Shown: positions 1 through 64,000 of the stretch, piece after piece
How the letters are laid out: every line of letters begins with the position of its first letter
Numbering within the stretch: the stretch's first letter is position 1
Assembly (NCBI GenBank): GCA_002861595.1
Contig: PJQG01000026.1
Span: 442-64,441 of the forward strand
Direction: 5' to 3'
Length of the DNA: 64,000 bases
Source: Actinomycetota bacterium
GTDB taxonomy: Bacteria > Actinomycetota > Acidimicrobiia > Acidimicrobiales > GCA-2861595
Made by a program: the position numbers and the translations under genes
The notes under the pieces: generated by a model
What the model saw: only the letters and a program-made list of their open reading frames with translations
Told to the model about the DNA's origin: nothing
Databases searched by the model: none

Positions 1-289
1 CCATGCCGATCTGGAACCCGGGCCCACCGACGTCGTCCCAAGCGTTGGCCAGTCGCTCGTCGAGGCTCCTCCCGCGCTGGGCCGCGACGCTGAAGCCCCG
101 GGGCAACCACCAGCCGGGCTCGCCCTCCAGGGCGAGGACTGCGCGCACGCCGTTGCCCGCGGAGGCCACGGCGTGGACGGCGCTCAGGGTGTCGGCCAGG
201 GCGGCCTCGGCCAGCCGGGCGGCCTCGGCCGGGGTGCACGGCGGGCACAGCCGCGTCTTGCTGCGCCCGGCCACCGGGGCCTTGGCCAT
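1..289 (-). CDS. DUF2064/TIGR04282-type protein, N-terminal part only (gene runs off left edge)
   Basis: Own minus-strand translation from ATG (complement of 287-289): [38 protein letters not shown]... The KAP-x-x-G-x-x-KTRL start is typical of DUF2064. It lies 11 nt downstream of the GT2 stop, the usual GT2+DUF2064 pairing. Confidence 0.6.
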   Translation of the reverse strand, partial: MAKAPVAGRSKTRLCPPCTPAEAARLAEAALADTLSAVHAVASAGNGVRAVLALEGEPGWWLPRGFSVAAQRGRSLDERLANAWDDVGGPGFQIGM

Positions 290-300
290 GACGAGGAGGT

Positions 301-942
301 TCACCGCAGCACCGCCGCCATGTCCCGCGCCGTACGGATGGTCCCCCGCAGTGTCCCCGTCACCTTGGAGCGGCCGGTGCGGGCGCGGTAGCGCACCGGT
401 ACCTCCTCGATTCGCCATCCTGCAGCCGCCGCCCGCAGCACCATCTCGAGGGGCCAGCCGAAGCGGCGGTCGTCGATGCCGAGCTCGACCAGGGGCCGGC
501 GGCGGGCGGCGCGCATGGGACCCAGGTCGGTGAGGACGGCGCCGGACCGGCGTCGCAGCTCGAGGGCGAGGGCGCGGTTGGCCAGGCGGGCATGCGCCGG
601 CCAGGCTCCCCGCTCAGGACGGCGGGCGCCCAGCACGAGGTCGGCCGTGCCGGCGATGACCGGCGCCGCCACCGCGGCCAGCTCGGCGGGGTCGAGAGAC
701 GCGTCGGCGTCCATGAAGCACACGACGCCGGCCGAGGAGGCGGCCAGCCCGGCCCAGCAGGCGGCGCCGAAGCCCCGGCGCGGCTCTCGCACGACGCGGG
801 CGCCCAGGCTTTCGGCCAGTTCGGCCGAGCCGTCGGTCGAACCGTTGTCGACGACGATGACCCGGTAGCCCCGCGGCATCCGCGCCAGCACCCAGGGCAG
901 CGCCTCGGCTTCGTCGAGCACGGGGAGGACGACATCGGGCAC
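301..942 (-). CDS. Family-2 glycosyltransferase (small, soluble type)
   Basis: 213-aa ORF. VLPVLDEAEALPWVL...VIVVDNGSTDGS...CFMDADASLDP are GT2 nucleotide-binding and DxD-type motifs. Confidence 0.8.
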   Translation of the reverse strand: MPDVVLPVLDEAEALPWVLARMPRGYRVIVVDNGSTDGSAELAESLGARVVREPRRGFGAACWAGLAASSAGVVCFMDADASLDPAELAAVAAPVIAGTADLVLGARRPERGAWPAHARLANRALALELRRRSGAVLTDLGPMRAARRRPLVELGIDDRRFGWPLEMVLRAAAAGWRIEEVPVRYRARTGRSKVTGTLRGTIRTARDMAAVLR

Positions 943-1078
943 GGCTTCGACCGTAGGGCAGTGCTCTGCACCGGGAAAGAGATTTCGTGCTTACGAGTCG
1001 CGAAACTCCGGCTGGTGGGCGGGCCCGGCGGCCCGACCGCCCGTACGCTCACTCATCGTGCGGCAGACCCTCGCAGAG

Positions 1079-1123
1079 TCTGGAGTACATGGCGTACCGA
1101 AGCGGTACGCCATGTACTCCAGA
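1079..1123. repeat. Perfect inverted repeat: 21-bp arms, 3-nt loop (TCTGGAGTACATGGCGTACCG-aag-CGGTACGCCATGTACTCCAGA)
   Basis: Read directly and arms checked base by base. It sits between divergent GT2 (start 942) and the membrane-protein operon. Candidate ATG 1112 lies in the right arm. Confidence 0.95.
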
Positions 1124-2404
1124 GGCGCCGGGCGGGCTTGGGCGGCGGAAGCGCGGGCGGTGGCCGCGTGGGTCGTGCTGGTCGGCGTGGCGCTGGTGTG
1201 GGGTGCGGGGGTGCGGGCCGACCGTGGAGCCCACATCCAGGCCGCCCCCTTCGTGGGGGCATGGCTGCCGGCGTGGGGCTGGCGGGTGCTCCCCGCCGCC
1301 GCCGTGGCTGCGGCAGCGGTGGCGTGGGGCCCCGAGCTGGCCGCCCGGCTGTCCTGGCGCCGGCTCCTGACCGTGGCCATGCTGGCCGCCGCCGCCTGGG
1401 CCGTGGCCCTGGCCCTCGTCGACGGGCCCGGCGCCCTGACGGCACCGCTCACCACCCGCTACGAGTACCTCCACGACGTTCCCCGCGTGGCGTCGGCGGG
1501 GCCAGGGCGCTTCCTCGAGACCTTCGTCGAACAGGTGCCCACGTTCGCCACCCACGTGAAGAGCCACCCCCCGGGCATGGTGCTCGCGCTCTGGGGCCTG
1601 GACCGGGTGGGCGTGGGCGGGCCGCGATGGGCCGCGGTTCTCGTGCTGGCCGGCGGGGCCGCGGCCGTGGTCGGCGCCCTCACCGCGGCCAAAGAGATGG
1701 TCGGTGAGGCAATGGCCCGGCGGGCCGCGCCGTTCGTGGCCCTGGCCCCCGCCGCCGTGTTCGTGGCCACCTCTCCCGACGCCGTGTTCGCCGGGGTGGC
1801 TGCGTGGGGCGTGGCCCTGCTCGTCCTGGCCACGGGCCGCGAGGGCCGACGTTCCGACGCGCTGGCTCTGGGCGGTGGTGCCCTGCTCGGCGCTGCCCTC
1901 TTCCTCTCCTACGGCGCCGTCCTCCTGCTCGCGGTCCCCGCGGCCGTGGCGCTCGCCCGCCGGCGCCGGCGTCCCCTCGCCATCGCCGGCCTCACCGTGG
2001 CCGCCATCGCCCTGGTCTTCGCCGTCGCCGGCTTCTGGTGGCTGGACGGGCTGTCGGCGGCCCGGGCCGCGTACCACCGCGGCCTGGCCTCCCGCCGACC
2101 CTACGGCTACTTCCTCGTGGCCAACCTGGCCGTCTTCGCCGTGCTCCTGAGCCCGGCCACCGCGGCCGCCCTCACGCGGCTCCGCCACCGACGGCTCTGG
2201 TTGCTCGTCGGCGCCGCGCTGGCATCGGTGGCCCTCGCCGACCTGAGCGGGCTGTCCAAGGGCGAGGTGGAGCGCATCTGGCTGCTCTTCGTTCCCTGGG
2301 TGGTGCTGGCCTGCGCCTCCCTCGGCCCTCGGGTGCGGGGCTGGTTGGCCGTCCACGTCGGCACCGGGCTGGCCCTCCAGCTCCTCCTCAGGTCACCGTG
2401 GTGA
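1112..2404 (+). CDS. Polytopic membrane protein, GT-C-like putative glycosyltransferase
   Basis: ORF 1058..2404. Many hydrophobic helices, YEYLHD acidic loop and SHPPG motif (the H-PP-L/G type seen in PMT/ArnT-like GT-C). Start uncertain (GTG 1058, ATG 1112 or later GTG). Confidence 0.6.
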   Translation: MYSRGAGRAWAAEARAVAAWVVLVGVALVWGAGVRADRGAHIQAAPFVGAWLPAWGWRVLPAAAVAAAAVAWGPELAARLSWRRLLTVAMLAAAAWAVALALVDGPGALTAPLTTRYEYLHDVPRVASAGPGRFLETFVEQVPTFATHVKSHPPGMVLALWGLDRVGVGGPRWAAVLVLAGGAAAVVGALTAAKEMVGEAMARRAAPFVALAPAAVFVATSPDAVFAGVAAWGVALLVLATGREGRRSDALALGGGALLGAALFLSYGAVLLLAVPAAVALARRRRRPLAIAGLTVAAIALVFAVAGFWWLDGLSAARAAYHRGLASRRPYGYFLVANLAVFAVLLSPATAAALTRLRHRRLWLLVGAALASVALADLSGLSKGEVERIWLLFVPWVVLACASLGPRVRGWLAVHVGTGLALQLLLRSPW

Positions 2405-3156
2405 CGGTCGACCCTCTGCTGGCGGGCACCGAGCCGCCGCCCCGCATCCTGGTCGTCGACGACGATGCCACCGTGACCGAGGTCCTGACCCGCTACCTCC
2501 AGCGCGAGGGCTTCGCCGTGGACGCGGCCGCCGACGGGGACACGGCGCTGGCCCGGGCCGCGGCCGCGCCGCCCGACCTGGTGGTGCTCGACCTCATGCT
2601 CCCCGGGATCGACGGGCTGGAGGTGTGCCGGCGCCTGCGCCAGAGGGCACCGCTGCCCATCGTGATGCTGACGGCCCGGGGGGACGAAGGCGACCGCATC
2701 GCCGGGCTCGAGCTGGGCGCCGACGACTACGTGGTGAAGCCGTTCTCTCCCCGGGAGCTGACGGCGCGGCTGAAGGCCGTCCTGCGCCGATCGCAGGGCC
2801 ACAGCCCGCTGTCCGCATCTCCCCCGTCCCTCGAGGGTGTGATCCGGGCCGGCGACCTGAACATCGACCCCGCCGCCCGTCAGGTCCACGTGTGCGGCCG
2901 GGAGGTCGCCCTCACCGCCCGGGAGTTCGAGCTGCTGGCCTTCCTCGCCCGGCACCCGAGGCGCGCCTTTCGCCGAGAGGAGCTGTTCGAGCAGGTGTGG
3001 GGATGGACCTACGGCGACACCGCCACCGTGACCGTGCACGTGCGTCGCCTCCGGGAGAAGGTGGAGGTGGACCCTGCTGCTCCTGTCCACATCGTCACGG
3101 TGTGGGGCGTGGGGTACCGCTTCGACCCGGAGCCGTCCCCGGGACCGGCGTCATGA
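2401..3156 (+). CDS. OmpR/PhoB-family response regulator
   Basis: ILVVDDD...DLVVLDLMLPGIDG receiver domain plus winged-helix LTAREFELLAFLARHP...VTVHVRRLREKVE. GTGA overlap with the upstream stop (2401-2404). Confidence 0.9.
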   Translation: MTVDPLLAGTEPPPRILVVDDDATVTEVLTRYLQREGFAVDAAADGDTALARAAAAPPDLVVLDLMLPGIDGLEVCRRLRQRAPLPIVMLTARGDEGDRIAGLELGADDYVVKPFSPRELTARLKAVLRRSQGHSPLSASPPSLEGVIRAGDLNIDPAARQVHVCGREVALTAREFELLAFLARHPRRAFRREELFEQVWGWTYGDTATVTVHVRRLREKVEVDPAAPVHIVTVWGVGYRFDPEPSPGPAS

Positions 3157-4397
3157 GACGGACCGCGGCGGCCATCGTGGGCTGTGGGCTGGCGCTGGCC
3201 GTCGTCGTCGCCGTCGTCGTCGGCGCCCCCGCCTCCGACGCCGTGCAGCTCATGGGCTTCGCCGCCGGCGGCGCGCTCGCCGCCGGCGCGGCGGGAACGG
3301 CGGCGCTCTCCTCCCTCCGCCACCGCTCGGTGAGGGCCCAGGCCGTGGTCGTCGCCCTCACCTCGGTGGTGGCCGTGGGCCTCGGCGCCACCGCGGCCGC
3401 CGATGCCATGTTCCTGTCGGCGCACGACTATGGCGCCCTGCTCGTCATCCTGGTCACGGCGGGGACGGTGGGCCTGGTCACCGCCCTCGTGCTGGGCGAC
3501 CGCCTGCTGGCCGGGAGCCGCTCGCTGGGAGAGATCGTGCGCCGGATCGGCGACCTGGGCGGCGCTCCGCCGGCGCCGGGCGCACCACCGCCGGCCACCG
3601 AGGAACTGGCCGGGCTGGCCCGACAGCTGGCGGAGATGTCGAACCGCCTGGAGCAGGCCCGGGCCCGGGAGCGCTCGCTCGAGGCCTCCCGGCGAGAGCT
3701 GGTGGCGTGGGTGTCCCACGACCTGCGCACCCCCCTTGCCGGCATCAGGGCCATGGTGGAGGCGCTGGAGGACGGGGTCGTCACCGATGCCGGGACGGTG
3801 GAGCGCTACCACCGCACGATGCGCCTCGAGGTGGACCGGCTGGCCGGTCTGGTGGACGACCTGTTCGAGCTCAGCCGCATCCAGGCCGGCGCCCTGGAGC
3901 TGCACCTCGAGCCGGCCTCGCTGTCCGACCTCATCTCCGATGCCCTGGCCGGCGCATCGGCGGTGGCCGACGCCAAGGGCGTGCACCTGGAGGGGCGCCT
4001 CGACGGTCCTGCGCCCGAGGTGGAGGTGGCCACGCCCGAGGTCCTGCGCGTGCTGCGCAACCTGCTCGACAACGCCATCCGCCACACCCCCGCCGCCGGC
4101 CAGGTGTGCCTGGAGGCCGGAGTGATGGACCACCACGCCGTGGTGTCCGTGCGTGACCGCTGTGGCGGGATCCCCGGCGGCGAGCTCGACCGGGTGTTCG
4201 ACCTCGCCTTCCGGGGCGACGCCGCCCGCACGCCCGAGCACGACGGCGGGGCCGGCCTCGGGCTGGCCATCGCCCGGGGGATCGTCGAGGCCCACCACGG
4301 CGACATCGCCGTGCGCAACGAGGAGGACGGCTGCCGCTTCACCCTCCGCCTGCCCCTGCCGAGCTCGTCGTCGTCGGCGACGGCCTCGCCGGCATGA
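3153..4397 (+). CDS. Sensor histidine kinase, multi-TM N-terminus with no large periplasmic domain
   Basis: H-box WVSHDLRTPL, N-box NLLDNAIRHT, G-box GGAGLGLAIARGIV. ATGA overlap with the RR stop (3153-3156). Confidence 0.9.
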   Translation: MRRTAAAIVGCGLALAVVVAVVVGAPASDAVQLMGFAAGGALAAGAAGTAALSSLRHRSVRAQAVVVALTSVVAVGLGATAAADAMFLSAHDYGALLVILVTAGTVGLVTALVLGDRLLAGSRSLGEIVRRIGDLGGAPPAPGAPPPATEELAGLARQLAEMSNRLEQARARERSLEASRRELVAWVSHDLRTPLAGIRAMVEALEDGVVTDAGTVERYHRTMRLEVDRLAGLVDDLFELSRIQAGALELHLEPASLSDLISDALAGASAVADAKGVHLEGRLDGPAPEVEVATPEVLRVLRNLLDNAIRHTPAAGQVCLEAGVMDHHAVVSVRDRCGGIPGGELDRVFDLAFRGDAARTPEHDGGAGLGLAIARGIVEAHHGDIAVRNEEDGCRFTLRLPLPSSSSSATASPA

Positions 4398-5479
4398 GAG
4401 TCCTCGTGACCGGCGGGTGCGGCTTCGTCGGTACCCACCTGGCCGCGACCCTCGCCGCCGAGGGCGCCGAGGTCGTGGTCCTCGACCGGGTGGAGCCGAC
4501 CGTGGCCGTTCCCGGCGTCGACTACCGGCTGGGCGACCTGCGGGACCAGGCGGTATGGGCAGGACTGCTCGAAGGGGTGGACGCCGTCAGCCATCAAGCG
4601 GCCCGCGTCGGCCTCGGTGTCGACATGGGAGACGTGGGCGACTACGTGGCCGACAACGACGTGGGCACCGCCCAGCTGCTCCTCGCCCTGCACCGCGCCG
4701 ACTTCGCCGGCCGCCTGGTGATGGCCTCCAGCATGGTGGTCTACGGCGAAGGCGCCTACCGGTGCGCAGAGCACGGCGGGGTGCGGCCGGGCCCGCGCAC
4801 GGTTGAAGACCTCGGAGCCGGTCGTTTCGATCCGCCGTGCCCGGTGTGCGGGGGCCCGCTGGATCCGGGCACCGTTTCCGAGGACGCGCCGGTCGACCCC
4901 CGCAACGTCTACGCCGCCACCAAGCTCCACCAGGAGCACCTCGGCGCTGCGTACGGGCGGGAGGCGGGCGTTGCCGTGGCCGCCCTCCGCTACCACAACG
5001 TGTACGGACCGGGTATGCCGCGGGACACCCCCTACGCCGGCGTGGCCAGCATCTTCCGCAGTGAACTGGATGCCGGCCGGTCGCCGGCGGTGTTCGAGGA
5101 CGGCGGCCAGCGGCGCGACTTCGTGCACGTGACCGATGTGGCCCGGGCCAACGTCCTTGCTCTCTCGGCCGAGCCGGCGCCGACGGGGCCGTTCAACATC
5201 GCCAGCGGCGAAGCCCGCACCGTGGGCGACCTGGCCACGGCCCTGGCCGACCGCATCAGCGGCGGCGCGTTGGTGCCCGCGGTCACGGCGCGGTGGCGGC
5301 TGGGCGACGTCCGCCACATCGTGGCCTCCCCCGCCCGGGCCCGGGAGATGCTCGGCTTCGAGGCCGCCGTCGGCTTCGCCGAGGGGATGGCGGAGCTGGC
5401 CGGCGTGCCTGCCGGGACCGGTGCGACCGGGCCTACCGGTCGAGCAGCTCGGACACCCGCTCCGGCGGCCGGGCGATGA
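4394..5479 (+). CDS. NAD-dependent sugar-nucleotide epimerase/dehydratase (extended SDR) with Cys/His-rich insertion
   Basis: MRVLVTGGCGFVG Rossmann start, YAATK catalytic motif. Insertion YRCAEHG...PPCPVCGG. ATGA overlap with the kinase stop. Confidence 0.85.
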   Translation: MRVLVTGGCGFVGTHLAATLAAEGAEVVVLDRVEPTVAVPGVDYRLGDLRDQAVWAGLLEGVDAVSHQAARVGLGVDMGDVGDYVADNDVGTAQLLLALHRADFAGRLVMASSMVVYGEGAYRCAEHGGVRPGPRTVEDLGAGRFDPPCPVCGGPLDPGTVSEDAPVDPRNVYAATKLHQEHLGAAYGREAGVAVAALRYHNVYGPGMPRDTPYAGVASIFRSELDAGRSPAVFEDGGQRRDFVHVTDVARANVLALSAEPAPTGPFNIASGEARTVGDLATALADRISGGALVPAVTARWRLGDVRHIVASPARAREMLGFEAAVGFAEGMAELAGVPAGTGATGPTGRAARTPAPAAGR

Positions 5480-5783
5480 CGGCGCGATCGCCCCGGATCA
5501 CGATGGGCCGCTGGATGAGGATCGGGTTGGCGGCCATGGCGTCGAGCAGCTCGTCCCGGCCGGCATCGGCGAGGCCCAGCTCGGCGTAGACCGGCTCCTT
5601 CTCCCGCATCATGAGGCGGGGGTCGTCGATCCCCAGCAGCCCCATCACCCGCTCGAGGTCCTCCCGGCTGGGCGCCTGCTCCAGGTAGCGCACATAGTCG
5701 GCCTCCACCCCCCGCTCGGAGAGGATGCCCTCGAGCGTGCGGCAGTTGGAGCAGTCGGGCTTGAAGAAGACTGTCGTCTGCAT
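5433..5783 (-). CDS. ArsC/Spx/YffB-family protein
   Basis: 116 aa from ATG (complement 5781-5783): MQTTVFFKPDCSNCRTL...ILIQRPIV, typical of the ArsC-family thioredoxin-like fold. Confidence 0.8.
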   Translation of the reverse strand: MQTTVFFKPDCSNCRTLEGILSERGVEADYVRYLEQAPSREDLERVMGLLGIDDPRLMMREKEPVYAELGLADAGRDELLDAMAANPILIQRPIVIRGDRAVIARPPERVSELLDR

Positions 5784-6234
5784 GCGAGGACTGTACGTGG
5801 CGGTGGTGGGGCCGGGCGCATGCCCGGCCGGCGTGGAAGCCGAGGCCGAGGCCGTCGGTCGGGCGCTGGCCGAGGCCGGGGTCGTGCTGGTGTGCGGTGG
5901 GCTCGGTGGCGTCATGGAGGCCGCCTGCCGGGGGGCGAAGGCGGCCGGCGGCACCACCGTGGGCATCCTCTCCGGAGACGACCGAGGTGCGGCCAACCCG
6001 TGGGTCGACGTGGCCCTCCCGACCGGCCTCGGCGAGGCCCGCAACGCCCTGGTGGTCCGCAGTGCGGACGCGGTCATCGCCGTGGCCCGCGGCTATGGGA
6101 CCCTGTCGGAGGTCGCTCTGGCGTTGAAGATCGGGAAGCCGGTCGTGGGCCTGGGCACCTGGGACATCGAGGGCGTGGAGGCCGCTGTGGACCCCCAGGA
6201 GGCGGTGGCGAAGGCCGTCGGGTTCGTATCCTGA
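5782..6234 (+). CDS. TIGR00725/LOG-family (Rossmann, lysine-decarboxylase-like) protein
   Basis: MRGLYVAVVGPG...LVCGGLGGVMEAACRGA...GYGTLSEVALAL. Start ATG 5782 shares the CATG with the divergent ArsC-family start. Confidence 0.7.
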   Translation: MRGLYVAVVGPGACPAGVEAEAEAVGRALAEAGVVLVCGGLGGVMEAACRGAKAAGGTTVGILSGDDRGAANPWVDVALPTGLGEARNALVVRSADAVIAVARGYGTLSEVALALKIGKPVVGLGTWDIEGVEAAVDPQEAVAKAVGFVS

Positions 6235-6240
6235 GCCGGC

Positions 6241-6316
6241 GCCCCCGTATCCCAACTGGCCAGAGGACGGGAACTTAAAATTCTCGACAGTGTGGGTTCG
6301 ACTCCCACCGGGGGCA
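6241..6316 (+). tRNA. tRNA with anticodon UAA (nominally Leu) but class-I-like short variable region; no encoded CCA
   Basis: Hand fold: acceptor GCCCCCG/CGGGGGC (7 bp). D arm TCC-CAACTGGCCAGA-GGA. Anticodon stem GGGAA/TTCTC, loop CTTAAAA. Variable GACAGT. T arm GTGGG-TTCGACT-CCCAC. Discriminator A. Confidence 0.6.
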
Positions 6317-6321
6317 CGCCC

Positions 6322-6831
6322 CTACGGGCCGACCTCCAACACGTAGCCGAGCAGGTGGATGCGATCCTCCACCGTGGAATCTCGCTCCGGGGAGCGGCGG
6401 AAGCCGAGGCGCTCGTAGAGGCGGCGGCCGGCCGTCATCCACTCGGTGGTATGGAGCACGAGTCGGGCTCGGCCATCCTGGCGGGCGCGGTCGATGCAGG
6501 CCTGGACGAGGGCGGCGCCCACACCCCGGCCCTGGGAGGCGGGGTCGACACCCAGCATGCGCAGGGCGGCCTCGTCCTCCCTCATCGGCTGAGCGTAGGG
6601 GGAAGCGGCATCGTCCAGGTAGGTGACAGCCCCGAGGATGGCACCAGTGCCGCCGTCGACGGCGACGAGCTGGAGCGTGGATGCCGACCGGCCGGCGACG
6701 TCGGCCAGCTCCTCGGCGTAGGCCCCCTCGAGGCGGAAGCCGGGCAGGGTGCCGTAGGCGGTCAGCATGATCTCGCTCACCCGGTCGTACTCGTGCACCT
6801 CGGCCACCCGGACCTCGATGCTCACGGCCAT
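6322..6831 (-). CDS. GNAT-family N-acetyltransferase
   Basis: 169 aa from ATG (complement 6829-6831). LGVDPASQGRGVGAALV is the acetyl-CoA-binding motif A (Q/R-x-x-G-x-G/A). Confidence 0.8.
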   Translation of the reverse strand: MAVSIEVRVAEVHEYDRVSEIMLTAYGTLPGFRLEGAYAEELADVAGRSASTLQLVAVDGGTGAILGAVTYLDDAASPYAQPMREDEAALRMLGVDPASQGRGVGAALVQACIDRARQDGRARLVLHTTEWMTAGRRLYERLGFRRSPERDSTVEDRIHLLGYVLEVGP

Positions 6832-6838
6832 CGTGTCC

Positions 6839-7519
6839 TCAGGGGTCGATCCACTCCTTGAGGTACGCCTCGCGGCGCTCGGCCCACTCCTCGACGGTGA
6901 TGGCGTAACGGACGTGGTCCTCCCAACGACCATCGATCTGCAGGTAGCGGACCGCGATCCCCTCGTCGCGGAGCCCGAGCTTCGACGCGACCCGCCGGGA
7001 CGCGGTGTTGCGGGGGATGATGGCAACCTGGAGCCGGTGGAGGTCCAACTCCTCGAAGGCAAAACGGAAGGCCACCACGGCCGCCTCCGGCGTGTAGCCG
7101 TTGCCGGCCAGCGCCTCGTCGATCCAGTAGCCGACGTAGGCGTTCTGGAAGGCCCCCCGCTGGATCCCGTTGAGGTTGATCTCGCCGGCAAAACGGTCAT
7201 CGACGAAGATGCCGAACCCGAAGCCGGAGCCGAGCTGACGCTCCCTGTCCCGGGCGCTGCAACGCGCCGCGAAGGCCCGGCGATCCTCGACGGTGTCGGG
7301 GTGGCCGGGCGCCGGTCTCGGCTCCCAGCGCGTGAGCCACCGCCGGCAGCGTCGGCGCACCTCGAGCCACTGCTCGAAGTCGTGCACGGTTAGGCCCCGC
7401 AACATCACCCTCCGGCCGCGCAACTCCAGGGGAAGCGCTCGGATCACGGCAGTGGAGAACGGGCGTCCCGCGGCGCGACCACCGTGGCAGGCTATGTCGC
7501 GCCACGGCGGCGGCGTCAC
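6839..7519 (-). CDS. GNAT acetyltransferase, RimJ/RimL-like
   Basis: LRGLTVHDFEQWLEVR...FGIFVDDRFAGEINL...GYWIDEALAGNGYTPEA...HRLQVAIIPRNTASRRV matches the RimJ-type pattern. Start uncertain. Confidence 0.75.
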   Translation of the reverse strand: MTPPPWRDIACHGGRAAGRPFSTAVIRALPLELRGRRVMLRGLTVHDFEQWLEVRRRCRRWLTRWEPRPAPGHPDTVEDRRAFAARCSARDRERQLGSGFGFGIFVDDRFAGEINLNGIQRGAFQNAYVGYWIDEALAGNGYTPEAAVVAFRFAFEELDLHRLQVAIIPRNTASRRVASKLGLRDEGIAVRYLQIDGRWEDHVRYAITVEEWAERREAYLKEWIDP

Positions 7520-7664
7520 GAACCGATCGTTCCCCTGCTCCCATCAGGGCTGCGACCAAGGGGGAGGAGTAGCCTCTCCCGGTGCTTGCGCCATCTGCGT
7601 CGACGGGCGCGAAGCTGACGAGAAGAGAGGCCTCTTCAGGCCCAGACCTCGCCGAGGGGTGCGG

Positions 7665-9362
7665 ATGCAGCGGGTGACAGCAGCGCAGGTTCCGGAGACG
7701 TCGCTCTCCGTGGAGCTGGACGAGCGGGTGTACGTGGAGGAGGAGAGCCGCCAGGGCCGAGCCGTTGGGCGCCGGGTGCCCAAGGCGGTGGTCGCCGCGG
7801 CCGTCGCGGCCGTCGCCGTAGGCGTGGTGTTCAGCTTCCTGAGTCGCTCCGAACTGTGGCTCGACGAGGCCCTCACTGTGAACATCGCCAAGCTCCCCCT
7901 CTCCGAGATGCCCGAAGCGTTGCGCCACGACGGGTCGCCGCCGCTCTACTACGTGCTGCTGCACGGATGGATGCAGCTCTTCGGCGACGGCAATGTGGCC
8001 GTGCGTGCCCTCTCCGGCGTGTTCGCCGTGGCCAGCCTTCCGCTCATGTGGCTGGCGGGGCGTCGACTCGGCGGAAGGCGGACCGCATGGGCGTCGCTCC
8101 TCCTGCTCAGCACGTCGCCGTTCGCGATCAAGTTCGCGTCGCAGACCCGGATGTACTCCCTCCTGGTGCTGCTGAGCCTGCTCGGCTACCTGGCGTTGAC
8201 CCGCTTCCTCGAGCATCCGGCGCCGGCCCCCTTCGTCGCCGTCGCCGTTGTCAGCGGGCTCCTCGCCTTGACCCACTACTGGGCCTTCTACCTGATCGGC
8301 GCGACCACCGCCCTCCTCGCCCTGCAGGCCGTTCTGGCCAAGGGGCCGGCCCGTCGCCCCCCGGTCCTGGCCGTGGTCGCGGTGGCAACGGGCGGCGTGC
8401 TGTTCCTGCCCTGGCTGCGCTCGTTCGTGTTCCAGCTGCGCTACACCGGCACACCGTGGCAGCGACCGGCCCGCTTCACTGCCATCTTCGACACCATCAG
8501 CGAGTTCTCAGGCGGGAACAACGAGAGCGGACGCACCTTGCTCTTGGTGCTCCTCGGGCTGGCCGGGCTCGGCCTGTTCGGCCGGGCGTGTCGCGGCGGC
8601 CAGGTGCAGCTCGGTCTCGTCCCCCGCCGCCGTGGGGCCACGATGGCCGCCGTGGCCTTCCTCACCCTCGCCGTCGGCCTGGCAGCCGGCTACATCCTCG
8701 GTGGCGCCTTCGCCTTTCGCTACGCCTCGGTGGTCCTGGCCCCGTTCCTCCTCCTCGTGGCCCTCGGCGTGCGGGTCCTCACCGACCGTCGCCTGCGGTG
8801 GGCCGTCCTCGCCGTGGTCGCAGGGCTCGGGCTCGTGGGCGGCTGGGCCGGCGTCACCGAACGGCGAACGCAGGCAGGCGTCATCGCCCAGGCGATCGAG
8901 GCCAAGGGCCGCGACGGCGACGTGGTGGCCTATTGCCCGGACCAGCTGGGCCCGGCCGTGAGCCGCCTGCTGTCCAACCGCTTCGACCAGTTGACGTTCC
9001 CGGCCGGTCTGCCGCCACAGCGCGTCGACTGGGTGCAGTACGCGGCGCGGCAGCGGTCCAGCAACCCGACGCAGTTCGCCACCGACCTCGACCGGCGTGC
9101 CGGGGATGCCCACGACGTCTGGCTGGTACGGGCCCCCGCCTACGCCACGTTCAAGAACTACTGCGAGATCGTCGACCGGGACCTCGGAGACATGCGCCCG
9201 GCCGCTCGTCTGGTGGAGAGCTGGAAGCCGAGCCGGTACGGCGAGGCGGCATACCTCATCCGCTACCCGAGCACCTGCCGTCGCCCGCTCGCCCTGAGAG
9301 AGCAACCGATCGACACCGGGCCGAACCCCTGCCCGCCGGGTATCGAGCGTTACCTGCGATAA
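7665..9362 (+). CDS. GT-C membrane glycosyltransferase, PMT_2/ArnT-like
   Basis: In-frame ATG 7665 (MQRVTAAQ...). First-loop motif LWLDEALTV, then SPPLYYVLLHGW, with about 10 or more hydrophobic helices. Confidence 0.75.
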   Translation: MQRVTAAQVPETSLSVELDERVYVEEESRQGRAVGRRVPKAVVAAAVAAVAVGVVFSFLSRSELWLDEALTVNIAKLPLSEMPEALRHDGSPPLYYVLLHGWMQLFGDGNVAVRALSGVFAVASLPLMWLAGRRLGGRRTAWASLLLLSTSPFAIKFASQTRMYSLLVLLSLLGYLALTRFLEHPAPAPFVAVAVVSGLLALTHYWAFYLIGATTALLALQAVLAKGPARRPPVLAVVAVATGGVLFLPWLRSFVFQLRYTGTPWQRPARFTAIFDTISEFSGGNNESGRTLLLVLLGLAGLGLFGRACRGGQVQLGLVPRRRGATMAAVAFLTLAVGLAAGYILGGAFAFRYASVVLAPFLLLVALGVRVLTDRRLRWAVLAVVAGLGLVGGWAGVTERRTQAGVIAQAIEAKGRDGDVVAYCPDQLGPAVSRLLSNRFDQLTFPAGLPPQRVDWVQYAARQRSSNPTQFATDLDRRAGDAHDVWLVRAPAYATFKNYCEIVDRDLGDMRPAARLVESWKPSRYGEAAYLIRYPSTCRRPLALREQPIDTGPNPCPPGIERYLR

Positions 9363-10612
9363 GGGGGCGTCTGCGGCGTCAAGGGCCGGGCCTCGACCTT
9401 GGCCTGAACCCGCATGTCGACGAGCCCGACGCTGCGCGCCGGGTTCATCACCTCGAAGTGGTGCTGCTGCTCACTCCAGTCGTACACGATGCCCTCGTCG
9501 TGGCTGTGGACGCCAAAGGTGAGGAGGTAGGTGCCGTCAAGCAGCGGGACGGTGTCGGTCTCGAACACCACCTGGGCCCGCCCTTCCGCTGCGTTCACCG
9601 GCACGCCGAGCAGATCGGTGTTGGAACCGAAGATGAGCCGCCCTTCCAGGTCGTACACGGCGATGCCGAAGACCACGTCGTCGATCCGCTCCACCGCTTC
9701 GTAGCCCATCGTGATGCGGAGGGACTCGCCGGGGAGGAGGTACGGCCGTTCGTCCGACCCGGGGTGCTCGATGCGGACTTCGTCGATGCGGATCTTCAGG
9801 TTGCGTTTGGCCTGCGGGGAATCGGCGGCTGCGCCCGACTCGCCGCCGGCGAGGAACCGATCGGCTTCTCCCCGCCGGTCTCGTTCGAGGAGGTGCTCAC
9901 GAAAGGCACGGATGGCCTCGCCCGGTGGCCCGACCGCGACCAGCCGACCCTCGTCCAGCACCGCGGCGCGGTCGCAGATCCTGCGGACGAGGTCGCTGGC
10001 GTGTGACACGAGCACGATGGTGCGACCCTCGCGCTGGAACTGGCGGATGCGGTCGAGGCAGCGCCGCTGGAACGACTCGTCGCCCACGGACAGCACCTCG
10101 TCCACCAGCAGCACGTCGGGCTCCATGTTCACGGCGACCGCGAACCCGAGACGGGCGTACATCCCGGAGGAGTAGTGCTTGACCTGGTTGTCGATGAACT
10201 GCTCGAGCTCAGCGAAGGCGACGATCTCGTCGAAGCGCTTGGCCACCTCGCTGCGAGGCAGCCCGAGGAGCGACGCGTTGAGGAAGACGTTCTCCCGGCC
10301 GGTGAGGTCCGGGTGGAAACCCGAGCCCAGCTCCAGGAGAGCGGCCAGCCGGCCCTCGACGTGGATCTCCCCGGCGGTGGGCTCGAGGATCCCGGCGATG
10401 CAGTTCAACAGCGTGCTCTTGCCACAGCCGTTGTGTCCGATGAGCCCGATCGTCTCGCCTTGGGCGATCTCGAGGTCGACATCCCGGAGGGCCCAGAAGT
10501 CCTCGAAGGGCACTCGGCCCAGGCGCACAACGCGCTCCTTCACCGACGTCAGCGTCTCCCGGTACAAGCGGAAGCGCTTCGAGACGCCGGTCACCTCGAC
10601 GGCGGTGCCCAT
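9350..10612 (-). CDS. wzt: Polysaccharide ABC exporter ATP-binding protein (Wzt/TagH type) with C-terminal beta-sandwich extension
   Basis: Walker A GHNGCGKST, signature YSSGM, Walker B LLVDEVL. About 170 aa of extra C-terminus (Wzt_C-like). Start ATG complement of 10610-10612. Confidence 0.9.
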   Translation of the reverse strand: MGTAVEVTGVSKRFRLYRETLTSVKERVVRLGRVPFEDFWALRDVDLEIAQGETIGLIGHNGCGKSTLLNCIAGILEPTAGEIHVEGRLAALLELGSGFHPDLTGRENVFLNASLLGLPRSEVAKRFDEIVAFAELEQFIDNQVKHYSSGMYARLGFAVAVNMEPDVLLVDEVLSVGDESFQRRCLDRIRQFQREGRTIVLVSHASDLVRRICDRAAVLDEGRLVAVGPPGEAIRAFREHLLERDRRGEADRFLAGGESGAAADSPQAKRNLKIRIDEVRIEHPGSDERPYLLPGESLRITMGYEAVERIDDVVFGIAVYDLEGRLIFGSNTDLLGVPVNAAEGRAQVVFETDTVPLLDGTYLLTFGVHSHDEGIVYDWSEQQHHFEVMNPARSVGLVDMRVQAKVEARPLTPQTPPYRR

Positions 10613-10623
10613 GCTGCTCGGCG

Positions 10624-11505
10624 TCAGAGCTCTTCCGCGAAGTTGCCCTCGAGGCGGCCGAACAGCCGGAAGGCGAGGGAGAGCACCACCAGCGAGAAGG
10701 CAGCGACGGCGCCGAGTTGGCCCAGGTACCAGGCAACACCCTTGCCGGCGGGGAGGATGGCCAGGCCCGACGGTTCGATCCGGTTGTAGATGGCTCGCTG
10801 GAAGGTGAGCACGACAGGGGTGACGGGATTGAGGCGGTACACCCAGGACGCTTCTCCCAGTTGGTCTGCCACCAAGCGGTACTGGTAGACGATCGGCGTG
10901 GCCCAGAACCACGCGAGCAGTACCAGCTCGATCAGGTGCTCCGTGTCGCGGGCGTAGACGTTCACCGCCGAGAGGGCCACGGCGAGGGCGGAGGTGAAGA
11001 GCAGCAGGCTCACGAGCGCGACGGGGACCAGCAGCAGGAACGTCGGCGACGGCGGGTAGCGGAACAGGGCGAGGGCGCCCAGGAGCACCACGCTCTGGAG
11101 GAGGAAGTGGACGAACGCGGCGCCCACCGATGCCAGGGGCAGGACCTCGCGCGGGAACGACACCTTCTTCACGATGGCGGCGTTGCCGACGACCGCTCGC
11201 GTGGCGCCGGCCAGCGCCGTGGAGAACAGGTTCCAGACGAGCAGCCCGGAGAGCAGATAGATCGCGAAGTTCGGTATGCGGTTGCGCAGGACGACCTGGA
11301 AGGCGAAATAGAACACGACCAGGTACAGCGCCGGGTTCAGCATCGACCAGAGGAAGCCGACAGCGCTGCCCTTGTACTTGACCTTCAGCTCCTTGCGCAC
11401 CAGGCCCACCAGGAGCTCGCGGTACCGCCACAGTCCCGACATCCGGTCGAGAACTGACTTCTCCGTGGACCGACGCGGCCTGGGTGCGGTCTCGGTGCGG
11501 TTCAT
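10624..11505 (-). CDS. wzm: ABC-2 type polysaccharide exporter permease (Wzm/TagG type)
   Basis: 293 aa. RELLVGLVRKELKVKYKGSAVGFLWSMLNP is the ABC-2 signature region. Six hydrophobic helices. Sits 11 nt upstream of wzt. Confidence 0.9.
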   Translation of the reverse strand: MNRTETAPRPRRSTEKSVLDRMSGLWRYRELLVGLVRKELKVKYKGSAVGFLWSMLNPALYLVVFYFAFQVVLRNRIPNFAIYLLSGLLVWNLFSTALAGATRAVVGNAAIVKKVSFPREVLPLASVGAAFVHFLLQSVVLLGALALFRYPPSPTFLLLVPVALVSLLLFTSALAVALSAVNVYARDTEHLIELVLLAWFWATPIVYQYRLVADQLGEASWVYRLNPVTPVVLTFQRAIYNRIEPSGLAILPAGKGVAWYLGQLGAVAAFSLVVLSLAFRLFGRLEGNFAEEL

Positions 11506-11589
11506 CGTGGAGCGTCGACGACGACGCCCGCCAACGCGTGATGCACCGTCGTCGCACGGGGCCGTAGGGGCACCTCGTCGACTCTACTG

Positions 11590-12933
11590 GTGCCGTCGGC
11601 GCCGGCCGCGGCACCGCCCCAGGCCCACGACGCCCGGCGAGCGACCGGACACGCGTTCGCTATGCTCCTGCACAGTGCCGGAGGTCGCGAGCCCCGCCGA
11701 GGAAGGGCCCCGACCGATACCGGACCTGACGCTCCGGTTCCCGTCACACCGGCGGTGAGGCCGGGCGTCGTTCGGGGCAGGGGCGGCGCGCCGAGGGGGC
11801 GCCTGCTCGCGGGCCCTCGGCCCGTGGCGGCGCGAGCGGCCACAGTGGGAGCGGCTCTGGCCCTCCCCGTGCTGTGGGAGCTGTTCCGCATGGGCTACTA
11901 CGCCATGCTCGTTCACAACACCACGCTGGCCAAGGAGGCCGCGCTGGCTCGTTGGGACCAGGGGTGGCGCTATTTCGTCGACACGGTGGGCACGTACTAC
12001 CTGGCCGTCCCTCTCCTGGTGGTCGCGCTGTTCGTCGCGCCGCGGGTCGCAACGGCGTGGCGGGTGGGTCAGCGCACGGTGGCCGCCCTCGTCGCCGCCC
12101 CGATCGCCGTCGGCCTGGTGCAGTGGGTCTACGTGATACGAGTCGGCGGCGACTTCATGCACGGACGTGTCCTGCTCCCGGGCCTCTTCGCCATCCTCCT
12201 GCCCGCCGCCGCTCTCCGCGTCTCCCGGCGCCAACTCGTCGGCTTCGCCGCGCTGGGCGTGTGGGCGCTCCTCGTCGGCACGGTCGTCCGCGTGCCCTAC
12301 CGAGGGGACATCGGGCCCGCGGGCATCGCCGACGAACGCGGCGTGTACGCGGGATGGGCCCGACGTGCCCACCCCGTGGCTGCCGACGACTACGCGCGCT
12401 GGGTGTGGCTCCGCCGTGGCCGGGATCTGCGCCGCCTGGCGGCCCAAGGAAAGCCCGTCCTGATACTCGGAGAGCGGGGCTTCGCCGATGCCAAGCAGCG
12501 GCTGCCCCTGCGATCGAGTCAGGATCGGCCCGTGGCTGTCTTCACGTCTGTGGGCATGCTCTCGTTCGCGGCGGGCGTCGACGTCCACGTCGTCGATCAG
12601 CTGGCCTTGGGCGACGTCATCGCCTCTCATCAGCGCGTCGACGTGCGGGGCCGGCCCGGCCACGAGAAGCTGCTGCACCTGGCCTGGGCGGCGGCCCGGT
12701 TCGCCGACCCCTCGGCGCCTCCGCCGCCACTCGGGCCGACGACCGCGGAGACGGCGGCAGCCCGCCGGGCGCTTCGCTGCGAGCCCCTCGCCGAGCTGTT
12801 CGCCGCTACCCAGGACCGCCTGTCGACGAGGCGCTTCATGAAGAACATGGGCGCTGCCCTCCGCCTCCATCGCCTTCGGTTCTCACCCTCTCCCGTCGTC
12901 GCCGTGCAGGAGCTGTGCGGGGGGTCGGCCTGA
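11590..12933 (+). CDS. AftB-like (GT-C arabinofuranosyltransferase family) protein lacking the N-terminal catalytic-loop region; truncated gene or pseudogene
   Basis: LFRMGYYAMLVHNTTLAKEAA, VGGDFMHGRVLLP and GHEKLL match my recollection of the middle and C-terminal parts of mycobacterial AftB. No room upstream (wzm is on the other strand) for the first ~200 aa. A likelier start is GTG 11824. Confidence 0.5.
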   Translation: MPSAPAAAPPQAHDARRATGHAFAMLLHSAGGREPRRGRAPTDTGPDAPVPVTPAVRPGVVRGRGGAPRGRLLAGPRPVAARAATVGAALALPVLWELFRMGYYAMLVHNTTLAKEAALARWDQGWRYFVDTVGTYYLAVPLLVVALFVAPRVATAWRVGQRTVAALVAAPIAVGLVQWVYVIRVGGDFMHGRVLLPGLFAILLPAAALRVSRRQLVGFAALGVWALLVGTVVRVPYRGDIGPAGIADERGVYAGWARRAHPVAADDYARWVWLRRGRDLRRLAAQGKPVLILGERGFADAKQRLPLRSSQDRPVAVFTSVGMLSFAAGVDVHVVDQLALGDVIASHQRVDVRGRPGHEKLLHLAWAAARFADPSAPPPPLGPTTAETAAARRALRCEPLAELFAATQDRLSTRRFMKNMGAALRLHRLRFSPSPVVAVQELCGGSA

Positions 12934-13027
12934 CAGTGGTCCCGGCAGGGTTCCTTTCCTCGTAGAGTTCTCGGTCCGAGGCCGATCCCGGTCTCGTTGC
13001 TCGAAGCCGCAAGGAGGCAGGACGGAG

Positions 13028-14704
13028 GTGGTCGACGCCGACATCCGATCGCTCGAGGCCGGGACCTCCGAGGCTGCCCCGGGCCGCACGGCCTCCAGAA
13101 GAGGGGATCGAGCGGGCCCAGAGCCATTTCGAGCGCGGACGCCCGGCCCGCCTGTGCGTGCCCTCCAGTGGCTGGCGACCTTCGTCGGCCGCCGTTGGGG
13201 CGGCCTCACCGTCATCACCGCGTTCGCGCTCTCTCGCGTCGCCCTCGCGCACCTGGCCGATCTGCGCTTCGACAACATCCCCCTCAACGTCTCGCTTCAG
13301 CTCCTCGATCGCGGCCATCTGCGTGAAGACCTGGTGGGCAGCGTCATCCACCTCCACTCCCAGCCCCCGCTGTTCAACCTCTTGATCGGCTTGGGCCTCC
13401 GTGCGCCGTTGCACCTCGAAACGCCGCTGTTCCATGCGCTGTACCTCGCCGTCGGGCTGGGTACCACGGTGTGCCTCTACGCCCTGCTGCGGCGCGTCGG
13501 GGTACCGACCGTGGTCGCCGTGGTCGTCACCCTGGTCTTCACCTCGAGCCCGTCGTTCTTCCTCTACGAGACGTGGCTGCACTACGACCAACTCGTCATG
13601 TTCTTGTTGTGCCTCTCGGCGTTGGCGCTGCTGCGCTACGAGGAGAGCGGACGGGCTCGGCACGCCGCTGTGTTCCTGACCCTCGTGGCCGCGGTCGTGC
13701 TGACGAGGAGCCTCTTCCACCTGGTCTGGTTCATGGCGTGGCCCGTCGTGCTCCTGGCACGTCGCGGCGTCGACCGTCGCCGGCTGCTGTCGGCTATGGC
13801 GCTGCCCGTCGTCGTGGTGGTCGGCCTTCAAGTGCACCGCCTCGTCACCTTCGGCACACCCTCGTTGAGCAGCCTGGTCGGGATCAGCCTGGCCAAGATC
13901 ACAACGTTCCAGCTCTCGGAGAGCGAGCGTCGGGACCTCGTGGGTCGCGGCGAGATCTCGCCGGTCTCGCTGGTCGAGCCCCTCAGCCCGCCGGCCAGCT
14001 ACGAAGGCCTCGTCCCCACCCCACGTCCCACGGGTGTCCCCGCCCTCGATGAGGACCTGAAGGGGTTCTACCGGAGCCCGCTCACCGACGACTTCTTCCG
14101 GATGAACCTGAACAGCATGGTGTTCCTCGAGGTCTCCAACCAGTACCGAAACGACGCACTCCACGTCATCCGAACACGACCGGGTGCGTACGTCAAAGGC
14201 GTGGCCAGGGCCGTGGAGATATTCTTCCGACCGACGAGTGACGTGTTCGCTTTCGCCCAGAACCGTGACCGAGTCGGATCGCTCGACCGCTTCTACAACC
14301 GTGCCGTGTTCGGGGTGGCCGCACCGGGAAAGGCCGCAGAAGGCATTCCCCCGGCCCACCTCGGTTACATCGAGGGGCCGGCTCGGACTGCGTGGTTCGT
14401 CGTAGCCGCCTACGTGGCCGCCCTCGTGGGCGGCGCATTCACTCTTCTCCGGCGAGCCAGGCGACGAGACGAAGGCGGCGGGTCGCTCCTGACGATCGGC
14501 TTCTTGTGGCTGACGACGCTGTACGTCTTCGTGTTCAGCAACACCCTCGAGGTGGGAGAGAACAACCGCTTCCGGCTCTACTCAGACCCATTGGTGATCG
14601 CACTACTCGCCGCGCTCGTCGTGCGGTGGCACCGAGGCCGGGCGGAGCGCATCGACGCCAGGCCGCTCGATCGTCGTCGCCAGAGTCAGAAGTGGGTGCG
14701 GTAG
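13028..14704 (+). CDS. Paralog A of an unrecognised polytopic membrane protein family (GT-C-like)
   Basis: 558-aa ORF with an AAGGAGG SD upstream of GTG 13028 (alternative GTG 13154). Motifs [52 protein letters not shown] are shared with 17589.. and 19229.. Confidence 0.75.
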   Translation: MVDADIRSLEAGTSEAAPGRTASRRGDRAGPEPFRARTPGPPVRALQWLATFVGRRWGGLTVITAFALSRVALAHLADLRFDNIPLNVSLQLLDRGHLREDLVGSVIHLHSQPPLFNLLIGLGLRAPLHLETPLFHALYLAVGLGTTVCLYALLRRVGVPTVVAVVVTLVFTSSPSFFLYETWLHYDQLVMFLLCLSALALLRYEESGRARHAAVFLTLVAAVVLTRSLFHLVWFMAWPVVLLARRGVDRRRLLSAMALPVVVVVGLQVHRLVTFGTPSLSSLVGISLAKITTFQLSESERRDLVGRGEISPVSLVEPLSPPASYEGLVPTPRPTGVPALDEDLKGFYRSPLTDDFFRMNLNSMVFLEVSNQYRNDALHVIRTRPGAYVKGVARAVEIFFRPTSDVFAFAQNRDRVGSLDRFYNRAVFGVAAPGKAAEGIPPAHLGYIEGPARTAWFVVAAYVAALVGGAFTLLRRARRRDEGGGSLLTIGFLWLTTLYVFVFSNTLEVGENNRFRLYSDPLVIALLAALVVRWHRGRAERIDARPLDRRRQSQKWVR

Positions 14705-15597
14705 CGCTCGAAGGCGGCGACCGTCTGGGCCGGCAGGAAGCGGAACAGAGCATCGGGGTCACCGGCGACGGCCTCCACGATGGCCAGGTTGTGCTCGTAG
14801 CCCAGGTACTCCTTCTTCATGTCGACGACGAGGTCGTGGGGGTTGCGCTCCTGGACGACCGACGGCTTGGCGAACGCCACCTTCGCCCCCATCCCCTGGA
14901 GGTAATAAGCCGCCCAGATGTCGTCCATGCGGCCCACGTCGGGAAAGAGGAAGTAGTGCTGGAGCCAGGACGCGCCGAGGAAGGTGTTCTGGGAGTTGAA
15001 TGGGCTCATGGCGTCTGCGGCCATTGGAAAGAGCGATTCGTCGAAGGAGCAGTCGGGAGCGAACTGCATCCGGCAGATGGCGTCGATGTCGGGGTCACCG
15101 TTCCAGAAGTCGGCCTGGACGTCGGGACGAAGCACCTCGCGGCGCCTCGTCGAGTAGTCCCGCTGCGGGAGGAGCTGCAGCGGGTACCCCCGATGCCACA
15201 GGTGGGGATAGTTGGTGGCGCCGACGGGGTCGAAGGCCGGCAGTGACGTGGCGAAGAACTCCACCTCCACGTCCCTGCCAACCAACAGGTCGCGGCCCCA
15301 CCCCTCGTAGGGGACGTTGTCGTCGTCGACGACGGCCACCACCTCCGCGCCCATCTCGCGCGCCACGAGGAAGCCGAAGTTGCGCCGCTGTATGCAGTTC
15401 CAACCGATGAGGTCGGAAAGCGTCTTGTCGATCTTCTCCTGCTCGGCGGGGCCGAGGTACGTACCGCGTTCGAGGTGGTAGTCCTCGGGCGTCTTGAGGT
15501 CGCCCAGCACGACGAGGTGCCAGTCCGGCAGGGCGTCGAAGAGGCGAACCGCTTTGGTGGGGGGATTGATGGTGGTCGTGACGATGACGTTGGTCAC
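14686..15597 (-). CDS. RGP/GT75-like protein (homolog of plant reversibly glycosylated polypeptide / UDP-L-arabinopyranose mutase)
   Basis: 303 aa from GTG (complement 15595-15597). VVDDDNVP, LWHRGYPLQLL, GRMDDIWAAYY, NPHDLVVDMKKEYLGY parallel the RGP motifs IDDDCFV, FVRGYPFSLR, GRYDDMWAGW, NPFVNLKKEYKGI (recalled from memory). Confidence 0.65.
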   Translation of the reverse strand: MTNVIVTTTINPPTKAVRLFDALPDWHLVVLGDLKTPEDYHLERGTYLGPAEQEKIDKTLSDLIGWNCIQRRNFGFLVAREMGAEVVAVVDDDNVPYEGWGRDLLVGRDVEVEFFATSLPAFDPVGATNYPHLWHRGYPLQLLPQRDYSTRRREVLRPDVQADFWNGDPDIDAICRMQFAPDCSFDESLFPMAADAMSPFNSQNTFLGASWLQHYFLFPDVGRMDDIWAAYYLQGMGAKVAFAKPSVVQERNPHDLVVDMKKEYLGYEHNLAIVEAVAGDPDALFRFLPAQTVAAFERYRTHF

Positions 15598-16418
15598 GTG
15601 ATGGGAGCCGGGCTGGATTGGCGGAGGATGGTGGCCGCTCCCTGGACCCGGTGGGCCAAGAGCGTGCGGATGTAGCGAGCCTGGGTCGAGAGGGAGTTCT
15701 GCGACTCGCCCTCCTGCCGCGGCGTCCAGAACGTTGGGATCTCGATGACCTCGACCCCGAGGCGCAGCGGCTTGAGGACGGTCTCGAGCAGGAACTCGTG
15801 GCGGAGCCCCTCCCAGCGGATGGCCTGGACGAGCGGGGTGGGAAAGAGCCGGTACCCGAAGGTCGCGTCGGTGAGATGGGTGTTGTAGAGCAGCGAGGTG
15901 AGGCGCTGGAACACCCAGTTCGCGGCGACACGGGCCCGGCCGTAGCCGGAGAACCCGCCACCCGGTGCCCAGCGCGACGCGGTGATGACGGCAGCGGGGT
16001 GCTTCTTGGCGAGCTCGATGAACCGCGGCACGAGCTTCGGGTCCGTCTCCAGGTCGGTGGACATCATGATCACGTGGCTGGCGGTTGCGAGGTCGAACGC
16101 CTCCCGCATGGCGCCCCCGAGGAAAGGCAGGTGCTGGTTGTGGATGTGGACTCGGTCGCCGAACCGCGATTCGAGTGCCTCGCACCGCGCCAGCGTCTCG
16201 GGTGTGGTGCGGTCGCACACCACGACCAGGACCTGGGCGATGTCCTCGTCGCTCGTCTCCTTGAGGATGCGAGCGGTCTCGTCGACAGAGTCGGTCTCCG
16301 TAACGGCCGGGAGGAGGACAGTCACACCAGAGAACTCACGAGCGACCGGAGGCGACGTTGCGGGCACGACGGGTTCCTCTCTTTCTCGAAGGGACCGGCT
16401 GGCCCCAAGGGGGGCCAT
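15594..16418 (-). CDS. GT2, DPM1/Ppm1-like polyprenyl-phosphate sugar synthase
   Basis: MSTDLETDP, ASRWAPGGG...ANWVF, TDATFGYRLF, EIPTFWTPRQEGESQ fit the dolichol-P-mannose-synthase pattern. Its stop overlaps the downstream GTG (GTGA). Start uncertain (ATG 16418 or GTG 16367). Confidence 0.75.
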   Translation of the reverse strand: MAPLGASRSLREREEPVVPATSPPVAREFSGVTVLLPAVTETDSVDETARILKETSDEDIAQVLVVVCDRTTPETLARCEALESRFGDRVHIHNQHLPFLGGAMREAFDLATASHVIMMSTDLETDPKLVPRFIELAKKHPAAVITASRWAPGGGFSGYGRARVAANWVFQRLTSLLYNTHLTDATFGYRLFPTPLVQAIRWEGLRHEFLLETVLKPLRLGVEVIEIPTFWTPRQEGESQNSLSTQARYIRTLLAHRVQGAATILRQSSPAPIT

Positions 16419-16584
16419 GCCCGGCGACGGGTACCCTAGCGCCGGCTGTTCTCGCCGCCCACCACACTCCAGCACCACGAACCGCACGGCTGTGCTGTCC
16501 CCGCTCGCCGCGGGGCACGTGCTATCTTCACCGGCGCTGGAGAGGCGGGGTCGTCACGCAAGGGCGTGCACAGAAAGGAAATCA

Positions 16585-17571
16585 ATGAGCAACGACGCCG
16601 TGGTCGTGGGTGGGGCCGGTGGTTTCATCGGCGGTCACCTCGTCTCCAGCCTGCTGGAGGAAGGACGGGCCGTGAGGGCCGTCGATTACAAGCCGCTGTC
16701 GGCATGGTGCCAGCTCCACCCGGGTGCCGACAACCGCTCCCTCGACCTCCGCACGGCCGAAGCCTGTCGCAAGTCCGTCGACGGCGCCGCCGAGGTCTAC
16801 AACCTGGCCGCCGACATGGGCGGCATGGGTTTCATCGAGAGCAACAAGGCCTTGTGCATGCTCTCTGTCCTCATCAACACGCATCTGTTGATGGCGGCCC
16901 ACGAGAGCGGGGTCGAGCGCTACTTCTTCGCTTCCTCGGCCTGTGTCTACGCGTCGGACAAGCAGGTGTCGCCGGCGGTCACCGCCCTGAAGGAGGCCGA
17001 CGCCTACCCGGCGATGCCCGAGGACGGCTACGGCTGGGAGAAGCTGTTCGGCGAGCGGATGTGCCGGCACTTCCGAGAGGACTTCGGGCTGCAGACCCGC
17101 ACGGCGCGCTACCACAACGTCTACGGCGAGTACGGGACCTACGACGGCGGTCGCGAGAAGGCGCCGGCCGCCATCTGCCGGAAGGTGATCGAGGCCAAGC
17201 TGTCGGGCCGCCACGAGATCGAGGTGTGGGGCGACGGCGAGCAGACCCGAAGCTTCATGTACATCACTGACTGCGTGCGAGGCACAAAAGCCATCCTGGC
17301 CAGCGACATCCTCGATCCCATCAACCTCGGCAGCGCCCAGCTGGTCACCATCAACCAACTGATCGACATCGTCGAGGCGGTCGCGGGGATCAAGGTCCGT
17401 CGCAACTACAAGCTGGACGCGCCGCTGGGTGTGCGCGGCCGCAACAGCGACAACACCCTCATCCGAAGCCACCTGGGTTGGGAACCGTCGGTGACCCTCG
17501 AACAGGGAATCGAGAAGACCTACCGCTGGATCTACGACCAGATGACCAGGGTGGACGGCGCCAACAGCTGA
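16585..17571 (+). CDS. gme: GDP-mannose 3,5-epimerase homolog
   Basis: 328 aa with SD AAAGGAA. GGAGGFIGGHL, NLAADMGGMGFI, FFASSACVY, GREKAPAAICRK, WGDGEQTRSF, GVRGRNSDN closely follow plant GME as I remember it. Confidence 0.85.
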   Translation: MSNDAVVVGGAGGFIGGHLVSSLLEEGRAVRAVDYKPLSAWCQLHPGADNRSLDLRTAEACRKSVDGAAEVYNLAADMGGMGFIESNKALCMLSVLINTHLLMAAHESGVERYFFASSACVYASDKQVSPAVTALKEADAYPAMPEDGYGWEKLFGERMCRHFREDFGLQTRTARYHNVYGEYGTYDGGREKAPAAICRKVIEAKLSGRHEIEVWGDGEQTRSFMYITDCVRGTKAILASDILDPINLGSAQLVTINQLIDIVEAVAGIKVRRNYKLDAPLGVRGRNSDNTLIRSHLGWEPSVTLEQGIEKTYRWIYDQMTRVDGANS

Positions 17572-17588
17572 CTTCACGGCGCCGTCCG

Positions 17589-19232
17589 ATGCCGTTCCTC
17601 ATCAGATCGTCAACGGCCCTGCGCCGGCGGTGGGGTGCCCTCGCCGTCGTGACCGGGTTCGTGCTCTCCCGGATCGCCCTGGCCCACTTCGCTCACCTGC
17701 GTTTCGACAACAGCACCATCAACGCGGGCCTGCAGTTCCTCGATCGCGGCCACCTGCGTGAAGACCTGGTGGGCAGCCTCCTCCACCTCCACTCGCAGCC
17801 ACCGTTGTTCAACCTGTTCCTGGGCCTGGTCGTCCATGCGCCGCTGCACCTCGAGGCGCCGATCCTCCACGCCGTGTACCTGGCGGTCGGGCTAGGTCTC
17901 GCCCTCAGCCTCTACGCCATCCTTCGCCACGTCGGGGTGCCGACGGTGGTCGCCGTCGCGGTCGCCCTCGTCTTCACCTTCAGCCCGTCGGTGTTCCTCT
18001 ACGAGAGCTGGTTGCACTACGACTACCCCGTCACACTGGGCCTGTGCCTGGCCGTGTTGGCACTCCTGCGCTACGAAGAACGCCAACGGCCGAGGGACGG
18101 CGCGCTGTTCCTGGTGATGCTCGGCGCCGTCGTGCTCACCAGGAGCCTCTTCAGCGTCGCGTTGGTCCTCCTGTGGGCCATCGTGCTGGTCGCCCGCCGA
18201 GGCGGCGACCGGCGCAGGTTGGTCGGCGCGCTGGCGCTCCCCGTCATCGTGGTGGTCGCCGTGCAGGTGCACCGCCTCGTGGTCTTCGGGACGCCGACGC
18301 TGAGCAGCAGCCTCGGGGTCAGCCTGGCCAAGATGACGACGTTCCAGCTCTCCGAGGGCGAGCGCCAGGAGCTGGCCGCTCGGGGGGAGATCTCCCGCGT
18401 CTCGCTGGTCGAGCCCCTGAGCCCCGCGGACCGCTACCACGGCCTCATCCCCACCCCTCGTCGTACTGGTGTACGGGCCCTCGACGAGGAGGTGAAGGGC
18501 ATCTACCCGAGCCCGCCCACGGACAACGAGTACTTCCGCACCAACACGAACGCCACGATCTTCCAGGAGGTGTCCCGCCGCTACACCGCCGACGCCCTCC
18601 ACGTCATCCGAACCCGCCCCGGTGCCTACTTGCAGGGAGTGGCGACGGCCACCGAGATCTTCTTCCGCCCTACCGGCGACTTCTTCACCCTGGTCGGGAA
18701 CCGGGATCGGGTGGCGGCCCTCGACCGGTTCTACAACCGCGCAGTGTTCGGAGTCGTGGCGGGGGGCAAGGCACCGTCCGTCATCCCCGAGGCGCGGGTC
18801 CAGTACCGCCAGGGCCCGGCGCGCACGGCGTGGGTGGTCGTGGCCGCCTACGCGCTCGCCTTCGTCTGGGGCGCAGCCACGCTCCTGCGCCGAGCACGGC
18901 GACGGGAGCGGGATGGGGGTCCCGTTCTCACCATCGCCTTCCTCTGGCTGACCACCGTCTACGTCTTCGTCGTGAGCAACGCCGTCGAGGTGGGGGAGAA
19001 CAATCGCTTCCGGCTCTACTCCGACCCCCTCGTGATCGCGCTGCTCGCCACGCTGGTCGTGCAATGGCGGCGGAGCCGCTCCCCGCTGGCCCGTGCGCAA
19101 GCAGCTCGCCGAGCCTCGGCGAGCGCGTCGGTCACGACGGTCAGGACGGGCGGGGCGAGAGAATGCGTTCCCGACGCGGTGACGGTCGCGCCGCCCACTC
19201 CTGTCGGTGAGGGGTCTCGAGGAGGGCAGTGA
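17589..19232 (+). CDS. Paralog B of the unrecognised membrane protein family
   Basis: 547 aa from ATG 17589. Colinear with paralog A, with long identical runs ([77 protein letters not shown]). Confidence 0.8.
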   Translation: MPFLIRSSTALRRRWGALAVVTGFVLSRIALAHFAHLRFDNSTINAGLQFLDRGHLREDLVGSLLHLHSQPPLFNLFLGLVVHAPLHLEAPILHAVYLAVGLGLALSLYAILRHVGVPTVVAVAVALVFTFSPSVFLYESWLHYDYPVTLGLCLAVLALLRYEERQRPRDGALFLVMLGAVVLTRSLFSVALVLLWAIVLVARRGGDRRRLVGALALPVIVVVAVQVHRLVVFGTPTLSSSLGVSLAKMTTFQLSEGERQELAARGEISRVSLVEPLSPADRYHGLIPTPRRTGVRALDEEVKGIYPSPPTDNEYFRTNTNATIFQEVSRRYTADALHVIRTRPGAYLQGVATATEIFFRPTGDFFTLVGNRDRVAALDRFYNRAVFGVVAGGKAPSVIPEARVQYRQGPARTAWVVVAAYALAFVWGAATLLRRARRRERDGGPVLTIAFLWLTTVYVFVVSNAVEVGENNRFRLYSDPLVIALLATLVVQWRRSRSPLARAQAARRASASASVTTVRTGGARECVPDAVTVAPPTPVGEGSRGGQ

Positions 19233-20803
19233 CAGCCACGACGGCGGCGAGGCCCAGGGGCGAGGTCCACGGGGAGCCTGCCGACTGGTCGAGGCGCACG
19301 TCGGGGTGGCACCTCGGCGCGCTCGTCGTCGTCGTCGTCGCCTTCGTGGTCTCACGCATCGCCATCGCCCACAGCGGGGTGGTGTTCGACGACCGCACGC
19401 TGAACGACAGCCACCAGTTGCTGGAGCTGAGCGAGCTGCGGGACCACCCGCTGCGCAGCCTCGCCAACCTGCACTCCCAACCGCCGCTGTTCAACCTCTT
19501 CGTCGCCCTGGGCCTGCGGGCGCCGGAGTCCTGGCACAGGACGCTGTTCCACCTGAGCCAGCTCGCCATAGGTCTGGGGCTGATGCTGTGCCTCTACGCC
19601 GTGCTGAAGCGGCTCGGGGTGCGCAGCGCCATGGCCGTCGTACTCGTCGTGGTCTTCTCGCTGAGCCCGTCGGTGTTCCTCTACGAGAACTGGTTCCACT
19701 ACGACTACCCGATCGCGCTCATGCTGTGCCTCGCCGTGCTGGCGCTGCAACGGTACGAGACCGGCCATCGCCTGGGCCATGCGGCGATCTTCTTCGTCTT
19801 GCTCGGCACCATCGTGCTGACCAGGAGCATGTTCCACCTGTTCTGGATGGCCGCCTGGGTGGCCGTGCTCGTGTTCCACCGTCGCGGTGCCGACTGGAGG
19901 CGGGTGGCCGCCGTGGCGGCCGTACCGCTCGTCGCCGCGGTGGGCCTCCACCTCCAGCGCCTCGTCACCTTCGGCACCTTCTCCTCCACCTCCTCGCTCG
20001 GGATGAGCCTGGCCAAGCTGACCACCTTCCAGCTGACTGGACGTGAACGCCAGGAGCTGGTCGCGGAGCGGAAGCTCTCGAGGGTGGCCTTGATCGACCC
20101 GTTCTTCCCCGTTCGGGTCTACGCGCCAGTGGTCCCACCCCGGCCACCGACGGGGGTGCCGGTGCTCGACGACGCGGACAAGACGCTCGCCGACGGCAGC
20201 ACCCGCAACAACTACAACCACATCAACTACCTCGACATCGACGACCGCTACATGGACGACGTCAAGCGCACCATGAGGATGAGGCCTACGGCGTACGCGC
20301 GCGGTGTGGCGACCGCCTACGACATCTTCTTCCGGCCGCCCAGCGATTTCTTCGCCATCGGGCAGAACCGCGAACAGGTGGCCGGACTGGACCGCCTCTA
20401 CAACCACGCGTTCTATGGCCTGATCGGCGGCGCCGAGGACGTGGACGGTCATCCCGACAGCGCTCGCCAGTTCCGCCAGTCCCCGGGGCGCACGGCCTGG
20501 TTGAGCGTGGCGGCTTATGCCGTTGCCGTCGTCGGAGGCGCCGTCCACCTCTGGCGCCGACGCCGCCGTTCAGGCGACGAGCCTCAGTCCTGGCTGGTCC
20601 TGGCGTTCCTCTGGTCCACGGTGACCTACGTCATGGTCCTCGGCACCATGTTCGAGGTGGCCGAGAACAACCGCTTCCGGCTCTACTCCGACCCCCTCGT
20701 CCTCGCCCTCGTGGCCGCCCTGGTGGTCGCCTGGCGGCGTCAGCGGCCCACGACCAGGGTCCAGCCTGCCGGGTGGTCCCGGGCCCGAGGGCGGGACCGT
20801 TGA
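19229..20803 (+). CDS. Paralog C of the unrecognised membrane protein family (more divergent)
   Basis: 524 aa. GTGA overlap with the paralog B stop. Keeps [54 protein letters not shown]. Confidence 0.8.
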
Positions 20804-20844
20804 CAACTGGCCAGCTAGCGTTCGCTGACCGCGGAGGAGAACCA

Positions 20845-21852
20845 GTGCGCGCGCTAATCACCGGCATCTCCGGGCAGGACGGCTCCTACCTGGCCGAGTT
20901 GCTCCTGACCAAGGGCTACGACGTCCATGGGGTGGTGCGCCGCGCCTCGAGCTTCAACACCAGCCGCCTCGACCCGATCTACCAGGACCCCCACCAGGGC
21001 GGACAGCGGCTCTTCCTCCATTCCGGCGACCTCGCCGACGCCGTCGGGCTCGTGAACCTGGTCGCCGCCATCCGACCCGACGAGGTGTACCACCTCGGTG
21101 CGCAGAGCCACGTGCGCGTCTCGTTCGACCAGCCGGAGTACACCGCGGACATCACCGGCATGGGAACGCTCAGGCTGCTCGAGGCCATCCGCGCCGCTGG
21201 TGTCGAAACCCGGTTCTACCAGGCGTCGTCCTCGGAGATGTTCGGTGCCGCGCCGCCACCGCAGAACGAGCTGACGCCGTTCCACCCGCGCAGCCCGTAC
21301 GCCTGCGCCAAGGTCTTCGCCTTCCACCTGACCGTCAACTACCGAGAGGCGTACGGCCTCTTCGCCGCCAACGGGATCATGATGAACCACGAGAGCCCGC
21401 GCCGTGGCGAGATGTTCGTTACGAGGAAGATCAGCCGTGCCGTCGCCCGCATCGCCGCCGGGCTCCAGGACGAGGTCTACCTCGGCAACCTCGACGCCCG
21501 CCGCGACTGGGGCTACACGCCCGACTACGTGGACGCCATGTGGCGGGTGCTCCAGCACGAGGAGGCAGACGACTTCGTCATCGCCACCGGGGAGAGCCAC
21601 TCGGTGCGGGAGTTCTGTGAGGTCGCCTTCGCCCATGCCGATCTGGACTGGGAGCGCCACGTCCGTACCGACCCCAGCTACGATCGGCCCTCGGAGGTCC
21701 ATCATTTGCTCGGCAATGCTGCGAAGGCCAAGCGAGTCCTGGGGTGGACGCCGACAGTCCGTTTCGAGGAGCTGGTCCGGATCATGGTGGACGCGGACGT
21801 CGAAGCCCTCGAAGCCGAGATGTCCGGCAGGACAGCGAGGATCGAGAGATGA
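20845..21852 (+). CDS. gmd: GDP-mannose 4,6-dehydratase
   Basis: GTG 20845 after [54 protein letters not shown] are Gmd hallmarks. Confidence 0.95.
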
Positions 21853-22796
21853 ACATCAACAACGAGGTGGTCGTGGTCACGGGGGGCAGAGGATTCCTCG
21901 GCTGTCACGTGACCGAGGAGCTCCGGGGTGCGGGGGCGAAGGTCGTGCCTCTCGGCAGCGGCGATTACGACCTGCGCCGGCGGAGCGAGATCGACGCCAT
22001 GCTCGCAGATCACGATCCCGCCGTCGTGGTGCACCTGGCCGCCCTGGTGGGAGGCATCGGTGCCAACCGGGCCGAGCCGGGGCGGTTCTTCTACGACAAC
22101 GCCCTGATGGGCATCGAGCTGATCGAGGCGTGCCGGGTGGCCGGCGTCCGGAAGATGGTGATCGCGGGCACGGTGTGCTCCTATCCGAAGAACACCCCGA
22201 TCCCCTTCGACGAGGACGACCTGTGGAACGGCTACCCGGAGGAGACCAACGCGCCCTACGGCTTTGCCAAGAAGATGCTGCTTGCTCAGGCCCAGGCCTA
22301 CCGGCAGCAGTACGGCACGAACGCCATCTTCCTGCTCCCCGTGAACCTGTACGGGCCCGGCGACAACTTCGACCTCGAGAGCAGCCATGTGGTGGCGGGC
22401 ATGATCCGCAAGTTCGAGGACGCTCGGGTGAGCGGGGCCCCCGCTGTCACGCTCTGGGGGGACGGGAGCGCGACCCGGGAGTTCCTCTACGTCTCGGACG
22501 CGGCCCGGGCCTTCCGCTTGGCCCTCGAACGCTATGACGGCCCCGACCCGGTGAACGTCGGCTCCGGGGACGAGGTCACCATCCGAGACCTGGCCAAGCA
22601 CATCCAGCGGGCGACCGGCTACGTCGGTGAGATCGTGTGGGACACCTCCAAGCCGAACGGCCAGCCGAGGCGGAGGCTCTCCACCACCCGGGCCATGCGC
22701 TACTTCGGCTTCGAGGCGACGGTGCCGTTCGAGGAAGGGGTGGCGAGGACGGTGGAGTCGTTCCGGGCGACGCACCAGGAGGCGAGAGAGACCTGA
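21849..22796 (+). CDS. fcl: GDP-L-fucose synthase (GDP-4-keto-6-deoxymannose 3,5-epimerase/4-reductase)
   Basis: ATGA overlap with the gmd stop. [40 protein letters not shown] match the Fcl/WcaG pattern. Confidence 0.9.
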
Positions 22797-22916
22797 GGGA
22801 ACAGGCCATGGTTCCGGGGGCTACGCGATGCAAGGGCTGCCAAGAGACGCCCCCCCGGACGCCCTGATGCCCTTCGAGATCGACGAGAGGCTGCGCGAGG
22901 CACGGCTACCATCCCG

Positions 22917-24104
22917 TTGATGGAGGAGCGGTCGGACCTCGACGAGGTCATCGCTCAACTCAGGGCACGGGTCGAGGAACGCCGGCGCGCAGGCGATTAC
23001 CCGCCGGGGATGGAAGATGATCTGGACCGTCATTTCCGGCGCGTCGCAGCCCACCGGGCCCTTCCCGACCACCTGCCTCTCGAAGAGCGGTTGCGCCAAC
23101 TCTCCGGGGTCTCCTTGGACCGTGGTGCCATCAACGTCGACTCGGAGCTGCCCGGCGGCACGGCCCTCCACCGGCTCGTCGCCAAGGCGGTGGGCCGCCA
23201 GACCGAAGGGGTGCTGGACCAGGTCCGCCAGTTCGCCGATGCCGTCAGGTCGGCCTTCGAAGCCGTGCTGGCGGCCCTCGAGGACCCTTACGGCCACACC
23301 CATGGGGACCTGGTTGACCAGCTCGACGCCGTGCTCGAACGCCTGGCCGGTTTCGAGCGGGGTTCTGACGGCGGCTCGGCCATGGTCGGGGACCTGCGTC
23401 GCCGGGTGGAACGACTGGAGGCCGGGGAGCGGGCCCGGCGGGTGCAGCCCTGGTACACCAACGAACGCTTCGAGGCCGCGTTCCGGGGAAGCCGCGAGGA
23501 CCTCCACGAGCAGTACCGGGACCTGGCGACGCGCCTCGCCGACTCTGCGCCGGTTCTCGACATCGGGTGCGGCAGAGGCGAGTTCCTCGAGTTGCTGGCC
23601 GAGCTGGGGGTCGAGGCCTCCGGCGTGGAGCTCGATCCCGCCCTGGCCCAGGCCGCGGCACGCCGCGGCCTGAACGTGGAGGTGGGCGAAGGACTTCGTC
23701 ACCTGGGCGCGCTTGCTGATCGCTCACTCGGCGGCATCAGCATGATCCAGGTGGTGGAGCATCTGCCTCCTCAGGGCGTGCTGGACGTGGTCCCCCTTGC
23801 CGCCGAGAAGCTTCGACCCGGGGGCCTCCTGGTGATGGAGAGCGTCAACTGCCAATCCCTCTACGCCATGGCCCACCCGTTCTTCATCGACCCGACCCAC
23901 ATCCGCCCCGTCCATCCCGCGTACCTCGCCTTCCTGGCCCACGAGGCCGGCTTCGCCGAGGTGTCGATCGAGTGGCGCTCACCGCCTCCGAAGGAAGCGG
24001 TGCTCCTCGATGTCGGTGGGGACGGTCCCGAGGCCACCAACGTCCGGCGCCTGAACGAGGTGATCTTCGGCCCCCAGGACTACGCCGTCATCGCCTCTCG
24101 CTGA
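22917..24104 (+). CDS. Class I SAM-dependent methyltransferase with ~190-aa helical N-terminal extension
   Basis: VLDIGCGRGEFLELL (motif I), LRPGGLLVMES. The N-terminus is rich in charged heptad-like helices. Start TTG 22917 or ATG 22920. Confidence 0.8.
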   Translation: MMEERSDLDEVIAQLRARVEERRRAGDYPPGMEDDLDRHFRRVAAHRALPDHLPLEERLRQLSGVSLDRGAINVDSELPGGTALHRLVAKAVGRQTEGVLDQVRQFADAVRSAFEAVLAALEDPYGHTHGDLVDQLDAVLERLAGFERGSDGGSAMVGDLRRRVERLEAGERARRVQPWYTNERFEAAFRGSREDLHEQYRDLATRLADSAPVLDIGCGRGEFLELLAELGVEASGVELDPALAQAAARRGLNVEVGEGLRHLGALADRSLGGISMIQVVEHLPPQGVLDVVPLAAEKLRPGGLLVMESVNCQSLYAMAHPFFIDPTHIRPVHPAYLAFLAHEAGFAEVSIEWRSPPPKEAVLLDVGGDGPEATNVRRLNEVIFGPQDYAVIASR

Positions 24105-25219
24105 GGGCGTCGAGCGAGGTGATCGGCAGCGGCGGCGAGGGCATAGGCGGCCAGGACGCCCCACAAGGGGAACCACGCCTTCCAGTAGTGGATGTTGCCG
24201 AACAGCAGGTGGGCGCCACTGCCGCCGGGGTAGCTCAGGTAGATGGCGGACCCCAGCACTGACACGGCGAAGGCGGCGCCGAGGGGAAGGGCCAGGCGGT
24301 GGCGCCGGCGGACGAGAACGGCCACGCCCACCGGCGCCAGGGCTGCCCACGGGAACTGACGCCCGATCGGGTCGACCTCGGCGCGAACCGTTCCGGTCCT
24401 TCCGGTCACGAACACCTCGAGGAAGTTGCGCGGTGCCCGCTGCGGCTCGAAGTTCGACAGGCTCTGCTGGTTGCTGCCCTCTCCCTGGCGGCCTTCCTGC
24501 TGGCTGTAGGGCGTCTTCAGCGGGCTGCCGAGCACGGCGGCGTGGGTGGCCAGCACAGGGATGGCGACCAGGACGGCGCCGGCCGCGGCGGCGACCAGAA
24601 CGCGCGAGCGCCCACGTCCCCCGACAGTGCCGCGGACCAGCGCCAGGGCGCCGATCAGAGCGGGGAAGAGGGCGTCGAGATACCGGGCCGCGAACGCCAT
24701 GCCGGTGGCCAAGCCGATGATCAGGCCGCCCCGCCACGTCACCTGGCCCGGCGACGTGGCGACCACCAGCGCGGCCAGCACCGCCACCACGGTCACCGTT
24801 GTGTTCCACGGTACGACCATGGTGTCGAGCAGCGGCGTGGCGAGGGCCACTGCGGCGGCACACGCCAGGCCGAAGCCGGAGGAGCGAAGGCGACGGCCGA
24901 GGACGGCCACCATGGCCATGGCCGCGGCAAAGGCGATCGCGTCGGGGATGGCGAAGGCGTCGCCCCCGGGCCGCAGCTTCAGGAACGGTACGGCCAGCGC
25001 GGGGTAGCCAAGCCCGTAGATGTAGCTCGAGGGCGGGGAGGGCAGGTTCGCCCGGGCAAGATCGCGGGCCAGGTCGAGGTAGTGGCTCTGGTCGAAGAAG
25101 CCGTACCACCCCGGCGGGTTCAGCACCCCTGGCCGTGCGGGGTGGATGGCCAGCGCGTAGGCGAACAGGCCGACGGCGGCGATGGCGACACCGCCCACGA
25201 GCGTCGTTCCGGGCGGCAT
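24080..25219 (-). CDS. Polytopic membrane protein, GT-C/ArnT-like
   Basis: 379 aa, ~10 hydrophobic helices. First-loop FFDQSHYLDLARDLA resembles the ArnT-type D-E-x-x-Y-x-x-x-A-x-x-M motif. Confidence 0.6.
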   Translation of the reverse strand: MPPGTTLVGGVAIAAVGLFAYALAIHPARPGVLNPPGWYGFFDQSHYLDLARDLARANLPSPPSSYIYGLGYPALAVPFLKLRPGGDAFAIPDAIAFAAAMAMVAVLGRRLRSSGFGLACAAAVALATPLLDTMVVPWNTTVTVVAVLAALVVATSPGQVTWRGGLIIGLATGMAFAARYLDALFPALIGALALVRGTVGGRGRSRVLVAAAAGAVLVAIPVLATHAAVLGSPLKTPYSQQEGRQGEGSNQQSLSNFEPQRAPRNFLEVFVTGRTGTVRAEVDPIGRQFPWAALAPVGVAVLVRRRHRLALPLGAAFAVSVLGSAIYLSYPGGSGAHLLFGNIHYWKAWFPLWGVLAAYALAAAADHLARRPQREAMTA

Positions 25220-25227
25220 CGTCGGCA

Positions 25228-25250
25228 GGCGGCGCGGTGCCCGCGCCGCC
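25228..25250 (-). terminator. GC hairpin (GGCGGCGCGG-tgc-CCGCGCCGCC) between UGM-like gene and downstream membrane gene
   Basis: Perfect 10-bp stem read directly. No U-tract, so it may be an attenuator or processing site rather than a terminator. Confidence 0.4.
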
Positions 25251-25269
25251 GGTTCACCCCCACGCCTCT

Positions 25270-26808
25270 TCAGGCGCCCACCCGTCCCCGCTTCTCGTTC
25301 GCTGCGGACATGGCGGCACGAGGGATGACCGGCGCGTCGCGCCCGGTGCCGCCATCCTCCGGGCCCTCGGCCGCCTTCTCCTCGTGGTACTCCGCCTCCA
25401 CGTTGACCTGCCAGATGTCATGGTGGGCCCCGAGGATGTTCTCGACCGTGAGCATGGCGGTGTACATGGAGTGGTCCTGGTTGTTGTACTTGTGCATCCC
25501 GTTGCGACCGACGGGGTGGACATTCGCGGCGTTGGCCTCGAGCCAGTCGCGGAGCACCTGCACGTTGGCCTTGTAGGTGTCGTCGTACACCGGGTAGGCC
25601 TTGGGGCAGCGCACCACGTAGCCCGCCTCCACCTTGGCGGGGTCGGCGAGGCCCAGCTTGTGGAGCTCCCGCTTGCCCAGCTCGACCAGCTCGTGGTCGG
25701 GCATCGTCCACAACCGGTCGCCCTCGAACACGAAGTATTCGAGCCCGAGGCAGGTGCGGCCGTCCTTGACGAGGTAGGGCGACCAGGACCCGAAGTTCTG
25801 GATCCGGCCGACGTTCACCTCCGGCGAGTGAACGTAGATCCAGTTGTCCGGGAACCCCGCCTCCTCGGGCATCACGAGGGCCACCGTGAGGAAGTCACGG
25901 TAGGCGAGCCCGTCGGCGGCCGCCTGCACCTCGGGGGGAACGGGGGGGTCCATCACCTTCAGCAGCGTGGAGATGGGCATGGAGGACACGACGTGCGAGC
26001 AGGGATACTCGGTGCGCACCCCTTCCGTGTCGGCCACGACGGCAACGGCGTGCCCGGCCTCGTGGCGTACCGTGGTGGCGGCCGTGCGCATGAGGACCTT
26101 CGAGCCCTGCGCCTCGACGAGCTCCCGGCACCGCTCCCACATCATCCCCGGCCCGTACTTCGGGTACTGGAACTCCTCGATGAGGGTGGTGATCTCGGTC
26201 TGGTTGCGTTTGGGCAACACGGCGTTGAGCACGGCGCTGGCCAGGGACAGGTTCTTGATGCGCTGGGCCGCCCAGTCGGCCTGGATCTCGGTGGCCGGCA
26301 CGCCCCACACCTTCTCGGTGTAGGTCTTGAAGAACGTGCGGTAGAGGCGGCTGCCGAAGCGGGCCGAGACCCAGCCCTCGAAGTTGGTCTGGTCCTTCGG
26401 CGGCCGGACCCGTGCCCAGGCGTAGGAGAGCACACAGCGGCCGGCCTCGAGGACGCCCAGGTTCTTCAAGGCGTTGGATGCCTTGAGTGGATAATCGAAG
26501 AACTTGCCGTTGTAGTAGATGCGGCTCATCCGGGGCCGGAGCAGGAAGTCTTCGTCGGGGAGGATCTCGTGCCAGAGATCCTCCACTGCCTGAACCTTGG
26601 TGAAGAAGCGGTGGCCGCCGATGTCGAAGCGCCAGCCGTCGCGTTCGGCTGACCTGCTGATGCCCCCTACCACGTCGTCCGCCTCCAGCACCGTCGAGGC
26701 CCGGCCACGCTTGCCCAATTCGTAAGCAGCCGTCAGTCCCGCCGGCCCCGCTCCTATGACGACCACCTCCGTGTCGCGATCGACCTCGGCCGGTTCAGCT
26801 GTCGTCAT
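25270..26808 (-). CDS. FAD-dependent oxidoreductase, UDP-galactopyranose-mutase-like
   Basis: VVVIGAGPAGLTAAYEL (FAD-binding GxGxxG), GGHRFFT, IYYNGKFFDYPL, TYTEKVWG, AYPVYDD...GRNGMHKYNNQDH parallel Glf motifs GAHIFHT, GYTEKQWG, YYPVND...GRLAEYKYYDM (from memory). Confidence 0.7.
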   Translation of the reverse strand: MTTAEPAEVDRDTEVVVIGAGPAGLTAAYELGKRGRASTVLEADDVVGGISRSAERDGWRFDIGGHRFFTKVQAVEDLWHEILPDEDFLLRPRMSRIYYNGKFFDYPLKASNALKNLGVLEAGRCVLSYAWARVRPPKDQTNFEGWVSARFGSRLYRTFFKTYTEKVWGVPATEIQADWAAQRIKNLSLASAVLNAVLPKRNQTEITTLIEEFQYPKYGPGMMWERCRELVEAQGSKVLMRTAATTVRHEAGHAVAVVADTEGVRTEYPCSHVVSSMPISTLLKVMDPPVPPEVQAAADGLAYRDFLTVALVMPEEAGFPDNWIYVHSPEVNVGRIQNFGSWSPYLVKDGRTCLGLEYFVFEGDRLWTMPDHELVELGKRELHKLGLADPAKVEAGYVVRCPKAYPVYDDTYKANVQVLRDWLEANAANVHPVGRNGMHKYNNQDHSMYTAMLTVENILGAHHDIWQVNVEAEYHEEKAAEGPEDGGTGRDAPVIPRAAMSAANEKRGRVGA

Positions 26809-26924
26809 GGAATCCCTTCATGGTCTCGCAGCGTCGCAGGCGGCACGATAGTTCCAGCGGCCCTCGATGAACCAGCATCCTCCGTCGGACCAGGGCGTGG
26901 TCCGAGGCATCGGGCCGCCGGCCC

Positions 26925-29060
26925 ATGCTCCCCCGCCTGGGACTGCTGAGCTACCGTCACCCAGTGGACGTCTCGACCCAGACGAACCGGCGCGCGGCGG
27001 AACCACTCCGAGCAGTTGTCGCGCGAGCCTCCACGGTCCATCTCCCGCGCCTCACTGTCCCGAATGGGCCCTGGCTTCCGGTCCTGGTCCTGGCGTCCTG
27101 GGCGGTCGTCGCCTCGTTGTTCGTCTTCCCGAACCTGTCCCACAACCACGACGAGGGGATCTATCTCACGCAGGCGGACGCGCTGCGCCAGGGCGACCTC
27201 ACCGTCGAGGCGCCGGCCAATGCGCTGTCCTTCCGACCGTGGCTGACTGCCGTCCACCATGGCAGGTACGTGTTCAAGTACACGCCCGTCCACTCCGCCT
27301 TCCTCGCCGCCGCCCGAACCGTCTTCGGCACCTACCGAGCGGGCCTCGTGCTCATCACAGGTGCGCTCGTCGGCCTCGTCTACCTGTTGGCCCGTGAGCT
27401 CGGCGCGAACAAGCGGACCGGCGTCGTGGCGGCATGGTTGTTCGGCCTGTCCCCCCTCGTCGTGATCCAGGCGGGAACCTACCTGCCGTACCTGAGCATG
27501 GTGGCTCTGCTGGCCGGGTTCGCAGTCACACTGCTGCGGGGTCTTCGCCTCCAGCAGGCGCGATGGCTGGCCTTGTCCGGAGGGCTCATCGGCCTCGGCG
27601 TCTTCGCACGTCCTTTCGACGCCGTGCTCTTCGGCGGGCCCTTCGCCGTCCACCTGCTTCTCGTGGCCGCACGGCGACGGGAGATGGTGCGCTGCGTCGG
27701 CCCGGTCGCCCTCGGTGCCCTCCCGCCGCTCGCCTCGATGCTGCTGTTCAACCGCGCCGTGACGGGGAGCTTCTCGGCCCTGCCCTTCAACCTGCTGGAG
27801 CCATCCGACACGGTCGGCTTTGGCTTGCACCGGATCGCCCCCGGCTATGGCTTCGTCCGCTACGGCATCGAGGAGGTACTGGCCGCCTTCAGGTCTCAGG
27901 CGCTGTGGCTGCAGCTCTTCGCCTTCGGTGGCCCCGTGCTCATCGGGCTGTTCGTGTGGCACTGCTCCAAGAACCGCGGCGGTGGCCGCCTCGCCGCGCT
28001 CGCCGCCACCGCGGTAACGGTGCCGGTCGGCTATCTCTTCTTCTGGGGGCCGTACAACATGAGCCACCTCTGGCAGGGCATCGCCTACCTCGGCCCGTTC
28101 TACTGGATGCCGATGCTGCTCCCGCTCGCCGTCGGCGGTGCCCTCGGCCTGCACCGGCTGCACCGCCTCCGTCCACGACTGGCCGTCGTCGCCGCCGGCG
28201 TGATGGTGTGCCTCGACCTCGCCGGGATCGGCTACGCCGTCCTCGCCAACTACCGAGCCAGCGACAAGCGTGCCGCGGTCACCGCCGGCGTCGATGCCAG
28301 CCGCTCCCCGCTGACCCGGCGCCTGGTCATCCTCCCCGCGACCAACGGCCCCTGGCTGCTGCACCCGCTGCCCAACCTGCGGAACCCACCCGAGCTCGAC
28401 ACCGGTGCCGACCTCTACGCCGTGGACCGCGGCGCCCGCAATCTTGGCGTTCTCGCGCAGTTCCCCGACCGGGCGCCGTACCAGCTGCAAGCGCGCTCGA
28501 CCATCGACGAACGCCCGGGCTCGACCCAGCGCGCGCAGCTGGTGCCGCTGGCCGTCTCCTCCGCCGCGGCCTTCGACGTACGGATGAGGTTCACCAACCC
28601 GACGGCCAACCGCCACGTCGCTGTCCAGGTGGTGCTGAATAGCCGGGTCGAACGCCTGGTGATCGACGACGCATCCGTTCGAGGCCGGACCTACGACGTG
28701 GCCTTCCGCCTCACCCCGTTGGGCGTCGAGTGGACCGACCAGCGGGACTGGCGCCGTGCCGGGCGGGTCGCCAAAGATTTCCCGCTGACGATCTCGGCCA
28801 TGTTCAGCGCCGATGAGAGCCTCGACCGACGCCGCATCGTCGAGCGGCGCTACTGGTACCGCACCGGACCGGGCCAAGAGCTCGAGGTGCTGCTCCCCGG
28901 CGAGCCGTTCGTCAACCGCCGCTGGCCCACCGGAGGGTGGGAGCCGGACGCAGCCGAGGGCGTGGACATCACAGTCGAGCCAGTCGGAGGGATGACCAGC
29001 TCGGTGTCGTCAGGCGTCGGCGACAGAACGGGCGTGGCGGAGGCCAGCTCGCGCAGCTAG
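26925..29060 (+). CDS. GT-C membrane glycosyltransferase (ArnT/PMT_2-like) with ~230-aa C-terminal soluble domain
   Basis: 711-aa ORF. NHDEGIYLTQADALRQGDL first-loop motif, many TM helices, then a hydrophilic beta-rich tail. Start uncertain. Confidence 0.7.
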   Translation: MLPRLGLLSYRHPVDVSTQTNRRAAEPLRAVVARASTVHLPRLTVPNGPWLPVLVLASWAVVASLFVFPNLSHNHDEGIYLTQADALRQGDLTVEAPANALSFRPWLTAVHHGRYVFKYTPVHSAFLAAARTVFGTYRAGLVLITGALVGLVYLLARELGANKRTGVVAAWLFGLSPLVVIQAGTYLPYLSMVALLAGFAVTLLRGLRLQQARWLALSGGLIGLGVFARPFDAVLFGGPFAVHLLLVAARRREMVRCVGPVALGALPPLASMLLFNRAVTGSFSALPFNLLEPSDTVGFGLHRIAPGYGFVRYGIEEVLAAFRSQALWLQLFAFGGPVLIGLFVWHCSKNRGGGRLAALAATAVTVPVGYLFFWGPYNMSHLWQGIAYLGPFYWMPMLLPLAVGGALGLHRLHRLRPRLAVVAAGVMVCLDLAGIGYAVLANYRASDKRAAVTAGVDASRSPLTRRLVILPATNGPWLLHPLPNLRNPPELDTGADLYAVDRGARNLGVLAQFPDRAPYQLQARSTIDERPGSTQRAQLVPLAVSSAAAFDVRMRFTNPTANRHVAVQVVLNSRVERLVIDDASVRGRTYDVAFRLTPLGVEWTDQRDWRRAGRVAKDFPLTISAMFSADESLDRRRIVERRYWYRTGPGQELEVLLPGEPFVNRRWPTGGWEPDAAEGVDITVEPVGGMTSSVSSGVGDRTGVAEASSRS

Positions 29061-29986
29061 CGAGCCTCGGCGCCGGCGGCGGGCAGTTGCGACATCACCA
29101 GACCGTCGAGGATGTCCGCCTCCGACACCAGCAGCTCGTCGAAGCCGAAATGGCGCATGACGGTCACGAGGATGGCCGCTCCCCCCACGATGACGTCGGC
29201 GCGTGCCGCCTCGAGGCCCGGGTTGTGGAGGCGGTCGGAGCGGGACTCGGTGGCGAGGGTACGGAACACGTCCTCGGCCGCCGCCCTGGTCAGCACGAAG
29301 TGGTGGATCCGCTCGGCGTCGTACTCCTGGAGCCCGATCTCCACCGCAGCGATCGTCGTCACCGTGCCGGCCAGCCCCACCAGGCAGCGGGCCTCCTTGG
29401 CCTCGGGCAGCTCCCTCTTCACGTCGTCGAGATGGGCGCGGACCACCGAGATGGCCTGTGACAGCTCCTCGGCCGTCGGCGGGTCGGATCGCAGGAACTT
29501 CTCGGTGAGGCGCACGCAGCCGACATCGATCGAGGCGACGCCCGACGGGGCTTGGGTGCCGACCACGAACTCCGTGGAGCCGCCGCCGATGTCCACCACC
29601 AGGAATGGTCCCTCCGCCGGGTCCAACTCGGCGGTGGCGCCGAGGAAGGAGAGTCGGCCCTCCTCGGCGCCCCCCAGCAACTCCGGGGGCGCCCCCAGGG
29701 CTTCGGCGGCGGCGTCGAAGAACTCCTCACGGTTCATGGCGTCCCGGGCGGCCGAGGTCGCCGTCGCCCGGAAGGAGGCGACGCCGAGGTCGTCCATCAC
29801 GGCGCGGTAGTCGCGCAGCACGGCGACGGTTCGCTCGATGGCGGCAGGATCCAGGCGGCGTCGGGCATCCACCCCCTCACCCAGGCGGGTGATGTGCATT
29901 CGCCGGGCGAGGGGTCGGGGGTGGCGGTCCTCGCGCACGAGCAGGCGCGTCGAGTTGGTGCCGCAGTCGACGGCCGCGATCCTCAC
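29057..29986 (-). CDS. ppx: Exopolyphosphatase / Ppx-GppA family
   Basis: MRIAAVDCGTNSTRLLV and VVDIGGGSTEFV are ASKHA phosphate motifs. Conserved position after DUF501. Confidence 0.9.
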   Translation of the reverse strand: MRIAAVDCGTNSTRLLVREDRHPRPLARRMHITRLGEGVDARRRLDPAAIERTVAVLRDYRAVMDDLGVASFRATATSAARDAMNREEFFDAAAEALGAPPELLGGAEEGRLSFLGATAELDPAEGPFLVVDIGGGSTEFVVGTQAPSGVASIDVGCVRLTEKFLRSDPPTAEELSQAISVVRAHLDDVKRELPEAKEARCLVGLAGTVTTIAAVEIGLQEYDAERIHHFVLTRAAAEDVFRTLATESRSDRLHNPGLEAARADVIVGGAAILVTVMRHFGFDELLVSEADILDGLVMSQLPAAGAEAR

Positions 29987-30002
29987 CGCCGCGCCCGCGG
30001 TG

Positions 30003-30440
30003 TCATCCCGCCGTCAGCTGCTCGGCCACCCATCGCCCTACGGGATCCTCGCCGCCGGCGAGGAACCAGGCGTAGTGAGCATGGAGGCACTTGACGCCCC
30101 GGCGACTGCCGCCCACGCCGCCGGCGGGCCGAGGACCGGTATGCCCGGGGGGCAGGGCCGCGTCGCGTTCGGCGGCGTAGCGGGCATGGGCGAGAGCCAG
30201 CTCCTCGGCACCCACTGCGCTCTCGGCGGCGCGGACGCCACCCGCAGCCTCCAGCCGGCTCACGGCCTGCCGCTCGGCCTCGCCCACCAGCCAGTAGCGG
30301 GTCGGCATCGGCGTGCCGTCGTGGAGCAGCGGAGCGTTGCGGATCACCACCGGCCCGCCGCCGCCCGATCGCACCACCACCTCGAAGTCCGCCTGCGGGG
30401 CCCTCCCGAGGAGGGTGGCGACGGCATCGTCGTCGACCAC
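30003..30440 (-). CDS. DUF501 protein
   Basis: LLGRAPQADFEVVV...PMPTRYWLV...GVKCLHAHYAWFLAGGEDPVG matches the DUF501 pattern. Candidate GTG 30440 shares one base with the upstream TAG (TAGTG). Confidence 0.75.
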   Translation of the reverse strand: MVDDDAVATLLGRAPQADFEVVVRSGGGGPVVIRNAPLLHDGTPMPTRYWLVGEAERQAVSRLEAAGGVRAAESAVGAEELALAHARYAAERDAALPPGHTGPRPAGGVGGSRRGVKCLHAHYAWFLAGGEDPVGRWVAEQLTAG

Positions 30441-30835
30441 TACCGACGGCGGTGACGGCACCGGCGCCGCCGCCACCCGAAGAGCACCGCGGCGAGCGCC
30501 AGGGCGGCGAGGACCGGCCCTGCGATCTCCTTGGGGGCAGGGACGCCGAGGATGTGCAGCCCGCCCCTCTCGCCCTCGTCGTCCCGCGCCCGGCCGGCGT
30601 CGGTGGCCGATGAGCTCGCTGCGGCAGGGGGAGCCACGCCCTCGAGCTCGGGGAAACGCGCTGCTTCGTACAGCGCTGTCGCTGCGGAGGCCTTGAGCAT
30701 CTCCGTCTCGTCCCGCCCCACGTCGAAGGCGGCGACCGGGGTACCCGGAGCGGGCGATCCCGGCCCCCACGGGCGCGGGGGCTTCTCGGCCTCGGCCGGC
30801 TCTTCCTCCTCCGGAGAACGATCGCTCGGCTCCAT
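30440..30835 (-). CDS. Hypothetical acidic protein with C-terminal TM helix
   Basis: 131-aa ORF from ATG (complement 30833-30835). High third-position GC. C-terminal IAGPVLAALALAAVLFGW followed by RRRR. No family recognised. Confidence 0.35.
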   Translation of the reverse strand: MEPSDRSPEEEEPAEAEKPPRPWGPGSPAPGTPVAAFDVGRDETEMLKASAATALYEAARFPELEGVAPPAAASSSATDAGRARDDEGERGGLHILGVPAPKEIAGPVLAALALAAVLFGWRRRRCRHRRR

Positions 30836-30866
30836 GCCGTGCACGCTACTTTCGGGCACCCTTCCG

Positions 30867-31383
30867 ATGCCGTCGTCTTCCGTCCTTCGCGGTCTGCTCC
30901 TGGCCTCGGCTCTGGCCTGGGGCGCGGCTCCCGGTCCCGCCGCAGCCCAACTCCTTCCCACCGACCCGACGACAACGACCACCACCACGACCACCACCAC
31001 GACCACCACGGCGCCCCCCAGGTCGGCGCCCACCACCATCCCGGCCACGACGACGACGACCGCCGCGCCGGTTACGAGCAGCACGGCGGCGACAACGACA
31101 CTGGCGCCGACCACGACCAAGCCCAGCGGCAACACGTCGTCGACCACGACCACCGTCGCCTCGACCACCGCAACCACCACCCCGCCGCCGGAGACACTTC
31201 CCCCGGCCGGAGGGCCGGACGCCGCCGGCGAGGCGCCACCACCCTCGCTGCCGGCCCTCGCCCGGGGTGGGGGGACGAGGGTCAACTGGGCCGCCGTGGT
31301 CAGCCTGGCCGGCTTCGCCACCGCGTTCGCCATCCTGGCTCTCCCCGGGATCCTGCAACGCCGGCAGCAACCGACGCCACGGG

Positions 31384-31400
<17 letters not shown>
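30867..31400 (+). CDS. Secreted Thr/Pro-rich protein with C-terminal membrane anchor
   Basis: ATG 30867: MPSSSVLRGLLLASALAWGAAPGPAAAQ signal-like N-terminus. T-runs (PTDPTTTTTTTTTTTTTTAPP...). C-terminal VNWAAVVSLAGFATAFAILALPGIL plus a basic tail. The antisense reading would be poly-Val. Confidence 0.5.
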
Positions 31401-33080
<1,680 letters not shown>

Positions 33081-33154
33081 TTACTGCATGGTGCCCGGTG
33101 GAGCGAGAATGGGAGGAGGAAGGACCGGCCCGCCGAAGCGCCTAGATTCCTGCC

Positions 33155-33604
33155 GTGCAGAGCCACCTCCTCGGCACCGAGCACTGGCTGGCCGTGCTGC
33201 GCATCGGCATCGGGCTGTGGTGGCTCGAGAGCTGGCGGCACAAGGACAAGCGGGCATGGCTGGAGCGGGGGGCCGGCATCGACTGGGCCGCGTCGGTGGC
33301 AGAGAAACACCCATGGGCGCTGGTGCGGTCTGCGTTTTCCCGCCTGGTGCTCCCCCGCAGGCGCGCCGCGTCATACCTGGTCGTGTTCGGCGAGCTGGCC
33401 ATAGGCCTGGGCCTGACGCTCGGCTTCCTCACGCCGGTGGCCGCCGGCGCCGGCCTGATCTTGAACGTCGCCTACTTCATCCTCATGATCAAGGACTGGG
33501 CCGAACAGGGCCAGAACTCGATGATGGCGCTCATCGAGGTGGTCGTGCTCGGGACCGCGGCCTGGCAGGCGTGGTCGCTCGACGCTGCTCTCGGGCTCTT
33601 CTGA
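33155..33604 (+). CDS. DoxX-family membrane protein
   Basis: 149 aa, four hydrophobic helices, LRIGIGLWWLESWRHK and FGELAIGLGLTLGFLTPVAA are typical of DoxX. Confidence 0.75.
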   Translation: MQSHLLGTEHWLAVLRIGIGLWWLESWRHKDKRAWLERGAGIDWAASVAEKHPWALVRSAFSRLVLPRRRAASYLVVFGELAIGLGLTLGFLTPVAAGAGLILNVAYFILMIKDWAEQGQNSMMALIEVVVLGTAAWQAWSLDAALGLF

Positions 33605-33630
33605 TCCACCTGCGAGGCACCTGTGAGGTC

Positions 33631-33669
33631 GTGTGCAGAACACCGCGCATGGCGCGGCCTTCTGCACAC
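33631..33669. terminator. Bidirectional hairpin between convergent genes (GTGTGCAGAA..CCGCGC-atg-GCGCGG..TTCTGCACAC)
   Basis: 10-bp outer plus 6-bp inner complementary arms read directly. Lies between the stops at 33604 (+) and 33689 (-). Confidence 0.6.
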
Positions 33670-33688
33670 GCCTCGCCCCCGACGACGA

Positions 33689-34069
33689 CTACGGGACCCG
33701 TTGCGCCAGGTGGGCGCCGGCCGCCGCGCCCCCGACGGCCGCGGCCATGGCGGTGAGCGCCTTGCGGGTGGGGATGCGGCCGAGGGCCAGGAGCGAGGCC
33801 ACGGCGTCGGCGGCGTCAGAGGCGGCACCGACCTGGAGCCAACGCCGCAGCGGTGCTCCGTCGGCCATCGCCAGCAGGGTGCCGGCGCCGATGGCCAGGT
33901 CCCGCGCCGCGAAGCACCGGGCGATGGCCCTGGTCCCGGGGCGACGGGCGTCGTCGCCGATCCAGCCCGTGAGCAGACGGGGCATCACCAGCAGCGTGGC
34001 GCCGATGACCACCCGGGCCCCGGCGTACCACCTGGCCATCTCGCCGTCGTCGCTCGTCGTCCTCATCAT
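33689..34069 (-). CDS. Small hydrophobic protein, unknown function
   Basis: 126 aa from ATG 34069 (ATGA overlap with the mazG stop). Three or four hydrophobic segments. No family recognised. Confidence 0.5.
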   Translation of the reverse strand: MMRTTSDDGEMARWYAGARVVIGATLLVMPRLLTGWIGDDARRPGTRAIARCFAARDLAIGAGTLLAMADGAPLRRWLQVGAASDAADAVASLLALGRIPTRKALTAMAAAVGGAAAGAHLAQRVP

Positions 34070-35475
34070 GTCGGCGCTCCCTTCACCTCGTCCCACAGGC
34101 GGTCGAGCCCGGCGAGATCCAGCTCCGACAGAGCCAGGCCCCGCTCCGCAGCCAGGGCCTCGACGCCGGCGAAGCGGGCACAGAACTTGGACGTGGCCAC
34201 CCGCAGGGCGGCCTCCGGCTCGAGGCCAAGGTGGCGGGCCACATTGACAACGGAGAAGAGCAGGTCCCCCAACTCCTCCTCGCTAGGCTCGGCCCGCAGC
34301 TCGGCCAGCTCCTCGTCCACCTTCACGAAGGGCCCCTCAACCGAGTCCCAGTCGAAGCCGACGGACGCGGCCCGGCGCTGCACCTTGGCCGCGTAGAGCA
34401 GCGACGGCAGAGCGGCGGGGATGCCTTCCATCACGCTGGAGCGGCCCTTCTCGGCCTGCTTGATCCGGTCCCAGTTGGCCGTCACCTCACCCGGCGTACC
34501 CGCCTGCACGTCGCCGAAGACGTGAGGGTGGCGGTGCACCAGCTTGTCGTGGATGCCCCGGGCCACGTCGGCCAGGGTGAACTCGCCCTCCTCGGCGCCG
34601 AGGGTGGCGTGGAACACCACCTGGAACAGCAGGTCGCCCAGCTCCTCGCGAAGGTGCGCGAGGTTCCCCGACTCGATGGCCTCGACCGTTTCGTAGGCCT
34701 CCTCGAGGAGGTGGCCGCCCAGGCTGGCGTGGGTCTGCTCGCGGTCCCAGGGGCAGCGCCGGCGCAGCGTGCGCACCAGCTCGGCGAAGGCCGCCAGCTC
34801 CCGGCCCACGGGCGCGGCGAGCTCGGGGACCCACAGCGACGTCAGGTGGTCCGGCTCCACCACCCGGTCGAGGTCCTCCCAGGCCACCTCGGTGATGCAC
34901 TCTTCGGGCAGCCCCAGGCGCTGCAGCACGGTCACCTGCCCGGGGAGCGGCCCGTCCAGGTCGTCGACGGCCAGCTTGATCTCCGACAGCACCATGGCCG
35001 AGTCGCACTGGGCCACCAGCAGCGGGCCCCGCTCCCCCGCCGCCTCGGTGGCGAAGCGCCGCCCGTCCACCAGGCGGACCCCCTCCCGAAGGGGATCGAC
35101 GCCGAGGCGGTCCCAGGCCAGGTCGGTGAAGGAAACGGCAGGGAGGACCTCGACGTCGGCCGGGTTCCAAGCCCGCAACAGCTCCACGGTGCGCTCGGCC
35201 ACCGCCGGCGAGCCGGGCACCAGGTACAGCACCTCCCCGTGCTCGGCGGCGGCGTCCACCAGCGCGTCGACGATGACGGCGTAGACGTCGCCGATCGTTC
35301 CGCAGCGCTCGTACACGTGGTCGAAGCTGGCGGCATCGGGCACGGCGGCGGCCGCGTGGTGACGGGACGTGCGCAGGAAGCGGTGCGGGATCCGCTCGAT
35401 GGCGGCCGCCGTGGCGGCCGTGAGCAACTCCGGGCCGGCCGGGCCGAGACCGGCCGCCACGACCCGCCCGCTCAC
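34066..35475 (-). CDS. mazG: YabN-type fusion: tetrapyrrole-methylase-like domain + MazG NTP pyrophosphohydrolase
   Basis: C-terminal tandem MazG repeats (LLEEAYETVEAIE, EELGDLLFQVVFHA, EELGDLLFSVVNVARHLG). N-terminal TP_methylase-like GEVLYLVPGSPAVAE. GTGA overlap with the upstream stop. Confidence 0.85.
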   Translation of the reverse strand: MSGRVVAAGLGPAGPELLTAATAAAIERIPHRFLRTSRHHAAAAVPDAASFDHVYERCGTIGDVYAVIVDALVDAAAEHGEVLYLVPGSPAVAERTVELLRAWNPADVEVLPAVSFTDLAWDRLGVDPLREGVRLVDGRRFATEAAGERGPLLVAQCDSAMVLSEIKLAVDDLDGPLPGQVTVLQRLGLPEECITEVAWEDLDRVVEPDHLTSLWVPELAAPVGRELAAFAELVRTLRRRCPWDREQTHASLGGHLLEEAYETVEAIESGNLAHLREELGDLLFQVVFHATLGAEEGEFTLADVARGIHDKLVHRHPHVFGDVQAGTPGEVTANWDRIKQAEKGRSSVMEGIPAALPSLLYAAKVQRRAASVGFDWDSVEGPFVKVDEELAELRAEPSEEELGDLLFSVVNVARHLGLEPEAALRVATSKFCARFAGVEALAAERGLALSELDLAGLDRLWDEVKGAPT

Positions 35476-36527
35476 TGCTGGGGTACGGGGATGGGCGCGC
35501 TGGGCGGGGTGGTGACGGCGCCCTTGGGCGGACTTGGAGGACGTACTCCTGGGTTCTGGCCGGTCTTGACGAAGGTGCCGTAGCGGGGGTTCACCTCGAT
35601 CTTGGCCCTGCGCACCGCCTTGTCCACGAAGGCGGCCACCGGCCCGGCCCCCTGCGACTGCAACCGCTGGCGGATCTCCGGCGTGGCCTCCTCCAGCGTG
35701 AGCTTCTGGCGGGACGTCACCTCGATGATGTGGAACCCGAACTGGGTCCTCACGGGATCGCTGACCTGTCCCGGCTGGAGGGCGTCCATGGCCTGTTGGA
35801 ACTCGGGGACGAGCCCACCCGAGGGCAGGCAGCCCAGCGCGCCTCCCTGCTCGGCGCTGCCTCCCTCGCCGCCGTCCTGCCCCCGGTCCGACGATTCGGC
35901 CACGGCTATGGCGGCAAAGTCCTCGCCGGCGACGATGCGGGCCTTGATGGCCGCCGCCTTCTCCTCGGTGTCCACCAGGATGTGGCGGACGCAGGTGCGG
36001 TCGAACACCGGCCTGTTCTGCTCGTAGAACTCGGCCACCTCGGTGGGGTCGACCTCGGGAGGACCGAGCGTCTCCTGGAGGGCGAAGACCTCGGCGAACT
36101 GTTCGACCAGCTTGTCCCGGTACGACTTGGAGAAGCCGTTGAACAGCTCCTGGCCGCCGAGCAGGCCCACGACCTGCTGGCGCGCCGCCTGGCGCTGCTC
36201 CGCGGTGGGGACGAGGTCGCGCCGGCGTACCTCCTGGTGGATCAGCTCCAGGCTGATGCGGCGATCGAGCAGGGCGGCGATGAAGGTGGTGGAGAAGGTG
36301 TCGTTGCCCGCCCCGCGCACCCGCCCGGCGCCGGGCTGCCCCGGCGCTCCCTGGTCGATGAGGTCGAGGTACTCCTTGTTGGCGAGGATGGCCTCGAGCT
36401 CGCTTTCCACCTCGTCCCGGTCGATGCGCACGCCGTTGACCTTGGCCGCGTAGCCGCCGAGGGACCCGCACCCGCCCAGGGCGAGGACAGCCACAGCCAC
36501 GACGAAAAGGGAGAGCAGGCGTCTCAC
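35472..36527 (-). CDS. Parvulin-type peptidyl-prolyl isomerase lipoprotein (PrsA/SurA-like)
   Basis: GTG 36527. Lipobox LALGGC. VRHILV...FGFHIIEV is the PpiC rotamase signature. Confidence 0.85.
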   Translation of the reverse strand: MRRLLSLFVVAVAVLALGGCGSLGGYAAKVNGVRIDRDEVESELEAILANKEYLDLIDQGAPGQPGAGRVRGAGNDTFSTTFIAALLDRRISLELIHQEVRRRDLVPTAEQRQAARQQVVGLLGGQELFNGFSKSYRDKLVEQFAEVFALQETLGPPEVDPTEVAEFYEQNRPVFDRTCVRHILVDTEEKAAAIKARIVAGEDFAAIAVAESSDRGQDGGEGGSAEQGGALGCLPSGGLVPEFQQAMDALQPGQVSDPVRTQFGFHIIEVTSRQKLTLEEATPEIRQRLQSQGAGPVAAFVDKAVRRAKIEVNPRYGTFVKTGQNPGVRPPSPPKGAVTTPPSAPIPVPQQ

Positions 36528-36547
36528 GCTCCTGGCGATGCTACCTC

Positions 36548-39500
36548 TCACCTTCCCGGCGGGGCCCCACCCCCGCCCGGCGCCGTCTCCGGCACCATGG
36601 TCTCCAGGAAGGCGAGCACGGCCTCCGTCGGGTCGGCCCCGCGGGGCAGGGGCGCCACCACCTGGCCCAGGTCCTCCTTGTACGCCGCCCGGGGGTGGAG
36701 CCGGCGGAGTCGCACGACCTGGGACGTCTTGAGCACCAGGGGCGACAGGCGGGCCGTGTCGCGGGCAACGGTGACCTCGCGCACGCCGGTGCGGGCACAG
36801 GCGGCTCGGAGGCGGCCCACCGCGAGCAGCGCCTCGGCCGGCGCCGGCGGCGGGCCGTAGCGGTCCAGCCACTCGGCGCGGATGTCGTCCACCTCGGCGT
36901 CGGTGGTGACGGTGGCCAGCCGGCGGTAGGCCTCCACCCGCAGGTCCTCCCGGGCCACGTAGTCGGCGGGCAGGTGGGCCGACACGGGCAGGTCCAGCTT
37001 GATCTCCGCCGGCTCGTGGGGCTCCTCGCCCTTGAGCTCGGCCACCGCCTCGCTCACCATCTGCACGTACAGGTCGTAGCCCACCGCCGCGATGTGACCG
37101 GACTGGTTGGCGCCGAGCAGGTTGCCGGCGCCGCGGATCTCCAGGTCGCGCATGGCGATCTTGAACCCCGAGCCCAGCTCGGTGTGCTCCCCGATGGTGC
37201 GCAGCCGCTCGTAGGCCTCCTCCGACAGCGAGCGGTCGGGGGGGAAGAACAGGTAGGCGTAGGCCCGCTGCCCGGCTCGGCCCACCCTGCCCCGCAACTG
37301 GTGGAGCTGGCCGAGGCCGAGGAGGTCGGACCGGTCGACGACCAGGGTGTTCACCGTCGGCATGTCGATGCCGGACTCGATGATCGTGGTGCACAACAGC
37401 ACGTCGTAGGCGCCCTCCCAGAAGTCGAGCACGACCTTCTCCAGGGTCCCCTCGTCCATCTGGCCATGGGCCACGGCCACGCGGGCCTCGGGCACCAGGC
37501 GGCGCAGCTCGGCGGCCACGTGCTGGATGTCGGCCACCCGGTTGTGCACGAAGAAGACCTGGCCCTCCCGCAGCAGCTCGCGGCGGATGGACTCCGCCAC
37601 GGCGCGCTCGTCGTACTCACCCACGTAGGTGAGGATGGGCTGGCGGTCGGCCGGCGGCGTGTTGAGCAGGCTGAGGTCGCGGATGCCGGTGAGGCTCAGC
37701 TCCAGGGTCCGGGGGATGGGCGTGGCCGTCAGGGTGAGCACGTCCACGTTGGTGCGCAGCGCCTTGATGGCCTCCTTGTGGGTGACGCCGAAGCGCTGCT
37801 CCTCGTCCACCACCAGCAGCCCCAGGTCCTTGATCTTGATGTCCGGGCCGAGGAGGCGGTGGGTGCCGATGACCACGTCCACCGTGCCGTCGGCCAGGCC
37901 GTCGGCGACCTTCCTGGCCTGGGCGTTGGTGAGGAAGCGGGACAGGACCTCCACCCGCACGGGGTAGCCGGCGAAGCGGTCCGAGAAGGTGGTGTGGTGC
38001 TGCTGGGCGAGGAGGGTGGTGGGGACGAGCACGGCGGCCTGCTTGCCGTCCTGCACCGCCTTGAACACGGCCCGGATGGCCACCTCGGTCTTGCCGAAGC
38101 CCACGTCGCCGCACACCAGGCGGTCCATGGGCGCCGGCTCCTCCATGTCCTGCTTGACCTCGACGATGGCCCTGGCCTGGTCCGGGGTCTCGGTGTAGGG
38201 GAAGGCCTCCTCCAGCTCGTGCTGCCACGGCGTGTCGGGGGGGAAGGCGTGGCCTTGGCTGGCCATGCGCCGGCGGTACAACACCACCAGCTCCTGGGCG
38301 ATCTCCCGCGCCGCCGACTTCACCCGCGCCCGGGTGCGGTGCCAGTCGGAGCCGCCGAGCTTGTGCAGGGTGGGTGTCTCCCCACCGCTGTAGGGGCGCA
38401 CGGCGTCGATCTGGTCGGAGGGGACGTAGAGCCTGTCGCCGCCCCGGTACTCCAGCAGCAGGTAGTCGCGCTCGGAGCCGGCGCTGCCGCCCATGACGCG
38501 GGTGACCATGCCGGCGTAGCGGGCCACGCCGTGCTGGTGGTGGACCACGTAGTCACCGGGCTTCAGCTCGCCGAAGAAACCCTCGGTGCCGCGAGCGCGG
38601 GGGCGGGGCGGGCGGTGGGCCCGGCGCCGGCCCGACACGTCGCTCTCGGTCAGGACCGCCAGCTTGACGGACGGCAGCACGAAGCCCCGCTCCAGGGGCT
38701 GCACGACCGTCTCGGTGAGCCTGACCCCCTCCTCCTCCAGGCCGGCGACGATGCGGGCCGCGCTGCCCTCGCCGTCGGCGCACAACACCACCCGGAACCC
38801 GTCGGCCAGCAGGTCGCCCACCTGCTTGGTCAGGCGGCTGGCGTCGCCCACCACCGGGTCCCACCCGAAGGCGGTCACCACCGGGGAGCCGGGTCCCTCC
38901 GGTGCGGGGGTGATCGACCAGGCCGGGGCGGTGGTGTGGGCCAGCAGGCGGTCAAAGGGCAGATGGAGCGGCGGGAAGCCGCCGCGCTCGCCCGTGGCTG
39001 CGCCCCAGGTGCCGGCGAGGGTGTCGGCCAGGGCCGCCTCCTCGTCGAGCAGCTCGGCGGCGCGGTCCCGCATGCGCCGGGGCTCGACCAGCAGCACCTG
39101 GGCGTCGGCGCCGATGAGGTCGGACAGCAGGTGCTCCCCCTCGGTGACCCAGGGCAGCCACGACTCCATCCCGTCGAACACCAGGCCCTCGGCCAGCTTC
39201 TCCCACTGCGCCCTTCCCCACGGCTCGGCGCCCACCAGCCCGGCCGCCCGCTCCCGCACCTCGGCCGTGGGCCGCAGCTCCCGGCAGGCGAAGATCTCGG
39301 CGCACGCCACGTCGGTGGTCGAGCGCTGGTCGGCGACGGCGAACTCGGTGAGGCGGTCGACCTCGTCGCCCCACAGGTCGATGCGCACGGGCACATCGGC
39401 CGTACAGGGGAAGACGTCGACGATCGAGCCCCGCACCGCCACCTCGCCCCGGTGCTCCACCTGGTACTCGCGCCGGTAGCCGGCGGCCACGAGCTGCGCT

Positions 39501-39955
39501 ACCAGCTCCTCGGGGTCGACGCGGTCGCCAGGTCGCACGACCACCGGCTCGGCCTCCTCGACATGGGGCCCGAGGCGCTGGATGAGCGCCTTCACCGGGG
39601 CCACCAGGACCTTCGGCATGCGCTCGGCGTTGCGCAGGCGCCACATGGTGCGCAGGCGCCGGCCCATGGTCTCGACGCTCGGGCTCACCCGCTCGAAGGG
39701 CAGCGTCTCCCACGCCGGGAACGTGTCGACCTCGTCGGGGCCGAGGAAGGCTCGCAGGTCATGGGCCAAGCGCTCGGCGTCGGTGGCGGAGGGCGTGGCC
39801 ACCACGACGGGGTGGCGATCGAGCAGCGTGGTGAGGCCCGCCACCACGAAGGCCCGGGCCGGCTCGGGCACCGCCAGCACCGCCTCGGAGCGACCGGCCA
39901 GTGACCCGAGGCTCTCATCACCCTTCAGCAGAGGAGGCAGCGAGCGGAGGCTCAC
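36548..39955 (-). CDS. mfd: Transcription-repair coupling factor
   Basis: 1135 aa. [11 protein letters not shown] (Walker A), [10 protein letters not shown] (DEEQ box), [14 protein letters not shown] motif region. Confidence 0.97.
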
Positions 39956-40057
39956 TCGCCGCAGGCTACCGCCGGCACCCCCAGCACCTTTTCGACCCGC
40001 CCGGGTCGAATGGACAGACGGCCCGGCGTGGGGCAGGGGCCCCCACGCTCGGGAGGA

Positions 40058-40079
40058 GGGCGGGGTTGGGGCCCCGCCC
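40058..40079 (-). terminator. GC hairpin downstream of pth (GGGCGGGG-ttgggg-CCCCGCCC)
   Basis: 8-bp perfect stem read directly, just below the pth stop (40083). No U-tract. Confidence 0.4.
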
Positions 40080-40082
40080 GGG

Positions 40083-40640
40083 TCAACGAATGTTGTAGCG
40101 GTTCATGGCCGCGGTCGGGCCGTCGGTGAGGATGAGCTCGACGGCGTCGGCGGCTTCTTGGACCACGACGGCCAATTCGGCCCGCTCCGCCTTGCCCGGC
40201 GCGTTGAGCACGTGGTCGACCCCCTGGGCCCGCCCTGAGGGTTTGCCGATGCCGATGCGGACCCGGCAGAAGGCGTCGCTGTGGAGATGGCCCTTGATCG
40301 ACTTGAGCCCGTTGTGACCGGCCAGGCCGCCCCCGAGCTTGACCCGCATGGCGCCCACCGCCAGGTCGAGCTCGTCGTGCACGACCACCAGGCGCTCCAG
40401 GTCCTCCACGCCGAAGCGACGGACGAGAGGGGCCACGGCCAGGCCTGAGTCGTTCATGAACGTCTGCGGGAAGGCCAGGGCCACGCGGGCGGAGCCGATC
40501 CGGATCTCGGCCACCAGCGCCCGCTCCTTGGCCTTGCGCAGCCGGCCGCGGTGGCGGCTGGCCAACAGCTCGACGACCTCGGCGCCGACGTTGTGCCGGG
40601 TCCCGGCGTACTCGGCGCCCGGGTTGCCCAGGCCGACCAC
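40083..40640 (-). CDS. pth: Peptidyl-tRNA hydrolase
   Basis: VGLGNPGAEYAGTRHNVG, AFPQTFMNDSG, GHNGLKSI. Confidence 0.95.
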   Translation of the reverse strand: MVGLGNPGAEYAGTRHNVGAEVVELLASRHRGRLRKAKERALVAEIRIGSARVALAFPQTFMNDSGLAVAPLVRRFGVEDLERLVVVHDELDLAVGAMRVKLGGGLAGHNGLKSIKGHLHSDAFCRVRIGIGKPSGRAQGVDHVLNAPGKAERAELAVVVQEAADAVELILTDGPTAAMNRYNIR

Positions 40641-40682
40641 GAGCAGGTCGGCCGGCGTGCCGGTGCGGGGGCGCAGCAGGCG

Positions 40683-41318
40683 CTAGCCCGCGCCGCCGGG
40701 CTCGGCGCCCGACCCGCCGCCTTCGGCCGCTGCACCCGTCTCGTCCTCGGGCAGCGCTTCGGTCTGCGGGGGCTGGCCCACGACCACGGCCTCCTCCGGG
40801 TCGGCGTCGAAGCTCGCACCCTCGGAACGGGGCAGATCGCTCACCCGGATGGTCTGGCCGATGCCGAGCTCGCTGATGTCGACCTCGACGGCGTTGGGGA
40901 TGCGGTCGGGCGTGGCATGGACGGCCACGGTGAACATCTGCTGGTCGACCACACCGTCGCCCTGATGGATCTGAACGGGCTCGCCGACGAGGGCGATGGG
41001 CACGTCGGCGCTGATCACCTCGTCGCGCCGCACGATCTGGAAGTCGACATGGGTCACCAGGCTGCGGATGGGGTCGCGCTGCAGCTCGCGGGCCAGCGTC
41101 AGGTGGGAGGTGCCGTCGACCTGGAGGTCGAGCAGGGCGTTGAGACCCGCATCGGTGGACAATGCGGCGCGAAGAGCACGGCCGTTGACGGCGACGGGCA
41201 ACGGGTCGATCCCGTGGCCGTAGACGACGCCGGGCACCTTGCCCTCGGCGCGTAGGCGCCGCGATGCCCTCGAACCAGCACGACGGCCGGTTTCGGCGGG
41301 AAGAGTGATCTCGGGCAC
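40683..41318 (-). CDS. rplY: 50S ribosomal protein L25 / general stress protein Ctc
   Basis: RRLRAEGKVPGVVYG, HVDFQIV, acidic C-terminal tail. Conserved position between prs and pth. Confidence 0.9.
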   Translation of the reverse strand: MPEITLPAETGRRAGSRASRRLRAEGKVPGVVYGHGIDPLPVAVNGRALRAALSTDAGLNALLDLQVDGTSHLTLARELQRDPIRSLVTHVDFQIVRRDEVISADVPIALVGEPVQIHQGDGVVDQQMFTVAVHATPDRIPNAVEVDISELGIGQTIRVSDLPRSEGASFDADPEEAVVVGQPPQTEALPEDETGAAAEGGGSGAEPGGAG

Positions 41319-41340
41319 CGCAGGAGTCTACGGCAGGTCC

Positions 41341-42303
41341 CTACGACTGGTTGTCGCCGCCGAAGATCTCCGAGACGGAGGTGTCCTCGAACACGGCGTC
41401 GATGGCGTCGGCGATGATGCCGGCGACCGAGAGGACCTCGATCTTGTCGAGTTGCTTCTCCGGCGGTAGCGGCAAGGTGTCGGTGACCACGATCCTCCCG
41501 ATCACCGAGTTCTTCAACTTGTCGATGGCAGGGTCGGACAGCACCCCGTGGGTGGCCATGGCCCACACCTCGCTTGCGCCGCTCTCCATGAGGATGTCGG
41601 CCGCGGCGACGATCGTGCCGGCGGTGTCGATCATGTCGTCGATGAGGACGCAGTGCCGCCCGCTCACCTCACCCATGACGCCCCGGGCCTGCGCCACGCC
41701 GCGGGCCCGCTTCTTGTAGACGCCCGCAGGGTCGGCGTCGAGGTGCTGGGCGAAGCGCTCGGCCACCTTCATGCGCCCGGCGTCGGGGGCCACGATCATG
41801 GGGTCCTTCGGGCCCGACTTGGCCAGGTAGTCGAGCAGCACCGGGGTTGCGGTGAGGTGATCGACGGGGATGTCGAAGAAACCCTGGATCTGGCCCGAGT
41901 GCAGGTCGACGCTGAGGACCCGGTTGGCGCCGGCCACCATGAGCATGTCCGCCACCAGCTTGGCCGTGATGGGCTCCCGGCCCTCAGCCTTGCGGTCCTG
42001 GCGGGCGTAACCGTAGTAGGGCACCACGGCTGTGACCCGCTTTGCCGAGGCCCGCTTGGCCGCGTCGATCATGATGCACTGCTCCACGATGGAGTCGTTC
42101 ACCGGGTTGGCGTGGGTCTGGACGATGAAGGTGTCGCTACCCCGCACCGACTCGTCGTAGCGGCAATGGATCTCGCCGTTGGCGAACTCCCTGACGTTGG
42201 CGTCCCCCAGACCCACGTCGAGGTGCCGGGCGATGTCGGCGGCCAGGGTGGGGTGGGAGCGGCCGGAGTACAGGACGAGGCGCTTCTTGGGCACCATCTC
42301 CAT
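41341..42303 (-). CDS. prs: Ribose-phosphate pyrophosphokinase
   Basis: 320 aa. YYGYARQDRK, VLIDDMIDTAGT, NSVIGRIVVTDT. Confidence 0.97.
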   Translation of the reverse strand: MEMVPKKRLVLYSGRSHPTLAADIARHLDVGLGDANVREFANGEIHCRYDESVRGSDTFIVQTHANPVNDSIVEQCIMIDAAKRASAKRVTAVVPYYGYARQDRKAEGREPITAKLVADMLMVAGANRVLSVDLHSGQIQGFFDIPVDHLTATPVLLDYLAKSGPKDPMIVAPDAGRMKVAERFAQHLDADPAGVYKKRARGVAQARGVMGEVSGRHCVLIDDMIDTAGTIVAAADILMESGASEVWAMATHGVLSDPAIDKLKNSVIGRIVVTDTLPLPPEKQLDKIEVLSVAGIIADAIDAVFEDTSVSEIFGGDNQS

Positions 42304-42306
42304 TGC

Positions 42307-43413
42307 TCAGGTCCCCTCCTGGTGACCGTCGGCGGCGAAGAACGGGCCGGTGACGGTGCCCGGCGCCACCCGGGAGCCCGGGGCCAGCGCCGCGAACGGC
42401 CCCACGCGAGCGTCGGCGCCGATCTCAGCCTGGCGGGCCACGGTCTGCTCCACCACGGCGCCGTCGCCCACCACGCAGTCGACGAGGCGCGAGTCGGGGC
42501 CGATCTGGGCGCCGGCGCCGACAGTGGTGGACCCCTGGAGGATGGCGCCGGGGAAGAGGGTGACATCGGGCGACAGCCGCACGGTGGCGTCGATGTAGGT
42601 GCGCCGAGGGTCGAGCATCGTCACGCCCCGATGCATCCACCGGTCGTTGGTGCGGTCGCGCAGCTCGGCTTCGGCCACGGCCAGCTGGGCCCGGTCGTTC
42701 ACACCGGCCACCTCCATCGGGTCGTCGACCGCCATGGAGATGACGGCGTAGCCGGCGTCGTGGAGGACCCCCACGACGTCGGTGAGGTAGTACTCGCCCT
42801 GCGCGTTCTCGGGGCTCAGGCGGCGCAGGGCCGGGGCCAGCACGCTGCGGCGGAAGCAGTAGATCGAGGTGTTGACCTCGTCGATAGCCAGCTCTTCGGC
42901 GGTGGCGTCGGCCTGCTCCACGATCCTCGCCACGTTGTCCCGCTTGTCCCGCACGACGCGCCCGTAGCCGCCGGCGTCCGCGACCCTCGTCGTGAGCACC
43001 GAAGCCGCGGCCTCGGCCTCGCGGTGGCTGCTCACCAGGCGGTCGAGGGTCGGCGAGCGCACCAGGGGGGTGTCGCCGGGCAGCACGACGATGTCGGCGT
43101 CGTCGGCGTCGTCGTCGGGAAAGGCGGTGAGGCCGACGGAGACCGCGTCCCCGGTGCCTCGCTGCACGTGCTGCTCGACGAAATCGATGATGAGGTTCGC
43201 AGGAGCGCTCTCCAGCAGGGCTTTGGTGACCCGCTCGGCGCCGTGGCCCACCACGACGACCACCCGGTCGACGTCGAGCTCGGCCAGGGCGTCGATGACG
43301 TGGAGCACCATCGGGCGCCCGCACAGCAGGTGCAGCGGCTTGGGCCGCTCCGACTTCATGCGCGTCCCCTCGCCCGCCGCCAGAACCACTGCGGACAACG
43401 GGCGCCGGCTCAT
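42307..43413 (-). CDS. glmU: GlmU-like uridylyltransferase with a short left-handed beta-helix (C-terminal acetyltransferase part apparently missing)
   Basis: AVVLAAGEGTRMKS...KPLHLLCG, QRGTGDAV, YYLTDVV. The LbH ends at VGPFAALAPGS...GPFFAADGHQEGT*, about 90-100 aa short of E. coli/B. subtilis GlmU as I recall them. Confidence 0.8.
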   Translation of the reverse strand: MSRRPLSAVVLAAGEGTRMKSERPKPLHLLCGRPMVLHVIDALAELDVDRVVVVVGHGAERVTKALLESAPANLIIDFVEQHVQRGTGDAVSVGLTAFPDDDADDADIVVLPGDTPLVRSPTLDRLVSSHREAEAAASVLTTRVADAGGYGRVVRDKRDNVARIVEQADATAEELAIDEVNTSIYCFRRSVLAPALRRLSPENAQGEYYLTDVVGVLHDAGYAVISMAVDDPMEVAGVNDRAQLAVAEAELRDRTNDRWMHRGVTMLDPRRTYIDATVRLSPDVTLFPGAILQGSTTVGAGAQIGPDSRLVDCVVGDGAVVEQTVARQAEIGADARVGPFAALAPGSRVAPGTVTGPFFAADGHQEGT

Positions 43414-43455
43414 GGCTCCTGTCTACCCCAGCGGTGAGGGGTCAAGTGGCGACCG

Positions 43456-43526
43456 CTCGGGGAGAAGGGCTCGAACCTTCATTCCAGGAGCCAAAATCCT
43501 GTGTCCTACCGTTGGACGATCCCCGA
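43456..43526 (-). tRNA. tRNA-Gln (anticodon UUG), CCA not encoded
   Basis: Hand fold of the complement: UCGGGGA-UC-GUCC-AACGGUA-GGAC-A-CAGGA-UUUUGGC-UCCUG-GAAU-GAAGG-UUCGAGC-CCUUC-UCCCCGA-G. U1-A72 and G73 fit Gln identity. Confidence 0.85.
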
Positions 43527-44037
43527 AGGAGACGACGAAGATACCGCCGCGAAAGGCATCTCCAACGATCGATTGACGATGCCTTCCCACCACCCCTCGA
43601 TCTGGCGGTTCAGGTCAAGCTCCTGCGAACCCGAACGGCGAGACAAACGCGGTCAAGGCCGATCCCGAGCAGCTGGAGCCAACGCAGGAACAGCGTGACC
43701 ATGTCGGGGTCGGCAGGGAGTGGGACACCCTTCCAGCCACTTCGTGCGGGTCTTGGATGTCCGCACTCCCATGATCTCGGCGATCTGGGAGCGGGAGTGG
43801 CCTGCGAGGCGCAGTTCGACGGCCCGCCGGCGTTGACTTCGATCTGTGTCGTCCCGTCGGCACCGACCTCAGTTTCGACACTGTGGCACGCTCATCCGCC
43901 GCCGGCGGGAGCTCCGAAAAAGGTGCTGGAAACGGGAGACATCTTCCCGAGTCAGCGCAGGTCGCGCAAGGTATCCAGCCTCGACACGGCTTGGGCCGAC
44001 GAAACGAAGCCTTGCTTCGAAAGGGGAACTTGTCTCG

Positions 44038-44907
44038 GTGAGCATCGACGAACGCAAGCTCAACGAGTTGATCGTGGAGTCCCAGGACCTTCAGGTGGAC
44101 GCCATGAACGGCATCAAGGCCACGCTCCCGGAGCTGGCCGAGATCCGCGAGGAGCGCCGTGGCAAGGAGGTCGACCGGGAGGAGATCGACCGGTTCAACG
44201 CCAACCGCCGAGGGTTGCTGGCCAAGATGGGCATCGGCGCCGGCGGGCTGGCGACCAGGGGCCTCGTCGGCGGCGGGCTCGGTGGCCTCGCCGCCGCCAT
44301 CCTCGCCACCCCGGCGCGGGCCGACAGGCCGCTCGACATCCAGATCCTCCAGACGGCGTCCTCGCTGGAGCGCCTGGCCGTCAACACCTACAACACCGCC
44401 CTCGGCCTCCCATTCATCAGGAACGGCAACGCCACGGTGATCGCCTTCGCCAGGGAGACGATGAGGCAGCACGACGAGCACCGCAAGGCCTTCCAGGCCC
44501 AGACCACCACCCTCGGCGGCAAGGTCCAGGACCAGCCCAACCCGAAGTTCCAGGATGTCGTGAACAAGGCCGCTCCCGGCCTCAAGGCGCCGATCGACGT
44601 GGTGAGGCTGGCCGCCAATCTGGAGAAGGTGGCCACCGACACCTACCTGGTCAACCTCACGATGTTCGAGGACGTCCAGTCCAAGAGCATCATGGGCAGC
44701 GTCATGGGCGTGGAGGCTCAGCACCTGGCCACCCTGCGGGCCGTCGAGGCACTGCTGCAGGCCAACGCCGAGAACCTGGTCAAGGTCCCGATCGGCGCCG
44801 ACCTGGCCAAGCTGCCCGCCGCCGCCGGCAGCGTCGCCTTCCCTCAAGCCTTCGAGATGACCACGCCCGAGCTCATCGCCGACCCACAATCAGGAGCGGT
44901 CAAGTGA
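44038..44907 (+). CDS. Ferritin-like domain protein with twin-arginine motif
   Basis: NRRGLLAKMGIGAGG Tat-like motif. LQTASSLERLAVNTY...EHRKAF...MGVEAQHLATLR are ferritin-like four-helix motifs. Start uncertain (GTG 44038 or ATG 44104). Confidence 0.65.
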   Translation: MSIDERKLNELIVESQDLQVDAMNGIKATLPELAEIREERRGKEVDREEIDRFNANRRGLLAKMGIGAGGLATRGLVGGGLGGLAAAILATPARADRPLDIQILQTASSLERLAVNTYNTALGLPFIRNGNATVIAFARETMRQHDEHRKAFQAQTTTLGGKVQDQPNPKFQDVVNKAAPGLKAPIDVVRLAANLEKVATDTYLVNLTMFEDVQSKSIMGSVMGVEAQHLATLRAVEALLQANAENLVKVPIGADLAKLPAAAGSVAFPQAFEMTTPELIADPQSGAVK

Positions 44908-45611
44908 ACCGACTGAGCGAGAACGACATGGACCGGAGCGACCCCCGGTCCCTCGCCACCGAACTGATGACGGCGTCGGTGAGCCGTCGCCGGTTCCTCA
45001 TCGGCAGCACGGTCGCCGCCGGCCTCGCCCTCGTCACCGCCGCCTGCGGCGACGACGACGAGCCCACGACCGGTGGCACCACCGACACCACCGGCGGCGA
45101 TGGAGAGGGAGGCAAGAAGCTGTCCGGCGACGCCGCCATCGCCGAGTTCGCCGCCGGCCTCGAGGTGCTCGCCGTCAACACCTACAAGTCGGCGCTCGAC
45201 GCCGCCACCGCCGGCAAGCTCGGCACCGTCCCCCCGGCTGTCGCCACCTTCGTGCAGACGGCGATGGGCCACCACCAGGACCACCTCGATGCCCTCAACG
45301 AGGTCGTCACCGGTGCCGGCGGCGAGGAGGTCACCACACCCAACGCCCAGCTGGAGCCCACGGTCATGACCATGCTCAGCCAGGTCAAGGACGTCCCCGG
45401 TGCCGCCAACCTGGCGCTGACCCTGGAGGACATCGCGGCCCAGACCTACCTGAGCGTCATCCCCGCGCTGAAGAGCGAGGACGCCATCAGGCTGGCCGCG
45501 TCGATCCAGGTCGTCGACCAGCAGCACCAGGCCATCCTGCTGTACGCCCTCGGGAAGTACCCGGTGCCGGAGACCTTCCAGAAGACCGACAAGGCGGCAA
45601 CGCCGGCGTAG
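44904..45611 (+). CDS. Ferritin-like domain protein, Tat signal and possible lipobox
   Basis: SRRRFLIGSTVAAGLALVTAACG. AAGLEVLAVNTY...HHQDHLDAL...VVDQQHQAILLYAL. GTGA overlap with the upstream stop. Start uncertain. Confidence 0.65.
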   Translation: MNRLSENDMDRSDPRSLATELMTASVSRRRFLIGSTVAAGLALVTAACGDDDEPTTGGTTDTTGGDGEGGKKLSGDAAIAEFAAGLEVLAVNTYKSALDAATAGKLGTVPPAVATFVQTAMGHHQDHLDALNEVVTGAGGEEVTTPNAQLEPTVMTMLSQVKDVPGAANLALTLEDIAAQTYLSVIPALKSEDAIRLAASIQVVDQQHQAILLYALGKYPVPETFQKTDKAATPA

Positions 45612-45662
45612 GGCGAGCGGCCCGGCGGGCCCGACCACAGAACAACTAGCCTCGGGCTCGAC

Positions 45663-45761
45663 ATGGGATCGCTCATCAAGAAGCGCCGCAAGCGCATGCG
45701 CAAGAAGAAGCACAAGAAGATGCTGAAAGCGACCCGCTGGCAACGCCGAGCGGGGAAGTGA
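45663..45761 (+). CDS. 30S ribosomal protein bS22 (AURKAIP1/COX24-like small basic protein)
   Basis: Not in the ORF track (32 aa). Own translation [32 protein letters not shown] closely resembles mycobacterial bS22 ([21 protein letters not shown]...). Confidence 0.8.
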   Translation: [32 protein letters not shown]

Positions 45762-45800
45762 CCACCCTGCTGACCCTGCCGAGCAGGTCAGTGACCAGCC

Positions 45801-45830
45801 GAACCGGCCGCCCTCAAGGGCGGCCGGTTC
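45801..45830. terminator. Bidirectional hairpin GAACCGGCCGCCC-tcaa-GGGCGGCCGGTTC
   Basis: Perfect 13-bp stem read directly, between the bS22 gene (+) and ispE (-). The ispE stop codon lies in the loop. Confidence 0.7.
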
Positions 45831-46503
45831 GCGTCACCACCGCTCCCGCCACTTCGGGGTAGTCGCCCTCCACGAACCAGGTCCCCCCGCTACCGGCCAA
45901 CTGCGGCGTCTGCCCGGTCGCATCGCCCAGGCGGTCGCGCCACTCCGCCAGCCGGGGCTCGGCCCGCAGGGCCGCGGGCTCCAGGTCGTTGACGCCCTCT
46001 GCCGTGGGGCCGCCCATGTCGTCCCACGCCCGGTAGACCAGGGGCGTCCACAGCGGGAACGGCGGCGTGAGCAGCGTGAAGGCGCGGTCGACGAAGGGCA
46101 GTGGCTCCACCACCTCGCCGGTGCCGCGCACCCGCGCTCGTCCGCCCACCAGGCAGAAGGGCACGTCGGCCCCCAGGCGGGAGGCGACCTCCAGGTCGTC
46201 GCACCCCGCCCACCGCAGCACGGCGGCGGCATCGGCCGAGCCACCACCGAGGCCGGCGCCGACGGGGATGCGCTTGTCCACCTCGACCCGGACCCCGGCC
46301 TGCCGGCCAACGGCAGCCAGGGCGCGGCTCACCAGGTCGTCGGGCGCCAGGTCGTTCTCCCCGGGGCCGAACGTCAGCTCGTCGGCCAGGTCCAGCGTGG
46401 TCATCTCGGCATCGATGAGGTGGTAGCCGTCGCCGCGCCGCCCCACCACCCGGAGGGTGAGGGTCAGCTTGGCCGGAGCCCGTTGGCGTGATCGCTCGCG
46501 CAC
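45814..46503 (-). CDS. ispE: 4-diphosphocytidyl-2-C-methyl-D-erythritol kinase (compact form)
   Basis: APAKLTLTLRVVGRRGDGYH, KRIPVGAGLGGGSADAAAVL (GHMP motif), QLAGSGGTWF. GTG 46503 overlaps the rsmA end by 40 nt. Confidence 0.85.
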   Translation of the reverse strand: MRERSRQRAPAKLTLTLRVVGRRGDGYHLIDAEMTTLDLADELTFGPGENDLAPDDLVSRALAAVGRQAGVRVEVDKRIPVGAGLGGGSADAAAVLRWAGCDDLEVASRLGADVPFCLVGGRARVRGTGEVVEPLPFVDRAFTLLTPPFPLWTPLVYRAWDDMGGPTAEGVNDLEPAALRAEPRLAEWRDRLGDATGQTPQLAGSGGTWFVEGDYPEVAGAVVTRTGRP

Positions 46504-47303
46504 CCCGCCAGCCTGCCCCAAGTCTCGATGTCGAGCTCCTCGGCCCTGGCCTCGGGACGCACGCCGGCGGCGGCGAACGCCTCCTCGGTCACCAGCCCGG
46601 CCAGGGAGCGACGAAGCATCTTGCGCCGGTGGGCGAAGCCGGCCTGCACCAGTGCGAACAGCTGGCGCGGGTCCCCCGCGACGGCCGGCGCGGCCCGCCG
46701 CACCACCGCCACCAGCACGGACTCGACGTTGGGACGGGGAAGGAACACGGTGGGCGGCACCCGCCCCACCACCGATGCGGTCGCCCGGTAGGCCAGCTTC
46801 ACCGACACCGCCCCGTAGGCCTCGTCGCCGGCGCCGGCGGCCAACCGCTCCCCCACCTCCCGCTGCACCATCACCAGCATCCGCCCGATCGCCGGCACGC
46901 CCTCGAGCAGGTCCAGGATCAGCGGCGTGGCCGCGTTGTAGGGAAGGTTGGCGACAAGCGCCCAGCCGTCGTCGGGGCCCAGCACCTCGTCCCACGCCAG
47001 CGTGCGGGCGTCGCCCTGGACGACTCTCACCCCGACCGGCTCGACGACGGAGCGCAGCACGGGGACGAGGTGGCGGTCAAGCTCGACGGCGACCACCTCG
47101 GCTCCGGTCTCGGCCAGGGCGAGGGTGAGCGAGCCGAGGCCGGCGCCGATCTCCACCACCCGGTCGCCCCGGCCGACGCCGGCCACACGGGCGATGCGCC
47201 GAACGGTGTTGGGGTCGACCACGAAGTGCTGGCCCAGGGCGGCGCTCGGGCGCAGGCCGTGACGCTCCAGCAGGCCGGCAACGTCGCGCCGGCTGAGGGT
47301 CAC
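46464..47303 (-). CDS. rsmA: 16S rRNA (adenine1518/1519-N6)-dimethyltransferase
   Basis: LGQHFVVDPN, VVEIGAGLGSLT, ANLPYNAATP. Confidence 0.95.
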   Translation of the reverse strand: MTLSRRDVAGLLERHGLRPSAALGQHFVVDPNTVRRIARVAGVGRGDRVVEIGAGLGSLTLALAETGAEVVAVELDRHLVPVLRSVVEPVGVRVVQGDARTLAWDEVLGPDDGWALVANLPYNAATPLILDLLEGVPAIGRMLVMVQREVGERLAAGAGDEAYGAVSVKLAYRATASVVGRVPPTVFLPRPNVESVLVAVVRRAAPAVAGDPRQLFALVQAGFAHRRKMLRRSLAGLVTEEAFAAAGVRPEARAEELDIETWGRLAGCASDHANGLRPS

Positions 47304-47354
47304 GCCCTGAAGGTACGGCCCCGAGCTTCCCGCGGTGAAAACGTCCGGGGCCCG

Positions 47355-48116
47355 CTAGGTCGGCGCCGGCACTTCCTGCAACCCGAAGACGGCCTCGGCC
47401 GCGGCCCAGGAGGCGTGCTCCACCTCGACGGGATCGAGCCCCTTCGCAGCGGCGACGGCCGCACCCACCAGCGGCACGAAGGCCGGTTGGTTGGGGCGGC
47501 CTCGGTGCGGGACCGGCGCCAGGAAGGGCGCGTCGGTCTCCACCAGCAGGCGATCGAGGGGGCACAGGGCGGCGGCGCCCCGCACGTCGTCGGCGCCCTT
47601 GAAGGTGATGATGCCGCTGAAGGACAGGTGGCCGCCGAGATCGAGCGCCCGCCTGGCCTCCTGTGTCCCGCCCGTGAAGCAGTGGAACACGGTGCGCTCG
47701 GGCACGCCCTCGGCGGCCAGGACGGCGAAGGTGTCGTCCCAGGCCTCGCGGGTGTGGATCACCAGGGCCAGGCCATGCCTGTGGGCCAGCGCCACCTGAG
47801 CTGCGAACGCGTCGCGCTGGACCGGGCGGGGCGAGTGGTCGTAGTGGTAGTCGAGGCCGCACTCGCCCACGGCCACCACGCGGGGCGCGGAGAACAGCCC
47901 CACGATGCTGTCCACGCCCTGCGTGGCGTCGTGGGGATGGAGGCCCACCGTGGCCCACACCCCGTCGTGCTCCTGGGCCACGGCGATGGCGGCGGCCGAC
48001 TGCTCGGCATCGGTGCCGACGTTGATGAACCGCGTGACGCCGGCCTGGCGGGCGGCGGCGAGGGCCTGCAGGTCCAGGTCCTTGTACGGCACGTGGCAGT
48101 GGCTGTCAGTCCACAT
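47355..48116 (-). CDS. tatD: TatD-family metal-dependent hydrolase
   Basis: MWTDSHCH, AVGECGLDYHY, LVIHTREA, FSGIITFK, LLVETDAPFLAP. Confidence 0.9.
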   Translation of the reverse strand: MWTDSHCHVPYKDLDLQALAAARQAGVTRFINVGTDAEQSAAAIAVAQEHDGVWATVGLHPHDATQGVDSIVGLFSAPRVVAVGECGLDYHYDHSPRPVQRDAFAAQVALAHRHGLALVIHTREAWDDTFAVLAAEGVPERTVFHCFTGGTQEARRALDLGGHLSFSGIITFKGADDVRGAAALCPLDRLLVETDAPFLAPVPHRGRPNQPAFVPLVGAAVAAAKGLDPVEVEHASWAAAEAVFGLQEVPAPT

Positions 48117-49614
48117 GGATGCGGGGGAAGAGCGGCTTGCCCTTCTGCACGTCGAGCCCGCCGGGATAGCCGCCCCAACGCGCCGCGTCGGGCAGGCGCC
48201 GCTCCGAAGGAGAACCGGAAAGGCCGATCCGCCGCCACACCTCGGCACAGGCGGCGGGCATCGCCGGCGTGGCCAGCACGGCGACGATGCGCAGCGCCTC
48301 CAGGGCGTCGCCCAGCACCGCGTCCACCTCGGGCCCCGGCTCCGCCTTCCACGGCTCCTCGGCCTCCAGGTGGGCGTTGGTCTCCCGGATCAGCCGCCAC
48401 GTGGCCTCCAGGGCCTCGCTGGGCGCGACCCGGTCCCACGCCTGCGCCGACGCCTCGTAGACCTCGGTGGCGACCGCCTCGAGCGGGCTGTGGGGCCGGG
48501 GCGCGGGACCGATGCCGGCGCACTTGCTCCCCACCAAGGTGCTCACCCGGGACAACAGGTTGCCGAGGTTGTTGGCCAGATCGGCGTTGTAGCGAGCGAC
48601 CAGCCCCTCGTAGGAGAAGTCGCCGTCGGGGCCGAACGGGGTGTCGCGCAGGAAGTGGTAGCGAAAGCCGTCCACCCCCACGTCGGCGACCAGGTCGGCG
48701 GGGCCGATGGCGTTGAGGCGGGTCTTGGACATCTTCTCGCCCCCCACCAGGAGGTAGCCGTGCACATGGATGCGCTGCGGTGGCTCCAGGCCGGCGGCCA
48801 GCAGCATGGCCGGCCAGTACACGCAGTGGAACCTCAGGATGTCCTTGCCGATGAGGTGGTGGACGGCCGGCCAGAACCTGTTGAAGCGCTCGTCGTCCTC
48901 GCCGTAGCCGATGGCGGTGAGGTAGTTGACCAGCGCGTCGTACCACACGTAGAAGACGTGGGCCCGGTCCCAGGGGACCGGAACGCCCCACCGCAGCGAG
49001 GTGCGGGTGATCGACAGGTCCTGGAGGCCCTGGCGGATGAGACCGAGGGCCTCGTTGCGCTTGGACTCGGGGGTGATGGCGTGGGGATGGGCCTCGTACC
49101 AGTCCAGCAGCCGCTGCTGGTAGCGGCTCAGGGCGAAGAAGTAGTTGTCCTCCTTGAACAGCTCCGCCGGCCGCTTGTGCACCGGGCAGTTGCCGTCCTC
49201 CAGCTCGTCCTCGCCGTAGTAGGCCTCGCACGACACACAGTAGAGGCCCTCGTAGGTGCTCATCTCGATGTCGCCGCTGTCGTGGACCTGCTGCAGCAGG
49301 GCCTGCACGGCGCGGTGATGGCGCGGCTCGGTGGTGCGGATGAAGTCGTCGTAGGCGATGTTCAGCAACGACCAGGCGTCCTTGAAACGCTCGCTCGTGC
49401 GGTCCGCTTGTTCCTGGGGAGACAGGCCGTTGGCCTCGGCCCGGCGCTGCACGTTGAGCCCGTGCTCGTCGGTGCCGGTGAGAAAGAAGACCTCGTCGCC
49501 CACCAGGCGATGCCAGCGGGCGAGGGCGTCGGCGGTGACGGTGGTGTAGGCGTGGCCGATGTGGGGCGCGTCGTTGACGTAATAGATCGGCGTCGTGACG
49601 TAGAAGGTTCCCAC
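48106..49614 (-). CDS. metG: Methionine--tRNA ligase (short, class without C-terminal Trbp111 domain)
   Basis: GTG 49614. YYVNDAPHIGHAYT (HIGH), CVSCE...CPVHK zinc knuckle, KMSKT (KMSKS). Confidence 0.95.
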   Translation of the reverse strand: MGTFYVTTPIYYVNDAPHIGHAYTTVTADALARWHRLVGDEVFFLTGTDEHGLNVQRRAEANGLSPQEQADRTSERFKDAWSLLNIAYDDFIRTTEPRHHRAVQALLQQVHDSGDIEMSTYEGLYCVSCEAYYGEDELEDGNCPVHKRPAELFKEDNYFFALSRYQQRLLDWYEAHPHAITPESKRNEALGLIRQGLQDLSITRTSLRWGVPVPWDRAHVFYVWYDALVNYLTAIGYGEDDERFNRFWPAVHHLIGKDILRFHCVYWPAMLLAAGLEPPQRIHVHGYLLVGGEKMSKTRLNAIGPADLVADVGVDGFRYHFLRDTPFGPDGDFSYEGLVARYNADLANNLGNLLSRVSTLVGSKCAGIGPAPRPHSPLEAVATEVYEASAQAWDRVAPSEALEATWRLIRETNAHLEAEEPWKAEPGPEVDAVLGDALEALRIVAVLATPAMPAACAEVWRRIGLSGSPSERRLPDAARWGGYPGGLDVQKGKPLFPRIHVD

Positions 49615-49653
49615 CCTGCGTAGGCTAGGAGAACGCTCCGCGGGAGGAAGTCG

Positions 49654-50115
49654 ATGAGCACGTCCGGGATGGCGAGGAAGGTGGACGACCTCGGCCGCAT
49701 CGTCCTGCCCGTGGAGATGCGCCGGCTGTTCGGGATCCAGGCCGGCGACGCTCTGGAGATCGCGGTGGAAGACCGGGGCATCGTGCTGCGCAAGGTGGAG
49801 ACGCGCTGTGTGTTCTGCAGCGGGAACGAGGCGTTGCGCTCCTACCGAGGCAAGCAACTGTGCTCGTCCTGCGCGGCCGAGCTCGGAGCACCGGCGGCGA
49901 GTGAGGTCGCCGAGGCCGAGGCGAGCCGGGCGCAGCCCTTCGAACGCCTCCCCCCGCCGGCGGAGCTCGACGAGCAGCGCCCGCCGCCCACCGAGCTGTC
50001 CGCCGCCGCGGGGGAGCTCGACCACGAGCTGGCCGCCGCAAGGGCGGTCGAGAGGCTCCTACCTTCCACCGAGCCGCAGCGCGATGTCGTAGACGCGCCG
50101 CCGTGGGAGAGCTAG
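49654..50115 (+). CDS. AbrB/SpoVT-type DNA-binding protein with C-terminal CxxC..CxxC zinc-ribbon-like motif and disordered tail
   Basis: GMARKVDDLGRIVLPVEMRRLFGIQAGDALEI parallels B. subtilis AbrB (GIVRKVDELGRVVIPIELRRTLGI...). Same position and opposite orientation between rsmI and metG as abrB in Bacillus. Confidence 0.75.
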   Translation: MSTSGMARKVDDLGRIVLPVEMRRLFGIQAGDALEIAVEDRGIVLRKVETRCVFCSGNEALRSYRGKQLCSSCAAELGAPAASEVAEAEASRAQPFERLPPPAELDEQRPPPTELSAAAGELDHELAAARAVERLLPSTEPQRDVVDAPPWES

Positions 50116-50895
50116 CTCGGCGGCCACGGCATCGACGGACCGCCGCCGGCTCTCACCGTCCTCCAGCCGAGCCGTGAGAGCGGCTTCGATCTCCTCGTCG
50201 CCGGCCGGCAGCGCCTCGGGGGCGCCGTCGAGGACGATGACGAACTCGCCACGCGGCTCGCTGGCGGCCAGGTGGGCTGCGGCCTCGCCCAGGCTCCCCC
50301 GCCACACCTCCTCGTGCCGCTTGGTCAGCTCCCGGGCCAGGGCGACCCGGCGGCCCGGCCCACACGCAGCGGCGAGGTCCTCCACGGTGCGCCGGACCCG
50401 GTGGGGCGCCTCGTAGAGGACGATCGTGCGCCGCTCGGCCGCGACCTCGGCCACCCGGCGGGCACGCTCGGCGCCCGTGCGGGGCAGGAACCCCTCGAAG
50501 ACCCAGCGGGCCGTGGGCAGGCCGCTGGCGACCAGGGCGGCCACGCCGGCCGAGGGGCCGGGGATGACGACGACGTCGTGGCCGGCGGCGATGACTTCGG
50601 CCACCAGGAGCCGGCCGGGGTCGGAGACGGCGGGCATGCCCGCGTCGCTGACCAGCGCGACCTGGCGGCCCTGACCCAGGAGGCCGAGCACGCGCGGCAC
50701 CCGCTCGCCCTCGTTCTGGTCGTGTACCGCAAGCAGCGGGCGACCGGTGATGCCGGCATGGGTCAGCAGCTTGCGGGTGTGGCGGGTGTCCTCGCAGGCG
50801 ACGACGTCGGCGCCGGCCAGGGCCTCGGCCGCCCGGGGAGACAGGTCACCGAGGTTCCCGATGGGCGTGGCCACCACCAGGAGCCGGCCGCGCAA
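50059..50895 (-). CDS. rsmI: 16S rRNA (cytidine1402-2'-O)-methyltransferase
   Basis: LLVVATPIGNLGDLS, CEDTRHTRKLL, SDAGMPAVSDPG. Confidence 0.95.
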   Translation of the reverse strand: MRGRLLVVATPIGNLGDLSPRAAEALAGADVVACEDTRHTRKLLTHAGITGRPLLAVHDQNEGERVPRVLGLLGQGRQVALVSDAGMPAVSDPGRLLVAEVIAAGHDVVVIPGPSAGVAALVASGLPTARWVFEGFLPRTGAERARRVAEVAAERRTIVLYEAPHRVRRTVEDLAAACGPGRRVALARELTKRHEEVWRGSLGEAAAHLAASEPRGEFVIVLDGAPEALPAGDEEIEAALTARLEDGESRRRSVDAVAAELALPRRRVYDIALRLGGR

Positions 50896-50899
50896 GGGC

Positions 50900-51229
50900 T
50901 CAGCCCGTGATCTCGAGGCGGTCTCCGACCTGGAGCCCCCAGCGCTCGAAGGCGCCGGCCTCCGCCTCGATGACGCAGCGGGCCCGCAGCCGGGGGAGGC
51001 TCATGCGGTTGCGGACCATGCACACCGTGGCGAGGACCTGGAGCTGGCGGTCGCAGAAGGCGACGTCGATGGGGAAGCGCATGCCCAGGGTGTGCACGGA
51101 ACGGGCGGGCTTGATGAGCAGGGCGCCGTCGATGCCGTCGCGGCCGAGCAACCCGGCCATCCGCGTCGACATGGTGTCCGCCACCTCGAGGCTCGACAGG
51201 ACCTCGCCGTCTCGGACCAGCCACGACAT
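50900..51229 (-). CDS. DUF192 protein
   Basis: 109 aa. RMAGLLGR...HTLGMRFPIDVAF...VIEAEAG matches the DUF192 pattern. Confidence 0.75.
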   Translation of the reverse strand: MSWLVRDGEVLSSLEVADTMSTRMAGLLGRDGIDGALLIKPARSVHTLGMRFPIDVAFCDRQLQVLATVCMVRNRMSLPRLRARCVIEAEAGAFERWGLQVGDRLEITG

Positions 51230-51230
51230 C

Positions 51231-52313
51231 TCAGACGTTGAAGCGGATCTCGAGCACGTCCCCGTCGACCACCTGGTAGTCCTTGCCCTCGACGCGCAGC
51301 TTGCCCACGTCCTTGGCCGCCGCCCAGGAGCCCAGCTCCAGCAGCTCGTGCCAGTGGATGACCTCGGCCCGGATGAACCCGCGCTGCAGATCCGAGTGGA
51401 TGACGCCGGCGCACTCGGGCGCCTTGGCCCCGGCCCGGAACGTCCAGGCCCGCGACTCCTTCTCGCCGGTGGTGAGGAAGGTGCGGCGCCCGAGCAGGTG
51501 GTAGGCGGCCCGGGCCACGCGGGGCAGGGCGCCCTCTCCCAGGCCCAGGCCCTCGAGCAGCTCGTCGCGCTCGGCGTCGGGGAGCTGGGCCGCCTCCGCC
51601 TCCAGCTGCACGCTCACGCCCAGCACCTCGGCCGAGCCGACCAGCGCCGCGGCCACGGGCTTGACCACCGCGTCGGCGTCGGCCACCTGGTCCTCGCCCA
51701 GGTTCACCACGGCCAGCACCGGCTTGGTGGTGAGCAGGAAGTACTCCCGCAGGGCCTGCCGCTGGTCGCTGGAGAGCCCGGCGCGGTACAGGGGCGTGCC
51801 TGCCTGGAGGTGGTCGAGGGCGACCTCCAGGGCGGCGACCTCGGCGGCCAGGGTGGAGGAGCGGTCGGCGCGGGCCGCCTTGCGCCGCTTGGTGAGCTGG
51901 TTCTCGATGGTGTCGGCGTCGGCCAGCACGAGCTCGAGCTCGAGGACCTCGAGATCCTCGAGGGCGTCGTGGCCGCCGCCGACGTTGGGATCCTCGAACG
52001 CCCGTAGCACCAGGCACAGGGCGTCGGCCTCCCGGATCCCGGCCAGGAAGCGGTTGCCGAGACCCTCACCGGTGGACGACCCGGCGACCAGCCCGGCCAC
52101 ATCCGCCAGCTCCACCGTGGCCCGCACCGTTTTCCTGCTGGCCGACATGGCCGAGAGGGCATCGAGGCGGTGGTCCGGCACCTGGGCCATGCCCACGTTG
52201 GTCTCGGTGGTGGAGAAGGGGTGGGGGGCGACGGCGGCGGAGCCACCGGTGAGGGCGTTGAACAGCGAGGACTTGCCGGCGTTGGGCCGCCCGACGATGC
52301 CCAGACGTTCCAC
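51231..52313 (-). CDS. ychF: Redox-regulated ATPase YchF
   Basis: GIVGRPNAGKSSLFNALT, DVAGLV, C-terminal TGS-like IHSDLQRGFIRAEV. Confidence 0.95.
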   Translation of the reverse strand: MERLGIVGRPNAGKSSLFNALTGGSAAVAPHPFSTTETNVGMAQVPDHRLDALSAMSASRKTVRATVELADVAGLVAGSSTGEGLGNRFLAGIREADALCLVLRAFEDPNVGGGHDALEDLEVLELELVLADADTIENQLTKRRKAARADRSSTLAAEVAALEVALDHLQAGTPLYRAGLSSDQRQALREYFLLTTKPVLAVVNLGEDQVADADAVVKPVAAALVGSAEVLGVSVQLEAEAAQLPDAERDELLEGLGLGEGALPRVARAAYHLLGRRTFLTTGEKESRAWTFRAGAKAPECAGVIHSDLQRGFIRAEVIHWHELLELGSWAAAKDVGKLRVEGKDYQVVDGDVLEIRFNV

Positions 52314-52374
52314 CTGTCGAGGCTACGCCGGTGCCCCCGCCGACGGCTACCCGCGGCGGCTGCGATGATGGGGG

Positions 52375-52455
52375 ATGTCCAAGAAGACGAACAAGCGCAA
52401 GGTGACGCGGATCAAGAAGGCCAACCACGGCAAGCGGCCCAACGCCGGGCGCTGA
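52375..52455 (+). CDS. 50S ribosomal protein bL37 (actinobacterial small basic protein)
   Basis: Not in the ORF track (26 aa). Own translation MSKKTNKRKVTRIKKANHGKRPNAGR. The KANHGKRPNA core matches mycobacterial bL37 as I recall it. Confidence 0.75.
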   Translation: MSKKTNKRKVTRIKKANHGKRPNAGR

Positions 52456-52479
52456 GCGCCAGCGTGGTGCGGCGCCCGT

Positions 52480-53763
52480 CTAGGCGGCCATGCCCACGAT
52501 CCGGCCGCTGATGCCCGTGCCTGCGGTCGACCCGTGGAAGACGGCGTCGCCGAAGCCGAAGATGCCGCCGTCCGAGGCCACCAGCCAGTAGCCGTTGCCC
52601 GAGCGGCTCGCGGCCATGCCCACGATGGGCCGGGCGAGCTTGATGGCGCCGGTCGAGCCGTGGAAGACGGCGTCGCCGAAGCCGAAGATGCCGCCGTCCG
52701 AGGCCACCAGCCAGTAGCCGTTGCCCGAGCGGCTCGCGGCCATGCCGACGATGGGTTGGGCCAGCTTGATGGCGCCGGTCGAGCCGTGGAAGCGGGCGTC
52801 GCCGAAGGCGAAGATGCCGCCGTCCGAGGCGACCAGCCAGTAACCGTTGCCCGAAGGGGTGGCCGCCATGCCGACGATGGGTTGGGCGAGCTTGATGGCG
52901 CCGGTCGAGCCGTGGAAGCGGGCGTCGCCGAAGCCGAAGATCCCGCCGTCCGAGGCCACCAGCCAGTAGCCGTTGCCGGAAGGGGTGGCGGCCATGCCCA
53001 CGATCGCCCGGTTGAGGGAGATGGCGCCGGTCGAGCCGTGGAAGCGGGCGTCGCCGAAGCCGAAGATCCCGCCGTCCGAGGCCACCAGCCAGTAGCCGTC
53101 GCCGGAAGGGGTGGCGGCCATGCCCACGATGGGCCGGGTCAGGGCGAGCCCGCCCGTCGAGCCGTGGAAGCGGGCGTCGCCGAAGCCGAAGAGGCCGCCG
53201 TCGGACGAGGCCATGCGGTACCCCCGGCGGCCGTCGAGGGAGGTCGGCACCGGCGCCGGAGCCGGCGCAGGAGGCGCCAACGTGGCGGACGAGATGGCCC
53301 GGCTGGTCATGAAGTTGACGGTGACGAAGATGGTCGAATCGGGCGCCAGGGCCACGGCGACGCCGACCGAGTCGAAGGCGGGGTCGATCATCTGGCGGTA
53401 GTGGGTGGGGCTGGCCACGAAGGCGTCGTGGATCTCCTGCACCGTCGCGCCCATGCCCACGTTCTCGCCGAGGCGAACCCAGTCCGGCGGGGCCTGGGAA
53501 CGGAGGTTGGGATTGTGGGAGATGTCGTTGGCCCGCACCATCTGCTCGGACCACGACCGGGCCACGGCGACAAGGTCGTTTCGGACGATCAGCTGGCGCA
53601 GGCCCCGCCCCGCCCGCAGCTCATTGAGCTTGGAGACGAACGACGCCTCGCGGGCCGGCTCGGCGGTGGCCGCACGTATGCCCAACGGGGCCGCGATCAC
53701 CAGCGCCAGGGCGGCCAGCGCCAGCGCCAGCGCCAGAGCGAGGCCGCGATACAACTTGCCCAT
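52480..53763 (-). CDS. Secreted CAP/SCP (YkwD-like) domain protein fused to six 41-aa tandem repeats
   Basis: Signal-like LALALALALAALALVIAAPL. CAP motifs (SWSEQM, HNPNL, GENVG, SPTHYRQM). Then 6 x ([42 protein letters not shown]). Confidence 0.85.
   Translation of the reverse strand: MGKLYRGLALALALALAALALVIAAPLGIRAATAEPAREASFVSKLNELRAGRGLRQLIVRNDLVAVARSWSEQMVRANDISHNPNLRSQAPPDWVRLGENVGMGATVQEIHDAFVASPTHYRQMIDPAFDSVGVAVALAPDSTIFVTVNFMTSRAISSATLAPPAPAPAPVPTSLDGRRGYRMASSDGGLFGFGDARFHGSTGGLALTRPIVGMAATPSGDGYWLVASDGGIFGFGDARFHGSTGAISLNRAIVGMAATPSGNGYWLVASDGGIFGFGDARFHGSTGAIKLAQPIVGMAATPSGNGYWLVASDGGIFAFGDARFHGSTGAIKLAQPIVGMAASRSGNGYWLVASDGGIFGFGDAVFHGSTGAIKLARPIVGMAASRSGNGYWLVASDGGIFGFGDAVFHGSTAGTGISGRIVGMAA
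52483..53217 (-). repeat. Six tandem 123-bp coding repeats, adjacent central copies nearly identical at DNA level
   Basis: Read directly. For example, the units beginning gtggaagacggcgtcgccgaagccgaagatgccgcc at ~52534 and ~52657 differ at only a few positions. Confidence 0.9.
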
Positions 53764-53965
53764 GCGATTGCCCTCCAGGTGTAGGTCCCACGGAGGGCGA
53801 GGCCCCCATTCGGTAGCCCGGCGGCCTTGTGAGCGGTTGCTCCGTCAGGCCCGTAGCTTTGCGTCGGCGGGTTTCCCCGCCTTTGCCGTTTCGTGGGTTT
53901 GGCTGTACTTGCCCAGTTCTTCGGCCGGTCGGCGCCTGCTCTTGAGAACCGGCCGAGCGGCGTCG

Positions 53966-54865
53966 CTATGTCGGACTGGAGGAGGCGGCCAGCACTGCGG
54001 CCAGGGCGGTCGGCCGGTCGGTCATGATGCCGTCGACGCCGAGCGCCAGCAGCCGGCGCATCTCGTCCTCCTCGTCGATGGTCCACACGTGGACGGCGAG
54101 GTCGTGCTCGTGGGCGGCGACCACGAAGGCCTCGTCCACCACCGTCTGGCCGTGGAGCTCCGCCGGCACCTGGAGAGCGTGGTGGCGCGTCGGCGGTGGT
54201 GGCGATCCGCCTCGGACGGCAAAGAAGAAGGCGGCGGTGTCGCCGGTCCCCGCCGCGGTGCTGATCTCGGGGGCGAAGGCGGAGAACGCCGCGGTGGCGT
54301 GGTCGAGGAAGGAGGCGACGATGACGTCGTCGGCGCGGCCGTACCTGCGCAGCACCTGGGCCAGCAGTTCCTCGTAGGGCTCCACGTCCGGCGCCGTGAG
54401 CTTGATGTCGAAGTTGAGAAAGGTGTCGGGGAAGGCCTCGAGCACCTCGACGAGCGTGGGGATCCGCAGGTCGGGGTCGACCGGGGCACGACCACGCAGC
54501 GGATAGTCGGCCTCGGCCGCTTCATGGTCGACCACCGTCCCCGGTACCCACCAGTAGGCGTTGTCGAGACGCTGCACGTCCGCCAGGGTGAGCTCGGCGA
54601 TGCGCCCGGAGCCGTCGGTGGTGCGGTCGACGGTGGCGTCGTGGCACACCACCAGGTGGCGGTCGGCGGTGGCGTGTACGTCGAGCTCCAGCCCGTGGGC
54701 ACCCGCACCGGCCACGGCCTGGCGCATGGCGTACATCGTGCTCGACGGCGCCTCCCGGGCGCCACCTTGATGCGCGTAGTTGAGCACCCGGCGGCTGACC
54801 CAGGGATTGTCCACGGCGAACGGTAGCCTCGCCGCGGTGTTCGACCACGTCTTCTTGCAGGCCAT
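53966..54865 (-). CDS. Glycerophosphodiester phosphodiesterase family protein
   Basis: YAHQGGAREAPSSTMYA, GLELDVHATADRHLVVCHD, VHVWTIDEEDEMRRLLALGVDGIMTD. Start ATG 54865 or GTG 54824. Confidence 0.85.
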   Translation of the reverse strand: MACKKTWSNTAARLPFAVDNPWVSRRVLNYAHQGGAREAPSSTMYAMRQAVAGAGAHGLELDVHATADRHLVVCHDATVDRTTDGSGRIAELTLADVQRLDNAYWWVPGTVVDHEAAEADYPLRGRAPVDPDLRIPTLVEVLEAFPDTFLNFDIKLTAPDVEPYEELLAQVLRRYGRADDVIVASFLDHATAAFSAFAPEISTAAGTGDTAAFFFAVRGGSPPPPTRHHALQVPAELHGQTVVDEAFVVAAHEHDLAVHVWTIDEEDEMRRLLALGVDGIMTDRPTALAAVLAASSSPT

Positions 54866-54884
54866 CGGAGCCCTCCGCCGCTCC

Positions 54885-55448
54885 ATGGAGGGGGCGTTGC
54901 TGGAGCGGCACGGCTTCGAGGAGCGGCTCCAGATCGACATCCTGCTCGGCGACCTCTCCTGGGAGACCTCCTACACCCTCCCGGGGGAAGGCGTGCCGCC
55001 GCGGGTCCAGGCCGAGATCGCCTTCGACTGGCCCACCTGGAGCCAGACCGCCTACCGCTCCTGGTCGATGGGCGAGGGTGTGGACGACCCGCCGGAGATC
55101 GACGTGGAGATCGCCTTGCGGGTGCAGCGGATGGCCGCAGCGCCGGAGCTCGCCACCGTGCTCGCCGTCCTCCCCGAGAACGGCCCGACAGGGCTGGGCG
55201 AGAGCATGGAGCGGAGCGGGCCCAGCGTCGAGCAGCACACCGAGGCCGGCGACGACGTCGCCCACTTCGCCCTGGAGGTGTCCTACGCCGGCGTGGTGCG
55301 CTTCGAGGAGGACGTGCTGGAGGACAACAGCCGTCTGGACCGGCTCCTGGGCGGGCTCGGCGGCTGGGTGGCGTCCACCCTCGTGCGCCTGGCCGACCTC
55401 GACATCGCCTTCCTCCCTCCCGAGATGGAGGAGGGCGGCCGCCGGTAG
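54885..55448 (+). CDS. Hypothetical acidic protein immediately upstream of LigD polymerase gene
   Basis: 187 aa from ATG 54885 (the ORF opens at 54780). High GC3. Its stop is 4 nt before the polymerase GTG. No family recognised. Confidence 0.45.
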   Translation: MEGALLERHGFEERLQIDILLGDLSWETSYTLPGEGVPPRVQAEIAFDWPTWSQTAYRSWSMGEGVDDPPEIDVEIALRVQRMAAAPELATVLAVLPENGPTGLGESMERSGPSVEQHTEAGDDVAHFALEVSYAGVVRFEEDVLEDNSRLDRLLGGLGGWVASTLVRLADLDIAFLPPEMEEGGRR

Positions 55449-55452
55449 CGTC

Positions 55453-56463
55453 GTGGGCGCCGAGGGGGTTCCCGTCGAGGCGGCCGGGCGGGAGCTGGTG
55501 ATCACCCACCCGGACAAGGCGTTCTTCGCCGAGCGAGGCGAGACCAAGCTCGACCTCGTGCGCTTCTATCAGGCAGTGGAGGGCCCCCTGCTGGCGGCCA
55601 TGGGTGGGCGGCCCGTGCTGTTGCAGCGCTTCCCGAACGGGGCCGGAGGCTCGTCGTTCTTCCAGAAGCGGGTCCCCGAGAACCGCCCGGACTGGCTCGA
55701 GACGACCGTCGTCAGCACGCCCAACGGCACCACGTCCGACGCCCTGGTCGCCGCCGACCTGGCCCACGTGCTGTGGGCCGTGAACATCGGGTGCCTCGGG
55801 TTCCACGTCTGGCCGACGCGAGCGGCCGACCCCGCCCACGCCGACGAGCTGCGCATCGACCTCGACCCCACGCCCGGCGTGACCTTCCCCATGGTGCAGG
55901 AGGCGGCGAGCGAAGTGCGGTCGTTGCTCGACGAGGTGGGCCTCGCCGGCCTGCCCAAGACCACCGGCAACCGGGGCATCCACGTCTACGTGCGGCTGCG
56001 GCCCCGCTGGACGTCGTACGAGGTGCGGGCGGCCGCCGTGGCCGTGGCCCGGGAGCTGGAGCGCCGGCGGCCCGACCTGCTCACCGCCGCCTGGTGGAAG
56101 GAGGAACGGGGAACGCGAGTGTTCGTGGACTTCAACCAGAACGCCCCGCACAAGACGGTCTTCGGGGCGTGGTCGGTCCGGGCGCGGCCCGGCGCCCAGG
56201 TCTCGACCCCGTTCAGGTGGGACGAGCTCGACAGCGTCGACCCCGACGCCTTGACCGTCGCCACGGTGCCGGCTCGCCTGGAGCGCCAGGGAGACCCGTG
56301 GGCGCAGGCCCGCGCCGAGTCGTTGGAGCCGTTGTTGGCTCTGCACGAACGGGACCGGGCCGCCGGCCTGCCCGACGCCCCCTGGCCACCGGTGTACCCG
56401 AAGATGCCGGGCGAGCCGCCCCGGGTGGCGCCGAGCCGGGCGCGGAAGGCCGCCGACGACTGA
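55453..56463 (+). CDS. Stand-alone LigD polymerase/primase domain (NHEJ PrimPol)
   Basis: ITHPDKAFF, LLQRFPNG, FFQKR, DELRIDLDP, KTTGNRGIHVYV, VFVDFNQN match the LigD-Pol motifs. Confidence 0.9.
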   Translation: MGAEGVPVEAAGRELVITHPDKAFFAERGETKLDLVRFYQAVEGPLLAAMGGRPVLLQRFPNGAGGSSFFQKRVPENRPDWLETTVVSTPNGTTSDALVAADLAHVLWAVNIGCLGFHVWPTRAADPAHADELRIDLDPTPGVTFPMVQEAASEVRSLLDEVGLAGLPKTTGNRGIHVYVRLRPRWTSYEVRAAAVAVARELERRRPDLLTAAWWKEERGTRVFVDFNQNAPHKTVFGAWSVRARPGAQVSTPFRWDELDSVDPDALTVATVPARLERQGDPWAQARAESLEPLLALHERDRAAGLPDAPWPPVYPKMPGEPPRVAPSRARKAADD

Positions 56464-56573
56464 GCTTCCTCGTAGCGTCGCCCGGCCCGGAGCAGGGCTT
56501 TGACGGCGAGAAGCCGCCCTGTGTGCGCACTCTTTTGCCGACAAGGCCGATCGGGGACGGGCTGGACGCGCAC

Positions 56574-56605
56574 GAAGGGCGGGGTCGCTGCTGCGACCCC
56601 GCCCT
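56574..56605. terminator. Bidirectional hairpin AAGGGCGGGGTCGC-tgct-GCGACCCCGCCCTT
   Basis: Perfect 14-bp stem read directly, between the convergent stops at 56463 (+) and 56623 (-). Confidence 0.7.
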
Positions 56606-56622
56606 TGGCTGCGAAGCGCGGC

Positions 56623-57600
56623 TCAGCCGAGGCAGCCGTTGGCCGCCCCGACCCGGGCGAGGCCGTTGCGGTCGCCGGCGCCCCAGTCGGCTGGCGTGCG
56701 GGAGGTGACCGTCGGGTACATGATCTGGGCCTGGTCGCCCGAGTGGTCGAGGCCCACCATGTGACCGAGCTCGTGCATCAGCAGGGCGCCCTGGGTGACA
56801 CCTCCGCTGAAGCCGGCCGGCACCGTCCGGTTGGCGTCGATCACCACGAAGCCACGGGTGATGCGGATGTAGCCGTTGGACGACACGGCGGCCGCTCCGC
56901 CCACGCCGGCGGCGTTGCCGGTGAGCATGTTGGTCTCTTCGTGCGTGGCCCAGGCGATGACAGTGCCGGCGCCGCTGTAGCCGTTGCCGCCGTTGCTCGG
57001 CACCTCGCCGGTGGAGCCGTCGTAGACGAAGTTGATGCCGGTGGCCTGCCCCACCCGGCGCATGGCTTCCTGCACGTCCTCGACACCGCCGGCGGGGGCC
57101 CGGCTGGCGTTGATGGAGTAGTGGACGGGCGCGCACGGGTTCCAGCGACCCGGGTTGCCGCCGTTGGGGAAGAGGAAGGCGAAAGCGCCGGCGTCGCCGC
57201 CACCGGCAGGGACGGCCTCTGGCCGGGGAGCCGGAGCGGGGACGGGAGCGGCGGCGGGGGCGCCGGAGGGAGCGGGGGCAGGTGCGCCCACGACGGAGCA
57301 GCGACGGGCCCGGCCCCGCCCCCTGCACACTCTGCGGGGCTTGGCCGCCTGGCGGGACCTGGCGGCGCGGCGCGCCCTGGTCGCACGGCGCGCCTTCGCG
57401 GCCCGGCGGGCCTTGGCCGGCGCCAGCCGGGTCTCCTCTTCAGAGAAGGTGCGTGTGGCGCGAACAGCCGAGGGGGCCGAAGCCGAGGAAGGCGGCGTGG
57501 CAACGGTCTCGTCGGCACGAGCTTGGGTGGCGGGGGTGCCGATGAGAAGGGCGCCGAAGAGGACGGCGATGCGGATCGTCTTGCTCCTGGTTGCGGTCAT
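56623..57600 (-). CDS. Secreted metzincin (matrixin/M10-like zinc protease) with Arg/Ala-rich basic tract after signal peptide
   Basis: ATG 57600. Signal IRIAVLFGALLIGTPATQARA. HELGHMVGLDH zinc motif and IMYP Met-turn. AKARRAAKARRATRARRAARSRQAAKPRR tract. Confidence 0.8.
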   Translation of the reverse strand: MTATRSKTIRIAVLFGALLIGTPATQARADETVATPPSSASAPSAVRATRTFSEEETRLAPAKARRAAKARRATRARRAARSRQAAKPRRVCRGRGRARRCSVVGAPAPAPSGAPAAAPVPAPAPRPEAVPAGGGDAGAFAFLFPNGGNPGRWNPCAPVHYSINASRAPAGGVEDVQEAMRRVGQATGINFVYDGSTGEVPSNGGNGYSGAGTVIAWATHEETNMLTGNAAGVGGAAAVSSNGYIRITRGFVVIDANRTVPAGFSGGVTQGALLMHELGHMVGLDHSGDQAQIMYPTVTSRTPADWGAGDRNGLARVGAANGCLG

Positions 57601-57629
57601 GCCAAAGGCGTCGTCGCGCCGGCATCCGG

Positions 57630-57811
57630 GTTGTATCAAGCCCGCCCCAACGTCCCATCAACACTTTCCCTTCCGGGGGTGCTGAGGCCCAGTTGGCGGA
57701 AAAAACCCCCCGATCGGGCAAGCTCCCCCAGCCATGCCACGCCGAGAAACGTGGTCAGTAAGAACCACAACCCACAGGGTTGATGGGACGTTGGGGAAAG
57801 GTTGATACGCC
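57630..57811. promoter_or_regulatory. Mirror-image upstream modules for two divergent genes: 18-bp perfect inverted cores (57645-57662 / 57779-57796), each 44 nt from its ATG
   Basis: CCCCAACGTCCCATCAAC versus GTTGATGGGACGTTGGGG read directly. The spacers also align (TTGATAC, GACGAC, TTGGC-ATG). Each module reads as three 11-nt-phased GTTG/CTTG units. Confidence 0.85.
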
Positions 57812-57840
57812 GCAGAGTCCGCAAAGACGACACGTTGGGC

Positions 57841-58647
57841 ATGATCAAGCTCCTCGCATCCGTCGCCCTGGTTTCCCTCCCCCTTTCTCTGCTGCCCGCC
57901 GGCTCAGCGTCAGCCGCGGAGTGCAACCTGTTGGGGGGGGTGATCACCAACTGCACCCGGCCCTCGTCCTCGCCCCCGCCGTCGTCGTCGTCACCGCCCC
58001 CCTCCTCCTCGCAGCCACAGCCGTCCCAGCCACAGCCGAGCAGGCCGGCCGGCACCCCCATCGCCGAGGTTCCCGGAGCCGCCGAGCGCCTGATGGAGCT
58101 GGTCAACGGTGAGCGCACCAGCCGAGGCATGGTGGCCCTGTCGATTCGCGGTGACGTCGTCGCCATCGCCGGCCCCCATTCCACCGACATGGCGAGACGG
58201 CGCACCATCTGGCACAACGACGGCTACTTCACCGAGTCGACCCGCTCGTCGCTGCGCTCGAGGGCGCGGGGCGAGAACGTGGCCATGAACTCCTCGCTGG
58301 AGGACGCCCACCGCCGGCTGATGAACAGCCCCGCCCATCGGGCCAACATCCTCAACGGTGGCTTCACCCAGGCCGGCTTCTCGGTCGTCCATGACGAGTC
58401 GGGAACGCTGTACGTCACCCAGAACTTCATGACCCCTGAGACTCCCGAGGCGGCCGCCCCGGCCAAGTCGAGCAAGGCCAAGGCCACCAAGTCCAAGGCC
58501 ACAGCCGGCAAGTCCAAGGCCACAGCCGGCAAGTCCAAGGCCAAGGCCAAGAGGGCCAAGGCCTCAAGGGCCAAGCGCTCCCGCACGCGGGTCGCCAAGG
58601 CGGGCGCTCCCCGCCGGGCCCGCACCGCACAGCGGGCCCGGCGCTAG
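57841..58647 (+). CDS. Secreted CAP/SCP (YkwD-like) domain protein with Ser/Pro linker and Lys/Ala-rich basic C-terminal tail
   Basis: ATG 57841. Signal MIKLLASVALVSLPLSLLPAGSASA. CAP motifs (NGERTSRG, HSTDMA, GENVA, NSPAHRANIL, FTQAGFSV). Tail AKSSKAKATKSKATAGKSKATAGKSKAKAKRAK... Confidence 0.85.
   Translation: MIKLLASVALVSLPLSLLPAGSASAAECNLLGGVITNCTRPSSSPPPSSSSPPPSSSQPQPSQPQPSRPAGTPIAEVPGAAERLMELVNGERTSRGMVALSIRGDVVAIAGPHSTDMARRRTIWHNDGYFTESTRSSLRSRARGENVAMNSSLEDAHRRLMNSPAHRANILNGGFTQAGFSVVHDESGTLYVTQNFMTPETPEAAAPAKSSKAKATKSKATAGKSKATAGKSKAKAKRAKASRAKRSRTRVAKAGAPRRARTAQRARR
58489..58542 (+). repeat. 21-bp tandem repeat (AAGTCCAAGGCCACAGCCGGC x2 plus partial third) encoding KSKATAG units
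   Basis: Read directly within the basic tail of the CAP protein. Confidence 0.85.
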
Positions 58648-58767
58648 CCCCGCGCTAGCCGGCGCTAGCCCGGCGCCGGCCCAACGGCCGCCTCACCCCA
58701 CGACCTCACCGCCGCCGGCCCTCGCCGGCGGTGGTGGCCGTTCTCGACCCCGGCGCCGCGGTCCAGT

Positions 58768-59766
58768 TCAACCCCTCGACAACACGGGCACGGCCAGGGC
58801 GGCCAGCGAGGTCCGGGGGCGGGCGCCGATGTGGCTGATGACCTCGGCTGCCGCCACGCTGCCCAGCCGGGCGCACCCCTCCAGGTCGGCGCCGTGGGTG
58901 AGGCCGAAGAGGAAGCCGGCGGCGTAGAGATCACCGGCCCCGGTGGTGTCCACCACCTGGTCCACGGGAGCGGCGGGCACGGCCAAGACGGCGTCGCCGC
59001 CCACCACCACCGAGCCTTCCGGTCCCCGGGTGAACGCCGCGATCTCGCACCTCCCCCGAACGGCGGCTACCGCCTCCTCGAGCGACGCAACCTCGAACAG
59101 GGACGTGGCCTCGGCATCGTTGGCGAAGAGCACGTCGACGTCGCCGTCGAGCAGAGCGAGGAACTCGTCGCGGTGGCGGTCCACGCAGAACGGGTCCGAG
59201 AGCGAGAAGGCCACCCGCCGGCCGGCGGCGTGGGCCAAGGCCATGGCCTGGCGCAGGGCCGAGATGGCGTCGGGCGGGTCCCACAGGTACCCCTCCAGGT
59301 AGGTCACCTGGGCCCGGGTGATCAGCGCCGGGTCGATGTCCTCGGCCGCCAACCGGCGCGCCGCCCCCAGGTAGGTGGTCATGGTGCGCTCGGCGTCGGG
59401 CGTGACGAGCACGAGGCAGCGGGCCGTCGCCTCTCCCTCGGTGGCGGGTGGCGTGGAGAACTCCACGCCGATGGAGCGGATGTCGTGGGTGAACACCTTG
59501 CCCATCTCGTCGTCGCGCACCTTGCCGATGAAGGCGGCCGCCCCACCGAAGGACGCCACGCCTGCGACGGTGTTGGCCGCCGACCCTCCCGAGGTCTGCA
59601 CCGCCGGGCCCATGGCGGCGTACGACGCGTCGGCCTGCTCGGCGTGGACGAGGACCATGCTGCCCTTCACCAGCCCGTGGAGGTCCAGGTCCTCGTCGCT
59701 GGCAGAGGCGATGACGTCGACGATGGCATGCCCCACGGCCACCACGTCGAGCTCGTCGCCAGGCAC
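58768..59766 (-). CDS. PfkB-family carbohydrate/nucleoside kinase, adenosine-kinase-like
   Basis: VVAVGHAIVD, TSGGSAANT, DTTGAGDLYAAGFLFG (PfkB signature 2). Confidence 0.85.
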   Translation of the reverse strand: MPGDELDVVAVGHAIVDVIASASDEDLDLHGLVKGSMVLVHAEQADASYAAMGPAVQTSGGSAANTVAGVASFGGAAAFIGKVRDDEMGKVFTHDIRSIGVEFSTPPATEGEATARCLVLVTPDAERTMTTYLGAARRLAAEDIDPALITRAQVTYLEGYLWDPPDAISALRQAMALAHAAGRRVAFSLSDPFCVDRHRDEFLALLDGDVDVLFANDAEATSLFEVASLEEAVAAVRGRCEIAAFTRGPEGSVVVGGDAVLAVPAAPVDQVVDTTGAGDLYAAGFLFGLTHGADLEGCARLGSVAAAEVISHIGARPRTSLAALAVPVLSRG

Positions 59767-59805
59767 GGTCGGCGAACCTAGCCCGCCGCGCTAGACAGAC
59801 GATCC

Positions 59806-62394
59806 TTGAGCGCGCACCGACTCCCCCGCACCGTGGAGCCCCGGCACTACGACCTCACCTTCACACTTCACGTCGACGACGCCTCCTTCGCCGGCGAGGA
59901 ACGAACCCAGGTGGTCGTGCACGAGCCAACCCCCGCGTTGGTTCTGAACGCCGTCGAGCTCGACATCCTCGACGCTGAGCTGGTGGCCGAGGACGGCAAC
60001 GTCCTCGCCGGGCGGGCTGAGCCCGACGCCGAGCACGAGCAGGTGACGATCCGCCTCGACGGCACCGCCGGCGCCGGCGCCCACACCCTCCACCTCACCT
60101 TCGCCGGGCGCTTCTCCGAGAAGCTCCAGGGCATCTACCGCAGCGAGTTCGTCGCCGACGACGGCCGGCCCGGGGCCCTCGCTGCCACCCAGTTCGAGCC
60201 GGCCGACGCCCGCCGGGCCTTCCCGTGCTGGGACGAACCCGACCTCAAGGCCACCTTCGCCGTCACGCTCATCGTCGACGAGGACCTCACCGCCATCTCC
60301 AACTCGGAGACGACCGAGGTGACCCAGCTGGGCAACGGGAAGAAGCAGGTGCGCTTCGCCCCCACCATGCGGATGTCGAGCTACCTGGTGGCCTTCGTCG
60401 TGGGCCCCCTCGAGGCCACCGATCCGGTTCGCGTCGACGACGTCCCCCTGCGGGTGGCGTGCGTGCCCGGCAAGAAGAGCCTGAGCAGCTTCTCCCTGGA
60501 GATCGGCGCCCATGCCCTGCGGTACTTCAGCCGGTACTTTGCCGTCCCCTACCCAGCCGAGAAGCTCGATCTCGTCGCCCTGCCCGACTTCGCCATGGGC
60601 GCCATGGAGAACTTGGGCGCGGTGACGTTCCGCGAGACCCTGCTGCTCGTTGATCCCCAGCGCGCAACCCGCGCCGAGCTGGAGCGGGTGGCCGACGTCG
60701 TGGCCCACGAGCTGGCCCACATGTGGTTCGGCGACCTCGTCACCATGCGGTGGTGGAACGGCATCTGGCTCAACGAGGCGTTCGCCACCTTCATGGAGCT
60801 GCTCTGCGTCGACGACTTCCGCCCCGACTGGCAGCGCTGGGTCACCTTCGCCCTCAGCCGCGGCCACGCCATGCTCGTCGACGGCCTGAGCTCCACCCGT
60901 GCCATCGAGTTCCCGGTGGAGAGCCCGGACGAGGCTGAGCAGATGTTCGACGTGCTCACGTACCAGAAGGGCGCCGGCGTGCTTCGGATGCTGGAGCGCT
61001 ACGTCGGGGCGGAGCCGTTCCGCCAGGGCATCGCCGCCTACATCGCCCAGCACAGCTACGCCAACACCGACACGACCGACCTGTGGGACGCCCTGGAGGC
61101 GGCCACCGGCGAGCCCGTGCGCGCCACCATGGACTCGTGGATCTTCCAGCCCGGCTACCCGGTGGTATCCGTGACGACGAGCGAGGACGGCAGCGGGGTG
61201 ACGCTGCGTCAGCGCCGCTTCCGCTATCTGCCCGATGACGGCGATGGCGCCGGGCCCGGCGCCGGTGCCGGCGCCAATGCCGGTTGGCAGGTGCCCGTGA
61301 TGCTGCGGGCCTCGGTGGAGGGCCGCCCGGTCCACCGGCGGGTGCTCCTCGGCCCCGACCCGGCGGAGGTCGACCTGGGCGGCGCCGCCGATTGGCTGGT
61401 CGTCAACGAGGGCGGCTGGGGCTTCTACCGGGTTCAGTACGACGACGACCTTCTCGGCCGCCTCACTGGGGCGCTGGACAACCTGGACGCCCTCGAGCGC
61501 TTCAACCTGGTGAGCGATGCCTGGGCCGCGGTCCTGGCCGGCGCCTCAACGGTGGGCGACTTCCTGCGCCTGGCCAGGGTCGTCAGTGACTCGGGCGAAC
61601 GGGACCCGAGCGTGTGGGCCGCCCTCGTCGCCGCCCTCGGCGTCGTCGATCGCGTGGTGGGCCCTGACGCCGAGCCGGCGTTCCAGGCCTTGGTCAAGGC
61701 GCTGCTGGCTCCCGTCGCTGCAGAGCTGGGGTGGACGCCAACGGCCGGCGAGAGCGAGCGCACGGGCACGCTGCGGGCCACCGTCCTTTCCGCCATGGGG
61801 GTTCTCGGCGCTGACGCCGACGTGGCGGCGACGGCTCGCGAGCTTCACGCCCGGGAGCTGGCCGAGCCGGGGTCGGTGGACGCCGACGTGGTCGCCGCCG
61901 TGGTGGCCATCGTGGCCGCGACCGGGGACGACGCCGACTACGCCACCCACCTCGAGCGCTACAAGGCGGCGGCGACGCCCCAGGAGGAGGTGAGGTACCT
62001 CTACAGCCTGGCCGCCTTCGAGGACGAAGCCCTGGTGCGGCGCACCGTCGACTTCGCCCTCGGCGGCCAGGTGCGGGCCCAGAACGCCCCCTTCCTCGTC
62101 TCCCAGCTCCTGGCCAACCGTCGGGGTGGCGCGCTGGCCTGGGCGGCGGTCAAGGAGCACTGGGACGAGCTGCTCGAGCGAATCCCTGACAAGCTCGTCG
62201 ACCGCATGCTGGAAGGCGTCACCACCTTGTCGGTGCCGGAGGTGGCGACCGACGTGCGCGCCTTCCTCGAGGCTCACCCGGCGCCGTCCCGCCAGCGCAC
62301 CGTGGAGCAGCTGCTCGAGCGCCTCGACATCGCCGTCGCCCTCCGCCGGCGAGAGGCGGCAACACTTCCCGCCACCCTCGCCGTGCTCGTCTGA
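59806..62394 (+). CDS. pepN: Aminopeptidase N (M1 family)
   Basis: GAMENLG exopeptidase motif, HELAHMWFGDLVTMRWWNGIWLNEAFA (HExxH-18-E), ERAP1-like C-terminal domain. TTG start per the ORF track. Confidence 0.95.
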   Translation: MSAHRLPRTVEPRHYDLTFTLHVDDASFAGEERTQVVVHEPTPALVLNAVELDILDAELVAEDGNVLAGRAEPDAEHEQVTIRLDGTAGAGAHTLHLTFAGRFSEKLQGIYRSEFVADDGRPGALAATQFEPADARRAFPCWDEPDLKATFAVTLIVDEDLTAISNSETTEVTQLGNGKKQVRFAPTMRMSSYLVAFVVGPLEATDPVRVDDVPLRVACVPGKKSLSSFSLEIGAHALRYFSRYFAVPYPAEKLDLVALPDFAMGAMENLGAVTFRETLLLVDPQRATRAELERVADVVAHELAHMWFGDLVTMRWWNGIWLNEAFATFMELLCVDDFRPDWQRWVTFALSRGHAMLVDGLSSTRAIEFPVESPDEAEQMFDVLTYQKGAGVLRMLERYVGAEPFRQGIAAYIAQHSYANTDTTDLWDALEAATGEPVRATMDSWIFQPGYPVVSVTTSEDGSGVTLRQRRFRYLPDDGDGAGPGAGAGANAGWQVPVMLRASVEGRPVHRRVLLGPDPAEVDLGGAADWLVVNEGGWGFYRVQYDDDLLGRLTGALDNLDALERFNLVSDAWAAVLAGASTVGDFLRLARVVSDSGERDPSVWAALVAALGVVDRVVGPDAEPAFQALVKALLAPVAAELGWTPTAGESERTGTLRATVLSAMGVLGADADVAATARELHARELAEPGSVDADVVAAVVAIVAATGDDADYATHLERYKAAATPQEEVRYLYSLAAFEDEALVRRTVDFALGGQVRAQNAPFLVSQLLANRRGGALAWAAVKEHWDELLERIPDKLVDRMLEGVTTLSVPEVATDVRAFLEAHPAPSRQRTVEQLLERLDIAVALRRREAATLPATLAVLV

Positions 62395-62398
62395 GAAG

Positions 62399-62995
62399 GT
62401 GCAGGGGGAGCGGCGGCCGCAGGTGGTGCTCGTCCGCCATGGCGAGACGGAGTGGACCAAGACCGGGCAGCACACCGGCACGACCGACATCGATCTCACC
62501 GAGACGGGACGCCGCCAGGCGGAGCGGCTGGGCACCGTTCTGAGCGGGCGCCACTTCGCGACGGTGCTGACCAGCCCGCTCCTGCGGGCAGCCGAGACAT
62601 GCCGGCTGGCCGGTCTCGCCGACGCCGCCGAGGTGCGCGACGACCTCGCCGAGTGGGACTACGGCGCCTACGAGGGCCGCACCACCCGCGACATCCGGGT
62701 CGAGCGGCCGGGCTGGTCGCTGTGGGACGACGGCGTGCCGGGTGGGGAGAGCGCGGACGACGTCGGCCAGCGGGCCGACCGCCTCATCGCCGAGCTCCGC
62801 TCCCTTGGCGGCGACGTGGCCGTGTTCTCCCATGGCCACCTGCTCCGAGTCATGGCCGCCCGCTGGGTCGGCCTCCCGCCCGGCGGTGGCAAACGCCTGG
62901 CGCTCCACACCGCCACCATCAGCGTGCTCGGCTACGAGCGGGAGACCAGGGTCCTCGTCCACTGGAACCAGGACTGCGAACCCGCACTTCGGTGA
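62399..62995 (+). CDS. Histidine phosphatase family protein (PGAM-like)
   Basis: VLVRHGETEWT (RHG motif), SPLLRAAET, FSHGHLLR. Confidence 0.85.
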   Translation: MQGERRPQVVLVRHGETEWTKTGQHTGTTDIDLTETGRRQAERLGTVLSGRHFATVLTSPLLRAAETCRLAGLADAAEVRDDLAEWDYGAYEGRTTRDIRVERPGWSLWDDGVPGGESADDVGQRADRLIAELRSLGGDVAVFSHGHLLRVMAARWVGLPPGGGKRLALHTATISVLGYERETRVLVHWNQDCEPALR

Positions 62996-63050
62996 TCCGC
63001 TCAGGCGCTGCGCTTGCACCCGAAGTCGAGCCTTCGACGCCCTCTGGCCT

Positions 63051-63728
63051 GTGTCCTCGCCCACGTGGGTATCGTCGCTGATCCGCCCTGTCGACTCGGA
63101 CGACCACGTCGCGCTTTCCCTGAAGCAGCCGCTGCGGCTCACCGGCGTTGCCGCCGTTGCCGTGCTGTGGACGACGGTCGGGGTGGGCATGGAGCGGGCC
63201 GGGCTGGATCTGACCGACGACCGCGCCATCAGCTATCTCGGCACCGACCCTCGAACCATGGCGCTGTTCCGGGGCGGGCTTCTCGTCGCAACAGTCCTCC
63301 TGGTCGGGTTCGCGCGGGCGGTCGACCAGCGGCTGGCCCGACGCACCGGGTTCTTGGTCGTCTTCCTCGTGGGGATGGCCGGTCAGGCTGTGGTGGCGAC
63401 GGTGTCGATCGCCGGCCACGGCGCGTCTCGCGTCGTCCACACGACGGCCGGCATCGTCCTCGGGCTCTCCCTGCCCCTGCTCATGTGGCGCTTCGCCGCC
63501 GGCCAGGCACCTGGCCGCTGGCGCAGGCAGAGCTACGCCCTGATGTGGTTGGAGGTGGCCGGCTGCATCGTCGGCATCGCCCTCTCACAGGCGCGGCGGG
63601 CGGCGGTCGCCGAGGTGGTGCCGGCTTGCGTGTTCCACCTCTGGATCATCGTCGTGACCGTGCGCTGGCCAGCCTGGCGGCAGGCGACGGCGGGCCCGGC
63701 GCCGGTCGTCCCGGCACGGAGCTCATGA
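63051..63728 (+). CDS. Hydrophobic membrane protein (DUF998-like?), function unknown
   Basis: Part of ORF 62742..63728 beyond the phosphatase stop. Five or six hydrophobic segments. The start (GTG 63051 or later) is not resolved. Confidence 0.45.
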   Translation: MSSPTWVSSLIRPVDSDDHVALSLKQPLRLTGVAAVAVLWTTVGVGMERAGLDLTDDRAISYLGTDPRTMALFRGGLLVATVLLVGFARAVDQRLARRTGFLVVFLVGMAGQAVVATVSIAGHGASRVVHTTAGIVLGLSLPLLMWRFAAGQAPGRWRRQSYALMWLEVAGCIVGIALSQARRAAVAEVVPACVFHLWIIVVTVRWPAWRQATAGPAPVVPARSS

Positions 63729-63841
63729 GGGCATCGGCCAGCCGCCCTCACCGCGGCCTCCGGCCTCGTCGTCGCTCTCCGCATGCACGAGACCCACCGA
63801 CCCGACGGGTCAAAGGTGAGACTGCGGAGTCGGGCTGGGGG

Positions 63842-64000
63842 TCAGAACCCGTCCATGCCGACCACGCCCTGGTTGAGCTTGAGGGCGCCCGTGGACCCGA
63901 GGAACCTGGCGTCGCCGAAGGCGAAGATGCCCCCGTCGGAGGCCACGAGGCGGTAGCCCTGGCCGGCGGCCGTGCGGCTCATGCCCACGATGGGCCGGTT
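63842..64000 (-). CDS. C-terminal end of a second protein carrying the 41-aa [12 protein letters not shown] repeat (gene runs off right edge)
   Basis: Own translation of the complement: ...[52 protein letters not shown]. Confidence 0.75.

Follow-up and report, generated by a model that had tools for sequence, protein, structure and literature searches.

The analysed stretch of 64,000 nucleotides (the window, GC about 71%) carries at positions 6241–6316 of the forward strand a tRNA gene which, judged from its sequence, is very probably a functional chromosomal tRNA-Leu(UAA) of type I, i.e. with a short variable region, and as such an ordinary one for Actinomycetota. The identical sequence is already public in GCA_030155325.1. 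The tRNA is 100% identical and the gene order is the same in three independent assemblies, GCA_030155325.1 and two Logan assemblies (L001–L003), which shows that the sequence is real; the three represent the same species and therefore add no comparative signal.

The gene, 76 nt long through A73, fills the 87-bp spacer (6235–6321) between two convergent genes, starting 6 nt after the TGA (6232–6234) of the upstream ORF and ending with A73 5 nt before the stop codon of the downstream GNAT acetyltransferase gene (6322–6324, CTA on the + strand). The acceptor stem GCCCCCG/CGGGGGC (6241–6247 with 6309–6315) consists of seven G-C pairs and is followed by U8 and A9. The D arm, UCCC-AACUGGCCAG-AGGA (6250–6267), was placed with the help of an alignment of family members (A2, see below) and has a stem of 3 bp (U10:A25, C11:G24 and C12:G23) together with a conserved C13.A22 mismatch, while the 10-nt D loop AACTGGCCAG holds A14, A15 and G18G19. 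After C26 (6268) comes the anticodon arm GGGAA-CTTAAAA-TTCTC (6269–6285) with one G.U pair, where the loop CTTAAAA is found at 6274–6280 and the anticodon TAA, also identified by ARAGORN, at 6276–6278, with U33 and A37. The variable region GACAGT (6286–6291) is 6 nt long and its last base, U48, is the Levitt partner of A15 (15:48). The T arm GTGGG-TTCGACT-CCCAC (6292–6308) precedes the last acceptor strand and the discriminator A73 at 6316, and since the next bases are CGC the CCA end is not encoded. The leucine-type core is thereby complete, comprising A73, U8-A14, G18G19 and a D stem of 3 bp in which 13.22 is mismatched. An earlier note on this DNA had described the 76-nt cloverleaf, its GC acceptor stem and T arm, the anticodon UAA, A73, the sequence GACAGT and the gaps of 6 nt and 5 nt to the neighbouring genes, and every one of these details agrees with the sequence.

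The tRNA was called by two programs, at a level far above what chance would give. ARAGORN called a tRNA-Leu(taa) at 6241–6317, with no second copy in the 64-kb window, and the Rfam model RF00005 gave a full-length match (1–71) of 43.5 bits (E 6e-6), above the gathering score of 29. A profile HMM made from 108 other genomic members of the family, with the window sequence left out, gave 55.1 bits (E 4e-16) at the same position as its sole match within the window; the family's own profile scores range from 49.4 to 78.9 with a median of 69.5, placing the window copy in the low tail. The single-sequence MFE fold of the window tRNA was not a cloverleaf (z = -1.39), a result that carries no information for a tRNA, and covariation was therefore used to support the cloverleaf.

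In the alignment A2, comprising 54 sequences, the cloverleaf together with the tertiary pair 15:48 was scored, altogether 21 pairs. Paired cells made up 99.6% as compared with 75% in column shuffles and 37–50% with slid partners, and compensatory changes on both sides were present among the 54 members at 16 of the 21 pairs, the tertiary pair 15:48 included. All seven pairs of the acceptor stem covary, with 100% of the cells paired, and so do all five pairs of the anticodon stem. In the D stem covariation was seen for 10:25, which is G:C in 44 and U:A in nine sequences, and for 11:24, and the Levitt pair alternates between A15:U48 and G15:C48 across the family. Positions T8, A9, C13 and A14 are invariant, G18G19 nearly so, and A73 is found in 107 of 109 family members. 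In the window tRNA none of the 30 invariant columns is altered, and each of its 21 pairs, helical or tertiary, is of a standard kind.

The leave-one-out profile was also run on 1,160 tRNAs, all those that ARAGORN found in the fetched loci, and the top-scoring groups were without exception leucine tRNAs. Short tRNAs with UAA reached a median of 63 bits and those with CAA a median of 61 bits, with single scores up to 68, while the best short tRNAs with UAG, GAG and CAG scored 60, 50 and 36 bits, respectively. Because only leucine tRNAs score high and no non-leucine tRNA exceeds 31.2 bits, the scaffold is leucine-specific and it is indifferent to which of the leucine anticodons it carries.

When species-representative bacterial genomes were scanned with a family-specific pattern, narrower than the one used for viruses, at least 120 loci were retrieved and ARAGORN identified at least 113 short tRNA-Leu(UAA) genes of 73–79 nt in the genomic loci listed. 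Of the loci listed, 120 in number, about 92 are assigned by their record titles to Actinomycetota, covering nearly all orders, and about 28 to other phyla. Among the matches listed the Mycobacteriales are represented by Nocardia, Corynebacterium, Tsukamurella and Prescottella, and there are also members from Pseudonocardiales, Micrococcales, Actinomycetales, Propionibacteriales, Streptosporangiales, Geodermatophilales, Frankiaceae and Nanopelagicales as well as from Acidimicrobiia, Rubrobacteria, Coriobacteriia and Euzebyaceae. The actinobacterial copies share the loop CUUAAAA, the variable region NCAGU and A73 with the window tRNA, most of them also the acceptor stem GCCCCCG and the T arm GUGGGUUCGAnUCCCAC, at identities of 75–92%. 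Named chromosomal copies are those of Nocardia carnea (L141), Corynebacterium yonathiae (L147), Microbacterium psychrotolerans (L143) and Pseudonocardia endophytica (L197), to which is added an Actinomycetota MAG (L144), the closest genomic relative among the matches listed with 92% identity. The acceptor stem varies in some of the chromosomal copies, being GCCCCCA in L141 and L147, and most of them differ from the window tRNA in having G10:C25, a 5-nt variable loop and a D loop of 8–9 nt. The statement in the earlier note that bacterial tRNA-Leu are class II thus fails in Actinomycetota, as seen both from the about 92 of 120 listed short UAA loci and from published work (PMC6614811, PMC11541572). 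The about 28 non-actinobacterial loci also show the short tRNA-Leu(UAA) scaffold, with different acceptor stems, and may represent native genes, prophage cargo or bin contamination; examples come from Planctomycetota (L152, L172, L185), Cyanobacteria (L173, L195, L237, L243), Rokubacteria (L140) and Binatia (L198, L248).

The same scaffold is common in viruses. A BLAST search against phage genomes revealed tRNA-Leu genes of 74–79 nt built on it, with the anticodons UAA, UAG, GAG and CAA, and a scan of viral contigs for short-loop tRNAs with CUUAAAA gave at least 120 loci, all of those listed carrying a short tRNA-Leu(UAA) with at most 80% identity to the window tRNA. The best match among annotated phage records was the Leu(taa) gene of Sinorhizobium phage Phosso (84%), other examples being Leu(gag) and Leu(caa) of Mycobacterium phage Bonray, Leu(tag) of Gordonia phage Phendrix and many IMG/VR contigs. 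These phage tRNAs are 74–84% identical to the window tRNA and have D arm (GUA-NCCCAAY-GGCAGAGGN), variable loop, T arm and A73 in common with it. Their genes, however, lie in tRNA arrays, differ in the acceptor stem and in many cases include CCA, while the gene in the window stands alone and on a chromosome. A metagenome scan for the CAA version showed at least 118 short tRNA-Leu(CAA) on the window scaffold, with up to 87% identity to the window tRNA among the matches listed. Judged by these comparisons, the short-arm tRNA-Leu(UAA) is a widespread and conserved family in Actinomycetota and their phages.

Some details of these arrays and contigs were observed in passing. The array of Mycobacterium phage Bonray (L010) has a long CAG tRNA beside short GAG and CAA tRNAs, and a metagenome contig (L330) has short CAA, GAG and UAG tRNAs together with an 82-nt UAA tRNA; in both of these and in the array of Gordonia phage Phendrix (L009) short-arm leucine anticodons adjoin one another. 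The presence of several short leucine anticodons per array indicates that the short scaffold has been re-used for most leucine codons. Many soil-derived short tRNA-Leu(CAA) (L253, L285, L286, L302 and other high-GC contigs) read ...acgga-ctcaaaa-cccgt..., which as written places A opposite C at the loop-closing pair 31:39, an opposition that recurs across contigs.

A precedent has been described by Fan et al. 2019, who reported for Streptomyces coelicolor a single tRNA-Leu of type I, with the anticodon CAA, in addition to four of type II, bldA among them, and found both types to be charged by the one LeuRS of this organism (PMC6614811). The variable loop of the type I tRNA is A44-C45-A46-G47-C48, U8-A14 is a shared identity element for the enzyme, and the minimum variable-loop length for good leucylation is 5 nt; human mitochondrial tRNA-Leu(UUR) is not charged by it (PMC6614811). 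Compared through the features stated in that paper, the S. coelicolor tRNA and the window tRNA are alike in the short loop (ACAGC and (G)ACAGU, respectively), U8-A14, G18G19 and A73, and unlike in the anticodon (CAA versus UAA), in the variable region (5 nt versus 6 nt) and in the D loop, which is 10 nt in the window tRNA. Long variable loops are described for tRNA-Leu-2, -3 and -5 of Mycobacterium tuberculosis (PMC11541572), and since these are three out of five tRNA-Leu the remaining two are by implication short. A survey of type I tRNA-Leu covering Actinobacteria or the genus Mycobacterium was looked for in the searchable literature and not found; the only matches were the work of Fan et al., where the S. 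coelicolor gene is treated as a rarity (PMC6614811), and this indirect remark in PMC11541572. Animal mitochondrial tRNA-Leu(UUR) is likewise of type I with the anticodon UAA but has an unrelated, degenerate mitochondrial scaffold.

Within its family the window copy stands somewhat apart, although it is structurally intact. The variable region has 5 nt (NCAGT) in 104 of 109 members and 6 nt in five, the D loop has 10 nt in five of 109, the window copy included, and U10:A25 is found in 13 of 109, mainly from Acidimicrobiia, Propionibacteriales and further Actinomycetota. The extra G of the variable region probably lies opposite C26 (6268), with which it could pair, and the corresponding C26-G pairing is possible in four of the five members with 6 nt, a very small sample. 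The anticodon-stem changes that separate the window copy from L144, its closest relative among the matches listed, keep the pairing (C30-G40 to A-U and G28-C42 to G.U).

That the gene is a decaying copy or pseudogene of a disused tRNA-Leu was one of three options raised by the earlier note. Its score with the general tRNA model, 43.5 bits against 54–66 bits for seven members of the family (six of them from named genera), the additional nucleotides by which D loop and variable region are lengthened, and the lack of TTA among the window codons (see below) could all be read in this way. The 21 of 21 standard pairs and the retention of every family-invariant position argue against it, though, as do the compensatory nature of the differences to L144 and the possible pairing of the extra base with position 26; the 6-nt loop moreover exceeds the 5-nt minimum for leucylation (PMC6614811), and the window holds no other copy of the tRNA. 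We consider decay very unlikely. A second option, altered identity, would have the tRNA charged with something other than leucine, for deliberate mistranslation or for a non-ribosomal role. Altered-identity tRNAs of the tRNA-ProX type combine the identity elements of one amino acid with the anticodon of another and usually have a synthetase paralog nearby. The missing class II arm and the GNAT-fold gene next to the tRNA would fit such an idea, but the scaffold is common to hundreds of tRNAs, all with leucine anticodons (UAA, CAA, UAG, GAG or CAG), its members score far above every non-leucine isotype, A73, U8-A14 and A15-U48 are conserved and a CAA member has been leucylated experimentally (PMC6614811). 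Neither is there an aaRS paralog beside the tRNA, the neighbours being a TIGR00725 gene, ordinary GNATs and ArsC, which leaves altered identity extremely improbable. What stands of the three options is accordingly the non-canonical leucine tRNA, given the intact pairs, the retained invariant positions and the leucine-specific scaffold.

An origin outside the native chromosome, i.e. a tRNA recently brought in by a phage or a genomic island, was weighed in the same manner. Phages are rich in tRNAs of the same scaffold, with at least 120 loci in the viral scan and the examples of Phosso, Bonray and Phendrix, and in Pseudonocardia endophytica (L197) an intact short tRNA-Leu(UAA) and a copy of its 3' half are situated about 3.4 kb apart (3900–3971 and 7358–7432, both on the - strand), a pattern which suggests that this tRNA gene serves integrative elements as attachment site. 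In the window, on the other hand, no integrase or phage genes were found within 6 kb on either side of the tRNA, and a search of the 64 kb for a duplicated 3' half, the signature of an att site, matched only the tRNA gene itself. The acceptor stem and T arm agree with those of chromosomal copies, and the identity is up to 92% with these as against at most 84% with viral tRNAs among the matches listed. The surroundings contain metG, glmU, prs, mfd, eno and pepN, with a canonical tRNA-Gln(UUG) (43455–43526, - strand, 60.6 bits) immediately upstream of glmU (42307–43413) and prs (41341–42303), and by tRNA-Gln-glmU-prs, mfd, eno and metG the window can be recognised as a conserved part of the actinobacterial core chromosome. 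A recent acquisition of this kind has very little probability.

The rarity of UUA, to which the earlier note had pointed, was evident in a census of 48 putative window genes picked by GC3, where about 18,045 codons contain 130 TTG and no TTA. This rarity is what is expected from the GC content. The absence of TTA counts against the preferred reading in so far as it shows no local demand for the tRNA, and it speaks neither for nor against a bldA-like role. Such a role would imply a functional tRNA, deliberately scarce or poorly charged, that forms a bottleneck for a few UUA-containing genes, and it could draw on the extreme rarity of the codon, the unusual lengths of D loop and variable region in the window copy and the precedent of bldA in Streptomyces. 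Both tRNAs have the anticodon UAA and belong to high-GC actinobacteria, which use UUA least of all leucine codons. The bldA tRNA of S. coelicolor is, however, of type II with a variable arm of 17 nt (PMC6614811), unlike the 6-nt variable region of the type I window tRNA, and it has a demonstrated developmental role while no regulatory role is indicated for the latter. According to Chandra & Chater the developmental significance of bldA is probably confined to Streptomycineae (PMC4255298). The rarity of UUA moreover follows from the GC content alone. The bottleneck is improbable and the analogy drawn by the earlier note is weak. We likewise give little chance to the idea that the unusual shape, i.e. 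the C26-G extension of the anticodon stem and the bigger D loop, makes the tRNA a weakly charged or low-abundance UUA decoder and thereby a type I analogue of bldA outside Streptomyces. Short-arm tRNA-Leu with UAA or CAA may also be the norm in Actinomycetota, shared with a large pool of phage tRNAs, and the long-arm bldA the exception.

For the preferred reading, an ordinary functional tRNA-Leu(UAA), a route from gene to decoding can be proposed from the sequence context. The upstream gene (5797–6234, + strand) is of the TIGR00725 family (LOG-like, PF18306; 145 aa in L001) with 114.9 bits against the NCBIfam cutoff of 106.9, and the best homologues of its protein are found in uncultured Actinomycetota and Acidimicrobiales assemblies. 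Downstream lies the convergent GNAT acetyltransferase gene (6322–6831, - strand), recognised by a domain match; genes for an ArsC-family protein and a second GNAT, likewise on the - strand, also flank the tRNA, both GNATs being ordinary with acetyltransferase-family matches. No σ70-like promoter or intrinsic terminator was identified between 5600 and 6900 with a scan tuned to the σ70 consensus. As the tRNA takes up the entire convergent spacer, only 6 nt from the upstream ORF, and the scan gave no promoter-like site, its transcription probably proceeds together with, or from within, the TIGR00725 gene, the likely source of read-through. The 5' end would then be cut by RNase P and the 3' end trimmed, with CCA presumably added enzymatically as it is not encoded. 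The host LeuRS is predicted to charge the tRNA by way of the tertiary core (U8-A14, A15-U48 and the elbow of G18G19 and the T loop) and the acceptor end, so that the variable arm and the anticodon would be dispensable for leucylation, and the charged tRNA would decode UUA, and UUG as well depending on the modification of U34.

A leuS gene was sought in the 64-kb window but is absent; metG, of the ordinary kind and about 42 kb away from the tRNA, is the only aaRS gene present. An 862-aa ORF considered as a leuS candidate was rejected as it encodes aminopeptidase N.

The locus itself matters little: the gene is a standard one and is already labelled tRNA-Leu by annotation pipelines. The designation as an atypical tRNA in the earlier note is right in so far as the tRNA is of leucine type and has no long arm, but the short form is common in the phylum and the word atypical does not apply. 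The textbook rule that bacterial tRNA-Leu belong to class II is in need of correction for Actinomycetota, and with short-arm Leu(UAA) and Leu(CAA) so widespread in this phylum and its phages, future scans should not flag them as anomalies. The breadth of the family (three scans with at least 120 loci each) suggests that a systematic survey is possibly worthwhile, including the co-evolution with LeuRS and the origin of the type II bldA.

The genomic neighbourhood of the tRNA in L144 is unrelated to that of the window and the neighbourhood is thus not conserved. At two loci with distant TIGR00725 homologues, from more distant Actinomycetota (L004, 3428–6453, and L005, 3042–6438), the TIGR00725-family gene is located directly downstream of leuS in a leuS-comEA-comEC-holA neighbourhood, with no tRNA present; that a TIGR00725 gene adjoins leuS there and precedes a tRNA-Leu in the window may be a coincidence. 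Elsewhere in the window a c-di-GMP-I riboswitch aptamer (RF01051, 66.2 bits, E 9e-11) was identified at 53809–53897 on the - strand, directly upstream of a 427-aa ORF (52480–53763, - strand) with a weak match to the YkwD/CAP domain.

What the first reader, a model, noticed from the sequence alone, without database searches (positions are those of the whole stretch)
14686..16418. Bacterial homolog of plant RGP/UDP-arabinopyranose mutase (GT75) translationally coupled to a polyprenyl-P-sugar synthase
SEEN: the 303-aa ORF carries VVDDDNVP, LWHRGYPLQLL, GRMDDIWAAYY and NPHDLVVDMKKEYLGY in the same order as the RGP motifs IDDDCFV, FVRGYPFSLR, GRYDDMWAGW and NPFVNLKKEYKGI (recalled from memory, not aligned). 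Its GTG start overlaps the stop of the DPM1-like GT2. ESTABLISHED: plant RGPs interconvert UDP-L-arabinopyranose and UDP-L-arabinofuranose, and the family is mostly eukaryotic. INFERENCE: this is either a nucleotide-L-sugar mutase feeding the GT2 or a self-glycosylating primer protein. With GME next door, GDP-L-galactose or GDP-L-fucose ring contraction is a testable idea.
Basis: partly seen in the sequence, partly recalled or inferred. Interest (0 to 1): 0.7.

Follow-up and report, generated by a model that had tools for sequence, protein, structure and literature searches.

The report
Bacterial GT75-type sugar ring-contraction mutase
This gene encodes a distant relative of the plant RGP and bacterial MtdL enzymes that turn six-membered nucleotide-sugars into five-membered ones, and it belongs to a conserved, uncharacterised gene cassette found in many bacterial phyla that probably makes a lipid-linked furanose sugar for decorating the cell envelope.

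Summary
The 303-aa ORF (14686-15597, minus strand) carries the cited motifs, and its GTG start overlaps the TGA stop of the upstream GT2 gene (GTGA).

Pfam's RGP model does not detect it. Family profiles match MtdL, the solved GT75 GDP-L-galactose/GDP-L-fucose pyranose-furanose mutase, at E 1e-23 to 9e-54. An AlphaFold model matches MtdL (E 1e-17) and then rice UAM2.

The catalytic Arg, the DDD motif, the general-base Asp and the phosphate-binding residues are all invariant. Two MtdL residues differ: the Mn ligand His287 is Gln, and Asp87 is Ile.

The neighbouring SDR is a true GDP-mannose 3,5-epimerase. The GT2 groups with polyprenyl-phosphate glycosyltransferases (DPMS, ArnC, GtrB). GT-C-type membrane proteins surround the pair.

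The best reading is GDP-Man to GDP-L-Galp to GDP-L-Galf to polyprenyl-P-L-Galf, followed by transfer outside the membrane.

A GT2-GT75-SDR cassette recurs in at least 15 phyla. In most genomes the SDR is a different, uncharacterised one, so the family-wide sugar is unresolved.

Bacterial GT75 mutases are already known (MtdL, Hyg20). This subfamily and its lipid-carrier context appear undescribed.

The parts
14686..15597 (-). GT75-like (MtdL-like) predicted NDP-sugar pyranose-furanose mutase, 303 aa
   Evidence: Translation and motifs. Profile vs MtdL E 1e-23 and 9.4e-54. Foldseek vs MtdL E 1e-17 and OsUAM2 E 1.7e-8. 5394 homologues, all unnamed.
15594..15597 (-). GTGA stop/start overlap between the GT2 and GT75-like genes (translational coupling)
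   Evidence: Sequence. The same 4-nt ATGA/GTGA overlap occurs in 31 of 63 related loci, and the rest are separated by no more than 87 nt.
15594..16418 (-). GT2, predicted polyprenyl-phosphate glycosyltransferase without a membrane anchor (ATG at 16418; an alternative GTG lies at 16487)
   Evidence: PF00535 E 1.9e-11. NCBIfam weak hits to AglJ and dolichyl-P-hexose transferase. Family profile vs PDB: DPMS E 2.3e-15, ArnC E 4e-9, GtrB E 1e-6 as the top seven hits. No hydrophobic segment.
16585..17571 (+). GDP-mannose 3,5-epimerase (GME), divergently transcribed from the GT2-GT75 pair
   Evidence: 301 bits, E 9e-89 to Arabidopsis GME 2c59. Catalytic Ser143, Cys145, Tyr174, Lys178 and Lys217 are conserved in the alignment.
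13028..14704 (+). GT-C-like polytopic membrane protein, paralogue 1; its 3' end overlaps the 3' end of the GT75-like gene by 19 nt (convergent)
   Evidence: PMT_2 E 5.7e-4. 68% identical to paralogue 2.
17589..19232 (+). GT-C-like polytopic membrane protein, paralogue 2
   Evidence: PMT_2 27.0 bits vs cut-off 26.1. Named 'glycosyltransferase family 39 protein' by NCBI. AF2 pLDDT 90.9. The top 28 Foldseek PDB hits are all GT-C enzymes, at weak E values of 5e-3 to 0.5.
19229..20803 (+). GT-C-like polytopic membrane protein, paralogue 3
   Evidence: PMT_2 E 1.2e-4. 48-50% identical to paralogues 1 and 2.
20773..21852 (+). GDP-mannose 4,6-dehydratase (Gmd)
   Evidence: TIGR01472 486.5 bits vs cut-off 415. 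PF16363 E 2.8e-137.
21849..22796 (+). GDP-L-fucose-synthase-like SDR
   Evidence: NF047922 E 3.5e-82, 276 bits, below the 500-bit equivalog cut-off.
22917..24104 (+). SAM-dependent methyltransferase at the end of the same plus-strand gene string
   Evidence: Methyltransf_23 E 2.2e-15.
11590..12933 (+). Short AftB-like membrane protein, a homologue of the mycobacterial enzyme that uses decaprenyl-P-arabinofuranose
   Evidence: NF041481 E 2.7e-40. PDB 9dlf AftB E 2.9e-31, aligned to AftB residues 191-643 only.
9350..11505 (-). Wzm/Wzt-type ABC exporter for a glycan polymer (permease 10624-11505, ATPase 9350-10600)
   Evidence: NCBIfam TagH, teichoic-acid-export and galactan-export ATPase and permease models, E 1e-18 to 2e-56, all below cut-off.

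Best explanation
The ORF encodes a soluble, divalent-cation-dependent NDP-sugar pyranose-to-furanose mutase of the GT75 fold. It is a distant relative (24-25% identity) of the actinomycete enzyme MtdL. By analogy with the mechanism proposed for MtdL, Arg136 attacks C1 of the sugar with Asp226 acting as general base. The DDD motif (91-93), a metal ion, Arg223, Arg251 and His254 hold the diphosphate. The ring then re-closes through O4.

In this window the most likely substrate is GDP-beta-L-galactopyranose, made from GDP-mannose by the adjacent GDP-mannose 3,5-epimerase. GDP-L-fucose, which Gmd and the Fcl-like SDR of the same gene string could supply, is a second candidate.

The furanose form is thermodynamically disfavoured. 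The translationally coupled GT2 probably captures it at once and transfers it to a polyprenyl phosphate. The GT-C-type membrane proteins of the cluster would then use this lipid-linked furanose outside the membrane to decorate an envelope glycan.

Shown: homology, fold, conserved catalytic residues, the identity of GME, the class of the GT2, and conservation of the cassette. Inferred: mutase activity, the identity of the nucleotide and the sugar, the hand-over to the GT2, and the lipid-linked product.
For: Homology to MtdL:
- Family profile E 1e-23; broader profile E 9.4e-54, nearly full length.
- Foldseek E 1e-17, TM 0.73; the next hit is rice UAM2 at E 1.7e-8.

MtdL functional residues (PMC9937993) map onto residues that are invariant even among relatives only 32-41% identical:
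- D109/D110/D111 to D91/D92/D93.
- R159 to R136.
- D195 to D170.
- S228/Q229 to S202/Q203.
- R257 to R223.
- D260 to D226.
- R289 to R251.
- H292 to H254.

The nucleotide pocket resembles the GDP-specific MtdL and not UDP-specific RGPs:
- T13 to T8 (Pro in RGPs).
- S86 to C68 (Asp in RGPs, and S86D abolishes GDP binding in MtdL).

The adjacent SDR is a true GME. GME has been recruited next to this mutase independently in other lineages:
- L049, Gammaproteobacteria: the GME stop overlaps the mutase start.
- L023, Alphaproteobacteria.
- L070, Chthoniobacterales.

The GT2 lies directly upstream in 65 of 81 loci, with a 4-nt overlap in 31 of 63. Its profile hits only polyprenyl-phosphate GTs at the top of the PDB list.

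Large polytopic membrane proteins lie within 4.5 kb in 57 of 81 loci. The window has at least five PMT_2-like GT-C genes and an AftB-like gene.

The pyranose-furanose equilibrium of GT75 mutases is about 9:1 against furanose, and removal of product is thought to drive it (PMC6861824). This gives a rationale for tight coupling to a consuming transferase.
Against: - No activity was measured.
- The Mn2+-coordinating His287 of MtdL is an invariant Gln (Q249) here. Loss of this His, together with loss of Arg257, is what the MtdL paper associates with the inactive AtRGP5.
- Asp87, whose mutation to Asn or Ser kills MtdL, is Ile69 here.
- Pfam RGP does not detect the protein.
- The catalytic-Arg loop (123-137) is modelled with pLDDT below 50.
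- In 46 of 81 loci the partner SDR is not GME. It is an uncharacterised 'SDR-X' that lacks the acid/base Cys and Lys of GME and is nearest to nucleotide-sugar 4-epimerases.
- No residue of the mutase distinguishes GME-type from SDR-X-type loci. So either SDR-X supplies the same sugar by unknown chemistry, or the mutase is promiscuous, or the sugar is not L-galactose.
- The GT2 has no membrane segment, and its lipid acceptor is inferred only from family resemblance.
Confidence: 0.6

Rival explanations
1. The protein is a GT75-type pyranose-furanose mutase, but its real substrate is another NDP-sugar. That sugar would be a galacto-configured one made by 4-epimerisation in most genomes. The GME neighbour in this clade would then be a secondary recruitment or would serve a different branch of the glycan.
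For: SDR-X, not GME, is the partner in 46 of 81 loci and is itself 63-93% identical across phyla. It keeps only the Ser/Tyr/Lys triad. Its best PDB matches are UDP-GlcA and UDP-Glc 4-epimerases, at 93.5, 86 and 82 bits. The sugar-pocket residue Asp87 of MtdL is Ile here. L070 has both SDR-X next to the mutase and GME 6 kb away, which argues that the two SDRs are not simply equivalent.
Against: SDR-X and GME occupy the same position and orientation in closely related actinobacterial loci: L011 and L014 versus L006, L008 and L012, whose mutases are 75-78% identical to the window's. This looks like in-situ functional replacement. No mutase position separates the two locus types. The pocket residues T8 and C68 are of the GDP type. 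[quoted passage not shown]
Confidence: 0.2
2. The protein is not a mutase. It would be an arginine self-glycosylating protein, or a non-catalytic partner that scaffolds or regulates the GT2, comparable to the catalytically inactive class-2 plant RGPs.
For: The metal-ligand His is replaced by Gln, and Asp87 by Ile. The plant family includes inactive members, and OsUAM2, the second-best structural match, is one of them. Tight translational coupling to the GT2 would also suit a stoichiometric complex.
Against: Every other catalytic and substrate-binding residue is invariant over 32-82% identical relatives, including the Arg nucleophile, the general base, both phosphate-binding arginines and Ser/Gln. 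The inactive AtRGP5 also lacks the Arg257 equivalent, which is kept here. Gln is itself invariant across the whole bacterial clade, which points to a functional ligand and not to decay. Identity of 60-80% across phyla indicates strong selection on an enzyme.
Confidence: 0.1
3. The protein is an ordinary GT-A glycosyltransferase that passes a sugar to a separate acceptor, and its likeness to RGP motifs is superficial.
For: The Pfam RGP model gives no hit for this protein. After MtdL and UAM2, the structural hits are generic GT-A enzymes such as TarP and GalNAc-T2.
Against: The E values to MtdL (1e-23 and 9.4e-54) and the full-length alignment with the GT75-specific motifs in register rule out coincidence. 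Generic GT-A hits are 12 orders of magnitude weaker.
Confidence: 0.05

Closest known systems
MtdL (Marinactinospora thermotolerans, A201A pathway; PDB 7xpr, 7xps, 7xpt, 7xpu, 7yua, 8hl8) and Hyg20 (hygromycin A pathway): GT75 GDP-L-galactose/GDP-L-fucose pyranose-furanose mutases
   Same: Same fold and same motif set: DDD, the catalytic Arg, a DxD containing Asp195, Ser/Gln, the Arg257/Asp260 pair, and the loop-A Arg and His. The nucleotide pocket is GDP-like. The protein is soluble with no flavin-binding motif. It is paired with a GDP-mannose 3,5-epimerase; from my own recollection of the A201A cluster, a GME homologue supplies MtdL.
   Different: Only 24-25% identical. It is 303 aa against 376 aa, with shorter N- and C-terminal regions. 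The metal ligand His287 is Gln, and Asp87 is Ile. It sits in an envelope-glycan cluster with a polyprenyl-phosphate GT2 and GT-C proteins, not in an antibiotic cluster. It is spread over at least 15 phyla at 60-80% identity.
Plant reversibly glycosylated polypeptides / UDP-L-arabinopyranose mutases (RGP/UAM, Pfam PF03214, CAZy GT75)
   Same: Homologous fold (OsUAM2, E 1.7e-8). Shares the DDD/DDN motif, the autoglycosylated Arg and the third DxD. The predicted chemistry is the same.
   Different: About 17% identity. It does not reach the Pfam RGP threshold. The base-selectivity residues are of the GDP type (Thr and Cys) and not the UDP type (Pro and Asp). The plant enzymes feed Golgi transporters, not a lipid-carrier GT.
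Mycobacterial decaprenyl-phospho-D-arabinofuranose (DPA) system with Emb/Aft GT-C arabinofuranosyltransferases
   Same: The same logic applies: a lipid-phosphate-linked furanose is made in the cytoplasm and used by GT-C enzymes outside the membrane. The window also contains an AftB homologue. From textbook carbohydrate stereochemistry, L-Galf has the same ring configuration (C2-C4) as D-Araf. An inverting GT2 acting on GDP-beta-L-Galf would therefore give polyprenyl-P-alpha-L-Galf, which is a hexose homologue of DPA.
   Different: DPA is made from PRPP through DprE1/DprE2 epimerisation on the lipid, with no nucleotide-sugar mutase. No DprE1/DprE2 homologues were seen here. The AftB-like ORF lacks the N-terminal third of AftB.
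Three-component periplasmic glycosylation systems (GtrA/GtrB/GtrC; ArnC/ArnT; Rhizobium RgtE with RgtA-D and the UDP-GlcA 4-epimerase LpsL), the last recalled from my own knowledge
   Same: A DPM1/GtrB/ArnC-class GT2 sits beside GT-C membrane proteins, with an SDR that prepares the nucleotide sugar.
   Different: Those systems carry pyranoses and have no mutase. Their GT2 enzymes have C-terminal membrane helices, which are absent here. No GtrA-like flippase was identified.
FAD-dependent UDP-galactopyranose mutase (Glf/UGM) and relatives
   Same: The net reaction, NDP-pyranose to NDP-furanose, is the same. This is the usual bacterial route to furanose sugars.
   Different: The fold and cofactor are unrelated. 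The FAD-type oxidoreductase in the window (25270-26817) belongs to the PRK07208 family and is not Glf.

Membership tests
CAZy GT75 (RGP/UAM/MtdL) | Significant sequence similarity to a characterised member | tested here: met
   Family profile vs MtdL E 1e-23. Broader profile E 9.4e-54 covering MtdL residues 8-322.
CAZy GT75 (RGP/UAM/MtdL) | GT75 variant of the GT-A fold | tested here: met
   AF2 model pLDDT 83.6, pTM 0.87. Foldseek: MtdL E 1e-17 with TM 0.73, OsUAM2 E 1.7e-8, generic GT-A enzymes at E 1e-5 or weaker.
Pfam RGP (PF03214) | Score above the Pfam gathering threshold | tested here: not met
   No RGP hit at E<=1 for the window protein, and STELLO E 0.18. 4 of 24 relatives hit RGP (best E 1.3e-4) and 9 of 24 hit STELLO (best E 0.025).
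GT75 NDP-pyranose mutase (active class) | Central DDD/DDN motif (MtdL D109-D111; essential in OsUAM1) | tested here: met
   D91-D92-D93-N94 are invariant and aligned to MtdL DDDN.
GT75 NDP-pyranose mutase (active class) | Catalytic/autoglycosylated arginine (MtdL R159, OsUAM1 R158) | tested here: met
   R136 in WHRGYP is invariant and aligned to MtdL FPRGFP.
GT75 NDP-pyranose mutase (active class) | General base Asp260, Asp195 in the third DxD, Arg257, Ser228/Gln229, and loop-A Arg289/His292 | tested here: met
   D226, D170 (in D170-I-D172), R223, S202/Q203 and R251/H254 are invariant or nearly invariant. Their roles are taken from PMC9937993.
GT75 NDP-pyranose mutase (active class) | Histidine ligand of Mn2+ (MtdL His287; conserved in active AtRGP1-3, lost in inactive AtRGP5) | tested here: not met
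   The aligned residue is Gln249. It is invariant across relatives 32-82% identical, and it sits at the end of the equivalent beta-strand.
GT75 NDP-pyranose mutase (active class) | Sugar-pocket Asp87 of MtdL (D87N and D87S are inactive; Ser in active plant RGPs) | tested here: not met
   The aligned residue is Ile69, nearly invariant in WNCIQRRN.
GT75 NDP-pyranose mutase (active class) | Second essential arginine, seven residues after the catalytic Arg (OsUAM1 R165) | tested here: inconclusive
   An invariant Arg (R146) lies ten residues, not seven, after R136. The profile alignment does not pair it with MtdL R166.
GDP-specific GT75 (MtdL/Hyg20 type) | Base-selectivity residues Thr13, Asn42 and Ser86 (Pro, Asp and Asp in UDP-specific RGPs) | tested here: inconclusive
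   T8 matches Thr13, and C68 is small like Ser86, but K35 replaces Asn42. This is compatible with guanine but does not prove it.
GT75 NDP-pyranose mutase (active class) | Divalent-cation-dependent interconversion of NDP-pyranose and NDP-furanose | not testable with these tools
   This needs a recombinant enzyme assay.
GDP-mannose 3,5-epimerase (neighbour, 16585-17571) | Full-length similarity plus catalytic Ser143, Cys145, Tyr174, Lys178 and Lys217 | tested here: met
   301 bits, E 9e-89 to 2c59. All five residues are aligned and identical.
Polyprenyl-phosphate glycosyltransferases (DPM1/DPMS/GtrB/ArnC class of GT2; neighbour 15594-16418) | Closest relatives among characterised GT2 enzymes are lipid-phosphate GTs | tested here: met
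   Profile A3 vs PDB: DPMS E 2.3e-15, three ArnC entries at E 4e-9 to 2.4e-7, and GtrB (sll0501) at E 1.2e-6 take the top seven places. NCBIfam gives weak hits to AglJ, dolichyl-P-hexose transferase, PgfS and ArnC.
Polyprenyl-phosphate glycosyltransferases (DPM1/DPMS/GtrB/ArnC class of GT2) | C-terminal transmembrane anchor | tested here: not met
   The median maximal 19-residue hydropathy is 1.27, below the 1.6 used as the TM threshold. From my own knowledge, anchor-less members exist (human DPM1, mycobacterial Ppm1 catalytic domain), so this weakens membership but does not exclude it.
GT-C glycosyltransferases (neighbours) | Polytopic GT-C fold or PMT_2-type N-terminal module | tested here: met
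   PMT_2 at 27.0 vs 26.1 bits for 17478-19232, and E 1e-11 for 7293-9362. AF2 pLDDT 90.9. The top 28 Foldseek hits are all GT-C, though at weak E values of 5e-3 to 0.5 and TM 0.26-0.40.

The most novel reading that the evidence does not exclude
A phylum-spanning three-gene cassette (polyprenyl-phosphate GT2, GT75-type mutase, SDR) is a previously unrecognised, flavin-independent route to a lipid-linked furanose donor. In this actinobacterium the donor would be polyprenyl-phospho-L-galactofuranose, a hexose homologue of mycobacterial decaprenyl-phospho-arabinofuranose. GT-C enzymes, including an AftB relative, would use it to build or decorate envelope glycans. The usual partner, SDR-X, would then be a new kind of nucleotide-sugar epimerase that can stand in for GDP-mannose 3,5-epimerase.
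Probability: 0.3. Interest if true: 0.75.

Novelty: new variant of a known kind. Interest (0 to 1): 0.55.

Why it matters
Furanose sugars are absent from mammals, and the enzymes that make them are drug and diagnostic targets; the mycobacterial arabinan and galactan pathways are the classic case. In bacteria the known route is the flavin-dependent UGM family. The metal-dependent GT75 route has so far been shown only for two antibiotic pathways.

The present family is far more widespread. There are 5394 clusters at 90% identity, found in Actinomycetota, Proteobacteria, Verrucomicrobiota, Planctomycetota, Bacteroidota, Acidobacteriota, Melainabacteria and candidate phyla. It is unusually conserved and always unannotated.

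If the model is right, three things would follow. It would reveal a new lipid-linked furanose donor. It would give a biological role to bacterial GDP-mannose 3,5-epimerases, whose function has been an open question (PMC6678494). It would also assign functions to thousands of 'hypothetical' proteins.

Tried and rejected
1. Pfam and NCBIfam scans of the target gave nothing significant. The homology became visible only with family profiles against PDB sequences and with the fold search.
2. I looked for mutase residues that separate loci with GME from loci with SDR-X, hoping to read out a substrate switch. None were found; only three conservative, lineage-linked positions differ.
3. I searched the window for an SDR-X copy and for a second GT75 gene. 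Neither is present.
4. I asked whether the AftB-like gene travels with the cassette. It was not found in any of the 80 loci.
5. Literature searches for this cassette, L-galactofuranose, GT75 in bacteria, Hyg20 and fucofuranose returned only the MtdL work. The Campylobacter furanose pathways use FAD mutases and are unrelated.
6. The GME papers note a glycosyltransferase next to the Methylacidiphilum GME but no mutase. I could not fetch that locus.
8. Fusion proteins were examined as Rosetta stones. The fused domain has no Pfam match, so it only suggests linkage to some other transferase.
9. A profile of SDR-X against the PDB ranks 4-epimerases first, but by a small margin over Fcl and GME (93 vs 66-69 bits). 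This does not settle its function.

Full report
**Observation**

The window is high-GC (66-76%). NCBI lists a protein identical to the target as a hypothetical protein of an Actinobacteria MAG (P0001).

Its GTG start shares three bases with the TGA stop of the upstream GT2 gene, forming GTGA. Homologues start MTNVIVTTTIN, which supports this start codon.

**Is it an RGP/GT75 relative?**

- Pfam finds no RGP hit at E<=1, and STELLO scores only E 0.18.
- NCBIfam finds nothing.
- Among 24 family members, four give sub-threshold RGP hits (best E 1.3e-4) and nine give STELLO hits.

The family itself is large. There are 5394 clusters at 90% identity, 63-82% identical to the query, and all are unnamed.
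- A profile of the family hits the PDB chains of MtdL at E 1e-23.
- A profile that adds relatives 32-41% identical hits MtdL at E 9.4e-54 over residues 8-322.
- An AlphaFold model (pLDDT 83.6, pTM 0.87) finds MtdL first (E 1e-17, TM 0.73, 25% identity) and rice UAM2 second (E 1.7e-8). Generic GT-A enzymes follow at E 1e-5 or weaker.

MtdL is a CAZy GT75 member. It interconverts GDP-L-Galp with GDP-L-Galf and GDP-L-Fucp with GDP-L-Fucf, using Mn2+ instead of flavin (PMC9937993).

**Active site**

MtdL residues whose roles were established by structure and mutagenesis map as follows.

| MtdL | Window protein | Role in MtdL |
|---|---|---|
| D109/D110/D111 | D91/D92/D93 | DDD motif, metal and sugar binding |
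| R159 | R136 | proposed nucleophile; autoglycosylation site in plants |
| D195 | D170 | essential Asp that contacts Arg159 |
| S228/Q229 | S202/Q203 | sugar binding; Gln also binds phosphate |
| R257 | R223 | beta-phosphate binding |
| D260 | D226 | proposed general base |
| R289/H292 | R251/H254 | loop A, diphosphate binding |

All of these are invariant or nearly invariant, even among relatives 32-41% identical.

Two residues depart from MtdL.
- The Mn2+ ligand His287 is Gln249, which is invariant throughout the bacterial clade.
- Asp87, where D87N and D87S inactivate MtdL and active plant RGPs have Ser, is Ile69.

In the base pocket, Thr13 maps to T8 and Ser86 maps to C68. UDP-specific RGPs have Pro and Asp at these positions, and S86D abolishes GDP binding in MtdL. 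Asn42 is replaced by K35. The pocket therefore looks GDP-compatible, but this is an inference.

The loop that carries R136 is poorly modelled, with pLDDT below 50.

**Neighbours in the window**

- The SDR at 16585-17571, divergent from the GT2-mutase pair, is a genuine GDP-mannose 3,5-epimerase. It scores 301 bits against Arabidopsis GME, with Ser143, Cys145, Tyr174, Lys178 and Lys217 all conserved.
- GME heads a plus-strand string: GME, two GT-C-like genes, Gmd (486 bits, above the equivalog cut-off), an Fcl-like SDR (276 bits, below cut-off) and a methyltransferase.
- A profile of the GT2 family puts only polyprenyl-phosphate glycosyltransferases at the top of the PDB list: DPMS E 2.3e-15, ArnC E 4e-9, GtrB E 1e-6. 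The GT2 has no hydrophobic segment.
- Three paralogous membrane proteins, 48-68% identical to one another, give borderline PMT_2 hits. NCBI names one of them GT39. Its AlphaFold model has pLDDT 90.9, and all of its 28 best PDB matches are GT-C enzymes, though at weak E values.
- Two further PMT_2-like genes, a Wzm/Wzt exporter and a short AftB homologue (E 2.9e-31 to PDB 9dlf, aligned to AftB residues 191-643) complete the cluster.

**Comparative context**

A scan of one genome per species found 291 relatives. The 80 best come from Actinomycetota, Alpha-, Gamma- and Deltaproteobacteria, Verrucomicrobiota, Lentisphaerota, Kiritimatiellota, Planctomycetota, Bacteroidota, Acidobacteriota, Melainabacteria, Margulisbacteria, Omnitrophota and others. 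Almost all are MAGs. Two are isolates, Occallatibacter savannae and Dethiosulfatarculus sandiegensis.

De novo clustering of neighbouring ORFs gave the following.
- The GT2 lies directly upstream on the same strand in 65 of 81 loci.
- The 4-nt ATGA/GTGA overlap is present in 31 of 63 loci.
- An extended SDR lies directly downstream in 59 of 81 loci.
- Large polytopic membrane ORFs lie within 4.5 kb in 57 of 81 loci. Some are PMT_2 proteins, some carry PA14 domains, and many have no Pfam match.

The GT2-GT75-SDR cassette was also seen in metagenome contigs.

**The complication**

In 46 loci the SDR is not GME. It is another family, here called SDR-X, which is itself 63-93% identical across phyla.
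- SDR-X keeps the Ser/Tyr/Lys triad but has Ala where GME has Cys145.
- It lacks the loop that carries Lys217.
- Its best PDB matches are UDP-GlcA and UDP-Glc 4-epimerases (93, 86 and 82 bits), only slightly ahead of Fcl and GME (66-69 bits).

GME-type partners occur in nine actinobacterial loci and also in three other lineages:
- L049: the GME stop overlaps the mutase start, with a GT2, a PMT_2 gene and a Wzy_C gene nearby.
- L023.
- L070: both SDR-X and GME are present.

In closely related Acidimicrobiales loci, SDR-X (L011, L014) and GME (L006, L008, L012) occupy the same position and orientation. No mutase residue discriminates between the two locus types, and the window has no SDR-X.

Three readings remain open.
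- SDR-X supplies the same sugar by unknown chemistry.
- The mutase is promiscuous, as MtdL, Hyg20 and plant UAMs are.
- The family's usual sugar is not L-galactose.

**Mechanistic model**

For this window I favour the following pathway.
1. GDP-Man is converted to GDP-beta-L-Galp by GME.
2. GDP-beta-L-Galp is converted to GDP-beta-L-Galf by the GT75-like mutase. GDP-L-Fuc from Gmd and the Fcl-like SDR is a possible second substrate.
3. The sugar is transferred to polyprenyl phosphate by the GT2.
4. The lipid-linked sugar is used by GT-C enzymes outside the membrane.

The GT75 equilibrium lies about 9:1 towards pyranose, and removal of product is thought to pull it (PMC6861824). This gives a reason for the conserved translational coupling to a consuming transferase.

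From textbook stereochemistry, L-Gal shares the configuration of C2-C4 with D-Ara. An inverting GT2 would therefore make polyprenyl-P-alpha-L-Galf, which is a hexose homologue of mycobacterial DPA. That fits the presence of an AftB relative, although this ORF lacks the N-terminal third of AftB and does not travel with the cassette.

None of these activities was measured.

**Comparison with what is known, and novelty**

GT75 mutases in bacteria are established for MtdL and Hyg20 only; both are actinomycete antibiotic enzymes. I found no paper describing this subfamily, the cassette, or a lipid-linked L-galactofuranose. The papers on bacterial GME leave its role open and mention only a neighbouring glycosyltransferase.

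I class the finding as a new variant of a known kind. The fold and the probable chemistry are the same as in MtdL. Three things differ: the metal ligand, a residue of the sugar pocket, and the biological context (envelope glycan with a lipid carrier, in many phyla). I score interest at 0.55. The enzymology is predictable from MtdL. The breadth and conservation of the cassette, its complete lack of annotation and the unresolved SDR-X partner make it worth bench work.

Noticed in passing
L004:10937-11917, L011:8937-9938(-), and about 44 other loci; absent from the window: SDR-X is an uncharacterised extended SDR of about 325 aa, 63-93% identical across phyla, lying directly downstream of the GT75-like gene. 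It keeps the Ser/Tyr/Lys triad but lacks the Cys145 and Lys217 loop of GME. Its nearest solved relatives are UDP-GlcA and UDP-Glc 4-epimerases, at only about 90 bits. In the window's clade GME has replaced it at the same position.
   Followed up: partly
window 11590-12933 (+): A short homologue of mycobacterial AftB, the arabinofuranosyltransferase that uses decaprenyl-P-arabinofuranose (PDB 9dlf E 2.9e-31; NF041481 E 2.7e-40). It aligns only to AftB residues 191-643, so the N-terminal third is missing. It was not found in the 80 related loci.
   Followed up: partly
window 13028-14704, 17589-19232, 19229-20803 (also 7293-9362 and 26871-29060): Three paralogous GT-C-like genes, 48-68% identical, flank the GT2-mutase pair, and two more PMT_2-like genes lie further out. 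That is an unusual density of lipid-donor-dependent transferases in one cluster.
   Followed up: partly
window 25270-26817 (-); L010:759-2249, L011:5429-7000: A PRK07208-type FAD-dependent oxidoreductase of unknown function (816 bits to NF005548). In two related actinobacterial loci it sits immediately next to the GT2. It shows only faint N-terminal similarity to UDP-galactopyranose mutase.
   Followed up: no
window 21849-22796 (+): The Fcl-like SDR scores well below the GDP-L-fucose synthase equivalog cut-off (276 vs 500 bits). It appears to have Gly where E. coli GMER has the catalytic His179; that numbering is from memory. It may not be a standard fucose synthase.
   Followed up: no
proteins P0160 (615 aa), P0214 (498 aa), P0237 (1162 aa): Natural fusions exist between the GT75-like domain and a domain of about 300 aa ('GRNDDYGG ... 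EWNP') that has no Pfam match. One 1162-aa relative gives a strong STELLO/DUF288 hit (E 1.7e-23), which links this bacterial superfamily to both RGP and STELLO.
   Followed up: partly
L024:11072-13102, L027:9928-12000: In Verrucomicrobia and Kiritimatiellaeota loci, the polytopic membrane proteins downstream of the cassette carry a C-terminal PA14 carbohydrate-binding domain and have no recognisable GT-C Pfam module.
   Followed up: no
L023:6991-8004 and 8 loci in all (e.g. L037, L055, L075, L083): A conserved membrane protein of about 338 aa with 7-8 predicted TM segments and no Pfam match lies just upstream of the cassette in Alphaproteobacteria and Planctomycetota. In L023 it overlaps the mutase start in place of the GT2.
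   Followed up: no
window 14686-14704: The 3' ends of the GT75-like gene (minus strand) and the GT-C-like gene 13028-14704 (plus strand) overlap by 19 nt, in convergent orientation.
   Followed up: no

Follow-up and report, generated by a model that had tools for sequence, protein, structure and literature searches.

The 64,000-nucleotide window analysed here, from an uncultured actinobacterium, contains a cell-envelope glycan locus of ~22 kb (about 7.7-29.1 kb) that lies next to the housekeeping block ppx-eno-mfd-pth-rplY-prsA and encodes a GDP-mannose 3,5-epimerase (GME) homologue together with the enzyme pair Gmd and Fcl. An envelope-glycan role for the locus is likely. We propose, tentatively and at somewhat less than even confidence, that the GME and Gmd/Fcl branches would not end as pyranose donors, but would converge on a 303-residue GT75-like mutase homologue, with a small GT2 protein attaching the resulting furanose to polyprenyl phosphate, as a donor for GT-C enzymes acting outside the membrane.

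Positions 16585-17571 (forward strand) very probably encode a catalytically intact GME/GM35E homologue of 328 residues, as judged from sequence comparison. A phmmer search of the PDB matches residues 5-322 to AtGME (2C59) with an E-value of 1.1e-88 and 300.8 bits, with the runner-up family, GDP-fucose synthase, scoring 97 bits, and identity to AtGME is ~44% over the full length. The GME-type signature put forward in the sequence-only reading is thereby borne out far beyond chance, and all five of the motifs quoted for it are present in the translation, namely NLAADMGGMGFI (residues 73-84), FFASSACVY (114-122), GREKAPAAICRK (189-200), WGDGEQTRSF (215-224), and GVRGRNSDN (282-290). Alignment to AtGME, proposed there as a check, shows all of the catalytic residues to be kept in this extended SDR, with GxxGxxG at 9-16, a Ser118/Tyr149/Lys153 triad, Cys120 and Lys192 equivalent to the AtGME acid-base pair C145/K217, and Arg286 equivalent to R306 (residue roles after PMC6678494). 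In contrast to the plant enzyme, the window protein has neither the N-terminal extension of ~25 residues nor the C-terminal one of ~30 residues, and it has no role in ascorbate synthesis, its setting being an envelope-glycan locus.

GME is common in bacteria. The earlier statement that GME homologues are uncommon in bacteria is contradicted by a scan in which a single genome represented each GTDB species; it confirmed at least 599 loci, distributed over Verrucomicrobiota, Acidobacteriota, Planctomycetota, Alphaproteobacteria, Chloroflexota, Cyanobacteria, Chlamydiota, Bacteroidota, Patescibacteria, and Actinomycetota. At least 8000 candidates from a protein search resemble the window GME, all at E<=1e-30, with the best 120 showing 71-100% identity and relatives carrying the JGI name GDP-D-mannose 3',5'-epimerase. 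A bacterial GME, MfGM35E of Methylacidiphilum fumariolicum, has already been biochemically characterised (PMC6678494, PMC8787198), and the A201A and bleomycin pathways are known sources of actinomycete GMEs (PMC6678494). The combination of GME, gmd, and fcl within 10 kb is also found in loci L013, L054, and L060 (Planctomycetota, Acidobacteriota).

The gmd gene (20845-21852, forward; start at 20845 or 20851) begins ~3.3 kb beyond the GME stop codon, with two genes for GT-C-like membrane proteins in the interval, and overlaps fcl (21849-22796, forward) as ATGA at 21849-21852. Gmd, a GDP-mannose 4,6-dehydratase, scores 486 bits against TIGR01472 (curated cut-off 415) and 458 bits against Pfam GDP_Man_Dehyd. 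Each of the 15 best PDB matches of Fcl is a GDP-L-fucose synthase (E-values from 3e-64 downwards). Fcl keeps both catalytic residues, Cys (GTVCSYP) and His (ESSHVV), and scores 277 bits against the NCBIfam equivalog NF047922, under its 500-bit cut-off. The identities, the spacing of 3 kb, and the ATGA coupling described previously are thus upheld, and Gmd and Fcl almost certainly constitute a genuine, translationally coupled GDP-L-fucose pathway. L-Fucose is 6-deoxy-L-galactose. Given an intact GME and Gmd/Fcl, GDP-mannose could be diverted into both GDP-L-galactose (with or without GDP-L-gulose) and GDP-L-fucose, and with both branches lying in one ~22-kb locus, a side-by-side capacity for GDP-L-Gal (or GDP-L-Gul) and GDP-L-Fuc is encoded. 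The earlier expectation that the product glycan contains L-Gal (or L-Gul) together with L-Fuc stands in so far as both GDP-L-sugar routes belong to the same envelope-glycan locus, but took no account of the adjacent GT75-like mutase homologue and DPMS-like GT2 protein, which suggest furanose, lipid-linked forms.

The 303-residue GT75-like protein (14686-15597, reverse), a putative GDP-L-hexose pyranose/furanose mutase, has a start that overlaps the GT2 stop as GTGA. Its only PDB sequence matches are to MtdL (E 3e-17 with a single-sequence query), and a profile of 25 family sequences matches MtdL residues 13-304 with an E-value of 1.6e-25. Foldseek searches with an AF2 model (pLDDT 80, pTM 0.84) place the MtdL entries at the top (E 5e-18, TM 0.70), followed by rice UAM2 (E 4e-10) and then by generic GT-A folds, with MtdL (GT75) and plant UDP-arabinopyranose mutase being its only solved relatives. 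Family-invariant residues match MtdL at DDD109-111/N112, Arg159, Asp195, Ser228/Gln229, Arg257, Asp260, Arg289, and His292, and likewise at the GDP-type residues Thr13, Ile15, and Asp40. In MtdL, Arg159 acts as the nucleophile and Asp260 as the general base, with MtdL and Hyg20 interconverting GDP-L-Galp/GDP-L-Galf and GDP-L-Fucp/GDP-L-Fucf (PMC9937993). A pyranose/furanose mutase function for the 303-residue protein, to which both are distantly related, is, on balance, slightly favoured. The protein is labelled "hypothetical", was passed over along with its GT2 neighbour in the sequence-only reading, and belongs to a family of 5391 members, none of them named.

The window homologue also departs from MtdL, being only ~24% identical and 70 residues shorter, with Ile at the position of Asp87 and an invariant Gln in place of the Mn ligand His287. 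Both replacements run throughout the family and lend weight to a rather unlikely alternative, in which the sugars remain pyranoses, as first read, and the 303-residue protein is a GT-A glycosyltransferase with no mutase activity, or a GT75 relative that is inactive; MtdL is inactivated by D87N and by D87S, His287 is also missing from AtRGP5, a plant protein without activity, and GT75 proteins are known to act as autoglycosyltransferases as well (PMC9937993). In the same direction, the Pfam RGP model shows no match to the 303-residue window protein, and locus L040 has kept GME, GT2, and GT-C-like genes with no GT75-like gene within 10 kb. This alternative is countered by the invariance of Arg159, Asp260, Asp195, Arg257, Ser228/Gln229, and the DDD motif in the family, and by the position of MtdL and plant UAM as the top structural matches, well apart from ordinary GT-A enzymes. 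GME and the MtdL homologue are, moreover, neighbours in the window, the layout of a proven two-step pathway (PMC6678494, PMC9937993), with MtdL supplied by a GME in the A201A pathway (PMC6678494).

The trio of GME, GT75-like, and GT2 genes recurs with 74-79% identity in the related Actinomycetota loci L083/84, L085/86, and L087, accompanied in L083-L086 by GT-C-like genes, in whose place L087 has a DUF2079 membrane protein. The GT2 gene is syntenic and 74-77% identical in L040, L083, L085, L087, and L095. In 11 further clusters of GME and GT75-like proteins the longest contigs are of identical length, from which we infer that the two genes share contigs. The GT2-GT75-like pairing is kept across phyla, occurring in 30 of the 42 metagenome loci with enough flank, where its usual partner is a different SDR, 25-30% identical to GME, with Ala/Val at the Cys145 position and Tyr at the Lys217 position; a canonical GME lies in the flank of none of the 80 metagenome loci sampled. 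As this usual partner is not GME, the general substrate of the GT75-like family may not be GDP-L-Gal.

Export functions are represented by Wzt, an ABC ATPase with a C-terminal glycan-binding domain (9350-10612, reverse; PF00005 and PF14524 Wzt_C), and the ABC-2 permease Wzm (10624-11505, reverse; PF01061). Together with a SAM-dependent methyltransferase (22920-24104, forward; Methyltransf_23, _25, and _11), a candidate O-methylase or chain-terminating cap, they suggest an ABC-exported, methyl-capped carrier glycan. Further along lie a polytopic membrane protein of 379 residues (24080-25219, reverse; 7 TM-like segments, no Pfam or NCBIfam match) and an FAD-dependent UDP-galactopyranose-mutase-like (UGM-like) protein of the PRK07208 family (25270-26808, reverse; NF005548, 816 bits). 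For the latter, the best PDB matches are the UGMs of A. fumigatus and T. cruzi (E about 1e-23), with other flavoenzymes scoring far lower. This flavoenzyme may add D-Galf.

Two independent modules might instead have become adjacent by chance, with L-Gal and L-Fuc in different molecules: an ABC-dependent, methyl-capped, fucose-containing polymer made by gmd, fcl, the methyltransferase, Wzm/Wzt, and perhaps the UGM-like protein, and a GME-GT75-like-GT2-GT-C decoration. We consider such a composite locus improbable. The gmd-fcl-methyltransferase genes do form their own co-directional block, and the closest relatives with the GME cassette have no gmd/fcl within 10 kb; the fucose branch may therefore belong to another glycan. 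Locus L091 likewise combines Wzm/Wzt (55-59% identical) and an adjoining homologue of the methyltransferase (41% identical) with the GT2-GT75-like pair, and has no canonical GME. On the other hand, gmd/fcl lie directly 3' of GME and the two GT-C genes in the same direction, the gaps being short and the stretch from 14.5 to 23.2 kb free of terminator-like sites (weak evidence), and known GT75 mutases accept both sugars (PMC9937993).

The GT2 gene (15594-16367, reverse), divergent from GME, encodes a small soluble DPMS/Ppm1-like putative polyprenyl-phosphate glycosyltransferase (PF00535) with no TM segment. In the PDB it matches only the dolichol-P-mannose synthase of Pyrococcus (5mlz, E 8e-9), and its NCBIfam matches (AglJ, dolichyl-P hexose transferase, PgfS) are weak and far under cut-off. 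Membrane proteins of GT-C type are numerous in the locus, with three exceeding the Pfam cut-off for PMT_2: one at its left edge (7665-9362, forward; 45.7 bits), one at 17649-19232 (forward; 27.0 bits, cut-off 26.1), and one with a C-terminal DUF7846 domain (26925-29060, forward; PMT_2 27 bits, DUF7846 42 bits). The second, named "glycosyltransferase family 39 protein" (GT39) by NCBI, gives an AF2 model with a pLDDT of 91 and top Foldseek matches that are all GT-C but weak (E 0.02-0.6, TM 0.25-0.39). Its paralogues at 13028-14704 (forward; 20.6 bits, 8 TM-like segments) and 19229-20803 (forward; 22.8 bits, 10 TM-like segments) fall below the cut-off, and both are syntenic in L040, L083, and L085, the former with 50-56% identity. 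An AftB-like protein (11824-12933, forward; PF26371 AftB_C) matches positions 214-622 of the 633 in NF041481 (138 bits) and only residues 191-643 of AftB in PDB 9dlf (E 3.5e-31), comprising the C-terminal two-thirds and missing the N-terminal ~190 residues. Mycobacterial AftB handles D-arabinofuranose, the ring stereochemistry of which is that of L-Galf and L-Fucf.

Under the proposed scheme, the furanose would be passed to polyprenyl phosphate by the GT2 protein, whose gene is translationally coupled to that of the GT75-like protein. After flipping, five or six GT-C-type transferases, the AftB-like protein among them, would attach L-Galf/L-Fucf to a polymer of the envelope. That GT2 makes a lipid-linked donor for use by the GT-C enzymes is, in our view, evenly balanced. 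It is very unlikely that GT2 is an ordinary Ppm1/DPMS and the GT-C proteins Pmt/MptA-type mannosyltransferases, with GME/Gmd/Fcl feeding cytoplasmic transferases encoded elsewhere. In favour of this reading are the Dol-P-Man synthase as the only solved GT2 relative, the PMT_2 matches and GT39 name of the GT-C proteins, and the use of polyprenyl-P-mannose as the standard lipid donor in actinobacteria (PMC5882110); against it are the low similarity of GT2 to DPMS and its translational coupling to a GT75-like gene with which it stays paired across phyla.

The furanose proposal follows the logic of the A201A and hygromycin A pathways, in which GDP-Man is converted to GDP-L-Gal by GME or to GDP-L-Fuc by Gmd/Fcl, with a GT75 Mn-dependent pyranose-to-furanose mutase accepting both sugars at the next step (PMC9937993, PMC6678494). 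The window holds in one locus a GME and an MtdL homologue, as in A201A (MtdM and MtdL), and Gmd/Fcl with a GT75-like homologue, as in hygromycin A (Gmd/Fcl and Hyg20). Whilst those pathways serve antibiotic tailoring with soluble glycosyltransferases, the window instead offers a DPMS-like GT2, GT-C membrane transferases, and Wzm/Wzt as partners, a set pointing to a role in primary envelope biogenesis. Mycobacterial and corynebacterial arabinogalactan-LAM machinery uses decaprenyl-P-Araf/-Man donors, the GT-C transferases AftA-D/Emb/Mpt, and a Wzm/Wzt-type exporter. The window shares with it several GT-C transferases, an AftB-like protein, a polyprenyl-P-sugar synthase-like GT2, and a Wzm/Wzt pair together with a UGM-like mutase. 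In contrast, neither the DprE1/DprE2/UbiA route to D-Araf nor a GlfT-type galactan polymerase is seen in the locus, the AftB-like protein is without the N-terminal third, the organism is not known as a member of the Mycobacteriales, and the donor would derive from GDP-sugars. If the furanose proposal is true, both L-sugars of the locus would end as rare five-membered-ring (furanose) forms.

Both GDP-sugar branches lie in a glycan locus of ~7.7–29.1 kb, delimited by public gene calls, from which its gene coordinates were taken, and by family scans, and found to be identical in two public MAGs, including GCA_030773755.1 (contig JALYML010000210.1). The 328-aa protein encoded at 16585–17571 (+) is homologous over its full length to GDP-mannose 3,5-epimerase (GME) of Arabidopsis, matching PDB 2c59 over residues 5–322 in a phmmer search of the PDB (E = 1.1e-88, 300.8 bits), with 44% identity across 313 aligned positions and a score of 97 bits for GDP-fucose synthase, the best non-GME family. 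Every motif quoted in the sequence-only reading is present in this ORF, and alignment to the Arabidopsis enzyme (AtGME) finds the catalytic Cys, Lys and Tyr, the Ser and Arg306 all retained. The NAD-binding GxxGxxG motif (GGAGGFIG, residues 9–16) and a match to Pfam Epimerase PF01370 (141 bits) place the protein among the extended SDRs. Its redox triad Ser118/Tyr149/Lys153 corresponds to S143/Y174/K178 of AtGME in the phmmer alignment, with the epimerisation acid/base pair Cys120 (FFASSACVY) and Lys192 (GGREKAP) lying opposite C145 and K217, and Arg286 (GVRGR) opposite R306, in the 2c59 alignment; residue roles are those assigned in PMC6678494.

The genes read as gmd and fcl encode a genuine Gmd and Fcl. 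Gmd (20845–21852) passes the curated equivalog TIGR01472 (486 bits; cut-off 415), and fcl (21849–22796) starts inside the gmd stop codon in an ATGA overlap. The 15 best PDB matches of Fcl are all GDP-L-fucose synthases (E = 3e-64 to 8e-33), with its catalytic pair, which we take to be Cys109/His179 in E. coli numbering, kept in the motifs GTVCSYP and ESSHVV opposite GSSCIYP and TSSHVL of 8du0. Fcl falls below the NCBIfam equivalog cut-off of NF047922 (277 versus 500 bits), a model that appears to be tuned to proteobacterial Fcl. [quoted passage not shown]

Whilst the sequence-only reading identified these three enzymes correctly, its statement that GME homologues are uncommon in bacteria is refuted. 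A protein search returned at least 8000 candidates, all with E ≤ 1e-30 (the best 120 of these being 71–100% identical), and a scan that took a single genome for each GTDB species confirmed at least 599 GME loci. The best 80 of these loci, at 65–74% identity, have hosts in the Verrucomicrobiota, Acidobacteriota, Planctomycetota, Alphaproteobacteria, Chloroflexota, Cyanobacteria, Chlamydiota, Bacteroidota, Patescibacteria and several Actinomycetota lineages. The apparent rarity probably stems from annotation, with many of the top homologues named “GDP-D-mannose 3',5'-epimerase” at JGI and merely “NAD-dependent epimerase/dehydratase” at NCBI, and with NCBIfam holding no GME model (the best NCBIfam match of the window protein is the Fcl model, at 119 bits and far under its cut-off). 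Among bacterial GMEs, that of Methylacidiphilum is a characterised enzyme, and actinomycete GMEs belong to the A201A pathway and, putatively, the bleomycin pathway (PMC6678494, PMC8787198). A plant-type or horizontally acquired GME is ruled out by hundreds of bacterial homologues at 65–80% identity, compared with ~44% for Arabidopsis; judged by sequence similarity, the window GME belongs to a broad bacterial clade. GME together with true gmd and fcl inside 10 kb also occurs at three comparison loci from other genomes (L013, L054 and L060), and the pairing alone is ordinary, under-annotated nucleotide-sugar metabolism.

The value of the pairing is raised by the neighbours of GME, namely an MtdL-type homologue, a GT2 resembling dolichol-phosphate mannose synthase (DPMS) and GT-C membrane proteins, and the locus is moderately interesting on that account. 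The first of these, a 303-aa protein encoded at 14686–15597 (−), has MtdL entries as its only PDB sequence matches (E = 3e-17 from the single sequence), with a profile of 25 family sequences matching MtdL residues 13–304 at E = 1.6e-25. MtdL is a GT75 Mn-dependent mutase that converts GDP-L-galactopyranose to the furanose in the A201A pathway; in the hygromycin A pathway Hyg20 acts on GDP-L-fucose in the same way, and in vitro each of the two enzymes takes either sugar (PMC9937993). The AlphaFold model of the 303-aa protein (pLDDT 80, pTM 0.84) contains a GT-A domain with the GT75 core fold, with Foldseek ranking MtdL first (E = 5e-18, TM 0.70) and rice UAM2 second (E = 4e-10), and generic GT-A folds trailing at E = 5e-6 or weaker.

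The similarity to MtdL extends to the active site. Residues D91–D93/N94, R136, D170, D226, R223 and S202/Q203 are invariant in all 25 family members and lie opposite the DDD motif, the nucleophilic, autoglycosylated Arg159, Asp195, Asp260 (the proposed general base, PMC9937993), Arg257 and Ser228/Gln229 of MtdL, with further family-invariant matches to Arg289 and His292 and to the guanine-side residues Thr13, Ile15 and Asp40. Two positions differ: the Mn2+ ligand His287 of MtdL is replaced by an invariant Gln249, and the sugar-site Asp87 by a nearly invariant Ile69. The Pfam RGP model PF03214 has no match in the window protein at E ≤ 10, and a precomputed match in 3 of the 120 homologue clusters listed. 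Because of these two replacements and the missing RGP match, we file the protein in a divergent GT75-like family, unproven as a mutase. The family counts 5391 matches, all unnamed, and is strongly conserved across phyla. It is possible, albeit rather unlikely, that it constitutes a new GT75 branch of metal-dependent NDP-pyranose mutases serving the primary envelope, which here would make L-Galf and L-Fucf donors for the coupled GT2 to load onto polyprenyl phosphate for GT-C enzymes.

A second candidate pyranose/furanose mutase, again proposed from homology, is the 512-aa flavoenzyme encoded at 25270–26808 (−). This protein belongs to the NCBIfam “hypothetical protein” family PRK07208 (816 bits), and the solved structures closest to it are those of eukaryote-type UDP-galactopyranose mutases (UGMs) from Aspergillus and Trypanosoma (E ~1e-23), far above other flavoproteins. 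As a GDP-L-Gal mutase it was set aside after the match of the 303-aa protein to MtdL, since the known mutases for GDP-L-Gal, as well as those for GDP-L-Fuc, are GT75 enzymes and not flavoenzymes (PMC9937993); a role as a source of UDP-Galf is possible.

The 257-aa GT2 (15594–16367, −) is joined to the GT75-like gene by a GTGA overlap of its stop codon with the start of the 303-aa ORF. It matches PF00535 (44.6 bits), has no TM segment, and finds a single match in the PDB, the Pyrococcus dolichol-phosphate mannose synthase 5mlz (E = 8e-9), with weak NCBIfam matches (AglJ, Dol-P hexose transferase and PgfS) that are far under cut-off and are all polyprenyl-phosphate hexosyltransferases. The large membrane proteins of the locus have 8–10 TM-like segments. 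PMT_2 scores exceed the Pfam cut-off in three: a GT-C gene at the left end of the locus (ORF start also given as 7239), the GT-C-like gene at 17649–19232 (ORF start also given as 17478), and a GT-C gene with a DUF7846 domain starting at 26925, at the right end; GT-C-like genes starting at 13028 and 19229 score below it. The protein encoded at 17649–19232 has no sequence match in the PDB, and Foldseek matches of its model (pLDDT 91) are nearly all GT-C enzymes, namely ArnT, PglB, STT3, ALG3/9, Pmt, EmbB and AftD, although weak (E = 0.02–0.6, TM 0.25–0.39).

A further membrane glycosyltransferase relative, encoded at 11824–12933 (+), resembles the mycobacterial arabinofuranosyltransferase AftB (PDB 9dlf, E = 3.5e-31; NF041481, 138 bits; PF26371 AftB_C), with the alignment covering AftB residues ~191–643 only. 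The missing N-terminal ~190 residues, which presumably include the catalytic first loop of GT-C enzymes, have no space upstream, where a divergent wzm adjoins; possible identities of the protein are a remnant, a split enzyme or a partner without catalytic activity. Export by an ABC transporter is indicated by Wzt (9350–10612, −), which combines an ATPase domain (PF00005) with the glycan-binding Wzt_C domain (PF14524), and by Wzm next to it (−), an ABC-2 permease (PF01061). Downstream of fcl, 22920–24104 (+) encodes a 394-aa methyltransferase, followed by a 7-TM protein of no known family before the UGM-like gene, and a related methyltransferase accompanies Wzm/Wzt at comparison locus L091. Together, Wzt_C and a methyltransferase call to mind the O8/O9a-type O-antigen export of E. 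coli, in which chains are methyl-capped and controlled in length. The locus yielded no cytoplasmic polymerising transferase.

Among the comparison loci listed, the closest GME relatives (L083/84, L085/86 and L087) carry GME beside a ~256-aa GT2 and the 303-aa protein, which has no Pfam domain, with all three 74–79% identical to those of the window, with ~500-aa GT-C-like membrane proteins in L083/84 and L085/86, and a 414-aa protein without a Pfam match and a DUF2079 protein in L087 instead. A baeRF/acVLRF1-family release-factor-like protein of 373–377 aa also lies beside the cassette at two distinct Actinomycetota loci, L085 (14469–15602) and L091 (9216–10337). The closest relatives have no gmd or fcl close to their cassettes, so the fucose genes may have been added in one lineage or may serve a separate glycan. 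Across 80 metagenome loci the usual order is GT2, the GT75-like gene and then an SDR; of the 42 loci in L095–L174 that have enough flank, 30 contain the GT2 and 29 the SDR. This SDR (~325 aa), seen also at L088 (8918–9895), L093 (8937–9917) and L091 (10450–11457), is only 25–30% identical to GME and keeps YxxxK, with Cys145 replaced by Ala or Val and Lys217 by Tyr.

A universal GT2–GT75-like–GME operon is ruled out, with Deltaproteobacterial and other loci carrying the alternative SDR, there ~29% identical to GME and devoid of Cys145/Lys217, in the “GME slot” of an operon of three genes that is widely conserved, and with canonical GME found in 0 of the 80 metagenome flanks searched. GME is thus a partner only in the actinobacterial clade of the window, where it may have taken over the “feeder” role of the other SDR. 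At L040 (JAHWJH010000005.1, 10001–15100), also from Actinomycetota, GME lies with a 77% identical GT2 and two GT-C paralogues, and no GT75-like gene occurs within 10 kb; this locus may be a natural variant with a pyranose donor, or its GT75-like gene may be encoded elsewhere.

The core of the glycan locus (14000–22000) has a G+C content of 66–68%, versus 70–76% in the flanks, a dip that would fit a glycan cassette able to move horizontally. A housekeeping block of ppx, eno, mfd, pth, rplY (L25), prsA and a glmU-like gene (29057–43422) abuts the locus, and tRNA genes lie at 6241–6316 (+) and 43456–43526 (−). Rfam scans found no rRNA in the window, and a c-di-GMP-I riboswitch aptamer at 53809–53897 (−; RF01051, 66 bits versus a gathering score of 35), placed at the 5' end of the minus-strand ORF 52480–53844. 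A promoter and terminator scan of 14.5–23.2 kb found none, a result that is uninformative at 70% GC.

In the mechanism we propose, GME would convert GDP-mannose to GDP-L-Gal and Gmd/Fcl would convert it to GDP-L-Fuc, with both branches converging on the GT75-like enzyme to give GDP-L-Galf and GDP-L-Fucf. This convergence is the most economical arrangement, since L-fucose is the 6-deoxy form of L-galactose and both sugars are substrates of the known GT75 mutases. The GT2, translationally coupled to the GT75-like gene, would transfer the furanose to polyprenyl phosphate, and the resulting lipid-linked sugar would serve the GT-C enzymes on the external side of the membrane. L-Galf and L-Fucf share their ring configuration with D-Araf, which makes the AftB-like protein at most suggestive, and Wzm/Wzt, with the glycan-binding Wzt domain and the methyltransferase, would fit an ABC-exported, end-capped polymer. 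Taken as a whole the chain is tentative, with chances that we place a little short of even.

Parts of this logic are known from antibiotic biosynthesis, with GME and a GT75 mutase combined in A201A, and Gmd/Fcl and Hyg20 in hygromycin A. Those systems tailor antibiotics with soluble transferases; in the window the logic would operate in an envelope locus, with a DPMS-like GT2, GT-C transferases and an ABC exporter. If read correctly, the system would be a GDP-sugar-derived stereochemical look-alike of the mycobacterial decaprenyl-P-D-arabinofuranose (DPA) pathway. To our knowledge, antibiotic A201A is the one source of L-Galf known to date; in full-text literature searches L-galactofuranose came up in only two papers, the one on MtdL and an unrelated one on a transporter, searches on L-galactofuranose, GT75 and lipid-linked furanose returned nothing describing this cassette, and L-galactose falls outside the coverage of a “glycan alphabet” survey.

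The value of the cassette lies in the specific, assayable hypothesis it offers, and its enzymes may find use as biocatalysts for rare L-sugar nucleotides (PMC8787198). If the hypothesis is true, a function would be gained for thousands of “hypothetical proteins” conserved across phyla, and lipid-linked furanose donors would have a second route, based on GDP-sugars, beside the drug-targeted mycobacterial DPA pathway, with L-hexofuranoses, so far curiosities of two antibiotics, becoming envelope components of widespread uncultured Actinomycetota.

Follow-up and report, generated by a model that had tools for sequence, protein, structure and literature searches.

Acidimicrobiia form an abundant soil and water lineage, uncultured for the most part, in which transcription control is, to our knowledge, next to unstudied. 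Within the 64,000-nucleotide stretch of DNA analyzed here (the window), two divergently transcribed genes for secreted proteins carry mirror-image copies of one upstream module. What is this module, and does it belong to the pair or to each of its genes?

Two divergent genes with a shared upstream module

The initial annotation had taken the two genes to encode a metzincin and a CAP protein, and the Pfam assignments (Peptidase_M10 and CAP, respectively) agree (Table 1). The matrixin translation contains HELGHMVGLDH and an IMYP Met-turn; the CAP protein is 100% identical to NCBI protein P0001, and the two agree on the start codon. Both proteins have plausible N-terminal signal peptides, and the nearest relatives of the window proteins come from Acidimicrobiales metagenome-assembled genomes (MAGs).

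The 18-mer GTTGATGGGACGTTGGGG occurs at 57779-57796 (+), and its reverse complement occurs at 57645-57662; with up to 3 mismatches allowed, the 64-kb window contains no further match (chance expectation, 0.11). Both copies of the 18-nt core, described at the outset as identical, were thereby located, and each does end 44 nt before its ATG, at 57841 (+) and 57600 (−). An independent recount of the two 44-nt spacers gave 27/44 identical positions, the same figure as before, and the three GTTG units with 11-nt phasing were recovered in both arms as GTTG-N7-GTTG-N7-STTG. In the window, this pattern matches the two arms only, and it was absent from all 100 shuffles. Beyond what was annotated initially, there is a G.CGA box at −15/−11 and a C−1/ATG context (numbering relative to the A of ATG), the module is conserved across genomes, and copies lie upstream of unpaired genes.

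Table 1. Coordinates of the two genes, the elements of each arm, and the spacer between them
Feature	Position	Strand	Evidence or remark
CAP-domain (SCP/YkwD-like) secreted protein gene, 268 aa	57841..58647	+	Pfam CAP, 1.2e-13
Matrixin-family (Peptidase_M10) zinc metalloprotease gene, 325 aa	56623..57600	-	Pfam, 1.6e-07; orthologues found
CAP arm, unit 1 GTTGATGGGAC (−62 to −52; A of ATG = reference)	57779..57789	+	TTG −61/−59 in 17/17
CAP arm, unit 2 GTTGGGGAAAG (−51 to −41)	57790..57800	+	GTTG.G invariant; best-conserved block
CAP arm, unit 3 GTTGATACGCC (−40 to −30), proposed −35-type element	57801..57811	+	T.GATA −39/−34 invariant
CAP arm, variable spacer of fixed length (−29 to −16)	57812..57825	+	no indels, 17 copies
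CAP arm, GACGAC box (−15 to −10), proposed −10-type element of an alternative σ	57826..57831	+	G−15, C−13 G−12 A−11 invariant
CAP arm, start context ACGTTGGGC-ATG, proposed transcription start A 57841	57832..57843	+	T−5, C−1, ATG invariant
Matrixin arm, unit 1 GTTGATGGGAC	57652..57662	-	sequence and alignment
Matrixin arm, unit 2 GTTGGGGCGGG	57641..57651	-	alignment
Matrixin arm, unit 3 CTTGATACAAC	57630..57640	-	identical in 6/8 matrixin-side copies
Matrixin arm, GACGAC box (−15 to −10)	57610..57615	-	alignment
Matrixin arm, start context GCCTTTGGC-ATG, proposed transcription start A 57600	57598..57609	-	alignment
Central spacer between arms, poorly conserved	57663..57778		116 nt in window; 116-229 nt among genomes

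A second CAP-domain gene (52480-53763, minus strand; 427 aa) lacks the module and has a GGAGGG Shine-Dalgarno (SD) sequence at −13/−8. This CAP-domain gene is preceded, at a distance of 45 nt, by a c-di-GMP-I riboswitch (RF01051; 53809-53897, minus strand; 66.2 bits, E = 9e-11), such that two CAP paralogues 4 kb apart are under different control devices, the module in one case and riboswitch plus SD in the other. Elsewhere in the window, 2401-4397 (+) encodes an OmpR-type response regulator and a HisKA/HATPase kinase, and 7293-29060 is occupied by an envelope-glycosylation cluster that includes three PMT_2 mannosyltransferase-like genes, GT2, GDP-mannose 4,6-dehydratase, and an ABC-2 transporter.

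The module is a property of the individual genes

We found 17 gapless copies of the module in 10 loci from related Acidimicrobiales-like MAGs, as well as two degenerate remote copies. Our alignment of the 17 copies runs from unit 1 through the ATG; the remote copies, L090 and L091, were kept apart from it, and counts out of 19 refer to the 17 plus these two. A divergent CAP/matrixin pair is present at L001, L002, L003, L004, L037, and L071, with the module on both genes in every case, which brings to seven (window included) the genomes with a divergent pair in which both arms are conserved. The neighbors of the pair vary by locus (LigD/PfkB, MscS, or RelA/HisS), and synteny is not conserved.

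Single-arm copies precede unpaired CAP genes at L068 (56% identity) and L069 (49%) and an unpaired matrixin gene at L070. The L068 copy (L068:2939-3003, plus strand; GCA_030773755.1, contig JALYML010000138.1), whose unit 2 reads AGTTGGG, stands before a CAP paralogue in the same MAG as the window pair; if the bin is clean, that genome has at least three module copies, and the regulon may exceed the pair. Upstream of the remote CAP gene L091, all blocks are present, although units 1 to 3 lie 1 nt further from the box (a +1 shift), and position −1 is G; another remote CAP gene, L090, has kept GACGAC, placed at exactly −15/−10, together with unit 2 and some of unit 3. The module is absent from the remote matrixin homologue L089. 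This homologue (L089:1669-5167; 52% identity, 60% of query) is followed directly by flgN-flgK-flgL and preceded by a NarL/GerE-type response regulator.

Because the module precedes CAP and matrixin genes whether they are paired or unpaired, the mirror image is incidental: the module belongs to each gene and not to the pair, and the inverted arrangement in the window results from two module-bearing genes lying head to head. This distribution, with arms conserved in the seven genomes and on unpaired CAP and matrixin genes too, speaks strongly for the co-regulation proposed initially, exerted through a cis element that both genes share.

Gapless identity of the central spacer among genomes is 0.27 to 0.55, compared with a null of 0.26; this central intergenic part is barely homologous and variable in length, and the arms are therefore islands of conservation. 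The ATG-to-ATG distance is 349 to 353 nt in five genomes (L001:2689-3040, L002:2650-3000, L003:2757-3106, L004:2650-3000, and L037), near constant despite a center that can barely be aligned and has a lower GC content (0.50-0.63). For the window and L071, the corresponding distances are 240 and 262 nt. A central patch, CCATTGA(T/C)C, occurs in L002 and L004, and its L037 counterpart is TCATTGACC.

Conserved blocks at fixed spacing

Conservation within the module is confined to discrete blocks: TTG at −61/−59, GTTGGG at −51/−46, T.GATA at −39/−34 (usually followed by C), and G.CGA at −15/−11. Nearer the start, there are CCTT at −8/−5 with T−5 invariant, C−1, and the ATG at +1/+3. Positions −51 to −48 and −46 of unit 2 are the same in 17/17 copies and position −47 in 15/17, and this block is kept in the remote copies L090 and L091. 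Invariant TTG at −61/−59 and −50/−48 and T.G at −39/−37 (17/17) give the module the 11-bp periodicity of direct repeats.

Positions −29 to −16 are near random, with an information content mostly below 0.8 bit and at most ~1.0. There are 0 indels between unit 1 and the ATG in the 17 copies; the length between blocks is fixed and the sequence free. Unit 3 and the box are 24 bp apart center to center, with an 18-bp spacer in which L091 tolerates one additional base pair. That insertion is the sole indel among the 19 copies, and the box-to-ATG distance is constant in all of them. In L070 and both L071 arms, T−38 is changed to C jointly with A−14 to G (14 copies with TA versus 3 with CG), a covariation that amounts to one or two evolutionary events. 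Immediately before unit 1, at about −70/−64 (57771-57777 in the window), a weak CCC(A/G)AAG is found mainly on the CAP side and in both L071 arms, with an offset of ±1 nt in some copies.

Stem, coding, and repeat readings

A repeat search returned the inverted arms 57597-57665 and 57776-57844 as 69 nt long and 74% complementary, as might be expected if the module were a structural or accidental inverted repeat, that is, a stem, a cruciform, or the remnant of an inverted duplication or mobile element. The same class of explanation would include an N-terminal extension or uORF, and here it can draw on L001, in which the CAP gene is called from the unit 3 TTG. We consider all such explanations very improbable. 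The long-range stem envisaged in the initial annotation, and gene conversion with it, we rejected: the arms do not covary within genomes, and their similarity at variable positions, 0.51 within versus 0.45 between genomes, is only a weak excess (permutation p ~0.02). The stem is further at odds with the single arms at L068, L069, L070, L090, and L091.

Coding readings were rejected as well. An extension from the unit 3 TTG meets in-frame stops in L002(−) and L068 and is missing its start codon in L070 and L071; the unit 1 frame has a stop in L002(+), and the unit 2 frame has stops in most copies. Positions −35, −11, and −5, which would be synonymous, are invariant and their neighbors variable, such that the conservation is not of a codon type. 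The true CAP start is the conserved ATG bearing the signal peptide and not the starts called in L001 (L001:3001, the unit 3 TTG) or L003 (L003:3001, an ATG 106 nt upstream). Module-bearing genes are thus mis-started by gene callers, either at the unit 3 TTG or further upstream.

A dispersed repeat element, the alternative raised initially, does not describe the module either, as copies were found only upstream of CAP or matrixin genes. In 117.6 kb of clade DNA, sub-patterns of two blocks (units 1+2, units 2+3, or unit 3 plus box) turned up nowhere outside the 17 modules. The genome-wide motif search that had been suggested as a check gave exactly two matches, those of the divergent pair, in each of three representative Acidimicrobiales MAGs, just as in the window. 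That search, of 185,579 species-representative genomes, also gave ~57 scattered chance matches and no third site in the three MAGs; the pattern used was strict, requiring CGTTG in unit 2 and so missing variants such as that of L068 (AGTTGGG). Scans of JGI metagenomes and of viruses gave chance matches only. Three chance matches in Streptomyces (L013:1011-1052, L032:7688-7729, and L033:7285-7326) are conserved among themselves and share GCAACGCA(C/T)CGTTGCGTTTTGCTTGATACGGTG, which contains a palindrome and is operator-like.

The module as a transcribed leader

That the module extends precisely to the start codon would also suit a transcribed 5′ leader carrying a linear protein- or sRNA-binding site or a translation signal other than SD. 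Transcription of such a leader would begin at a promoter whose −35 and −10 elements are units 1 and 3, respectively (leader of ~26 nt), or at one further upstream. In keeping with the first arrangement, unit 1 has the TTG of −35 hexamers and unit 3 has an invariant TA 17 to 18 bp downstream; in keeping with the second, the central spacer of some genomes has possible additional σA-like promoters, as judged by eye. However, the sixth hexamer position of unit 3 (−30) is always C or G and never T, and unit 2, the most conserved block, would fall within the promoter spacer. The invariant C−1 would be unexplained, and the box has no anti-SD complementarity. As for a promoter further upstream, a scan of the intergenic region of the window for σ70-type promoters, its 116-nt spacer included, found none.

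The RNA itself gave no sign of a conserved structure. The RNAalifold consensus of ten copies has an energy of −0.58 kcal/mol and 0 compensatory pairs, and the folds of both window leaders are weaker than those of shuffles (z = +1.7 and +0.7). A search of Rfam at the module returned no match at E ≤ 10 save a spurious miRNA, and the whole-window search likewise returned nothing there. The duplicated 5′ leader suggested in the initial annotation, if understood as RNA, finds no support in these results, and we regard any form of leader as quite improbable.

Start codons and the leaderless signature of the clade

An SD 4-mer at working distance is found in 0/17 copies. All 17 aligned copies start with ATG, as do L090 and L091, and C−1/A+1/T+2, which is a classic preferred context for transcription start sites, is invariant in the 17. 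In actinobacteria, leaderless genes of the σA type have TAnnnT approximately 6 to 7 nt before the start codon. Across ~130 kb of clade DNA, 21 of 34 TAnnnT occurrences over 35 offsets fell at −14 to −12 from candidate starts, and we counted 22 leaderless-type genes with TAnnnT 12 to 14 nt before the start, most of which (16/22) start with GTG. Leaderless expression is common in the clade. The profile of SD positions was flat, but it derives from crude gene calls and lacks a clean baseline. Examples of the TAnnnT arrangement in the window are the PfkB gene at 59766 (−) and the starts at 1058 (+), 52313 (−), 47303 (−), and 41318 (−); others are L004:3912, L070:3455, and L090:2112.

C−13 G−12 A−11 of the module occupy the same position as the TAnnnT −10 hexamers of the clade, with a different sequence, and TAnnnT itself is absent between unit 3 and the ATG in every copy. 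The module-bearing genes thus have what characterizes leaderless genes, namely no SD and a promoter element close to the start codon, at an unvarying distance from it.

A proposed composite promoter acting at the start codon

We are confident that the module functions at the DNA level, as a promoter or operator. On our best reading, it is the promoter that co-regulates the CAP protein and the matrixin protease, and the transcripts are very probably leaderless. An arm is read as a leaderless promoter because it has no SD, ATG starts only, a fixed distance from box to ATG, and CGA at the −10 position of the clade. Each arm would act on DNA as a composite promoter, with transcription starting at the A of the ATG, or up to ~3 nt upstream, and yielding leaderless mRNAs for both genes. 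An alternative, ECF-like σ factor would find its −10 element in the G(A/G)CGA(C) box at −15/−10 and its −35 element in T(T/C)GATAC at −39/−33, while the GTTG units at −49 and −60, one and two helical turns upstream, could provide extra contacts for a tandem activator or for the same holoenzyme. Since both genes bear the identical type of module, expression of the CAP protein and of the matrixin protease would be switched on jointly by one trans-acting factor.

The specific model, in which an alternative σ would recognize a leaderless promoter, we hold to have about an even chance of being correct. The 18 bp between T(T/C)GATA and the GACGAC hexamer are an ordinary length for a −35/−10 spacer. 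The L091 insertion of one nucleotide before the box, with the distance from box to ATG unchanged, is expected of a −35/−10 spacer followed by a leaderless start, and the joint −38/−14 change fits a single factor that would read both blocks. Against an ECF-like σ, the −35-like block is GATAC and not the AAC typical of ECF promoters, and the spacer is 1 to 3 bp longer than in known ECF promoters. We found no σ or anti-σ genes in the window and none conserved near the pair. Conservation of units 1 and 2 and of T−6/T−5 is beyond what a σ factor alone explains, and the likeness among the three units suggests that a repeat-binding protein may take part.

We also considered recognition of unit 3 by σ28/WhiG (GTCGATAC compared with GCCGATAA, which we take to be the σ28/WhiG sequence), because the remote matrixin homologue adjoins flgN-flgK-flgL. 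This candidate was rejected: there is no TAAA-like −35 element at the required distance, the module is missing from that flagellar-adjacent homologue, and the rigidity of the box-to-ATG distance is left unexplained.

In the initial annotation, the repeats were read as sites for an OmpR/PhoB-type regulator, and a tandem winged-helix activator (of the OmpR/PhoB or SARP type) could indeed be the main reader of the three 11-bp repeats, with the promoter-proximal unit replacing the −35 element and the housekeeping σ factor doing the rest. The phasing on which that reading was based holds: it is exactly 11 bp, with invariant TTG at −60, −49, and −38 in all 17 copies. PHO boxes consist of 11-nt direct-repeat units in sets of 2 to 5 (PMC7866108), and PhoP dimers bound in tandem overlap the −35 element and take its place (PMC11825685). 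Furthermore, we confirmed that 2401-3156 in the window encodes an OmpR-type regulator, although it lies 55 kb from the module and nothing links the two. The remainder of the evidence is less favorable. The units share only 4 bp (GTTG), and their invariant tails differ (GG in unit 2 versus ATAC in unit 3); the number of units is odd, with no fourth TTG at −72/−70. No TAnnnT −10 element lies downstream, though this element is sharp in the σA promoters of the clade, and the invariant G.CGA box is left without explanation. No regulator gene, of the response-regulator type or other, is conserved beside the pair, and our literature search for the motif found no published match. As the main reader of the module, such an activator appears unlikely to us, yet the idea is partly compatible with the composite promoter, since an activator on units 1 and 2 could join the alternative σ.

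As a clean promoter motif, the module ties a CAP-domain protein and a matrixin-like protease into one functional unit and gives a handle on the regulator and on the remaining regulon. If the composite promoter is as proposed, an alternative promoter class is combined here with leaderless translation. We suggest, tentatively, that the module may be the signature promoter of an undescribed σ, or σ-plus-activator pair, of uncultured Acidimicrobiales: a 62-bp phased element that would fire at the start codon and define a leaderless-only CAP/matrixin "secretome" regulon, possibly integrated with the c-di-GMP control of the CAP paralogue nearby.

Comparison with known systems

Among documented promoters, the actinobacterial ECF class comes nearest to the module. 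The promoter recognized by the ECF σ factor SigD in Mycobacterium abscessus is GTAACA/G-N16-CGAT (PMC13537577), and that of SigD in Corynebacterium glutamicum has GTAAC(A/G) and GAT, its targets being secreted and envelope enzymes (PMC6338062). Like SigD/ECF40 promoters, the module has two short blocks ~24 bp apart with a tolerance of one base pair in the spacer, its −10 block has a CGA core (17/17 copies plus L090 and L091) that is GC-rich and unlike TAnnnT, and its target genes encode secreted or envelope proteins. Unlike those promoters, which have GTAAC or GGAAC, the −35 block of the module is (T/C)GATAC, which does not match G(T/G)AAC and shares only the final AC; there are 18 nt between GATACn and CGA (19 in L091) rather than 16 to 17, or up to 18, nt. 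The module also has two extra phased GTTG units upstream and a strict leaderless geometry, and no linked σ/anti-σ genes were seen with it. On account of its −35 sequence and its spacer, we rejected membership of the module among SigD promoters.

With PHO-box and other OmpR/PhoB-type promoters, the module shares 11-bp direct repeats and a promoter-proximal unit over the −35 position. SARP-type sites, which are heptamer repeats, fall into the same class for comparison. The module differs from this class in having a repeat core of 4 bp instead of 6 to 7 bp, three units instead of pairs, no σA −10 element at the expected distance, and an additional invariant G.CGA box.

Like leaderless actinobacterial genes of the σA type, module-bearing genes have no SD and, on our reading, no 5′ UTR, and the promoter element is at a fixed distance from the start codon. 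They differ from σA leaderless genes in having G.CGA at the −10 position, ATG as the only start codon (versus GTG in 16/22), and more conservation upstream. The module is thus a new regulatory motif of a familiar type, a regulon-specific promoter, in a poorly studied lineage.
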